From Dehalococcoidia bacterium (GTDB lineage: Bacteria > Chloroflexota > Dehalococcoidia > Lucifugimonadales > UBA3495), in assembly GCA_022821365.1 (NCBI GenBank), contig JAJEDS010000214.1, positions 1-40,314 of the forward strand: a DNA stretch of 40,314 bases, in the 5' to 3' direction. A program made the translations under genes and the position numbers. This document shows, piece after piece, positions 1-40,314 of the stretch. Every line of letters starts with the position of its first letter. Position 1 is the stretch's first letter. The notes beneath the pieces are model-generated. The model searched no databases. It worked only from the letters and a program-made list of their open reading frames with translations, and had not been told where the DNA came from.

Positions 1-15
1 CAGCCCATCATTTAA

Positions 16-86
16 CACAGAAGCGCAGAGAACGTGGAGTTGCACGGAAAAACTCTGTGCTCCTCCACGTTCTCTGCGCCTCTGTG
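16..86. repeat. REP-like imperfect palindrome
   Basis: CACAGAAGCGCAGAGAACGTGGAG (16-39) is inverted at 63-86 (CTCCACGTTCTCTGCGCCTCTGTG) with one mismatch; a related arm occurs at about 9210-9236. Confidence 0.75.
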
Positions 87-204
87 GTGAAAGGTAATCC
101 CCAAATGCGATCGCCCTGGGGGTTGGCAAAGGTGACCGCCAGACTTTGCGGCTCTATGCCTCTTCGTGAAGTGGGCGGCAGTCCGGTCCCTGGCCGAGTT
201 CAGC

Positions 205-234
205 TTGACGCCTATCCAAGCCCAATGCTAAAAT
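205..234 (+). promoter_or_regulatory. Probable sigma-70 promoter of citrate synthase
   Basis: TTGACG (205-210), 18-nt spacer, extended -10 TGC-TAAAAT (229-234). Confidence 0.55.
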
Positions 235-334
235 CCCGCTACGAATTCGCCCACTTTCACATACGATTTAGCTGTCTGGGATGTTCTTATTTCACCGATT
301 TCTGGTGAGGGAACCCCCGGAAGGAGGATGGTTA

Positions 335-1468
335 ATGGCCCCGGAGATAATGAAGGGACTTAAGGATGTTTACCTGGACACCACCAAATCCAGCTTCATT
401 GACGGTTCGGTGGGAAAGCTCCTTTACCGGGGCTACAGCATACACGACCTGGCGGAACATTCCACTTTCGAAGAAGTGGTATACCTGTTGCTCTATGGCA
501 AACTGCCCACCCAGCAGGAACTGTCAGATTTCGACAACACCCTCCGCGCCAACCGCCGCATTCCCGACGAAGTTATCCAGGTCCTGGACCTGGTCAAGAA
601 CAGCCACCCCATGGACGCCCTGCGCACCGGCCTTTCCGCCCTCTCCGCCTTTGACCCTGAGGTTAACGACAACTCGCCTGAGGCCACCATCCGCAAAGGC
701 ATCCGCCTCACTGCCATGGGGCCGACCATCGTGGCCGCCCACCACCGCCTGCGCCAGGGACTGGAACCCGTGGCCCCTAACCCCGACCTGAACCATGCGG
801 GTAATTTCCTCTACATGCTGTTTGACGAAATCCCCGACGAGGAAACCACGCGCCTGCTGGACGTGGACTTTATTCTCCACGCCGAGCACGGCGCCAACGC
901 CTCATCCTTTGCCGCCCGGGTAACGGCTTCCACTATCTCCGACCTGCACTCCGCCGTAGTAACCGGCGTGGGCACCCTCAAGGGGCCGGCCCACGGCGGC
1001 GCTGCCGAGGAAGTGATGAAGATGTCGCTGGAAATCGGCCAGCCCGAAAATGCCGAGGAATATTGCCGGGCCAGGCTGGACAGCGGCGGCCGTATTATGG
1101 GATTCGGTCACCGCGTCTACCGCGCCGAAGACCCGCGGGCCCGCCACCTTCGTGAGCGCGCCCGGGCCCTCAGCGAAAAGGTCGGCCAGCCTCACTGGTT
1201 CCAGATCCTCACCTACGTGGAAGAAGAGGCCATGGTCCCCTATCGCTCCCGGGGTATCCACGTCAATGTGGACTTCTTCGCGGGCTGCATCTATTACCTT
1301 CTGGGCATTACCGACGACCTGTTCATCTCCATATTTGCCTTGGGGCGCATACCTGGCTGGACGCTCCAGTGCGTCGAGCAGTTCGAAGACAACATCCTCA
1401 TCCGCCCCCTGCTGGAGTACACGGGCGAAATGGACCTGGAGTACGTGCCCATCGGCCAGCGCGGTTAA
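335..1468 (+). CDS. gltA: Citrate synthase / 2-methylcitrate synthase family
   Basis: Motifs LLYRGY, HAEHGANAS, GPAHGGA, MGFGHRVY, NVDFF; ATG at 335 after AAGGAGG RBS (321-327). Citrate versus methylcitrate specificity cannot be decided by eye. Confidence 0.9.
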   Translation: MAPEIMKGLKDVYLDTTKSSFIDGSVGKLLYRGYSIHDLAEHSTFEEVVYLLLYGKLPTQQELSDFDNTLRANRRIPDEVIQVLDLVKNSHPMDALRTGLSALSAFDPEVNDNSPEATIRKGIRLTAMGPTIVAAHHRLRQGLEPVAPNPDLNHAGNFLYMLFDEIPDEETTRLLDVDFILHAEHGANASSFAARVTASTISDLHSAVVTGVGTLKGPAHGGAAEEVMKMSLEIGQPENAEEYCRARLDSGGRIMGFGHRVYRAEDPRARHLRERARALSEKVGQPHWFQILTYVEEEAMVPYRSRGIHVNVDFFAGCIYYLLGITDDLFISIFALGRIPGWTLQCVEQFEDNILIRPLLEYTGEMDLEYVPIGQRG

Positions 1469-1486
1469 GTTCCCCTTCTCGCGAGG

Positions 1487-1520
1487 AAAGAAAAACGGGG
1501 CAGGCGAATGGCCTGCCCCG
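1487..1520. terminator. Rho-independent terminator between convergent genes
   Basis: 10-bp stem CGGGGCAGGC/GCCTGCCCCG (1496-1520); the upstream A-run gives a U-tract on the minus strand. Confidence 0.65.
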
Positions 1521-1599
1521 AACTGTTTATAGTTTTTGTCGGCGCAAATTAAACAATATCTGCCCATGGGCAATGTACGTCCCATGCACGGAGCTTTCC

Positions 1600-1635
1600 C
1601 GCGGTAGGGGCGCTTCGCGAATCGCCCCTACCGCG
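1600..1635. repeat. GTAG-type REP palindrome
   Basis: CGCGGTAGGGGCG...CGCCCCTACCGCG 13-bp perfect stem; a degenerate relative lies at about 13421-13449. Confidence 0.7.
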
Positions 1636-1661
1636 ACAGGAAAATGTTCCCGGGCCGTTCC

Positions 1662-2174
1662 CTATCCGCGCTCTTCCAACTGCTCCATCCTGTCCTGGTG
1701 AACCCCGGCCCAGTAATCCGCCCACGTTTCCCGTGTCTCACGTTCCGTCACTCCCGGCAAATAGGCGGGCGAGACCAGCGGCAGGGCCCTTTCCACTCTT
1801 ATCAGAACGTAGGCCCTGGCTGGCAGACGCACCTGGTGCACTCCCCGTATCCCGTTCTCGTAGGCCTGGAAGATCTCCTCGTGCAGTCCCGGTTCATTCT
1901 CCCTGTCCACGATATGGGCCATTCCTTTGAAGCGATACCCCTTGCGGGAATAAAGGTCCACCAGGTTGATCTCTACCGAGGGGTTGTGGCGCAGGTTTTC
2001 CATGGTTACGGGAGATGCCAGGTCGGCGAACAGAAGGTGGTCGTCGTCCCACACCGCAGCCGTCCCCTTGGGAGAAAGGTTTGGCGTACCGTCCGGACAC
2101 ACGGTAGCCACAAACCCGATTCGCTGCTGCCGGACTACCCGCTTCATATCATCAGTAAGAATGCCCATTTCCAT
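1662..2174 (-). CDS. Pyridoxamine 5'-phosphate oxidase-like FMN/F420-binding protein
   Basis: GFVATVCPDGTPNLSPKG...LFADL.S..T.ENLRHNPSVEI...RKGYRFKG is the split-barrel PNPOx-like pattern. Start placed at ATG 2174 (GAGGG upstream) or 2168, not the ORF-track start. Confidence 0.8.
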   Translation of the reverse strand: MEMGILTDDMKRVVRQQRIGFVATVCPDGTPNLSPKGTAAVWDDDHLLFADLASPVTMENLRHNPSVEINLVDLYSRKGYRFKGMAHIVDRENEPGLHEEIFQAYENGIRGVHQVRLPARAYVLIRVERALPLVSPAYLPGVTERETRETWADYWAGVHQDRMEQLEERG

Positions 2175-2246
2175 GACCCTCATCGAGAATGTGTTGGAGA
2201 CCACCCTAGTCTGCTCGCCACTGCTGTTCGCACGAATTTGACCTAA

Positions 2247-2366
2247 GGAAGGTCTGAATAAGTCCATAACGCGAACCACAAACCCGTCGTTCCCGCGCCG
2301 GCGGGAACCTCGCCAGCTACAAACCGAGGTTCCCGTCTTCACGGAAAGACATTATTCAGAACTTCC
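2247..2366. mobile_element. Miniature IS5-like element (MITE) enclosing a REP double hairpin
   Basis: TIRs GGAAGGTCTGAATAA (2247-2261) and TTATTCAGAACTTCC (2352-2366) match 14/15; flanks are CTAA and CTGA; internal GTTCCCGCG..GCGGGAACCTCG...CGAGGTTCCCG hairpins (2285-2350). Confidence 0.65.
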
Positions 2367-5300
2367 CTGATTGGCACGTGCTGAACCCGGCAATGCCAGT
2401 TCCTCCACCGCCCGTCTCTCCGCGTCCCGGATAGCCTCCTCCAGGTCTGGAAGTGGCACATCCTTCTCAGCCTCCAGGTAAAGAAACCGCACTTCCTTGA
2501 CCCTCTTGCCGGTAGCTTTGGAGACGGCGTAGGCGTAAGCGCCGCCCTGGAGCCGGTACTTCTGAACGGCGTCTTCCGGTCGGTCATCTGGTATAGAATC
2601 CGTCTTGTAGTCCACCACCACCAGCCCGTCGGGTTCCTCAAATAGCAGGTCGATGAAGCCGTGGAGAAAGCCGCCCTCCACCGGCGCCGCCACCGGCACC
2701 TCCCGCCACAGGCGCTCCGACGCCACCGCCCGGCGCACCAGTTCATGCTCGACTGCAATCCGGGCCAGCCTGATGACGTCGTTCTCCCGATTGGGGATAC
2801 CCTCCGCGGTTGCCTGGGCCCTGGCCCGTTCCTCCAGCCCTGCGCCGCTTGCCAGGTCTATGGACTGGAGCACCGCGTGCACCGCCCTTCCCACCTGGGT
2901 ACCGGCACGGCCGCGCCGCCAGGGTTCATTCTCCTGGCCCCATTCCTGCTCGTCCTTGCGTTCCTGCTCATGCCGTTCACTCTGCCCCAGGGCAGTGGCG
3001 GAAGTGAACTGGGGCCGACCCCGGTTGGCTATCAATTCCTCCCGCCCGGCCACCCATTCGTCCCGCGCCTCTATGCTATGTTCCTGTCCAGCAGCCGATG
3101 GACCCGCCATATTCCCCCCATCGCCGGAGTCGGCCGCAATTGCCAGGCTCCCGCCCTTGAGAACAACCGTTTCCCATAACTCCGGCCGGTCCGCCATATA
3201 CCTGGATACGACGTGGGCGGCCGTGTTGCCCCCTCTTGCCGGACGGCGCAGGCTCAACACCAGGTGGTCGCGGGCTCGGGTGGCGGCAACATAGACCAGG
3301 CGCACCTGCTCCGCTTCGGACATGCGCCTTTCGCTGGCCACCAACTCTTCAAATCCCTCAGTAGCAATGCGGTCCCTTTGTGGCCCAAAACCAACCTCTA
3401 CCACTCCTCTCCGGCGGTCATAAAGTGAAGCCGGTGGCCTGAAGTCGTCGCTTGAATTCAAGGTGGTCAGGATAACCACTGGAAATTCCAGCCCCTTTGC
3501 CGAGTGTATGGTCATCACCCGGACCGTCTCTTCGTCGGACTCCGGTACCGGCGTTTCCGTAACCCGCACCCGATTGTTGATCTGGTCTTCTATCCAGTCC
3601 AAAAAGGAACGCAGGGATTTCCCGCCGGCGTCGGCATACTGGGCGGCCCGCTCCACCATGAACCGGTATCGACGCCATTGTTCCCTCATCCGCGGGTGTG
3701 AGGTGGCGCCCTCCATAAGCATGCGGCCCCGGACGAACCGCTCTATAAGCGTTGACGGCGGCTCCCACATTCGCCGCAAGTGAAACTGCTTCAGCGCCTC
3801 CAGCCCTTCGGAGACCACCGGTTCGCCCTTGCCGGAACTGTCGGAAAGATAATCAAAGCTCCCTCCGGCCTCATAATGCCGCAGCAGGTCAACGTCGCTG
3901 CACCCAAAGGCGGGAGACCGCAGCGCCGCCACGGTCGCCACCCGGTCTGCCGGATTGTCAATGGCCCTGAGGCAGTTAAGCAGGTCGCGAACTTCCTGGC
4001 TCTCGAAAACGAGTGAAGCGCTCTCCAGGCGGTAGGGAATATTGGCTTCCTCCATCGCACGCTCCAGGTCAGGCAGGGGAGTCCGGTTGCGAATGAGGAT
4101 GCAGATATCGGAAAATCCAACCGGGGCGTACACTTCCCTACCACCGGCGGCGCCGGTAGCGGCCTGGTCCAGCTTCAACCATCCGTCATCCACGATCTGG
4201 CGCAGCAGGGCCGCAATTTCGGCCGATTCCTGCTGGCGGATTGGACCGATACAGTCGGAGTGTTCCTCGTCGCCCAGGGCCCATACCCTGGGACCGACAG
4301 CGCTCTCCGTATCCGCTGACCAGCGATGTTCCATATTCACGTAGTCCGCCTGCGCCCGGTCCGGCAGTTCTTCACCTTCGCTCTTCCCCATCCACTCGGC
4401 AAACAGGTGGTTGACCCAGGCTACCACCGGCTCTTGCGACCGGAAGTTCGGCACCAGGTTGACCGTGCGCCCGCCGCCGGCTTGCATGCGGTCCCGCAGG
4501 TGCAGCATCTGCTCCACGTCGGCTCGCCGGAAGCGGTAGATGGACTGCTTGGGGTCTCCAACAACGAACAGCTTTCCCCTCTCCGGCGCCATGGAATCCC
4601 AGGTGGTCGGCCGTTCACTGTCACCCACTGCTTCAGTTACCGACTCCGCCAGGAACATGGCGATTTCCGCCTGTAACGGGTCCGTATCCTGGGATTCGTC
4701 GATCATCAGGTGGGAAAAGCGCCGGCGGAAATGGTCTCTAACGGTTATGTCATCTCGCAGCAGGTCCCTGGCCCACACCAGCAAATCCTGGAACTCGGCG
4801 CGGCCTTCCCGCCGTCGCCGCTCCGCGTAGTCCAGCACAAATTCAGTCAGGCTCCTCACCAGTTCCGACAGGGCGTGGCGCCTGCCATTCGCCAGTTCTG
4901 GCGTTACCTCCGCTTGAATCTCGCGAAGCAGGTCCTTGATGGCGGTGCAGGCATTCTTGCCGGTAATTGAATCCGTGTCCCAGTTCTTCTGGTTGCCGCT
5001 CGTCGTGCTCAGGGGCAGGAGACGGACCAGCTGCCGGTAGTAGTTGAAACTGCCTGGCGTCGCTGCCTCAAGGGCTTGAACTGCTGCGCCACGCCAGACT
5101 ATGTGGTCATACAATGGATCACCGGCGCCGTCCCTGGAGAATTTCAGCAGCCTTTCCGCCTCGGGCCAGCGCTGCAGGACGACCGTTCCTGTCGCGCTAT
5201 TCAGCGTCACATCGGCGACAGGGCCAGGCCTGGAAAGGTCAGCGTAGTTGTCGTGGAATTCTCCTGCCAGTTTCTTGAGCATATCCAGGGATATGCCTTG

Positions 5301-5837
5301 AGTAAGCAACAGGGAAATTGCCCCGCCGATGGGAGCGTCCTCGCCGAGGTTGCGGTCTATCCACTCCTCCCAAGCCTCGTCGAACGCCAACCCCGCGGCA
5401 ATTTCGTCGGAAGTCTCAAACCCCGGGGGCAGTCCTGCTTCCAGGGGCCTCTCGTGGAGCAATTGGCCGGCGAAGGAATGGAGGGTGCGAATGTTGGCCT
5501 GGTCCAGGTCTGAAACTCCCCGGCTGCACAACTCCCGCTCCGCATCCGGCAGGGCGGCATCGGCAGCGGCCTTTTCCAGTTCCTGCCTCACCCGGTCCCG
5601 CAGTTCGGCGGCGGCCAGGTCGGTGAAGGTGATGGCGGCGATGCGGTCCATAGTCGTCCTGCCGCTCACCACCAGGTTGACGATGCGCTGCACCATGCTG
5701 GTGGTCTTGCCCGTGCCGGCGCTTGCCTCCACGAATATGGTGTCATCCAGTTCCTGCGTGATTACCCGGCGCTCTTCAATATCGGCCGGTTCGAAGGGAG
5801 GCTTAACGGGAACTGGTTCCTGGGACTGGCTGGTCAC
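2352..5837 (-). CDS. addA: AddA-like UvrD/SF1 helicase with C-terminal PD-(D/E)XK nuclease
   Basis: Walker A ASAGTGKT, DESQDTDPLQ, VGDPKQSIYRFRRAD, TIHSAKGLEF, YVAATRARD; nuclease GFIDLL...VVDYKT; 1161 aa; GTG start abuts the stop of the partner gene. Confidence 0.88.
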   Translation of the reverse strand: MTSQSQEPVPVKPPFEPADIEERRVITQELDDTIFVEASAGTGKTTSMVQRIVNLVVSGRTTMDRIAAITFTDLAAAELRDRVRQELEKAAADAALPDAERELCSRGVSDLDQANIRTLHSFAGQLLHERPLEAGLPPGFETSDEIAAGLAFDEAWEEWIDRNLGEDAPIGGAISLLLTQGISLDMLKKLAGEFHDNYADLSRPGPVADVTLNSATGTVVLQRWPEAERLLKFSRDGAGDPLYDHIVWRGAAVQALEAATPGSFNYYRQLVRLLPLSTTSGNQKNWDTDSITGKNACTAIKDLLREIQAEVTPELANGRRHALSELVRSLTEFVLDYAERRRREGRAEFQDLLVWARDLLRDDITVRDHFRRRFSHLMIDESQDTDPLQAEIAMFLAESVTEAVGDSERPTTWDSMAPERGKLFVVGDPKQSIYRFRRADVEQMLHLRDRMQAGGGRTVNLVPNFRSQEPVVAWVNHLFAEWMGKSEGEELPDRAQADYVNMEHRWSADTESAVGPRVWALGDEEHSDCIGPIRQQESAEIAALLRQIVDDGWLKLDQAATGAAGGREVYAPVGFSDICILIRNRTPLPDLERAMEEANIPYRLESASLVFESQEVRDLLNCLRAIDNPADRVATVAALRSPAFGCSDVDLLRHYEAGGSFDYLSDSSGKGEPVVSEGLEALKQFHLRRMWEPPSTLIERFVRGRMLMEGATSHPRMREQWRRYRFMVERAAQYADAGGKSLRSFLDWIEDQINNRVRVTETPVPESDEETVRVMTIHSAKGLEFPVVILTTLNSSDDFRPPASLYDRRRGVVEVGFGPQRDRIATEGFEELVASERRMSEAEQVRLVYVAATRARDHLVLSLRRPARGGNTAAHVVSRYMADRPELWETVVLKGGSLAIAADSGDGGNMAGPSAAGQEHSIEARDEWVAGREELIANRGRPQFTSATALGQSERHEQERKDEQEWGQENEPWRRGRAGTQVGRAVHAVLQSIDLASGAGLEERARAQATAEGIPNRENDVIRLARIAVEHELVRRAVASERLWREVPVAAPVEGGFLHGFIDLLFEEPDGLVVVDYKTDSIPDDRPEDAVQKYRLQGGAYAYAVSKATGKRVKEVRFLYLEAEKDVPLPDLEEAIRDAERRAVEELALPGSARANQGSSE

Positions 5838-8800
5838 TTATCCTTCCTCCGACCCTGGTTCTTCCGGACTGCCCTCGGCCAGTTGCCGGTATATTGCCGC
5901 AGCATCGTCGCCTTTCTTGGTGTCCCATACATAGCCCCGCCTGGAAGGACATAGGGAATCAAAGTCGCAGTATTGGCAATTGATAAATCCGTCTTGCCCC
6001 ATTTCCCCGGGGTTGGCGGGAAAGACGCCCTGGCTGATGCCGGAAACCACCGTTGTTACCCCGACCCGAAAACGCCGGGCCGTATCAGGATCGTTGATGT
6101 TGAAGTGGGCCCGAGGAGCAAACCCGAACCGCCCTCGCGCGGAAGCCAGCCAGTAGGCAGCGCTAACCTCGGCAGCTTCCGGCGCCATGTGCTGGGCCGC
6201 CAGCGAGTATATCCCCAGTTGAAGGCGTTTCCCGTGGTCGATAGGGTCTTTCTCCAGGTCAGCATAGGGCCTGGGCGAACCGGTCTTGTAGTCCATCACC
6301 AGCACCGACTTGCCGTCGGCGCTTATGTCCACCCGGTCTATCAGGCCCCGGAACCTCAGGCCTGTTGCCTCGTCCAGTACTTCGGGGGAGTCGCCGCCCA
6401 AACCAAAGGGCGCCTCAACCCGTATTTCGCCAGTCTTCATAAGCTCCCGCACCCTGGCTTCTGCCACCAGGAACGTAGCCAGATCGTCGCGAATGTTCTG
6501 TTTCTCCAGCTCCCACAACAGGGACTTGCCGGTAACGCCCCTGGCCTCGGCGGCCTCAAACTCGGCCTCGGTAATTTGCAGCAGTCGCCGGTTATCCGCC
6601 TCGGTCCAGGGCTGGCCCGGGGGAGGCAGTGAGCCGTTGTCCATGCTCTGCACAATGAAGTCTTCCAGGATTTTGTGGACCAGCTTGCCCCGTTCCAGCG
6701 GGGTGATGCAGGTGGTGTCCTCCGGCGATTTCAGCGCCCCCAGCCACAATACGTTCCCCAGGAAGTAGCGGAAGGGACAGGTGGACCAGGCCTCCAGGCG
6801 TGTAGGCGAAATGGGCTGCCCCTCCATCAATTGGCCGAAGCGGGAAGCTGCCGCCGCCTCTACCAGGTTGCCGTCGTACTGGGTAAAACGCCGGGAACGG
6901 CGTCCCCGACCCATATTCGCTGACCGGGCCAGGCTACCATCGGCGCCCAGCGGGTGAACAGATATGGAGTTCCCGTCATTTTTCCAGCGCACCAACCGGT
7001 CCAACCGGTAGTCCAGCAGGTCGGCCAGGCCACTATCCACCAGACCGTCCAGCGCGTCTTCCGCCGACTTGGTTACCGTCAGCCAGGGTTGCTCAGTCAG
7101 GGAAGGCAAATCCCCGCTGTGCACTTGCCTCTCAGCCAGCATGGATGCTTGCTCCAGGAACCAGCGGGAAGGATGGGCGGCACGGCGAGAGGCCGATTCG
7201 GATAGCGGATAGGAGAGAGTACGACGGGGCGCGGTAGCCAGCGCGGAAAGGTAGTTGTAACGCTCTCCGGCCAAACGCCGTTGGGCCGGGGAGAGTTTGC
7301 CCTGTCCGGTCAGGTCACCTTGTGGCAGCAGAGGATCCGGGCGCAGGGCCGGTGGCGCCGCGCCCTCAATCATTCCCACAAGCCAGATTTTGTCAAAGCT
7401 CATTCCGGCGGCGCTGGCAAAAGAGGATACGAACACTCCGCGACCTGTGGGCCCCAGGTGCCCCTGGGGGGCCTGAAGCGCGTCCCTGACCACTTGCCTG
7501 AATTCTTCCACCGTTGCCGGACCGCCCAGGGCATCCGCCGATTTTACTTCCTCCAAAAGCTGCAGTACCCTTTCGACCTCCCGGTCGAAATTATCCAATT
7601 CATCGCCACCAATATCAGCTCTTGGTCGGGCCAGGTAGTCCTTGAGCAGGTCGGACTGCCAGTCGCAGAATGCGCGCCACGCGCTTCCGTCGTCCGGCGG
7701 CGTAAGGGCATCGGCCAGATTCAGTACGAAATCGTGAAGTTCCCGCGCCGCAGTCGCATTGTCCCGCATCGCCGCCGCCCGCGCTTCTGAAATGCTTCCT
7801 TCCCGTTCACCCTGTTCGGCCTGTTCCCGATTGGATTGGGCGTAGCCATTCAACCTGTCCCGCCATTGGTCCAGTCCTCCCACGATTCCTGCCTGCCTGC
7901 TCAGTGCGTCCCATAGACTGGGGCTGAAGCTGTCTCGCGACACCCCGGCCGGCTTGACGGGACACCCGGTCAGCCATTCCATCACTTCGTCCCGCCGAAA
8001 ATCGTTGACTGGCAGGTCCATTAGACCCAGCAGCGTGCGACCGGCCGCTGTGTCAGCCAGCAGGTCTCTCCCCGGGCCCGCCATCGGTATACCCGACATG
8101 GCAAGTTCGTCGCGAATCAACGTGCCGTAGGGGTTCTCCATTCGGTATAAAACGGCCATGCGATGGAAGGGTGTTCCGGGTGTTCCACGGCCGCCGGCCT
8201 CCCCCACAATTTGCCGGATTACCCAACGCAGTTCCTCGTGGCTGTTTGGGGCCACGTGCAGGTGCATGGCTTCCTGCGGCGCCGGGCCTGGAATTACCGG
8301 GTCTGCAACGGGCACAGCCATTCCCAGGGCCGGCTCAAGTTGCGCCTGCAAGTCCCTGATTAGCCTGTCTCCCTGGTCGTCGCCCGTCATCCCCAGGACG
8401 ACGGTGCACTTGCCCTCCCCGGCAAGCGCCCGTGCCAGCGCGGTCTCGCCGGGACTGAGGGGACGGGGCAGGAACAAAATGATGTGGCCCAGGTCGTCAA
8501 GGGCCGCGGCCTGTCTGCTCTCTACCGCCGACGCAGCCTCGCTCGCCAGGTCCTCCGGGTCGAACCATTTAGCGGTAATTTCTGCTCGATGCCGGTGGTA
8601 CAGGGAGACCACTTCAGAGGTCACCCCACCCAGGGCCTCCAGGTCTTCCAGTTCTCCCACTTCCAGTCGACGTAATTCCCGGAATGCCGTTCGGACGCTG
8701 CTCTGGGTCCGGGAGTGCAGTCTCACCGGGCGCAACAGCCCAGTGGATTCTGAAAGGACCTGGCGCAGGGAAATACTCTGCAGCGTAGGAGTAAGGGGTT

Positions 8801-9077
8801 TCTTTCCTCTGGCCGCCAGGGACGCCCCACCCAGCAACTCGGCCAGCACCGGCATCTGAATGAAGCGGACGTTGATGAATCCCTTGTCGCCCAGTTCCTG
8901 CCTCAGCGCCAGGCTGGCATAGCGGGATGGGGAGACCACGGTGACTGGGGTCATCAGGTCGTCCCGCTTAATCTCATTGACCAATTCCCACAGCGTCGCC
9001 CTGGCGCCATCCGCCGGCCTGCCGGTGAAGAGGTGGCCGGCAAGGGGAGAAATTTCGGAGTTGTTCGGCCTTGTCAT
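5838..9077 (-). CDS. addB: AddB-like inactive helicase scaffold with Fe-S PD-(D/E)XK nuclease
   Basis: ISPTRLEAWSTCPFRYF, GLIDRVD, VMDYKTG, LQLGIY and C-terminal CQYCDFDSLC (four-Cys iron staple); translationally coupled to addA. Confidence 0.83.
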   Translation of the reverse strand: MTRPNNSEISPLAGHLFTGRPADGARATLWELVNEIKRDDLMTPVTVVSPSRYASLALRQELGDKGFINVRFIQMPVLAELLGGASLAARGKKPLTPTLQSISLRQVLSESTGLLRPVRLHSRTQSSVRTAFRELRRLEVGELEDLEALGGVTSEVVSLYHRHRAEITAKWFDPEDLASEAASAVESRQAAALDDLGHIILFLPRPLSPGETALARALAGEGKCTVVLGMTGDDQGDRLIRDLQAQLEPALGMAVPVADPVIPGPAPQEAMHLHVAPNSHEELRWVIRQIVGEAGGRGTPGTPFHRMAVLYRMENPYGTLIRDELAMSGIPMAGPGRDLLADTAAGRTLLGLMDLPVNDFRRDEVMEWLTGCPVKPAGVSRDSFSPSLWDALSRQAGIVGGLDQWRDRLNGYAQSNREQAEQGEREGSISEARAAAMRDNATAARELHDFVLNLADALTPPDDGSAWRAFCDWQSDLLKDYLARPRADIGGDELDNFDREVERVLQLLEEVKSADALGGPATVEEFRQVVRDALQAPQGHLGPTGRGVFVSSFASAAGMSFDKIWLVGMIEGAAPPALRPDPLLPQGDLTGQGKLSPAQRRLAGERYNYLSALATAPRRTLSYPLSESASRRAAHPSRWFLEQASMLAERQVHSGDLPSLTEQPWLTVTKSAEDALDGLVDSGLADLLDYRLDRLVRWKNDGNSISVHPLGADGSLARSANMGRGRRSRRFTQYDGNLVEAAAASRFGQLMEGQPISPTRLEAWSTCPFRYFLGNVLWLGALKSPEDTTCITPLERGKLVHKILEDFIVQSMDNGSLPPPGQPWTEADNRRLLQITEAEFEAAEARGVTGKSLLWELEKQNIRDDLATFLVAEARVRELMKTGEIRVEAPFGLGGDSPEVLDEATGLRFRGLIDRVDISADGKSVLVMDYKTGSPRPYADLEKDPIDHGKRLQLGIYSLAAQHMAPEAAEVSAAYWLASARGRFGFAPRAHFNINDPDTARRFRVGVTTVVSGISQGVFPANPGEMGQDGFINCQYCDFDSLCPSRRGYVWDTKKGDDAAAIYRQLAEGSPEEPGSEEG

Positions 9078-9130
9078 TCGGGTATATTACCGCCTCCGGT
9101 CTGCCGCCGCCACACCCGCAGATGCTATGA

Positions 9131-9265
9131 CAGGGCAATCGCGTTCTGAGGGTTATTTTGTACCCGGAGGCCGAAAGTGTCCCGAGCCTCAAGTAGCATC
9201 TATGTGAAACTCCGTGTTCTCTGCGCCCCTGCGGTTAAGGGATTCCTCAAAACGCGATTGCCCTG
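9131..9265. mobile_element. Miniature ISAs1-like element (MITE), 135 bp
   Basis: 21-bp TIR CAGGGCAATCGCGTTCTGAGG (9131-9151) versus the reverse complement of 9245-9265, one mismatch; contains a REP arm; no target-site duplication seen. Confidence 0.65.
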
Positions 9266-9282
9266 ACCTGCGCGCGTTGCGT

Positions 9283-9311
9283 TTGACTGCATTGGCCTTG
9301 CGTGTTAAAGT
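9283..9311 (+). promoter_or_regulatory. Probable sigma-70 promoter of the thi operon
   Basis: TTGACT (9283-9288), 17 nt, extended -10 TGT-TAAAGT (9306-9311), just upstream of the riboswitch. Confidence 0.55.
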
Positions 9312-9334
9312 TTGCTTCCAAACCAAATATAGAC

Positions 9335-9436
9335 TGTTCTGGCGGGAGCTTGGGCAAGCCAGGCTGAGAGGGTAGCCGAGAGTCGCTACCGACCGTCTGT
9401 ACCTGATACGGGTAATGCCGTCGCAGGGACAAGACG
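9335..9436 (+). ncRNA. TPP riboswitch (THI element)
   Basis: GGGAGC...GGCTGAGAGG...GACCG..GTACCTGATACGGGTAATGCCGTCGCAGGGA matches the TPP aptamer core (CUGAGA, CCUGAU, UAAUGC, CGxAGGGA); directly upstream of thiG. Confidence 0.93.
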
Positions 9437-9449
9437 CTGGACATTGAGC

Positions 9450-9478
9450 AACCGCCGGTTAGTTTAACGGCGGTTTTG
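9450..9478 (+). terminator. Riboswitch expression-platform terminator
   Basis: AACCGCCG/CGGCGGTT stem running into TTTTG, between the aptamer and the thiG RBS. Confidence 0.7.
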
Positions 9479-9510
9479 TCGTATTCAGCAAACCGGAAGG
9501 AGTAGCAGCG

Positions 9511-10302
9511 ATGCCGGACGACTTGGTAATTGGGGGCAAACACTTCAATTCCCGACTCATTGTGGGTACCGGTCGATACCGCACCAACGAGGAAATGGTT
9601 GAAGCCATCGAGGCTTCTGGCACGGAGATGGTTACCGTCGCCATTCGCCGCCTCAACCTCGACGACCCCACCCAGAAGACCATCTTGGACTACATCGACT
9701 GGTCCAGGTATAACATTCTGCCGAATACGGCCGGCTGCGCCACAGTGGAAGAGGCTATGTTTGTCGCAAGGCTGGGCCGCGAGGTCGCCAAAACCGACTT
9801 CGTCAAGCTGGAAGTCATCCCCGATCCCAAGTACCTGTTCCCCGACCCGGTTGGCACCCTGGAGGCGGCGCGGCAGCTGGTTCAGGAAGGCTTCATCGTC
9901 CTTCCCTACATCCACGCCGACCCCGTCCTGGCCCACCGGCTGGAGGATGTCGGTTGCGCCACGGTTATGCCCCTGGGCTCGGCCATCGGCTCCGGCCAGG
10001 GCATCCACACCGTCGAAGAGGTGCGCATCATCATCGAACAGGCCAAAGTACCGGTGGTGGTCGACGCTGGCCTGGCCGTCCCCTCCGACGCTTCCAAGGC
10101 CCTGGAAATGGGCGCTTCCGCGGTGCTGGTGAACACCGCCATCGCCCAGGCCGAAAACCCCGCGCAAATGGCCGAGGCCTTCAAGCTGGGCGTAGAGGGC
10201 GGACGAAAAGCCTACCTGGCCGGCCGAATCCCCACCCGGGCCTATGCTTCGGCCAGCAGCCCCACCGACGAGGTCCCGCAACCGGTAACGGCAGGCAGCT
10301 AG
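9511..10302 (+). CDS. thiG: Thiazole synthase
   Basis: [48 protein letters not shown]; GGAAGGAG RBS; TPP riboswitch upstream. Confidence 0.96.
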
Positions 10303-10306
10303 CGCC

Positions 10307-10957
10307 TTGGCTATTGCCCTGCCCGACCCCAGCCTCTGCCTGGTAACCGACCGCCACGTAGGGGACGAGTCCACCCTGGTCGAGCGGGTCGCACAGGCCG
10401 TGGCTGGAGGTGTTGACCTGGTCCAGTTGCGGGAAAAGGACCTGCACGGCGCGCAACTGCTGGACCTGGCAACCCGATTACGCCAGGCCATTGGTGACCG
10501 GGCGCTGTTGGTAATAAACGAACGGGTGGACGTGGCCGCCGCCCTGCCCGCCGACGGTGCCCAACTGGGGGAAGACGCAGTTCCGGTTTCGGCGGCCCGG
10601 AGCATCCTGGGGCCGGACAGGCTGATCGGCCGTTCCGTCCACTCAGTTGAAGGCGCGGAACGGGCCGTCCACGAAGGCGCAGATTTCCTGGTAGTGGGCA
10701 CAATGTTCCCCAGCCGGTCCCACCCGGGCGAGGAACCGGCCGGGCCCCGGTTGGTTGCACAGATAATCAAGAGCTGCTCACTGCCCGCCATTGGTATCGG
10801 CGGAATAACGTCGGAAAATTGCAGCCAGGTAATCGGCGCCGGCGCGATGGGTGTCGCCGTGATTACGGGCATCCTGGCCTCCCCCGACCCGGAAAAGGCC
10901 GCCCGACGGCTGAAGGAAGCGCTGGTGGCGGCCCGGGAAAAGCAGTCCTCGACATAA
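10307..10957 (+). CDS. thiE: Thiamine-phosphate synthase
   Basis: VQLREK, VINERVDVA, IGRSVHS, F.SRSHP, IGIGGI, GVAVI; TTG start directly after thiG. Confidence 0.9.
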   Translation: MAIALPDPSLCLVTDRHVGDESTLVERVAQAVAGGVDLVQLREKDLHGAQLLDLATRLRQAIGDRALLVINERVDVAAALPADGAQLGEDAVPVSAARSILGPDRLIGRSVHSVEGAERAVHEGADFLVVGTMFPSRSHPGEEPAGPRLVAQIIKSCSLPAIGIGGITSENCSQVIGAGAMGVAVITGILASPDPEKAARRLKEALVAAREKQSST

Positions 10958-10984
10958 ATTAGACCCTGTTGAAACGAGGCGAAT

Positions 10985-11197
10985 ATGCCTGAAATGATTA
11001 ACCTGATGGTTAACGGCAAGACCAGGGAGGTGGAGGAAGCCACCAATCTGGAAACCTACCTGACCGCCTTCGGGCTGGACCTCCAATTTGTGGCCGTGGG
11101 CTACAACGGCGAGGTAATCAAGAAGGAGTCCTTCGCCCAGGTAACCCTGAGGAACGGGGACACCCTGGAAATTGTGCGCCCGGTGGGCGGCGGATGA
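10985..11197 (+). CDS. thiS: Sulfur carrier protein ThiS
   Basis: 70 aa, VNG...VAVGYNGEVI...GDTLEIVRPVGGG with C-terminal Gly-Gly. Confidence 0.93.
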   Translation: MPEMINLMVNGKTREVEEATNLETYLTAFGLDLQFVAVGYNGEVIKKESFAQVTLRNGDTLEIVRPVGGG

Positions 11198-11430
11198 CCC
11201 AGCCCACTGAAAGCCTGGACGCCCTGCTGGTTGGAGTAATCAAGGACAACCGGGACAAGGTGGTGGGCTGGATAAACGAGGAACCCGGTAGCTGGGGCTT
11301 CCTGGCCGGCAGGGCCGTGCTGGCCTGCAAGGAACAAAAGGGAGCGCCCTTAACTGACCCGGAGCGCCGAATAGTCTGGCACCGTATGTGGGAACTGTTG
11401 ACCGTGCTGAGGGACCAAACAATCAAATAG
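11194..11430 (+). CDS. Small hypothetical protein (GatB/YqeY tail-like)
   Basis: 78 aa, ATGA overlap with the thiS stop, followed by a strong hairpin; sequence resembles the GatB C-terminal helical tail by eye. Confidence 0.7.
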   Translation: MTQPTESLDALLVGVIKDNRDKVVGWINEEPGSWGFLAGRAVLACKEQKGAPLTDPERRIVWHRMWELLTVLRDQTIK

Positions 11431-11460
11431 CTGACTACCAAGACTTCCGGCACACACAAC

Positions 11461-11497
11461 AGGAGGGGCGATACCGGCATCGCCCCTCTTCATTTTC
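11461..11497 (+). terminator. Terminator-like hairpin ending the thi operon
   Basis: GAGGGGCGAT/ATCGCCCCTC stem followed by TTCATTTT. Confidence 0.6.
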
Positions 11498-11525
11498 AGG
11501 ACATCCCCGACAGGGGAGGTGAATC

Positions 11526-12713
11526 GTGGAGACTCCAACTGCAACCAGAATCTGGCACGACCTGCATTACCGCCATACCGAGCCGGCCACCCACCCGAAA
11601 CTGTGGCGGCCCTTCATTGAGATCGACCCTTTCAATCCTCAGAACCGCGTGGCCGGCCACATCCAGTTCATCGGAGGCGACGAATACGGCGCGCTGGCAA
11701 TCTCCCACGTCAACGACCGGCCCGTCCCCCAGTTCATCAAGGTTACGCCCAAGGCGGCCTATCCCTTCCACAAGGACGGTTCCTGGGTGCTTCGCGGCGC
11801 GCAGGAGGTATCCTCCTTCGAGAAGATTGACGGCACCAACATCTGCCAGTACGGCTACCGGGACGCGGACGGCCGGCCCTTCACAACCTTCAAGCTGCGC
11901 ACCCGCCCTTTTATGTCGCCCCACTTCTTGAACCTGCTGGAACGCGCCCTCGCCGACTACCCCGCTGTCCGCGCTCACAATCTGAATCCCGGCGAGGCTG
12001 CGGCCTACGAACTGTTCGGATTCGAGAACCGTATGCTCATCCGCTACAACGTTGCCATCGGTCTGGCGCTGCTGTTCGGCAGAAATAAGGAGGGGGAACT
12101 GGTGGCGCCCCACGGGGCTGCCGGTATCTTCGAGGGACTGGACTGCCCGGTGGCAGACCGCCGTCCCATCGACTTGAAGGGGGACCTGGAGGGTGAATAC
12201 CGGGAACGGCAGCAGGACATCAGTTCCCGCCTGGTCCGCCTGGACGATGAGTATTTCGACGGCGAAGAGGGCGAGATGCTATACGTCCGGTTTGCCGACG
12301 GGTCGCGGGAGCAGCCGGGCGGCTTCACCCGCCTGATCAAGCTCAAACCGCCGGAAATCGAGGAAATTCACTGGGCCCTTGACCACGTTCCCCGGGAGGA
12401 GGCCGCCGCCGTGGCCCGCAACGTGTTTGAGGTCTCCGATACGCCGGAACTGGCCGATATGGTGCAGTTGCTCTCCGAGGAGTGGAGCGATGACCAGATT
12501 TCCCGTTCCCTCGACACCATCGAGCGAGTCCTGCAGGAGGCCGTCGAAAGGCGGGCCTTCCAGGAACAGGTGCTGGGCGTCTATGCCCAACTTCATGGCC
12601 CGGACGACTTTCGCCTGGACCGCCCCGCTGTCATGCGTTCCATGAGCCGGCGTTTCGCCAGGTCCCAGATGTCCAAGATTTACACCGTGCTGGTGGAACG
12701 GGGCTACGGCTGA
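11526..12713 (+). CDS. Putative ATP-dependent RNA ligase-like nucleotidyltransferase
   Basis: Motif I FEKIDGTN, motif III AAYELFG, motif IV GEEGEML, motif V LIKLK in the correct order; GTG start with GGAGGT RBS. Confidence 0.68.
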   Translation: METPTATRIWHDLHYRHTEPATHPKLWRPFIEIDPFNPQNRVAGHIQFIGGDEYGALAISHVNDRPVPQFIKVTPKAAYPFHKDGSWVLRGAQEVSSFEKIDGTNICQYGYRDADGRPFTTFKLRTRPFMSPHFLNLLERALADYPAVRAHNLNPGEAAAYELFGFENRMLIRYNVAIGLALLFGRNKEGELVAPHGAAGIFEGLDCPVADRRPIDLKGDLEGEYRERQQDISSRLVRLDDEYFDGEEGEMLYVRFADGSREQPGGFTRLIKLKPPEIEEIHWALDHVPREEAAAVARNVFEVSDTPELADMVQLLSEEWSDDQISRSLDTIERVLQEAVERRAFQEQVLGVYAQLHGPDDFRLDRPAVMRSMSRRFARSQMSKIYTVLVERGYG

Positions 12714-12736
12714 CCCGGCCGCCCCGTATATTCTTT

Positions 12737-12816
12737 CCAAGAATAGGCACGAATGCTCACGAATGAGTTTACCTTGGGCGTAATTCTCATTAGCGGACAT
12801 TCGCGCCCATTCGTGG
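12737..12816. repeat. REP-like imperfect inverted repeat between convergent genes
   Basis: CCAAGAATAGGCACGAATGCTCACGAATGAG pairs imperfectly with CTCATTAGCGGACATTCGCGCCCATTCGTGG; the second arm recurs at 13601-13629. Confidence 0.65.
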
Positions 12817-12841
12817 ACCAAGTTTCCTGGCGCCAGGTCGG

Positions 12842-13228
12842 CTAGTCCCTCTGCAGCAACTCTATGCGCACGTCGTCCGGCGCGCGCACGAAGGCCACGT
12901 GAACCCCGGGCCGGATTGTGCGAGGCTCCCGGGCCATATCCGCTCCCCGGCGCTTCAGTTCCGCCACCGTTTCCTCCAGGTTGTCGACGCGAAAGCCAAA
13001 GTGGTCCAGGCCCAGGTGCGGGTCCCGCGGACTGCCGGCCATGTCCTCATCCTCAGGCACCGCGGCAATGAACACCATCAACCCGTCAATGTCCAGGTCC
13101 ATGCGCTCGAACCCGTCAGACTGCACCGATTTGATAACCCGGGCATCGAACATTTTCTCAAAATACTCGGCCATCTCATCGGGCTTCTTGGTCCGCAGGT
13201 GAATGTGATCATACGTGTACTTTGGCAT
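12842..13228 (-). CDS. VOC (glyoxalase/bleomycin resistance) family protein
   Basis: DHIHL, GLDHFGFRV, AFVRAPDDVRIELLQ; 128 aa; GGAGG RBS. Confidence 0.85.
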   Translation of the reverse strand: MPKYTYDHIHLRTKKPDEMAEYFEKMFDARVIKSVQSDGFERMDLDIDGLMVFIAAVPEDEDMAGSPRDPHLGLDHFGFRVDNLEETVAELKRRGADMAREPRTIRPGVHVAFVRAPDDVRIELLQRD

Positions 13229-13461
13229 CTAAGTACCTCCCCCGTTCTCAAGCTGTGAGGCCAAAGTAGGGTGGGCAAGGGTGTTTGTCAAGACAATCGG
13301 AGCGTCCTTCATCTTTCAGTCCATGCTCCAGGAGACCACCTCGACATGACGCTCCCCCTATTGCCAGCCTGCATAACACCCCGCCAACATAAAACCATGC
13401 CCACACCGAAACTCCACCCCCATAGGGGCGCACGGCCGAGCGCCCCGCCCAACGGCAAACC

Positions 13462-13603
13462 CCCAAAATGGGCCAAAATGGAACCAAATGGAACGATTAT
13501 TCAAAAATTTCCCATCTTCGTGCCCCTTTGTGCCCTTCGTGGATAAATCTCCCAAAATGGGCCAAAATGGAACCAAATGGAACGATTATTCAAAAATTCC
13601 CAT
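13462..13603. repeat. Two 53-54 bp direct repeats with 10-bp internal periodicity
   Basis: CCCAAAATGGGCCAAAATGGAACCAAATGGAACGATTATTCAAAAATT(T)CCCAT at 13462-13515 and 13551-13603, separated by 35 nt. Confidence 0.9.
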
Positions 13604-13750
13604 TAGCGAACATTCGTGCCTGTTCGTGGAAAAATCAACAAGACGCGATTGCCTTGCATCAAGCCGGCGCATATTGAACTAACTCCCGCATTTCCCGCTA
13701 TAATATGCCCCAACGCTACCCCCATCCCAATCCCTATTCCTGGAGGATTC

Positions 13751-15322
13751 ATGAAGTACGACGTGATAATCGTCGGCGGCGGCGCTGCCGGCTCGGTACT
13801 GGCCAGCCGTCTTGTTGAAGACCCCGGCACTTCCGTCCTGGTGCTGGAAGCCGGCAAGGACTATCCCGACCCCGACACCCTGCCCGACGAGATCAAGTTC
13901 GGCGGAACCAGGTTCGCCGAGTCTCCCGACTCGGAACACAACTGGGCCCTGCGCGGCACCATCACCGAGGAGCAGGGCGAAATCCACGTGGCCCAGGGAA
14001 AGGTCATTGGCGGCGGTTCTTCCATTAATGGCCAGGCCATGCAGCGGGCCCTGCCCGAGGACTTCGACAACTGGTCCGCCTGGGGAAACACCGACTGGTC
14101 CTACGAAAAGGTTCTTCCCTTCTTCCGCAAGATGGAGCGGGACCTGGACATCCAGGATGACTTTCACGGCACCGACGGACCCATTCCTGTGCGCCGGCGG
14201 CAGTCTACTCCCTCCCCCATCCAGAAGGCCTTCTATGACGCCTGCCTTGCCGAAGGTTACTCCTTCGTGGAGGACACCAACGGCGCCAACCCAACCGGCG
14301 TGGGCATCGCTCCCACCAACAACCTTGGCGGCGTCCGCATGAGTTCCGCCCTGGCCCACCTCAGTCCCCTGCGCCACCGCCTCAACCTTACGGTCCGCGG
14401 GGAAGTGTATGTTCAGAAAGTCTTGTTCGAGGGCCGCAAGGCCGTTGGCGTGGAGGCCGCAAGCGGCGGCGAGACCTTCCAGGTATTTGCGGACCGCGTG
14501 GTATTGTGTTCCGGAGCTATCAGGTCTCCCCAGTTGCTGATGCTCTCCGGCATCGGGCCCAGGGAGCAGCTTGAGGAGTTCGGCATTCCCGTCCTGCAGG
14601 AATCCCCCGGCGTGGGCCAGAGCCTCTGGAACCACCTGAGCGCCCACATCAACTACAAGGTCAAGAACGGGGTCAGCATGGAACCCAACCTGGACGGCGC
14701 CCATTACTCCCTCCACTACACCGCCGATGGTTCGGACGAGACCAACGACATGCTGCTCCGCACCAACACCGTGGTGGACGAGCGCGAGGAGCGGGTTCGC
14801 GGCGTCCGCACCCGTTACCATACCGGCGACGTGCCCCCGGAACAGTCCGCCCGTATGTCTTGCACCCTGGGCCTGCCCAAGGGCAGTGGCTTTGTCCGCC
14901 TGGCCTCGGCAGACCCCAGTGTCCAGCCCACTTTCAACTACCGCTACCTGCACAACCCTGAGGACATGCGCCGGGTACGGGACGGCATTCGCATGGGGGC
15001 CAGGCTCCTGGAGACCGAAGCCTACAACGATGTCTATGACTACCGCATCACCCCTACTGACGAGGAACTGAACAACGACGACGCCCTGGACCTCTACATC
15101 CGCAAGACCGTGGGCACCGCCCGCCACGTTTCCGGCACCTGCAAGATGGGTCCGGACAGCGACCCCATGGCGGTGGTGGACCAGCACTGCCGGGTGAAGG
15201 GCGTGGAGAACCTGTGGGTAGCCGACGCCTCGGTTGTGCCTCAGATCCCCCGGTCCGGCGGTCTTCACCCCACCGCGCTGATGATTGGCGAACGCGTGGT
15301 GGAGTGGGTCGCGGCGGGTTAG
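13751..15322 (+). CDS. GMC family FAD oxidoreductase (choline dehydrogenase/MftG-like), paralog 1
   Basis: IIVGGGAAG, GKVIGGGSSING, SPQLLMLSGIG, HVSGTCKMG, VADASV; ATG 13751 after GGAGG. Confidence 0.9.
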   Translation: MKYDVIIVGGGAAGSVLASRLVEDPGTSVLVLEAGKDYPDPDTLPDEIKFGGTRFAESPDSEHNWALRGTITEEQGEIHVAQGKVIGGGSSINGQAMQRALPEDFDNWSAWGNTDWSYEKVLPFFRKMERDLDIQDDFHGTDGPIPVRRRQSTPSPIQKAFYDACLAEGYSFVEDTNGANPTGVGIAPTNNLGGVRMSSALAHLSPLRHRLNLTVRGEVYVQKVLFEGRKAVGVEAASGGETFQVFADRVVLCSGAIRSPQLLMLSGIGPREQLEEFGIPVLQESPGVGQSLWNHLSAHINYKVKNGVSMEPNLDGAHYSLHYTADGSDETNDMLLRTNTVVDEREERVRGVRTRYHTGDVPPEQSARMSCTLGLPKGSGFVRLASADPSVQPTFNYRYLHNPEDMRRVRDGIRMGARLLETEAYNDVYDYRITPTDEELNNDDALDLYIRKTVGTARHVSGTCKMGPDSDPMAVVDQHCRVKGVENLWVADASVVPQIPRSGGLHPTALMIGERVVEWVAAG

Positions 15323-15362
15323 ATCAGTCCTCTCCATGCTCAATCGCGTATGCCAGAGGATT

Positions 15363-15397
15363 CGCGCCCGCTCAACTGGTTGAACGGGCGCGCTTTT
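15363..15397 (+). terminator. Rho-independent terminator after GMC gene
   Basis: GCGCCCG/CGGGCGC stem followed by GCTTTT. Confidence 0.55.
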
Positions 15398-15442
15398 CCC
15401 TGGACGGTAACTCCGGGCCTGGCCGGCAGATCGAGAATGTAA

Positions 15443-16411
15443 TCAGGCTGGTTCCTGAATAGGATAGTCGAAGTAGGCTTCCGTAATGAGGAAATGCAGC
15501 TCGTCGGCGCCCCCGGAGATATCTCGGAGCAGGGCAACCCGCTCCTCCTCGTCGGGCCATTCGTAGTTGATCATGGAGGACAGGCGGCCTACCAGCCGTT
15601 GCAGGGCTCGGCCGGAACGGGAGTAGGGGCCGCTGCCTATGGAGGCAATCTCTGACCCTATCAACCCCACGGATCGGCCAAGGGACTCAGGCAGCAGCGG
15701 GTCGCTGACCAACAGGTCCATCACCCGGTCGGGGAGCACAGCTACGGTGTAGGCGTGGTTGTACACTTCCAGCGCATAGAACACCCGCAGCAGCGAAGTC
15801 CAGTCCTCTTCGTGGAACTCCTGCTGGGAACTGGCGATGGCGGTGTCAATCTGGGACAACAGCAATGTCGCCGCACCCTGAGCCCGCTCCACCAGCCTGC
15901 CCAACTGCAGGAAGCTCCACCGGTCGTCGTGATACATGGTGCATTCAGCCAGACCGCCAAAGGTCTCGATATCGGTTACCAGCTCCTGGTAAAAGGCCCT
16001 GGGCTCCCATCGCCATACCGAGGCCATGTTCTGCTGCTGCAGCCGCAGGTAGCTCGCGTTAAGGCAAGTCCAGACTTCCGGGCTGATACAGTGGCGGGTA
16101 TGGCGGGCATTCTCTCTGCCCTGAGCGAAACAGCTGTAGACCGAACTGGGATTGGTGCGCTCAAAAGTCATGTCATCCGCCAGGGCAAAGGAGTCGGCCA
16201 GCACATACTCTTCATCGCCGAACAGCTGTATTTCACCGCCCGGCGGATCGCGCTGCACGTACTTGTATATCCGGTTCCAACCGAAGTGGATTTCACGCAC
16301 AGGCCGGTCCACCAGCGATTCCGATTGCAGCTGAAGCAAACGGCACAGGTTGCCGGCCCGCTCCAGGTATCGTCCCAGCCAGTAAAGGCTTTGTGCGCTG
16401 CGGGAAAGCAT
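15443..16411 (-). CDS. Alpha-E domain protein (DUF403)
   Basis: MLSRSAQSLYWLGRYLERA, ARENAR-like GRENARHTR, second ER motif FLQLGRLVERA; downstream of the ATP-grasp gene. Confidence 0.9.
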   Translation of the reverse strand: MLSRSAQSLYWLGRYLERAGNLCRLLQLQSESLVDRPVREIHFGWNRIYKYVQRDPPGGEIQLFGDEEYVLADSFALADDMTFERTNPSSVYSCFAQGRENARHTRHCISPEVWTCLNASYLRLQQQNMASVWRWEPRAFYQELVTDIETFGGLAECTMYHDDRWSFLQLGRLVERAQGAATLLLSQIDTAIASSQQEFHEEDWTSLLRVFYALEVYNHAYTVAVLPDRVMDLLVSDPLLPESLGRSVGLIGSEIASIGSGPYSRSGRALQRLVGRLSSMINYEWPDEEERVALLRDISGGADELHFLITEAYFDYPIQEPA

Positions 16412-16577
16412 TACATCCTCCGGGCATTATCTGCGTGTGTCCTGCCTAAGGCCGTGATTCCTACAACTTGGTCGCTTCTCCCTGAACAGGGGGACGTTCG
16501 GGACCGGAGCGATAGCGGGCAGTTCATTCGCCCGCACACTAAACAACTGTCGTGCCAGGTCTTGCGAGTGTGTCTTA

Positions 16578-16688
16578 GTATCTATCTCAAAACTGGTGCT
16601 TTGCACGTTAACAGGTTCTCGCGGCAACCTGTTCACCCCCACCCTGGCCCTCCCCGGTCAAAGTGGAGGGGACTTTTGAGATGGTTTC
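16578..16688. mobile_element. Miniature IS-ended element with REP hairpins
   Basis: Ends GTATCTATCTCAAAA and TTTTGAGATGGTTTC form a 12/15 inverted match, flanked by TTA on both sides; internal hairpins AACAGGTT..AACCTGTT and CCCTCC..GGAGGG. Confidence 0.5.
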
Positions 16689-18200
16689 TTAGTCCTCCGC
16701 CAGCACCCAGACGTCCTTGCCCCCGCCACCCTGGCTGGAGTTCACCACCAGGCTGCCCCTCCGCAGGGCAACCCGGCAAAAGGCACCCGGCACGATACGG
16801 GTCTGCAGCCCGTTCAAAATGAACGGTCTCAGGTCAACGTGGCGAGGTTCAAAGTTCCCCTCGATGAGGCATGGCGCCCGGGAAAAGGATTGTACCGGCT
16901 GAGCAATGAAGTCGGCGGGGTTCGCCCGCACGGCCTTGGCATACTCGTCGCGCTCTTCTTGAGTAGCATGAGGACCAATTATCATCCCGTACCCGCCGGA
17001 CTCCCCTACCCTCTTGACCACCAGTTCAGCCAGGTTGTCCAGCGTGAACTCCAGGTCCTCCGGTCTGCGGCACAGGTAGGTTTCCACGTTCTTCAGTATG
17101 GCTTCCTGGCCCAGGTAATACCGGATCATGTCCGGAACGTACACGTAAACGCTCTTGTCATCCGCCACGCCGGTACCCGGGGCGTTGGCCAGGGTCACGT
17201 TACCCGCGCGAGCCGCTTCGATGATTCCGGCCGCGCCCAGGAGCGAGTCCCGCCGGAAGACCTGCGGGTCCAGGAAGTCGTCGTCAATCCGCCGGTAGAT
17301 TACGTCTACCTGTCTCAGGCCCTCGGTGGTCCTCATGTACACCACCCGGTCCCGCACCACCAGGTCGCTCCCCTCAACCAGTTCCGCGCCAATCTCCCGC
17401 GCAAGGAACATGTGCTCGTAATATGCCGAGTTGTAAACACCCGGCGTCATAAGGGCCAGGGCGGGATCCGGTTTGCCGTTGGGAGACAGTTCACGGAGTG
17501 TAGCCTGCAAGGCCGCGCCGTACTGCTCCACCTCCTGCACCCGGGAGCTGCGGTACAAGCGGGGCAGGCTGGCCTTGGCCGCCTTACGGTTGGCTATCAT
17601 GTAGGAGACCCCGGAAGGCACCCTCAGGTTGTCTTCCAGGATACGAAACTCATCGTCGACCCTTATGACATCTGTGCCGCACACGGCCACCCAGCTGCCA
17701 TAGGGCTGCCTGAAGTCGCGCATTTCAGGACGGAACTGAGGACACTCCAGGATCATATCCGGCGGTATAACTCCGTCACTGATGATGCGGGCCGGCCCGT
17801 AAATGTCCTCCAGGAAGTTGTTGAGGGCCCTGACCCGCTGTTCCAGCCCCCGGGACAGAGTGTACCAGTCGGAAGCGGTGATTATCCGTGGTATGGGATC
17901 TACGGGAATGATCCTCTCTTCCGCCTCAGCATCACCGTAAACGGTGAAGGATATGCTCTCGTTGGAGAAAGTACGGTTCACCCGTCCCTGTATCGTGGCC
18001 AGTTCATTGGAGGAAAGTTCGGCCAGCGTATCGTGCAGGATTTGAGCGTGGGGGCGCGGCTCACCCCCGGGCAGGAACATTTCATCGTAAATGGATGGGT
18101 CGAGAATGTAATTGTCAAAGTTCACTGCGCCAGGGCCGCCTTCTGAGTAATCAAGTGTATCCGCTTCCACCGTACCCAAAATCCTTTGGCAATATACCAT
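16689..18200 (-). CDS. Circularly permuted type 2 ATP-grasp protein (DUF404/DUF407)
   Basis: YDEMF, LEDNLRVPSGVSY, TPGVYNSAYYEH, VDVIYRRIDDDFLDP, GTGVADDK, PRHVDLRPF, VVNSSQGGGGKDVWV. True start may be the GTG near 18125. Confidence 0.92.
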   Translation of the reverse strand: MVYCQRILGTVEADTLDYSEGGPGAVNFDNYILDPSIYDEMFLPGGEPRPHAQILHDTLAELSSNELATIQGRVNRTFSNESISFTVYGDAEAEERIIPVDPIPRIITASDWYTLSRGLEQRVRALNNFLEDIYGPARIISDGVIPPDMILECPQFRPEMRDFRQPYGSWVAVCGTDVIRVDDEFRILEDNLRVPSGVSYMIANRKAAKASLPRLYRSSRVQEVEQYGAALQATLRELSPNGKPDPALALMTPGVYNSAYYEHMFLAREIGAELVEGSDLVVRDRVVYMRTTEGLRQVDVIYRRIDDDFLDPQVFRRDSLLGAAGIIEAARAGNVTLANAPGTGVADDKSVYVYVPDMIRYYLGQEAILKNVETYLCRRPEDLEFTLDNLAELVVKRVGESGGYGMIIGPHATQEERDEYAKAVRANPADFIAQPVQSFSRAPCLIEGNFEPRHVDLRPFILNGLQTRIVPGAFCRVALRRGSLVVNSSQGGGGKDVWVLAED

Positions 18201-18472
18201 CAGCTTCTAACCATATCAACGAAAGCGTTTACGCCCGGAAACTACGCGCCGGCCCGAGGTATACTCTTAAGACAGTCATCCGGCCTTGCTGGGGGAACCC
18301 GTTACCCGCATTAAACGGTATCATTTTCTATTACTGTTAAAGGAAAATGGAACGTTGTTCCTGTTGGCGAATAATCACCCTGTTCATTCCTTGTTTTCAG
18401 TCGATTATGGATTCAATTAGATGACTTAAAATGATACTTTCGTAGAGTGAAGCCTTATGTAAATCAAATACA

Positions 18473-19960
18473 ATGCCATCAAATCAAGGTAGTACGTTGG
18501 GCTTAACGGCGCGGAACAAGATGAGTGCGACTTCTTTTGCAACTCTGGGGCTCACAGCAGCTCTGGCAATTGCAGTTGCCGCGGCCTTGGCTTTCCCCAT
18601 CCTTTTCTCCGTATCAGCCCAGGGACAGAACCTCAACTTTCAAAACAGCGAATGCCAGGGAGTCAGACACCACAACACCAAGATATGGGTAACTCCGGTA
18701 ACATCGGGCAACCCCCCAGTTCTTGATGAAAACACCATCGATTGGCTTGAAAACCCTTCGGGGACCAGAGGAATGATACTTTTCCGGGCAGTATCAAATG
18801 TAGACGAAGGAACTGTGGAACTAAATTGGAAAGGACGTAGTTACTGGGACTCGGATTACACAGGAGCGATTCCTACGGACGAAGCCGACGGTCGAGCCAC
18901 CGAGAATGTGGAATACTGGTATCAAATAGGCTGGGTAGGCAGAGGCTGGGAAGAAGCAAGAGAAAGAGGGCAGACAGATCCCATGATCGCCTGTTCCAGC
19001 ATAGTCCACAGCTCGTACCGTGGAAATGATGGCGAAGACACAACGGGAAAGGTAATACCCCACATTCCTGGCTCTCCACCTCCCAACTCCGCCCCGGTCC
19101 CAGGACCGACCGAAGATAACAACGAGGACAACGAGGACAACGAGGACAACGGCGACAACGGCGACAACGGCGACAGCGATGACAACGGCGACAGCGAGGA
19201 CAACGACGACGGGAATGGTGGAGGTAATGGTGGCGGCAGCGGGAACGAGGACGACAACGATGACCTGGAGCCGACTCCTGAACCGGACCCGGAACCCACG
19301 GCCTTGCCGCCGCCCACCGAGCCACCGCCGCCCACTGAACCACCGCCGCCTGTTCCTACTCCCGAACCGGAACCGACCGCGGCGCCCGATCAACCCGGCG
19401 GGCCCAGCGGGACACGGGACTCCACGGACGGCGGCGATGCGAGGGAGGTTTCAACGCTTACACCGGCGCCAACAAGCACGCCACTTCCATCAGCCACGCC
19501 GATTCCCACGCCGATGCCAGCGCCCGAACCTACGGCTACGCCTCTTCCCACGCCCACGCATACACCTACGCCTACGCCTACCGCAACCCCCACCTCAACC
19601 CCTACTCACACGCCAACAGCGACGGCCACTCGGAGTCCGGGCAACTTGCTCAGACCGCCAGCGGAAATGGTCCGATTCCCCACACCTACGTTGCAAGTAC
19701 GGGAAGCAGAAACCCAAGCTGTCGGCCCCGCTCCGGCTCCCGTGTCCACTCTGGCGCCGCCTGAAGAGGTAAACGGGGAAGGAGTCCAGCCGCAACGACC
19801 GGCGCTGCCGATAATAGGCGACGCGCTGCCACGGCTCAGGAACAACCTTGAAGCCATTGCCAGCAATCCCCGGGAGCGCATTACCCTGATTCTGCTTCTG
19901 GGCTGTGCCCTGCTAATTGCCCTTGGGATCTTTGTCTACCTACTGGTACGCCGCCGGTAG
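18473..19960 (+). CDS. Secreted, C-terminally anchored surface protein with Asp/Asn- and Pro/Thr-rich stalk
   Basis: N-terminal hydrophobic segment ending VSA-Q, about 140-aa globular region, low-complexity DN/PE/PT repeats, C-terminal TM helix plus RRR. Confidence 0.75.
   Translation: MPSNQGSTLGLTARNKMSATSFATLGLTAALAIAVAAALAFPILFSVSAQGQNLNFQNSECQGVRHHNTKIWVTPVTSGNPPVLDENTIDWLENPSGTRGMILFRAVSNVDEGTVELNWKGRSYWDSDYTGAIPTDEADGRATENVEYWYQIGWVGRGWEEARERGQTDPMIACSSIVHSSYRGNDGEDTTGKVIPHIPGSPPPNSAPVPGPTEDNNEDNEDNEDNGDNGDNGDSDDNGDSEDNDDGNGGGNGGGSGNEDDNDDLEPTPEPDPEPTALPPPTEPPPPTEPPPPVPTPEPEPTAAPDQPGGPSGTRDSTDGGDAREVSTLTPAPTSTPLPSATPIPTPMPAPEPTATPLPTPTHTPTPTPTATPTSTPTHTPTATATRSPGNLLRPPAEMVRFPTPTLQVREAETQAVGPAPAPVSTLAPPEEVNGEGVQPQRPALPIIGDALPRLRNNLEAIASNPRERITLILLLGCALLIALGIFVYLLVRRR
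19121..19210 (+). repeat. In-frame 9-bp tandem repeats
   Basis: (AACGAGGAC)x3 then (AACGGCGAC)x3 and degenerate copies encoding NED/NGD. Confidence 0.8.
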
Positions 19961-19962
19961 TG

Positions 19963-21846
19963 TTACGGCACGGCGGTTTCCGCCGGGATAGGTCCCGGTG
20001 ATTCCAGTTCAAAGGGCAGATTTACGATGAACTCGGCGTATTCGCCGTATACGGTTTCAACGGTCAGACTTCCGCCAGCCCTCCTCATCACATCGGCGGC
20101 AATGGGGAGGCCCAACCCTGCTCCGGAAGCGCCCTCCCGAGTTGAAAAGAAGGGATTGAAAATGTGCCCCACCACGTCATCGGCGATGCCGGTACCATTG
20201 TCCCGAAACCGCACTTCGAGAGAATCCCCGTCCGTCGAGCTCGAAATGTGGAGCCGAGGCCGGTAGTCCTGGTCCGTTCCTTCTGACTGCCGAATCCACA
20301 TCGCATAGCACGCGTTGGAGACCAGGTTGACCACCGCTTCCCCAAAGTCGTGCTCCACCAAAGAGACCTCGCCAACGTCCGGGTCCAGGTCGTACTGCAC
20401 CGACAAGTTTAACTCGGGATACTGGGCGACGAAGGCATCCTTCGCTACCTCGACGGCGCTGTGCACAGCAGAATTAAGTTCTACGGGCACCAGTTCGCCG
20501 CCAACCACACCCAGCCCACGCATGCGTTCAACGATGGCCAGCGCCCTTCCTCCGTTGGTCCTTATGCGGGTAAGACTGTCGGCCAGGTCCTCCTCCAGTT
20601 CGTCAACGGCTGCCCGGTCTTCATCGCTCATGGTATCCCGGTAAGAGTTAAGCACCTCTGAAAGTTCCTCGTACATTTCGACCGATACCTCGGCAAAGTT
20701 CTGCACAAAGTTCAGGGGATTGCTAATCTCGTGGGCAACGCCGGAGACAAGCTCGCCCAGGGCTGCCAGCTTTTCCTGGGCCACCAAGCGGTCCTGCATC
20801 CTTTGCAGCTCAGCGTTCGCCTCCTGCAATTCGCTGTATAACTTCTCCACCAGGTTCAGGCGTTGAACCTCCAGGGCCTGCTCCCGGAAGACTTCCAGGG
20901 CGTGTGCAAGGTCGCCAATTTCATCCCTGCCTACCCCGGGGACGGGGGTCTCCAGATCACCGTCGGCCATTCCCCGCATGCGCTCGGACAACCTGGTTAG
21001 GGGCCGGACCAGCCCGTTACCAACCAGCAGCCACGCGGTGACCGTGGCCATCCCCACACTGACCAGGCTGATGACCGCCAGCAGAACCCTGCCCTGGTCA
21101 AAACTGGCCACGGACGAGTCCAGCGCCTGGTTGGAACTAGCCCGGGCGTCAACCAAGAGGTCGACCAAGGCGATTTCAAGAACCCTGTCCGCGTCATCCA
21201 ACTGAACGGAGAGTTCGCCAATTCGATCCTCCAGGGCAAGTTGCTGAGCTCGAACTTCGAAGACCCGCTGTCCCAATTCTATGGAACGCGTGTCCACAGG
21301 AGGAGCGCTGCTAAACTCCTGCCACGAACTTTCCAGTTCGGCCTGGGTTTCCGCGGTAAACATCCTAACCAAGGCGGGGGCCGCTGACGGTTCGACCCCG
21401 GATGCCAGTTCTGCGCTTAACTCTGCCGCCGCTGTTTCGCTGTCCTGCCTGGCTCGTTGGGCAATTGCCAGCTTATCTATGACGTCGGTCAGATCGTAAG
21501 CCAGGTCCTGGGACTGGGTTGCCAAACCGGTTAGCGGAGGCGCACTTGCTGCTACTGACAAATGGTCTTCCAGGTTGCCAAGGGCCTCGCTTATTTGTTC
21601 TTCAACAATTACCCCGGTTGTGGCCTCCCCTCCAAGACTTCGTAGCCGCTCCCCTTCTCGAATGGCGGCCCAGGAAGCTTCCAGTACCGGCACGGATTGG
21701 GTACGCACCCGATGGCTGGCATCCCCGCTTTGCTCAAAGTAGTAGACCCCTACTGCACTGGACACTAGGGTCAGGAGAACGGCGAACCCCAGTGCCAGGT
21801 AGAGTTTGGCGCCTATGCGACGCCAGATACCCAAAAGGAAATTCAT
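19963..21846 (-). CDS. Membrane sensor histidine kinase (2 TM, HAMP, HisKA, HATPase_c)
   Basis: HAMP RPLTRLSERM...GRDEIGDLA; H-box GVAHEISNPLNFV; N-box NLVSNA; G1 DNGTGI; F-box IFNPFFST; G2 GAGLGL. Confidence 0.92.
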   Translation of the reverse strand: MNFLLGIWRRIGAKLYLALGFAVLLTLVSSAVGVYYFEQSGDASHRVRTQSVPVLEASWAAIREGERLRSLGGEATTGVIVEEQISEALGNLEDHLSVAASAPPLTGLATQSQDLAYDLTDVIDKLAIAQRARQDSETAAAELSAELASGVEPSAAPALVRMFTAETQAELESSWQEFSSAPPVDTRSIELGQRVFEVRAQQLALEDRIGELSVQLDDADRVLEIALVDLLVDARASSNQALDSSVASFDQGRVLLAVISLVSVGMATVTAWLLVGNGLVRPLTRLSERMRGMADGDLETPVPGVGRDEIGDLAHALEVFREQALEVQRLNLVEKLYSELQEANAELQRMQDRLVAQEKLAALGELVSGVAHEISNPLNFVQNFAEVSVEMYEELSEVLNSYRDTMSDEDRAAVDELEEDLADSLTRIRTNGGRALAIVERMRGLGVVGGELVPVELNSAVHSAVEVAKDAFVAQYPELNLSVQYDLDPDVGEVSLVEHDFGEAVVNLVSNACYAMWIRQSEGTDQDYRPRLHISSSTDGDSLEVRFRDNGTGIADDVVGHIFNPFFSTREGASGAGLGLPIAADVMRRAGGSLTVETVYGEYAEFIVNLPFELESPGPIPAETAVP

Positions 21847-22064
21847 GAACAGGTCCTCCGGGGCCTTTCCTTACTTTGGTAATGGCAAGGCTGGCGATAT
21901 CAGGCAGCTCTCGCTGCAAGGGGTCGAGACAGAATCGCCCAAATTATTATGGCAGAAGAGGCCATGTCGTTCTGCAAGACCTGCTAGTTGTCAGGCGGCC
22001 TGTGTCAGGTAGCTGCCAGTCCGTTATGGAAATGCCCTCGAGATCGGCCACAGGCTGGTTTCGA

Positions 22065-23816
22065 CTAGTCGACGTCGGGCGGCCCAACGCGAACCGTAAT
22101 TATGTCAGTGTCGTGATACTGCTGATGCCTCACCGATGTAGCATAATTGCGCAGCAACCGCAGGGAGAGGTCGTGCTCAGTAGGTGGCAGGGTATCGTAT
22201 TGCTGTAATTGGTGCACCTGGTCCTCAATATTTGCGCCACTGCTCCCGCCGATGAATTCCAGGTCCGCCATTTGTCCATCGCTGGAAGCCAGAACTATCA
22301 GGCGGCGGTCGTCATTTCCATCTATGCCGTCGTCATCCGAAAGGAGTCCCTCCAAATCGAGCGGGGCCAGTGTAAGCAGGGTCTCTTCTGCAACTGCTCC
22401 TAATCTGTCCTTCATGGCATTGTTCCAGCCGCGCCGGTCCGCAAATTTGTTCACGAACTCGGTAAGGTCGGGCAGGGCGTCTATGTTCAACTGCGACTGG
22501 AACCGCATCTGCCTGGGGCTGGTCAACTCTATGTACAAAATCATGATAATGGCCGCGAGTCCCCCGGTAGTAATGCCACTCTTTAGCAGAGCATTGACCA
22601 CGCCGCCCAGGTCCGGCAAGGCGAACAAGCCAAACTGGAAGGCAGCGCCCAACCAGAAACAGACTCCTGCCACCACAATCTTCTGGCGATTAGGCTCGGA
22701 CTGGATGATAGTCCTGGCCCCGTCCACCAGCAGATTGCCCGTCACCAGCAAAAGGTAACCCGTCACCACCGGAGCTGGAATAGTGCCCAGCACGCTGGAA
22801 ATCTTGGGTGAGAAGGCGACGAGAACAAAGACCAGGCCGATGAGGTACCCGACCCTCCGTGACGCCATGCCTGTGGTCTGGGTGAACGAGACGGCCCCGG
22901 GGTTTATCACAGTGGGGACGGCTCCGAAGATGCTGGCCATCAAATTGGAGACGCCGGTTCCGGCCATGGCGCCCTGGACCTGCCTGAAGTCGACCGCCTG
23001 GGAACCCCTTCTTGACACCCTTTGGTGGGCAATGGATTCCCCATTTGTCTGGATGGAGATAATCACGCCAAGAAAAAGGAAAGAGGGCAGCAATGTCCAG
23101 AAGGGGATACCCAGGTGCAGTCCAAAACCGGGCCACTGGTCGGGCAATCCCACCCATGGCGCCCGCAATACGGGTTCAAAGTCATAGATTCCCAGCGCCG
23201 CGGCGGTGATGCACCCCGCAATGATTCCAATAACCGGGCCCCAGAGGCGAAGCATTGGCCACCCACGCAAGGTCAGAGCGGCAACGATTATCAGGGTTAT
23301 CAGTGCCGTTGCCGGCCCTTTTTCAGGCTCGGCCTGTGCCGCTTCGTCCAGCAACGCAAACACTACGGAGGCAAGGGTAATGGAGAGAATCATCACTACC
23401 GTACCACCGACTGTAGGGGTGATGACCTTGCGAAGGATAAAGAGCCACCTGGAGATGGCCAACTGGGCCAGGGCTGACACGAAGACAAGGGCCATCAATG
23501 TAGCCGGCCCCCCATCTACCACCGCGGTTATGCAGAAGGGAATGGAAAAAGCCGCGGTGAACATGGGTAGCAGCGCACCGGCGCCGACGGGGCCCAACCT
23601 GCGGACCTGGACCAAAGTTGACACCCCAACTACCAGGAGAGAGGCGAACATCATCCACGACAGGTAAGAGTTTCCCAGGCCCGACGCCCTGGCAACCACT
23701 ACCGGAGTCACCAGAAGTGTAACAGTGGCCATTAAGCTGAACTGAAACCCGTACCGGAGAGTTGGAAGAAGAGGTGGGGTCTCCTGGGCTTCATAGACCG
23801 GATTCTGACTGGCCAT
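22065..23816 (-). CDS. NCS2 (xanthine/uracil permease-like) protein with fused C-terminal degenerate RsbW/HATPase-like domain
   Basis: Multi-TM core with STLVQ..RLGPVGAG.L, ITPTVGGTVV, TGMASRRVG, FSPKI...IPAPV, SGITTGG; about 150-aa soluble C-terminal extension; ATG 23816 with GGAGG RBS. Confidence 0.8.
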   Translation of the reverse strand: MASQNPVYEAQETPPLLPTLRYGFQFSLMATVTLLVTPVVVARASGLGNSYLSWMMFASLLVVGVSTLVQVRRLGPVGAGALLPMFTAAFSIPFCITAVVDGGPATLMALVFVSALAQLAISRWLFILRKVITPTVGGTVVMILSITLASVVFALLDEAAQAEPEKGPATALITLIIVAALTLRGWPMLRLWGPVIGIIAGCITAAALGIYDFEPVLRAPWVGLPDQWPGFGLHLGIPFWTLLPSFLFLGVIISIQTNGESIAHQRVSRRGSQAVDFRQVQGAMAGTGVSNLMASIFGAVPTVINPGAVSFTQTTGMASRRVGYLIGLVFVLVAFSPKISSVLGTIPAPVVTGYLLLVTGNLLVDGARTIIQSEPNRQKIVVAGVCFWLGAAFQFGLFALPDLGGVVNALLKSGITTGGLAAIIMILYIELTSPRQMRFQSQLNIDALPDLTEFVNKFADRRGWNNAMKDRLGAVAEETLLTLAPLDLEGLLSDDDGIDGNDDRRLIVLASSDGQMADLEFIGGSSGANIEDQVHQLQQYDTLPPTEHDLSLRLLRNYATSVRHQQYHDTDIITVRVGPPDVD

Positions 23817-24097
23817 GGCCAACCCTGCCTCCGGAACCAGGTTTCTTTTGCTGGGCCAAGTCTGCCAGAACAATGCCTCGCCACGCAAGTGTTAATCCGT
23901 GGATACAAATTTGCTGGGCCAAACAGGTCCGGAATAGATGTGGTACACCTTCCAGCCCTAATCTTGGGAAGAATAGACTATTCCGGTCCTAAAGTGATTA
24001 ATAATCGGTATTGCATTGAAGTCAATGATTGGCTGCCATATACTCCAACCGCATAGTCATTTTTGTGTATCGAAACAATTTTCGGAGAATATGCACC

Positions 24098-25651
24098 ATG
24101 AAATACGACGTAATCGTAATTGGAGCCGGTTCGGGCGGTTGCGTGGTGGCTGGCCGACTCTCGGAAGATCCCGCCAAGTCAGTATTGCTACTTGAGGCAG
24201 GACCGGATTATCCGGACTTCGAGACGTACCCCGACGACCTGAAGTACGGGTACAGCGCGACCGCATCGACTCCGGGGGCGCCCCACAACTGGTCGTTCCA
24301 GGCTCAGGCGCGGCCGGAGCAGGATGAGCCAATGCCGGTACCCAGGGGCAAAGTAGTAGGAGGGACGAGCGCCATCAATGGCCAGGTGATCCTGAGAGGA
24401 GTACCGGAAGACTTCGATTCGTGGGCGGATATGGGCAATGATGAATGGAGCTTCATAAGGGTGCTGCCCTATCTGAGAAAGCTGGAGACGGACACGGACA
24501 TTCACGACGACTTTCATGGCGGCGACGGCCCTATACCGGTCCGCCGCTTTGCCAGGGAGGAGTGGCTGCCCTTCCAGCAGGCCTTTTACCAGGCGACCCG
24601 AGATGCGGGACACCCGGATGATCCGGATATGAACCATCCGGAATCGGGCGGCGTTGGACCAATACCCATGAACAACCCCAACGGCGTGCGCATGAGCACC
24701 GGTCTTACCTATATCAACCCCAACCGGCACCGCCTGAACCTGACCGTCCGCGGCAATGTTGTGGTCCACCGCATACTCATTGAGGACGGTCGGGCCGTGG
24801 GAGTTGAAGCGGAAAGCGGTGGCGAGATTTTCCGTGTGGAAGCGGACCAGATTGTATTGAGTGGAGGGGCCATTGCCTCGCCCCAGATCTTGATGCTATC
24901 CGGCGTAGGGCCGTCCGCCCATCTACGGGAAGTGGGCATTGACGCGGTACAGGACCTGCCGGGCGTAGGTCAAAACTTTCGGGACCACCCAATGGCGCCT
25001 GTGCGCTTGCGCGTTCGTGACGACTTCCCCCAGGATGCCGAGGCCCCGAGAATTCAGGCAGCCCTGCGCTACACAGCAGCAGGGTCGGGGCTCCGCAACG
25101 ACATGCAGATCTTACCTTCCTCCTTCTCCTTCCCACTCGGAGGAGACCCGCTGGCAGGGGAGGGGGTTCGTTTTTCGTGCATATTGGAACTGGCCGAGGG
25201 CAAGGGCTCAGTTACCCTGACATCCGCCAGTCCCCATGACCAGCCCAGGCTCTACTACGGATTCCTGGAAGAGGAATTCGACCGGGAACGACTGAGAGAG
25301 GCGGTCCGGTTCTGCTTCGACCTGCTCAGGCACGAAGCCTTTGAGAATATTGTGGCGGGCCCGCTGACCCCGACATACGAGGACCTGGAATCGGAAGAGT
25401 CTCTGGACGACTGGCTGAACCACAACGTCACCACTTCGCAACACCTGGCGGGCACGTGCAAAATGGGGCCCGAATCGGATCCCATGGCCGTCGTCGACCA
25501 GTATTGCCGCGTAAGGGGCCTGGACGGCCTCTGGGTGGCCGATACCTCAGTCATGCCCAACGTGGTCCGCGCCAACACCAATACCACCGCCATTGCGATT
25601 GCGGAACGGGTTGCGGACTGGGTTAAGGAGCACTGGGCCGAAGCAGACTAG
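24098..25651 (+). CDS. GMC family FAD oxidoreductase (choline dehydrogenase/MftG-like), paralog 2
   Basis: IVIGAGSGG, PRGKVVGGTSAING, SPQILMLSGVG, HLAGTCKMG, RANTN; ATG 24098. Confidence 0.9.
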   Translation: MKYDVIVIGAGSGGCVVAGRLSEDPAKSVLLLEAGPDYPDFETYPDDLKYGYSATASTPGAPHNWSFQAQARPEQDEPMPVPRGKVVGGTSAINGQVILRGVPEDFDSWADMGNDEWSFIRVLPYLRKLETDTDIHDDFHGGDGPIPVRRFAREEWLPFQQAFYQATRDAGHPDDPDMNHPESGGVGPIPMNNPNGVRMSTGLTYINPNRHRLNLTVRGNVVVHRILIEDGRAVGVEAESGGEIFRVEADQIVLSGGAIASPQILMLSGVGPSAHLREVGIDAVQDLPGVGQNFRDHPMAPVRLRVRDDFPQDAEAPRIQAALRYTAAGSGLRNDMQILPSSFSFPLGGDPLAGEGVRFSCILELAEGKGSVTLTSASPHDQPRLYYGFLEEEFDRERLREAVRFCFDLLRHEAFENIVAGPLTPTYEDLESEESLDDWLNHNVTTSQHLAGTCKMGPESDPMAVVDQYCRVRGLDGLWVADTSVMPNVVRANTNTTAIAIAERVADWVKEHWAEAD

Positions 25652-25786
25652 CGGAATAACCATCCCTTACCTGCAAGCCCTGCCATCGAGGGAGCCATCT
25701 TGGCCACCGGTGCCTGGGTTGGGAGACGCCTTCCAGACATAGAGAAATGAACAAGACCTTCATTTTCCGGTGGGTCTCGCGAGATT

Positions 25787-26668
25787 CTAATACTTTCGCA
25801 GGAAAGGCAGAAAAGCTCCCAGCAAATGCTTGCGGGCCACTGCCCAGCATTGTGTCAAAACCTCTCTTACCGCCGGGGTCTCATTGCCCAAAGCACGGAT
25901 TCCCACGCCCACATGGCCTGGCAGCAAAGTGGCCCCGGCGGCGATGCCGGGGATGGCGGGCGCAAGCTCCTGCAGTTCCGCCAACAGGGCTTGCAGTTCG
26001 GCGCCCTGCACGATAACCAGCATGGAGCCCAGCGTGTAGTCGGCGCCGATTCCCGGGAAACCTGGGAAGGCGTCCCGCGACAGGGGAAGCCCGCGGGAGG
26101 GATTGAGGTCATAGGCTTCGCGGTAAGCGGGTTGGCCGCTGCCATCCGTCACCTCCAGCCGGCAGGCCAGGCGGCGGTAGCGGAGGGACTCACCCATGGC
26201 CACCCGCCCGGGGGTGATGATATCCCAATAGATTAACTTGCCTCCAGGAGCCACGGTCAGACTTGCGCGCTGCTCAAAGTCCGAATCGCGGTAAGGAATA
26301 AGCGGGTCCGGCAGATATTCCAGGTAGCCTCCCTCCGCTACGACCAGTTCCACGTCCTGGCGGGCCGCCCCGTCGGGCATAGCGTGAATCCTGCTTGCTC
26401 CCTGGCCGGTGACGTGGGCCTCCGCCCCGGATTCAACGGTAACGGCAATGCGGTGATGATCACCCTGGAATATGCCGCCAGTAGGGTTGGCCACCATTAC
26501 CATCGCCAGGCAGGGCAGGGTCGGATCGGGGTAGAGGGCCTGCTGCACCTGCAGGGGAGGGCAGGTGCGGGACTGGGTCAGGCGGGTACGCCCGTCCCGG
26601 ATTGCCAGGGTCAGTTCCACGGAACCCCGGTAGGTGCCGGCGGGACTACCGGGCGCCGATAAGAGCAT
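25787..26668 (-). CDS. ureD: Urease accessory protein UreD/UreH
   Basis: [39 protein letters not shown]; ATG 26668 with GGAGG, overlapping the ureG end. Confidence 0.88.
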
Positions 26669-27272
26669 CGGCGGCCTCCAGCACATGGTCCAGCACTTGC
26701 TCCAGGCCCTCGCCCTTGCGGCAGTTGGTGAACAGGTAGGGCTTGTAGCCGCGCACCAGTTCCAGGTCCCGGCGCATTATATCCAGGTCGGCGCCCACAT
26801 GGGGGGCCAGGTCCGTCTTGTTGACCACCAGCAGGTCTGTCAGGGTGATGCCCTGGCCCCTTTTGCGGGGAATCTTGTCGCCGGCGGCCACGTCAATCAC
26901 GTAAATCTGGAAGTCGGCCAGGGCGGGACTGAAGGTGAGGGTCAGGTTGTCTCCACCGCTTTCGATGAGAAACAGGTCTCCGTCGGGGTAGGCGCCGGTG
27001 AGTTCCTCCACCGCCAATAGATTCAGGCTGGGGTCTTCCCGAACCGCAGTATGGGGGCAGGCGCCCGTGGCGACGCCCCGTATGCGCTCCACGTCAAACA
27101 CTCCTTCCAGCGTTCTAGTGACATGGTCGGCGTCCTCCCGGGTGAAGATGTCGTTGGTGATGACCAGGGGGTTGCGACCCCGCTCCAGCATCATGGGCAC
27201 CAGCGCCTCTATCAGGGAGGTCTTGCCCGAACCTACGGGACCGCCCACGCCTATCCTTGGGATTCGCTTCAT
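26646..27272 (-). CDS. ureG: Urease accessory GTPase UreG
   Basis: [46 protein letters not shown]; ATG 27272 with AAGGAG. Confidence 0.95.
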
Positions 27273-27447
27273 CGTTGCCGTCTCCTTGACTGCCTTACTG
27301 TCCCGTGCCCCGGGTGGCATCCCGGGAGAAGTCTCCATTCCAAAGGGAGGGAGGATCCCGAGGGACCTCCTGAAGAAATGCTGGAATGCGGAGGCGAATC
27401 GGGATCCTCCCTTCCTTCGGAAGGGGTTTTTCAGATTTATAAACTTT

Positions 27448-28164
27448 CTAGCTGGCGAACATACGCACCCCGGCGGTCTCGTGCCGCATGGATGCAATGT
27501 CTGCCCAAGGCGTGAAGGACGTCATATCTCTCCAATGCCGGTCCCGGATGGCGGCGGCCCCGGCGACCATCGGGGATTGCAGAGAACGAAGGACACTCTG
27601 CGCTTCGCCGTGGGTAACGGGCAGCAGCCGCAGGGCCGAACCCAGAATACCGACGGCAAAGGCGTGGCAAAAGCCGAACAAGGCGGCCTCCCCGGGGATG
27701 CCCTGGGCCCACATTGAGACTCCGCAACTGACGGAGCCGGCGCCGGGAGCCTCGCCACGAGCCACGGCGTCCCGGTATTCTCGCAAGGCCGCCGGAATGC
27801 TGTGGGTTGGCAGAAGAGCGTGGGACTCGTCCAGGAACCTGCGCCCACTCTGCGTGGAGGCACGACGCATCTCCACCGGCAGCTTCATGGCATGGAGCAG
27901 GCGGTCAATTTCGATGACGGTCGCACCATCGCCACCGGCCGCGCTGCGGTGGGCATGGAGCAGGGCTACACCGTCCGAAGGCAGTACGGCGTCCGTAAGC
28001 AGACCCGCCAGGTACTCCCCAACCTCCCGGGCGTTCCGGACCCAGCCCATGGCCACCATCTCCTCCAGTCCCTGGGAGTGGGCGTAGGCGCCCGTGGGAA
28101 AGAAGGAATCGGCCAGCTGCAGGGTGCGGAGCAGCCCAATACCCTGATCTTCCGCGCTTTTCAC
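27448..28164 (-). CDS. ureF: Urease accessory protein UreF
   Basis: [20 protein letters not shown] and C-terminal RHE....RMFAS; GTG start 28164 with GAGGAG. Confidence 0.92.
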
Positions 28165-28174
28165 GGCCGGCTCC

Positions 28175-29893
28175 TCATACCAGGAAATGCAACTGGGCCA
28201 GGCTGAGCCTCTCTGCCGGGGGCACGGCAGCGATTTCCCCGTCAACCCGCACCTGGTAGGAATCCGGGTCCACTTCAATCGCCGGCATGGCATCGTTGCG
28301 GACCATCTGGCGCTTGGTGATGTGGCGGCACCCCTGCACCGGCTCCACCCGCTTGGCCAACCCCAGGCCCCGGTGGACGCCGGCATCGTATGCCGCTCGA
28401 GAAATGAAGGTAAGAGACGTAGCCGACACTGCCTTGCCCAGCGCCCCGAACATGGGCCGGTAGAAGGAAGGTTCGGCAGTGGGTATGGAGCCGTTGGGGT
28501 CGCCCATCACCGACCAGGCAATGATCCCGCCCTTGATGATGAGCTTGGGCTTGGCCCCGAAGCTGCCGACGGGCCAGAGCACTATGTCTGCCAACTTGCC
28601 CGGTTCCAGGGACCCCACCAGGTGAGATATTCCATGGGTAACGGCCGGGTTGATGGTCAGCTTGGCCAGGTAGCGCAGCACCCGGAAGTTGTCGTGGTCG
28701 GGCGAGTCTTCGGGCAGCTTGCCCTTGAACTGGCGCATCTTGTCCGCAGTCTGGAACAGGCGAGTGAAGTTCTCTCCCACCCGGCCCATGGCCTGGGAGT
28801 CCGACGAGTACATGCTGATGACGCCCAGGTCGTGCAGCACGTCTTCGGCAGCCATGGTCTCGGGGCGGATGCGGCTCTCGGCGAAGGCCACGTCCTCGGG
28901 CACCCGGGGGCTCAGGTGGTGGCACACCATCAGCATATCCATGTGCTCGGCCAGGGTGTTGACCGTGTAGGGACGGGTGGGGTTGGTGGAAGACGGCAGG
29001 ACGTTCAGTTCCGCTGCAATCCTGATAATGTCCGGAGCGTGGCCGCCGCCGGCGCCCTCGGTGTGGTAGGTGTGGATGGCCCTGCCCGCGATGGCGGCAA
29101 TGGTGTCCTCGACGAACCCGGCCTCGTTCAGGGTGTCGGTGTGGATGGCCACGGGCACGTCGTACCGGTCGGCCACCTCCAGGCACCGGTCGATGGCGGC
29201 GGGGGTCGTGCCCCAGTCCTCGTGCAGCTTCAGCCCGCTGGCCCCGGCTTCCAGTTGCTCCTCCAACGGAGCGGCGATGCTGGCGTTGCCCTTGCCCAGC
29301 AGGCCCCAGTTGACCGGCAGGGCCTCGGCGGCTTCCAGCATGCGGGCAATGTTCCAGGGACCGGGAGTGCAGGTGGTGGCGTTGGTGCCGTCGGCGGGAC
29401 CGGTGCCGCCACCAATCATGGTGGTGATGCCATTGGAAAGGGCGTGCCATACCTGCTGGGGAGAAATCATGTGGATGTGAGCGTCTATGCCCCCGGGCGT
29501 GGCAATGAGATGCTCGCCGGCGATAACCTCGGTCCCGGCCCCCACCACCATGTCCGGGTGAACCCCGTCCATCACGCCGGGGTTGCCGGCCTTTCCGATG
29601 GCTACGATGCGGCCTGCCTTGACACCGATGTCAGCCTTGGTGATGCCCAGGACCGGGTCCATGATTATGGCGTTGGTGATCACAAGGTCCAGGGCGCCGT
29701 CCCGGCTGGTGGCTTCCGGGGCCTGGCCCATGCCGTCCCGCGCCGTCTTTCCCCCGCCGAAGACCAGTTCATCGCCGTAGGTGAGCAAATCCCGTTCCAC
29801 CTGGCAGACCAGCGAGGTGTCGGCCAGGCGGAAGCGATCACCCACAGTGGGGCCGTACAGTTCAACGTACTGCTGCCGGCTGATGCGCGCCAT
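28175..29893 (-). CDS. ureC: Urease alpha (catalytic) subunit
   Basis: Ni ligands present: [50 protein letters not shown]; ATG 29893. Confidence 0.97.
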
Positions 29894-29894
29894 G

Positions 29895-30302
29895 CTAATT
29901 CTCCCCCTGGGTGTCGGACTCTGCAGTGGGCAGGTGGGCAAATCCCCTCCGTTCCATATCGGCCAGGGCCCCCGTTCGCACCTGCGGCGAGTCCAGGCTG
30001 CCACCGGCAAGCCCGTTCAGGCCGTGGACCCGGCGGTCGCCCCCGATGGCAACCAGGGTTACGTCCTTGCGGTCGCCGGGTTCAAAGCGGACCGCGGTAC
30101 CGGCGGGAATGTCTAGCCTCATACCGTATGCCGCCTCCCGGTCGAAACGCAGGGCCCGGTTGGCCTCGAAGAAGTGGAAGTGGGAACCCACCTGGATGGC
30201 CCGGTCGCCGGTATTCCATACCGGCAGGGCTACCGTTGGCCGCCCCGAGTTAATTTCCACGGGCTCGTCGGAAGGGATGTAGTGAGCGGATGGGTTGCTC
30301 AT
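29895..30302 (-). CDS. ureB: Urease beta subunit
   Basis: [36 protein letters not shown]. Confidence 0.96.
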
Positions 30303-30335
30303 GCTTATGCCGGTCTCCGTAAATCCTCTGAGAAT

Positions 30336-30638
30336 TCAGACTATGGGGTCGTGGACCGATACCAGCTTGGTGCCGTCGGGAAAGGTGGCTTCCACCTGGA
30401 CCATGTCCACCAGGTCAGGCACACCCTCCATCACGTCATCGCGGGACAAGACCTGTCGGCCCAGCTCCATGGCCTCGGCCACGGAACGGCCGTCTCTTGC
30501 CGATTCCAGGATGGCCTCGGTAATCAGAGCCACCGACTCGGGGACGTTCAGCTTCAGGCCCCGGGCCTGCCGCCTTCGCGCCAGGTCCGCCGCCACGTAC
30601 ACCAGCAGTTTTTCCGATTCGCGGGGGGTGAGCATCAT
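30336..30638 (-). CDS. ureA: Urease gamma subunit
   Basis: [40 protein letters not shown]; 100 aa from ATG 30638. Confidence 0.96.
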
Positions 30639-30655
30639 GGGGCAACTCCCAAGAC

Positions 30656-31993
30656 TTACAAAGTGGACAGGTACCGGGACACCTCGTAATCGGTGACCAT
30701 GGAGCGGTAGTCCTCCCACTCCAGCTTCTTGTTTTCGATCAGGCTGTTGAAGACGTGGTCTCCCAGGGCCTCGTACAGCAGTTCGCTGGACTCGGCCAGG
30801 GCGATGGCCTCACCCAGGCTGGTGGGCAGGGTGCGGAGGCCTAGGGACTGGCGACGCTGGGGGGACATTTCCAGCACGTTGCCCACCACCGGAGCGGGCA
30901 CCGGGTAGTCCTCCTCGATGCCCTTCAACCCGGCAGCCAGCATGGCGCTGAAGGCCAGGTATGGGTTGCAGGCGGGGTCCGGCGACCGGTACTCGACGCG
31001 GATGGATGTTTCCGTGCCAGGTTCGTAGGTGGGCACCCGTATCAGGTCGGACCTGTTTACGTGGGTCCACGAGACGTATATGGGAGCCTCGTACCCGGGA
31101 ACCAGCCGCTTGTAGGAGTTGACCCACTGGTTGGTCACCAGGGTAATCTCGGGGGCGTGGGCGATGAGACCGGCGATGAACTTCTTGCCCAACTGGGACA
31201 AGTATTGCTCGTCGTCCGCATCGAAGAAGCCGTTGGTCTCCCCCTGGAACAGGGACTGGTGCAAGTGCAGCCCGGACCCGTTGATGCCCGACACGGGCTT
31301 GGGCATGAAGGTGGCGTACACATTCTGCAGCAGGGCCAGTTCCTTCACCACCAGCTTTGCCGTCATCACGTTGTCGGCCATGGCCAGGGCGTCGGTGTAT
31401 TCCAGGTCAATTTCGTGCTGGCTGGGTGCCCCCTCGTGGTGGGAGTACTTGACGTCAATGCCCATCTCGCCCAGGTGCAGCACCGTGTCCCGACGCAGTT
31501 CGGTGGCGGGGTAGCTGGAAAGCTGGTCAAAGTAGCCGCTGGAGTCCAGCAATTCCGGGGTCTCAGAGTTACGCAGGTAAAAGAACTCCAGTTCCGCCCC
31601 CACGTTGTAGGTGTAACCCAGAGCGGCAGCCCGTTCCAGGTTGCGCTTCAGCACGTAGCGGGGGTCGCCTATGAAGGTCTGCCCCCGCTGGTGGCGGATG
31701 TCGCAGAACATGCGGGCCACGGCGTTCTGACGGGGACGCCAGGGCAGCAGGGTGAAGGTGGCCGGGTCGGGATAGGCGCGCATGTCGCTCTCGTGGTGGC
31801 GGGCAAAGCCGTCTATGGCGGACCCGTCAAAACCCACGCCCCGTTCCAGGGCCTCCTCCAGGTCGCTGATGGTAATGGCAAAGCCCTTCAGGTGGCCCAG
31901 GATGTCGGTGAACCAAAGGCGGATAAACTTCACGTCGCTGTCGTGGGCCGCCCGCAGCACTTCTTCCCGTCCGGTAATCGCTTCAGTGGTCAT
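30656..31993 (-). CDS. glnA: Type I glutamine synthetase
   Basis: [77 protein letters not shown]. Confidence 0.92.
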
Positions 31994-32029
31994 CGTCTTT
32001 CCTCTAGTCGTTTTGTCTTGCCGCCAGTC

Positions 32030-32749
32030 CTAAACGGCCACGTATTCGCGGACCAGGTTCTGGTCCAGGTCCCGGGCCGTGCCTTCCAGGACAATGGCCC
32101 CTTTTTCCATCACGTAGCAGTAGTCCGCCAGCCCCAGGGCGAAGTCCAGGAACTGTTCCACCAGCAGAATGGTGGTCTCCTGCCGGTCCCTCAGCCGCTG
32201 CAGCAGTTCCTGGATCTCCTGGACGATGGACGGCTGGATGCCCTCGGTAGGTTCGTCCAGCAACAGCAGGGACGGCCGCCGGATCAGGGCGCGGGCCAGG
32301 GCCAGTTGCTGCTGCTGCCCGCCGCTCAAGGTGCCGGCCACCTTGCGCTGGTAGGTCTTCAGGGCCGGGAACAGGTCATACATCCGGTCCAGCGCGTCGG
32401 ACTTGCTCTCCTGGCCGTCTGCAGCCTCCAGCCCCATCAGCAGGTTGTCGTGGACCGACAGGTAGGGAAAGACGTGCCGGCCCTGGGGCACATAGCCGAA
32501 TCCTGCCCTGGCCCTGCGGTGGGGCGGCCACCGGGTAAGGTCCGACTGGGCGAATTTCACCTGGCCGGCCCGGGGATTCAGCAGCCCCATGATGGACTTG
32601 AGCAGGGTGGTCTTGCCCACGCCGTTGCGCCCCAACAGGCACACAGCCTGACCCTCGGGCACATCCAGGGCCACGTCATTCAATACCATGCTCTGGCCGT
32701 ATCCTACGGTCAGGTCTCGAATGGTCAGCAACGGCTCTTCGTATCTCAT
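32030..32749 (-). CDS. urtE: Urea ABC transporter ATP-binding subunit
   Basis: GRNGVGKTT, GYVPQGR, LSGGQQQQLA, LDEPTEGIQPSIV. Confidence 0.92.
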   Translation of the reverse strand: MRYEEPLLTIRDLTVGYGQSMVLNDVALDVPEGQAVCLLGRNGVGKTTLLKSIMGLLNPRAGQVKFAQSDLTRWPPHRRARAGFGYVPQGRHVFPYLSVHDNLLMGLEAADGQESKSDALDRMYDLFPALKTYQRKVAGTLSGGQQQQLALARALIRRPSLLLLDEPTEGIQPSIVQEIQELLQRLRDRQETTILLVEQFLDFALGLADYCYVMEKGAIVLEGTARDLDQNLVREYVAV

Positions 32750-32766
32750 AACTGCCCTCCGGCGTC

Positions 32767-33648
32767 TCAGGCGCCGACGGTCTCTACCGCCCGTGGCCGA
32801 GTATTTTCCGCCACCGTTCGCTGGCCCGATGCGCCGTGGCCCAGGTAGGCGCGGACTACCTCCGGGTCCTGCTGGACCGTCTCCATGGTCCCTTCGCTGA
32901 GAACACGGCCCAGGTGCAGCACCGTAACCGTTTCGGCAAACCGCCGGACAAACTCCATGTCGTGTTCCACCACCAGGACGGAGCGGGCGCTGCCGATGGA
33001 CTGTAGCAGTTCGCCGGTGCGTTCCCTTTCCCGGCGGGTCATACCGGCCACCGGCTCATCCATCAACAGCAGCTTGGGTTCCTGGACCAGCAGCATCCCT
33101 ATTTCCAGCCACTGCTTTTCGCCGTGGGAGAGGGAGCCGGCCGGGTCGCCGACCCGGGCCGCCAGCCCCACCTCTTCCAGGGTGGCCATGATGCGGTCCG
33201 AGTCGCGGCGCCGGGTACCCCCCAGCAGGCCGGTGATGCGGCTACGGAAACCCAGGGCAACCTCCAGGTTCTGGTACACAGTCAGGCTGCCGAATATAGA
33301 CGGGGTCTGGAACTTGCGGCCGATACCCAACTTGACCAGTTCATGCTCCTGTTGGCGCGTCAAATCGGCGCCACCGTCAAAGACAATACGGCCCCGGTCC
33401 GGTTTCGACTTGCCGGTAATGGCGTCTATGAGCGTGGTCTTGCCGGCCCCGTTGGGCCCGATGAGAAACCGCATCTCGCCGTACTTCATGCTGAAGTCCA
33501 GTTCGTTCAAAACGGTGAAGCCGTCGAAGCTGATGGTCAGTTGCTCCACGGAGAGAATCAGGTCGTCGGCCGGCGGCTTTGCCCCGGCGCCGTTGCCGCC
33601 GTTTTGATTCACTGCCCGGAAAATACCCCGGGCCCTGCGTCCGATCAT
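32767..33648 (-). CDS. urtD: Urea ABC transporter ATP-binding subunit
   Basis: [39 protein letters not shown]; ATGA overlap with the urtC stop. Confidence 0.92.
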
Positions 33649-34793
33649 TTGCTTACCCCCGGAATAAACCTGGTTGCCCCGTTTCTCAGCTGCTGCACCG
33701 ACAGCCACTCGGGCCGCCGCCAGCCCTCCCCTCGCAACAGGCCCATGATGCCCGCCGGGAATACGAGCACCGCGCCGATGAACAGCAGGCCCAGGAAATA
33801 CTGCCAGATGGCTGGGAAGGACTCGCTAAGTCCGCTCTTGGCCCCGTTGACCAGGATGGCGCCGACGATAGCCCCCAGCAGGACTCCCCTTCCGCCCACG
33901 GCCACCCAGATGGCAATTTCAATGGACGGCACAATCCCCATCATAGTGGGGGAAATTATGCCCACCTGGGGGGTGAACAATGCTCCCGCAATGCCGGCTA
34001 TGCCGCCGGAAAGGGCGAACACGATGGTCTTCAGGATAGCCGGGTTGTACCCGGAAAAGCGCACCCGGTTCTCATCGTCCCGCATGGCCACCAGCAGGCG
34101 GCCAAAGCGGGAGGCAATCAGCCACGTGCACAGCAGGTAAGTCAGCGCCAGCACCGCCAGGGTGGCGTAGTACAGGGCGACCTGGGTGGAAGGGGCGTTT
34201 ATGGAAAAGCCGAACATGGTCGTGTAGTTGGTGATGCCATTGGTGCCGCCAGTGTAGGGCTGCTGGCCGATGAACAGGATGCTGACAATCAGGGCCAGCG
34301 CCTGGGTTATCAATGCGAAATAGACCCCGGTGATTCGGCTGCGGAATACCAGGTAGCCCAGCCCGCCGGCCAGCGCTGCCGGAACGATGAAGGTCATGGG
34401 AATGGCGAACCAGGCATACTGGAAGGGCGCCCAGAAGAAGGGCAGTTCCGTCAGTCCGCTCCAGAACATGAAATCCGGCAGCTTGCCCTGGACCGATTCC
34501 AGTTTCAGGAACATGGCCATGGCATAGCCGCCCAGCCCAAAGAAAACACCCTGGCCCAGGCTCAGCATTCCCGCATAGCCCCAAATGAGATTCAACGACA
34601 TGGCCAGGATGGCGAAGGTCAGGAACTTGCCCAGCAGGGCCACCCGGAAATCGGACAGGACCAGGGGCGCGGCCAGCAATGCCGCCAGTACCAGGGCCGG
34701 AGCAATCCAATCGGTGGCAACGCCGCCCAGCCTTGTCGGTCCGGCCACGGTCCTGATTGCCCTGGATATGGATGCTTTGGTAGCCGTCACCAT
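33645..34793 (-). CDS. urtC: Urea ABC transporter permease
   Basis: [56 protein letters not shown]. Confidence 0.92.
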
Positions 34794-34794
34794 C

Positions 34795-35691
34795 CTACCG
34801 TCCCCTGGCCCGCATCAGGCCGGCCGGTTTCCACTGCAGGAACAGGATGACCATGGCGAAAACCAGCACCTTGCCCACTACTGCCGTTGTCCCAAACTCG
34901 AACAGGGTATTCAGAATCCCGATTATCAGCGCCGCCATTATGGTGCCCGGTATCTGTCCCAGCCCGCCAAGAATAACCACGATAAAGGCGTCCACGATAT
35001 AGAAAGTGCCCAGGGACGGGCCAATGGGGCCGATCAAGGTCAGGGCGCAGCCGGCGACTCCGGCCAGGCCTGACCCCAGTGCGAAGGTAAAGCTGTCAAC
35101 CCGGCGGGTTGAAACTCCCAGGCTGGCGGCCATTTCCCGGTTCTGCATCACCCCCCGCATGCGGCGGCCCTCATTGGAGCGGTACATGTACCAGTACAGA
35201 CCACCCAGGCAGGCCAGCACCAGCCCGATGATGAAGATGCGCTTCATGGGCAGCAGCAAACCGGATGTAATTGACACGGTGGAACTGAGCCACGCCGGGG
35301 CCACTACCTGTACGTTGGGAGCGCCAAAAATAGAGCGGGCCAGTTGCTGCAGGAAAAGCCCCACGCCCCACGTCGCCAGCAGGGTGTCCAGGGGGCGGCG
35401 GTACAGGAAGCGGATAACCGTGTTCTCCACCAAGTAACCGGCGGCGGCGGCGGTTATGAAGGATGCAGGTATGGCGATAAGAAAGGTTACTCCAGCCTGG
35501 GGATCGCCGGTGTAGTGGCTGGCCACCTGCTGCAGAGCGTAGGTGGTGTAGGCTCCCACCATGATGAACTCACCATGGGCCAGGTTGATTACGTTCATCA
35601 ACCCGAATGACAGGGCTAGTCCCAGCGCCGTAAGGAGCAGGATTGAGCTGAGGCTCAGGCCGTTAAAAAGTTGCAGTGCCCAGACTTCCAT
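34795..35691 (-). CDS. urtB: Urea ABC transporter permease
   Basis: [54 protein letters not shown]. Confidence 0.92.
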
Positions 35692-35737
35692 AATTCCAGA
35701 ACTGACGGTCGGATTCGGTTCTCGTACACAAAGCTAT

Positions 35738-35780
35738 ACCGTGGGGCAAGGAGGTACCGAGACCCCCTCGCCCCCACGGT
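35738..35780 (-). other. Intercistronic stem-loop after urtA
   Basis: ACCGTGGGG...CCCCACGGT stem; this position is typical of mRNA-stabilising hairpins after binding-protein genes. Confidence 0.5.
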
Positions 35781-35794
35781 GTAAGAGTCCGCTT

Positions 35795-37123
35795 CTATTG
35801 TGCCTGGGCCAGTTCCCTCAGGCCAGAGGCCCAGTCATAGGTGTCCAGGTAGGGGTCCGGCGCAACCGGGGCGCCAGAGTTCCAGATCTCGTCAATCTGG
35901 CCGTCGCTCCGGACCTTGCCTATGCGGACGGTCTTTGAGACGTGCTGGTTGGTGTCGTGGATGGTCACGGCGCCGCCGGGGGCCGCGAAGGAAATCCCCT
36001 TGGCCGCTTCCTTGACCGCCGCCACGTCGATGGACCCGGCCTTCTCCACGGCGGCTTTCCACAGGTACACTCCGAAGTAACCGGCCTCAATGGGGTCGTC
36101 GGTAACCCGGTGCTCACCGTACTTGGCCTGGAAGGCCGCGACGAACTTGGCGTTTTCCAGGGTGTCGGTGGTCTGGAAGTAGTTCCATGCCACCAGGTGG
36201 TCGGTGATGTTATCGGCGCCGATGCCGGTGATTTCCTCTTCTGCCACGCTGACCGAGATCGTGGGCAAGTCCTCGGCGGTGATGCCGGCGTCCTTCAACT
36301 GCTTGAAGAAGGCCACGTTGGAGTCGCCGTTCAGGGTGTTGAAGACCACGTCCGGCTCGGCGGAGCTGATCTTGGCAATGACGGTGCTGTACTCGGTGTG
36401 GCCCAGGGGCGTGTACTCCTCACCCACGGCCTCCAGCCCCGCCGCCTGAAGCTGCTTGTTGATGATCAGGTTGGATGTGCGAGGGAATACGTAGTCGGAA
36501 CCCAGCAGGTAGAACTTGGTCTTGCCCTCTTCCAGCAGGTATTCCACGGCGGGAACGATCTGCTGGTTGGTGGTGGCGCCGGTATAGAAGATGTTGGGAG
36601 AAGTCTCCAGCCCCTCATACTGGACGGGGTAGAACAGCAGACCGTTGTTGGCCTCGAAGACGGGCAGCATGGCCTTGCGGCTGGCGCTGGTCCAGCCACC
36701 GAACACCACGGCAACCTCGTCCTCCTGGAGCAGCTTGCGGGCCTTTTCGGCGAAGGTGGGCCAGTCGGAAGCGCCGTCCTCGATCACCACCTCCAGCTGC
36801 TTGCCCATGACACCGCCGGCGGCGTTAATTTCCTCAATGGCCAGCAGTTCCGCGTCGTGGACGGCGGTCTCGCTGATGGACATGGTGCCGGAAAGGGAGT
36901 GCAGGATGCCAACCTTGATGGTGTCGGATTCTTCGGCCACGGGTGCAGCAGGGGCGGACTCTGCAACGGTACCGGGGGCAACGGGAGCCTGTTGAGCAGC
37001 GGGCGGAGCCGGCGGGGCTTCGGAACCGCAGGCCACGGTCAACAAAATACCGAGGCTGACCAACAGGCTCAGGGAAAGAAACCGGAATGAACCAAAAGCC
37101 TTGGGTAATGATAAGACAGACAT
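35795..37123 (-). CDS. urtA: Urea ABC transporter substrate-binding lipoprotein
   Basis: Lipobox [67 protein letters not shown]; AGGAGG RBS. Confidence 0.95.
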
Positions 37124-37237
37124 TTGAGAACTATCCTCCTGACATTTCGATGGTCGGCGCTCCTGAACTACTGATCCCCTGTCCGCGGGATTGCGATGGC
37201 AGTTTCTGCGCCGACAGGTACAAATTAAGGCCCCTTT

Positions 37238-37297
37238 ATTTCGTCCCTATTTCTTTAATGTGAACTGGGAGTAACCATTGTGTTTCCAGACTGTTTC
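37238..37297 (-). promoter_or_regulatory. Array of six 11-bp-phased GlnR-like pentamers upstream of urtA
   Basis: Minus strand reads GAAAC-n6-GAAAC-n6-GTTAC-n6-TTCAC-n6-GAAAT-n6-GAAAT. Confidence 0.6.
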
Positions 37298-38270
37298 GCG
37301 GTATCACGTTCCTGAAATTGTCAACCACCCTGCAACTATGGGATTGACTCTCGAGTGCTTCCAGCTTATGAAAGTGAGTTGCCCTATTCGGGGCAAGTTT
37401 TCCATTGCCATCGAAGGAACGGCATCGTCTTTTGTTTCTGCAATGGCTGGCGCAGAATGTTCTCTAAGGGGCCACAGGGAGGGGAAGCAGCGGGTCTCAG
37501 ATTTGTCAGTGTTGCCGAAATCTGTCCCTAAATTGGAACATCAAATACGAAGCAGCAGTGCATTCGAAGGCGTTGAAACCACCCTATACGGTGAAGAGGG
37601 ACTGGTCCCCGTTGGCTAACGCCCCATTTGCCCGTACGTATTTGCCAAGCGGGAGTGCGGAAGCTGACCATGCCCAACCGATCTGCAGTTCCCTAATCTC
37701 TTCAATCTCATGTACGGAGAATGGGGGCAACCTGCAGAGGGCATCGGCGAGGATGTGATGGTTATGGTCAGCTGTTCAGCCAGCCCCCGGAGAGGCCAGA
37801 AACTGTGGAAATAGGGGCCGATGTGGGCGAAAAGAAGCCCGCCACTTCCTTTAATCGTCAGAAGTTCTGAAACTTCCAACGGCGAATGAACGGACGGCCT
37901 ATTGCTGTTCCATTTTGGCGCCATTCGTCTCGTAAAGGCATGCGGGAAGCGGGAAGACCTTGCCTATAGTCTCTTGTTTCGGCTGCCGCAAAAGCATACC
38001 GCCGCCAACCAGACCTGAACAGCTAGCGCGCGGCCAGCCTGAACCTGTCTGTGTGGCATAGTAGCCGCTTCAGGAACGCAGGTTTCCGTAGGGATTATGG
38101 GGTGCAGACGATCACGAAGTATGGGCAAGACGACTTCCCCCACTGAAAATCTGCGGCCTCATCAAGATCTCCCGCTATTTGAGATAATCAACCGAAACAG
38201 ACGCAAATCGGAAGAGTTCCTAATCCTACAATCGCAGATTAACTGAGGTAGAAAAACTTCACTTTAGCAA

Positions 38271-39630
38271 GTGGGCGAGGTGAGAGTTTGGTTGGGGAGA
38301 GGGTTGATGTGTTGGAAGCGGCCCGGTTGGCCAGGGGCATTGAGAAAGTCCACCGGCGATTTGAGGCCCGGTCTTACCGTCGGAACCCCGTCGTCGGGCG
38401 TTGGCATATTTGAAAGGACTGATGAGTCCCGTGGAGCGGATGAACGGGTGGCAGTTGGCGCAGCAGCCGCTGCACTCCGTCGGGCGTGGCATCACCGGCC
38501 GCTGTACGACTACGTGTGGGATGCTGTCCGGGTTCGGGATGATCTTCAAGACTACGTGGTGGGGCATTTGGGGGATGCCGAGGGTGTGCTGGTGGTGGAC
38601 GAGGCGGGATTCCCGACGAAGGGAACCAAGTCGGTGGGGGTGCAGCTTCAGTTCAGTGGTGCGGCGGATCGAATCGAGAACTGGCAGGTAGGAATCTTCC
38701 TGAGTTACTTCACCGGCCATGAGAGAGTCCTGCTGGACCGGGAGTTGTACCTGCCCTAGGGATGGGCCGGAGACGAAACGCGCCGCCGGTAGGCTGGAGT
38801 GCCAGAGGAAGTGGCCTTCCGTACCAAGCCCCAGCTGTCCCCGAAGGTGGTGGAGCGGGCGGCATAATGGGGAGTTCCCTAGGGATGTTTTGCCGGAGAC
38901 ACATTGTAAGGCAGCGACCGGAAGTTGCGTCAGTGGTTGGAGCAACAAGAGATACCCCATGCGCTGGCCATCAAGAACAACGAGAAGCTGTGGGCCTGGA
39001 CGGAGGAAAGCCCCAGGCAGGTGCGGGCAGACCGGTTGGCATCCCAGGTGGAAGAATCGGGCTGGGTCCCCTGCAGTGCGGGAGATGGAGCCAAGGGTCC
39101 CTCGGGTCTATGACTGGGCCTGGTTGGTGGTCCGGCCCCTGAGAGAACAAGGCAAGGGGTGCTGGCTATTGGTCCGTCGCGGCATAGTCCACCCTGAAGA
39201 GCTGGCCTATTACGTCTGCTACGGCCCCAGAGAGACTACGGGGAAAAACTGGTGAAGGCAGCGGACATCAGGTGGACCATTGAAGAGTGCTTTGAGGAAG
39301 CTAAAGGGCTCGCAGGACTGGACCTGTATGAGGCAAGGAAATGGGAGGGCTGGTACCGGCACGTCACCCTGGCCATGCTGGCCCACATCTGCCTGGCGGT
39401 AGTCCGGCTACAGGCTAACACCGGTCCAGAAGTCCAAAAGGGGGGAGACGCGGGGTGGGATGCAACCCTGATACCTTTCACGGTTCCCGAGGCGCTTGGG
39501 TTGCTGTGACGGTTGATCTGGCAGCCCAGGGGATCGCCCGTACTGGCATTGGCCTTGTTCCAATGAAGACGACGCTACCAGGCAAGGGGCCGCCGCTGCA
39601 ACTACCAGCGCCGCCTCCGACACCTTAGGG
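38271..39630 (+). pseudogene. Degraded IS701-family transposase
   Basis: Fragments in several frames: [95 protein letters not shown]; stops and frameshifts. Confidence 0.9.
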
Positions 39631-39699
39631 GGTGTCGTCAAATTTTCCGTTTCCCTCCCGTACTGACTGCCCCACAACACTCCTCAATGGCCCAAGGGT

Positions 39700-39860
39700 T
39701 ACAACGACACTTACTGCCAGTGGTCCCTGGCCGTTCAAAGTCCAACGGTCCTCGTTGTTCCTTATGGCCATCAAATGCGGAATGTCCTCGCGCTCCAGCC
39801 ACAGCCGCAATTTCCGGTCGCTTCCGTACACCTCGTTCCCAGTAAACCAGGTGAGCGGTG
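39700..39860 (-). pseudogene. Second, inverted IS701 transposase fragment
   Basis: WFTGNEVYGSDRKLRLWLEREDIPHLMAIRNNE parallels ..LRQWLEQQEIPHALAIKNNE in the plus-strand copy. Confidence 0.7.
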
Positions 39861-40175
39861 AAGGAAAACCAAGGGAGGTTGCCGGAGGACGGGGCCGACG
39901 TGTTTTCCTACTGCCAGAAGACCAGGTTTGCCAATATGCAGCTCGATTTCTGCCAATGGCCCTCAACCTGCTCCGCCAGGACCAAACCCGCAAAACCCCC
40001 TGTCAAAGCCAAATGGAAAATGGCGGGCTGGGACAATAACTACTTGCTACCCAACCTCTCCTCTTAGGACGTGTTTGCCATGCGGCGACCAGGGAGGTGG
40101 TTGACCAGCTAAAGACAATCTGATACTACTCCAATCACTATATTGTCAGGATGGGCTATTGTCCGTGAGAACGCT

Positions 40176-40314
40176 TGTTGATGTTCTACGATTAAGTCAC
40201 CAGCTAACTGGTCAGCGAAAATGTCACCCTTATGAAGGAAGTGACATTGAAACAGCGAGAACAGGCAAGAATTCAGGTACTCAACACCGTGCTGGAACAC
40301 CACCTTTCCATCGC
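40176..40314 (+). mobile_element. Left end and transposase start of an ISNCY/IS1202-like element (truncated by window edge)
   Basis: TGT-starting end with repeated ..GTCACC boxes (TAAGTCACC, AATGTCACC); ORF from ATG 40232 reads MKEVTLKQREQARIQVLNTVLEHHLSI, typical of the N-terminus preceding the HTH of these transposases. Confidence 0.6.

Follow-up and report, generated by a model that had tools for sequence, protein, structure and literature searches.

The gene considered here lies on the minus strand of a 40,314-nucleotide stretch of DNA from a Dehalococcoidia bacterium (the whole stretch that was analysed, hereafter the window) and encodes a membrane carrier with a folded extension at its C terminus. 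The gene, its two parts and the nearest downstream gene are located as follows.

22065..23816, minus strand: the whole gene, encoding a 583-residue NCS2 permease with a predicted RsbW-like tail (stop codon at 22065-22067, ATG at 23814-23816).
22521..23771, minus strand: NCS2/NAT transmembrane core, residues ~16-432, with 14 predicted helices (Pfam, AF2 and Foldseek).
22068..22520, minus strand: putative cytoplasmic tail, residues 433-583, predicted to form an RsbW/SpoIIAB-like (HATPase_c_2-like) alpha/beta sandwich.
19963..21846, minus strand: a histidine kinase (HAMP-HisKA-HATPase_c), co-oriented with the permease gene, 218 nt downstream of it and probably outside the unit.

The open reading frame extends over 22065..23888 on the minus strand and, with an alternative TTG start at 23888, would give 607 residues, 24 more than the ATG at 23814-23816, which is preceded by GGAGG about 11 nt upstream; homologues are 576-635 residues long, compared with 583 from the ATG. 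No riboswitch or leader was found 5' of the permease gene among the Rfam gathering matches across the window, and promoter and terminator scans of 21700-24200 returned counts not above those of shuffled sequence. The Rfam gathering matches in the window consist solely of a TPP riboswitch and a urease-antisense match.

Residues 20-392 match Pfam PF00860 (Xan_ur_permease) above threshold (E 8.9e-36, 123.8 bits against a cut-off of 27), and the full-length AF2 model (pLDDT 78.1, pTM 0.71) shows the 14-TM 7+7 inverted-repeat fold, with short strands in TM3 (residues 85-87) and TM10 (302-304) of the predicted structure. Foldseek matched the core to UapA (5i6c, E 1.3e-15) and UraA (8omz, TM 0.81-0.82); for the whole protein UapA, UraA and SVCT1 came first and SLC26, AZG and SLC4 followed, the SLC26 chains at an E-value of about 1e-8. 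Identity to known NCS2/NAT structures is about 18-20%. The combination of a PF00916 (Sulfate_transp) core with a STAS domain, by which an SLC26/SulP protein would be recognised, was not found, the core being PF00860 and no STAS match being present. Scores against the narrower transporter models all fall below the cut-offs: 176.7 against 414.15 for pbuX (TIGR03173), 135.4 against 291.8 for ncs2 (TIGR00801), 51.9 against 477 for uracil permease (NF007995) and 31.5 against 758.65 for RutG (TIGR03616).

The substrate site departs from that of characterised NCS2 members in three helices.

23739..23744, minus strand: TM1 Q25-F26, replacing the QH of UapA and UraA.
23037..23051, minus strand: TM8 QTNGE, residues 256-260, replacing ExxGD (UapA) or ExxGH (UraA).
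22869..22916, minus strand: TM10 signature region PTVINPGAVSFTQTTG, residues 301-316, aligned to UraA PNTTYGENIGVMAITR.

A first-pass annotation of this DNA had read QF in TM1 where NCS2 proteins have QH, QTNGE in TM8 against ExxGD, and a TM10 signature whose [Q/E]N pair has become GA; alignment to UapA and UraA bears out these readings. In TM1, GFQFSL stands against GLQHAL of UapA and LQHLFAM of E. coli UraA, and the Q-H pair of nucleobase-transporting NCS2 members is absent. In TM8, SIQTNGESIA stands against ACECIGDVTA of UapA and AEHVGH of UraA, a change from E...D/H to Q...E; the pairing of Glu (UraA E241, UapA E356) with an acidic residue or His four positions on is not retained, Q256 replacing the Glu while E260 is kept. 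The third substitution is seen in the ungapped alignment of PTVINPGAVSFTQTTG with UraA PNTTYGENIGVMAITR (residues 284-299 of the E. coli K-12 record), where E290-N291 becomes G-A, in a register that is not unique, one HMMER alignment to UapA being gapped and placing N305 opposite an Asn. The TM10 signature of nucleobase NCS2 transporters is [Q/E/P]-N-x-G-x-x-x-x-T-[R/K/G]; the present protein reads G-A-V-S-F-T-Q-T-T-G where UraA has E-N-I-G-V-M-A-I-T-R, and the T and the final position, with G for R, are the sole fits.

These residues are well kept among 146 full-length relatives, with Q25 in 143 and F26 in 124, Q256 in 122, N258 in 123 and the TM8 Gly in 131, and P301 in 145, G307 in 121, T315 in 143 and G316 in 141. 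Because they are kept across most of these relatives, the altered residues of TM1, TM8 and TM10 reflect neither chance nor decay. Residue 260 is Glu in 74 of the 146 and Ala in 50, and about one-third of close relatives thus have an acidic residue at neither TM8 position, which sits oddly with UraA-type proton coupling. The pocket lacks the nucleobase-binding residues of the characterised members, so that xanthine, uracil and urate are probably not what the protein carries.

The tail starts 4-5 residues past TM14. Its AF2 model (pLDDT 81.7, pTM 0.76) has the topology b1-a1-a2-b2-b3-a3-a4-b4-b5, a Bergerat sandwich, by prediction, with the element order of SpoIIAB; loops 486-501 and 527-551 have low confidence in the full-length model. 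Foldseek returned 20 matches to the tail at E<=1e-3, the listed ranks 1-16 being chains of UsfX, SpoIIAB and RsbW (8ih8_C at E 1.7e-7, and also 1tid, 1l0o and 6m36/6m37, with TM up to 0.80); across these proteins the E-values range from 1.7e-7 to 2.8e-5 and the target-normalised TM scores from 0.65 to 0.80. Catalytic domains of histidine kinases make up most of the list from rank 19 onward. The tail itself matched nothing in Pfam and NCBIfam at E<=1, and no Pfam family even at E<=10. Of 36 relatives, 9 matched PF13581 (HATPase_c_2) below its threshold of 27.4 bits, with 21.7 bits as the highest score; in the best-matching relative (P0144, E 2.2e-4) residues 73-188 are collinear with positions 4-114 of the 127 in the profile. 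Among protein-language-model neighbours, 17 of the 30 nearest Atlas clusters fall within the HATPase_c_2 set. The AF2 model with Foldseek, the Pfam matches of the relatives and the language-model neighbours are three partly independent lines for the tail fold.

The first-pass annotation had proposed a permease and a C-terminal domain in one protein, with an RsbW/SpoIIAB layout in the last ~150 residues, and would have abandoned the idea had that domain no Bergerat-fold similarity. The PF00860 core and the folded tail, with UsfX, SpoIIAB and RsbW at the top of the Foldseek list and sub-threshold HATPase_c_2 matches beside the AF2 topology, agree with it on each of these points. A sequence-profile search of the PDB with the tail alignment gave nothing significant (best match GAL4 at E 0.02), and with a second alignment (A1) the permease core dominated the profile. 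When the tail alignment was compared by hhalign with the catalytic domain of the kinase in the window, the probability was 0.9%, too weak to rely on; in that weak alignment the b2-b3 hairpin of the tail lies opposite the hairpin preceding DNGTG in the kinase (G1 region). A prediction of a two-copy tail complex scored 0.00 against a mark of 0.42, with no controls run, and speaks neither for nor against dimerisation.

Three segments of the tail correspond by position to the ATP-binding boxes of this fold.

22368..22397, minus strand: tail helix a2, AVAEETLLTL, residues 474-483, the N-box helix by its place in the fold.
22218..22268, minus strand: tail strand b3 and the start of a3, ADLEFIGGSSGANIEDQ, residues 517-533, the G1-box region by position.
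22113..22169, minus strand: tail a4-b4, LSLRLLRNYATSVRHQQYH, residues 550-568, the G2-box region by position.

The N-box Asn, the DxG and the Gly-rich loop, which had been reported missing from this one protein, are absent across 72 relatives. Helix a2 carries E477 in 71 of 72 and E478 in all 72 and has no Asn; at tail positions 51-55 Asn occurs in 0, 0, 0, 1 and 0 of the 72, in a register taken from the order of secondary-structure elements and not from a residue-level structural alignment. The ADLEFIGGSSGANIEDQ region has no DxGxG, with Asp in none of the 72 sequences at tail positions 93-97 after b3, and E520 (69/72), N529 (71/72) and D532 (62/72) are kept instead. LSLRLLRNYATSVRHQQYH contains no Gly, and nowhere in the tail does a column reach 60% Gly across the 72 sequences; a4 reads S-L-R-L-L-R-H-Y-A, and S551 (70/72), R553 (69/72), H564 (71/72) and Y567 (61/72) are retained. 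Judged from the aligned sequences, the N, G1 and G2 motifs are genuinely lost, and lost throughout the family; their absence suggests a tail that is catalytically dead. Its conservation indicates that the tail is functional and not decaying. In 53-72 of the 72 sequences fifteen polar residues are retained, which map to a2, b3, a3 (at its start), a4, b4 and the turn between b4 and b5, and between 23 distant relatives and the window protein the tail is 40% identical (45% without the two loops) and the core 36%, which makes the tail conserved at least as well as the core. By their secondary-structure positions, the conserved residues would lie on the former ATP pocket.

The fusion family comprises 476 clusters at 50% identity and is present in at least 589 species-level genomes, mostly of Dehalococcoidia, with hosts in Chloroflexota, Pseudomonadota, Acidobacteriota and Binatota; a pattern from a4-b4 of the tail, VRHQQYH[DGE], retrieved 589 confirmed loci. 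Core and tail are found together in 80 of 80 loci examined, and the C-terminal tail is present in all 25 full-length proteins (569-650 residues) among the 150 matches listed of 476. The TM8 residues fall into the pocket classes Q-x-N-G-[EA], E-T-[IV]-G-D and K-x-x-[SG]-D. Paralogue pairs in loci L021, L029, L045 and L077 keep the tail in both members, and such tail-bearing pairs combine different pocket classes. In the tree, the ancestral-looking ExxGD class is one that the E. coli outgroups also have, and the class of the window protein forms a nested clade (SH-aLRT 99). The pocket diversifies while the tail stays constant, and the mixed pocket classes fit working transporters that share a regulatory tail at least as well as they fit a sensor.

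Short matches (77-300 residues) were considered as free-standing tail proteins and rejected, all 80 tail matches in the 80 loci lying within permease genes; one of 131 residues (P0171) falls in the same 90% cluster as a 489-residue member, and 9 of 30 short or odd matches scanned have a partial PF00860. Longer fused forms (1022-2915 residues) numbered none among 1279 candidates, which is weak evidence. The odd architectures seen were PAS with tail (P0213), a Thiolase_N fragment with tail (P0140) and a DctM fragment with tail (P0156), and they look like rare or chimeric calls.

UraA, XanQ and UacT of E. coli, UapA of Aspergillus and SVCT1 (SLC23) have, like the family, PF00860 and the 14-TM 7+7 fold, predicted in the family. 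UraA, XanQ and UacT (429, 466 and 482 residues) lack the 150-residue folded C-terminal domain, however, and UraA and UapA keep the TM1 His, TM8 Glu and TM10 [Q/E]N that are replaced here. RsbW, SpoIIAB and UsfX share the predicted fold and element order of the tail, but they are soluble proteins of about 140 residues, whereas the tail is fused to a membrane carrier, has no N-box Asn, DxGxG or G2 glycines and stays below the Pfam threshold. Unlike partner-switching modules of the RsbW type, the family has no STAS or sigma-factor partner gene among the neighbours scanned. The antagonist to which an anti-sigma factor binds has the STAS fold, and the STAS tail of SLC26 and the RsbW-like tail of this family are both folds from the partner-switching toolkit. 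SLC26/SulP proteins have the same 7+7 superfold and, as in the family, one cytoplasmic regulatory-type domain directly after TM14, although there the domain is STAS and the carrier SulP, whereas here a predicted Bergerat sandwich follows an NCS2 carrier. SLC26 and SLC23 are described as sharing the 7+7 architecture, with SLC26 adding the regulatory STAS domain (PMC6497670). Our literature search, whose coverage of subscription journals is thin, found no description of an NCS2 core combined with an RsbW-like tail.

That the family joins a carrier to an RsbW-like tail is highly probable. The whole reading that we favour, in which an NCS2-fold transporter with an altered pocket carries a regulatory pseudokinase tail much as SLC26 carries STAS, is evenly balanced. 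The gene product would be a secondary transporter folded like the NCS2/NAT proteins UraA and UapA, and the tail would descend from the RsbW/SpoIIAB anti-sigma-factor serine kinases with loss of their ATP/Mg2+-binding motifs. In this NCS2 clade the pseudokinase may act as a regulatory module in the role that STAS has in SLC26/SulP, a job assigned to it by analogy. Precedents are the STAS domain of SLC26 and, for a tail that has lost its kinase function, RsbW1 and RsbW3 of M. smegmatis, kinase-negative RsbW homologues that are reported still to act by binding (PMC7693655). We infer that the tail is cytoplasmic and regulatory; it may sit under the gate domain and use as its binding face the former site of the ATP lid and pocket. 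Candidates for what that face binds are a small ligand, a soluble protein and a cytoplasmic portion of the carrier itself, and by such binding the tail would link transport to a cytoplasmic signal with no need for phosphorylation. The 7+7-fold carriers (SLC4, SLC23/NCS2 and SLC26) are a major transporter superfamily, one in which an NCS2 branch now appears to carry the fold of the partner of the STAS antagonist, the anti-sigma kinase, without its ATP motifs. The family would make a testable case of a pseudokinase domain regulating or reporting on an elevator transporter, and it offers natural pocket variants for studies of NCS2 specificity.

A different reading, which we regard as unlikely, is that the protein is a transceptor or membrane-anchored partner switch: the carrier would sense its substrate and the tail would capture or release a STAS-type antagonist or sigma factor encoded elsewhere, altering transcription. 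Transceptors and transporter-linked sensors include Gap1, Pho84 and Mep2 of yeast and the bacterial LysP-CadC, DctA-DcuS and BceAB-BceS; as in the family, a carrier is joined to or works with a signalling-type module, but those systems, unlike the family, have a known output partner. The nearest structural relatives of the tail are anti-sigma factors that act by binding partners, and its conserved polar residues occupy, by position, elements that surround the nucleotide pocket of SpoIIAB, where the STAS partner docks. Conservation of the tail on a par with the core also agrees with such a role. Kinase-negative RsbW homologues, moreover, function as binders (PMC7693655).

The gene neighbourhoods argue against a transceptor. 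The neighbours scanned (41 representatives of recurrent clusters, 74 singletons at ±1 and 94 at ±2) include no gene for STAS (PF01740), SpoIIE/PP2C or a sigma factor; the neighbour tables cover 75 loci and the window, 5 of the 80 loci being left out. A search of the 80 loci for genuine RsbW-like genes by N-box and G1 patterns returned only histidine kinases and one 367-residue DUF4325 protein, and L041 is the sole locus with a DUF4325 'STAS-like' protein among its neighbours. The adjoining kinase is not conserved: its cluster occurs in 3 loci only (the window, L006 and L017, among 75 loci and the window), and in the nearest relative (L001, 87% tail identity) there is no kinase, the permease being followed directly by an ATP-grasp/Alpha-E pair. 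Neighbourhoods are highly variable and mostly metabolic, and several differently sited paralogues in one genome resemble a transporter family more than a switch. No partner gene is conserved nearby, and therefore nothing indicates what the tail binds. A functional link to the urease/urea-ABC/glutamine-synthetase region was considered and rejected, the region being kept by the closest relatives only. The first-pass annotation, which had tied the gene to the orphan kinase and to this nitrogen-scavenging region and had suggested a search for partner-switching neighbours, thus holds for the architecture, the non-canonical site, the Bergerat-like fold and the motif loss and fails for the link to the surroundings. 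Somewhat less likely again is a bacterial transceptor that mirrors SLC26-STAS in detail, the elevator-type cycle of the carrier making a membrane-tethered, kinase-dead tail hold or release a STAS-type protein or sigma factor. If it were true, substrate availability would be read directly as transcription, without phosphorylation, and paralogues with different pocket classes would each bring their own substrate to a common output.

It is similarly doubtful that the ATP pocket has been remodelled for another small molecule or a metal that allosterically opens or closes the carrier. The nearly invariant E477/E478, E520, N529, D532, R553, H564, Y567 and H568, and the many conserved charged, His and Tyr residues on a2, b3, a3, a4 and b4, would suit a ligand site, and the conservation exceeds what would be expected of a mere dimerisation pad; the tail, however, has neither a Gly-rich loop nor a known ligand motif, and such a sensor overlaps our preferred reading of a transporter with a regulatory tail instead of excluding it. 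We consider it improbable that the tail is structural, aiding folding, dimerisation or membrane insertion with no part in regulation or signalling. Its start so soon after TM14 would bring it near the part of the carrier that makes the dimer interface in UraA and UapA, but a spacer would need neither 15 conserved polar residues of surface type nor a degree of conservation exceeding that of the core.

An ordinary purine/pyrimidine permease with an incidental extension is the least probable of all: the broad model of that name (NF037981) is passed at 45.2 bits against a cut-off of 40, and a member of the 90% cluster of one relative (P0045) is so named by NCBI, but the scores lie far under the cut-offs for the characterised subfamilies (pbuX, ncs2 and uracil permease), other residues stand in place of the TM1 His, the TM8 Glu and the [Q/E]N pair of TM10, and the extension is predicted to be a conserved folded domain. 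The family gives reason against transferring the annotation 'purine/pyrimidine permease' in Dehalococcoidia genomes; in the naming sources its members are called either 'hypothetical protein' or 'purine/pyrimidine permease'.

The locus encodes an NCS2-fold carrier with a conserved, non-canonical pocket. The longest open reading frame, 22065..23888 (-), begins at a TTG and encodes 607 aa; the ATG at 23814-23816, adopted in the first-pass annotation, has GGAGG about 11 nt 5' of it and yields a 583-aa protein (P0001), in agreement with homologue lengths of 576-635 aa. Every sub-coordinate quoted was re-translated and checked. Pfam Xan_ur_permease covers core residues 20-392 (E 8.9e-36), and the permease falls far under the cut-offs of the characterised NCBIfam subfamilies (pbuX, 176.7 versus 414; ncs2, 135.4 versus 291.8; uracil permease, 51.9 versus 477) while just passing the broad model NF037981 'purine/pyrimidine permease' (45.2 versus 40). 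The AlphaFold2 full-length model (pLDDT 78.1, pTM 0.71; 45 aligned homologues) has short strands within TM3 (85-87) and TM10 (302-304), and Foldseek against the PDB places UapA first (E 1.3e-15), with UraA (TM up to 0.82) and SVCT1, followed by SLC26, AZG and SLC4 carriers.

Three departures from the NCS2 consensus, in TM1, TM8 and TM10, had been read from the sequence alone, and alignment to UapA and UraA (the latter from the E. coli K-12 record) proves all three correct. In TM1, GFQFSL pairs with GLQHAL (UapA) and LQHLFAM (UraA); in TM8, IQTNGE pairs with CECIGD (UapA) and AEHVGH (UraA), with Q256 opposite E241 and E260 opposite H245. TM10 aligns without gaps, PTVINPGAVSFTQTTG against PNTTYGENIGVMAITR of UraA, so that G307-A308 stand opposite E290-N291, a pairing that is slightly ambiguous because one HMMER alignment to UapA moves the TM10 register by a gap. 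In UraA, UapA and XanQ, the residues at these positions are established binding sites for nucleobase or proton. Among 146 full-length relatives the altered residues are conserved: Q25 in 143 and F26 in 124; Q256 in 122, N258 in 123 and G259 in 131; G307 in 121. At position 260, 74 relatives have E, 50 have A and 12 have D.

In the models, a conserved RsbW-like domain devoid of ATP motifs is predicted to begin 4-5 residues past TM14. Neither Pfam nor NCBIfam has a family that matches residues 433-583 at E<=1, and Pfam, HATPase_c_2 included, gives them no hit even at E<=10. The AlphaFold2 tail model (pLDDT 81.7, pTM 0.76; 72-row alignment) contains b1 (9-14), a1 (17-34), a2 (38-55), b2 (76-85), b3 (88-97), a3 (102-109), a4 (121-130), b4 (133-139) and b5 (142-149), in tail numbering, and finds 20 Foldseek matches in the PDB at E<=1e-3. 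Top-ranked are the anti-sigma factors UsfX (8ih8, 8jzt) and RsbW (6m36, 6m37) together with SpoIIAB (1tid, 1l0o, 1th8, 1til, 1thn), at E 1.7e-7 to 2.8e-5 and target-normalised TM 0.65-0.80; beginning at rank 19, matches at E about 1e-3 or weaker are mostly histidine-kinase catalytic domains. Sequence comparison agrees weakly with this fold. HATPase_c_2 is matched by 9 of 36 tail relatives at E<=10 and by 5 of 35 at E<=0.05. P0144 scores best (E 2.2e-4, 21.7 bits versus a cut-off of 27.4) and is collinear along profile positions 4-114 of 127. Among the 30 nearest ESM-Atlas clusters, 17 belong to the HATPase_c_2 set, whose best cluster carries the domain in 15% of its members. The Foldseek matches and the weakly agreeing sequence evidence thus favour the Bergerat-fold similarity on which the first-pass annotation had staked its proposal for this protein.

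The ATP motifs were located by order of secondary-structure elements, not by residue-level structural alignment, and counted in 72 tail sequences. Helix a2, the N-box helix by position, reads R-L-x-A-[AV]-x-E-E-T-L-L-x-L, and Asn occurs at positions 51-55, just past E50, in 0, 0, 0, 1 and 0 sequences. Strand b3 onward, the G1 region by position, reads L-E-F-[VI]-[AS]-[AG]-x-x-x-x-N-[LI]-E-D with no Asp at positions 93-97 in any sequence; helix a4, the G2 region, reads S-L-R-L-L-R-H-Y-A, and no tail column reaches 60% Gly in this set. The loss of the N-box Asn, the DxG and the Gly-rich loop, first remarked in P0001, therefore extends to the family. Given the roles established for these motifs in GHKL proteins, canonical ATP-Mg binding by the tail is very unlikely. 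Judged by its conservation, the tail is not decaying. Where the ATP motifs are lost, fifteen polar residues are retained (of 72: R43 68, E49 71, E50 72, E92 69, N101 71, E103 55, D104 62, S123 70, R125 69, H129 61, H136 71, Q138 53, Y139 61, H140 54, D143 63), and in 23 distant full-length relatives identity to P0001 is 36% for the core and 40% for the tail, or 45% without two variable loops.

Residues 429-583 served as query for an exhaustive HMMER search of 1.84 billion cluster representatives. Matches numbered 476 at E<=1e-3, of which 213 reached E<=1e-10, and the family view rests on the best 150 of the 476. Twenty-five of these are 569-650 aa long, with the tail C-terminal in every one; the other 125 span 77-489 aa and mostly start within the last helices or the domain. 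Partial PF00860 in 9 of 30 scanned shorter hits, and a 131-aa match in the same 90% cluster as a 489-aa protein, lead us to take the short matches for fragments. The 235-aa P0213 carries a complete PAS domain (residues 10-106) and a tail (116-230) without a permease; if real, it means that soluble sensors can carry the tail as well. Two further proteins look chimeric, with the tail joined to a truncated piece of thiolase (P0140) or DctM (P0156).

The pattern VRHQQYH[DGE] was searched in 185,579 species, each represented by a single genome; it matched at least 608 stretches, at least 589 of them confirmed by tblastn. The best 80 loci comprise 71 Dehalococcoidia or Chloroflexota MAGs, 3 Gammaproteobacteria, 2 Rhodospirillales, 3 Vicinamibacteria/-ales and 1 Binatia, and all 80 have core plus tail, 75 via ORF clustering and 5 via tblastn. 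Two of the latter (L014, L025) are intact; in L007, L018 and L074, long-read MAGs, the permease (~6700-8460) is split over two or three frames, which may reflect assembly indels or pseudogenes. A local tail HMM run on 1191 ORFs of the loci gave 80 matches, all permeases. Relatives are named 'hypothetical protein' or 'purine/pyrimidine permease'. The family is large and its folds are known, and we found no description of an NCS2 permease fused to an RsbW-like/GHKL domain in literature largely outside subscription journals.

The pocket varies above this constant tail. Class A, that of the window, reads QF / Q-x-N-G-[EA] / PN.I[NH]PG..SFTQ.TG; class B, Q[FALY] / E-T-[IV]-G-D / PNTTYS[ST]S.., retains the canonical TM8 motif; class C reads QG / K-x-x-[SG]-D, and a proteobacterial variant QP / QVNGD. 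Some genomes hold two permeases, both tail-bearing, that are adjacent or separated by a few genes:

L045, 4813-6570 and 6837-8492, tail-bearing permease pair
L029, 5424-8462 and 13093-15234, tail-bearing permease pair
L077, 6690-8441 and 10115-11884, tail-bearing permease pair
L021, 2-838 and 1070-2752, tail-bearing permease pair

Because such neighbouring paralogues differ in pocket class (B with A in L045, C with A in L029; for example, ETIGD beside QANGE), their sequences suggest that the gene was duplicated and the copies diverged in specificity while the tail stayed constant. Quick maximum-likelihood core trees with long outgroup branches were built from 101 rows with UraA as outgroup and from 65 rows (2 long rows dropped, class A thinned) with UraA, XanQ and UacT, all three from E. 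coli. Both trees nest class A as a clade (SH-aLRT 99) and put class B in two of the unresolved basal lineages. Since the TM8 Glu is common to class B and the outgroups and class A is nested, the parsimonious reading would be that the tail was gained first and TM8 rewritten later in the window's lineage.

Gene neighbourhoods were tabulated for 75 loci and the window, five of the 80 being left out, with crude ORF calling. Around the permease the window holds:

13616-15322 (+), GMC-family FAD oxidoreductase paralogue
15443-18200 (-), ATP-grasp and Alpha-E pair
18473-19960 (+), 495-aa protein without a Pfam match
19963-21846 (-), HAMP-HisKA-HATPase_c kinase, on the permease strand and 218 nt downstream of it
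24029-25651 (+), GMC oxidoreductase, second of the two paralogues, divergent from the permease

Farther out lie ureD/G/F, a urease alpha gene, glutamine synthetase and a urea-type ABC system. The divergent GMC-permease arrangement recurs in L001, the nearest relative, and L002; L003 instead has its member of this GMC cluster four genes downstream. The 495-aa protein, which together with the kinase separates the permease from the ATP-grasp/Alpha-E pair, combines an N-terminal hydrophobic segment with an acidic repeat rich in N/D/E/G, a long stretch rich in Pro and Thr, and a hydrophobic anchor at the C-terminus. The circularly permuted ATP-grasp/Alpha-E pair, beyond the kinase and this Pro-rich protein in the window, also lies no more than a few genes from the permease in the window's closest relatives (L001, L003, L015 and L017); no functional link between the two is evident. 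Neighbours are otherwise highly variable, the recurrent ones being a luciferase-like monooxygenase (10 loci), DUF502 (8), an MBL-fold hydrolase (6), a methyltransferase (5), a PIN protein (4), DUF1800/DUF1501, and FAD and GMC oxidases.

The preferred reading, to which we give an even chance, is a transporter regulated via its pseudokinase tail, which would make the family a functional analogue of SLC26-STAS. NCS2 termini are cytoplasmic in the UraA and UapA structures, so the tail would be cytoplasmic too; it would hang beneath the gate domain and work through binding, not phosphorylation. [quoted passage not shown] The transceptor or partner switch proposed from the sequence alone draws on the fold ancestry of the tail, but the gene context gives it no support and we consider it unlikely. 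The adjacent kinase, part of that proposal, belongs to a cluster present in only three of the tabulated neighbourhoods (window, L006, L017), and in L001 the permease is followed directly by the ATP-grasp/Alpha-E pair. The partners expected of such a switch did not appear either: STAS (PF01740), SpoIIE/PP2C and sigma-factor domains were absent from 41 cluster representatives, 74 singleton ±1 and 94 singleton ±2 neighbours. The near-exception, alone among the scanned neighbours in being STAS-like, is a 367-aa protein in L041 (4893-5993, -), encoded on the strand opposite the permease and two genes upstream of it, with a C-terminal DUF4325 'STAS-like' domain and N-box- and G1-like motifs. A remodelled ligand pocket in the tail, which overlaps with the regulated-transporter reading, seems less likely still.

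Among the Rfam matches in the window none is a riboswitch 5' of the permease gene, and promoter and terminator scans near it gave no informative signal. A TPP riboswitch (RF00059, 63.8 bits) lies at 9332-9446 (+), directly upstream of thiG/thiE homologues (9511-10299 and 10307-10954, +); the 599-aa ORF opposite these (9247-11046) lacks any Pfam match and probably does not represent a gene. A '5_ureB_sRNA' match at 29451-29736 (+; 63.3 bits), antisense within the urease alpha-subunit gene (28175-30010, -), most likely reflects urease coding conservation rather than an sRNA gene.
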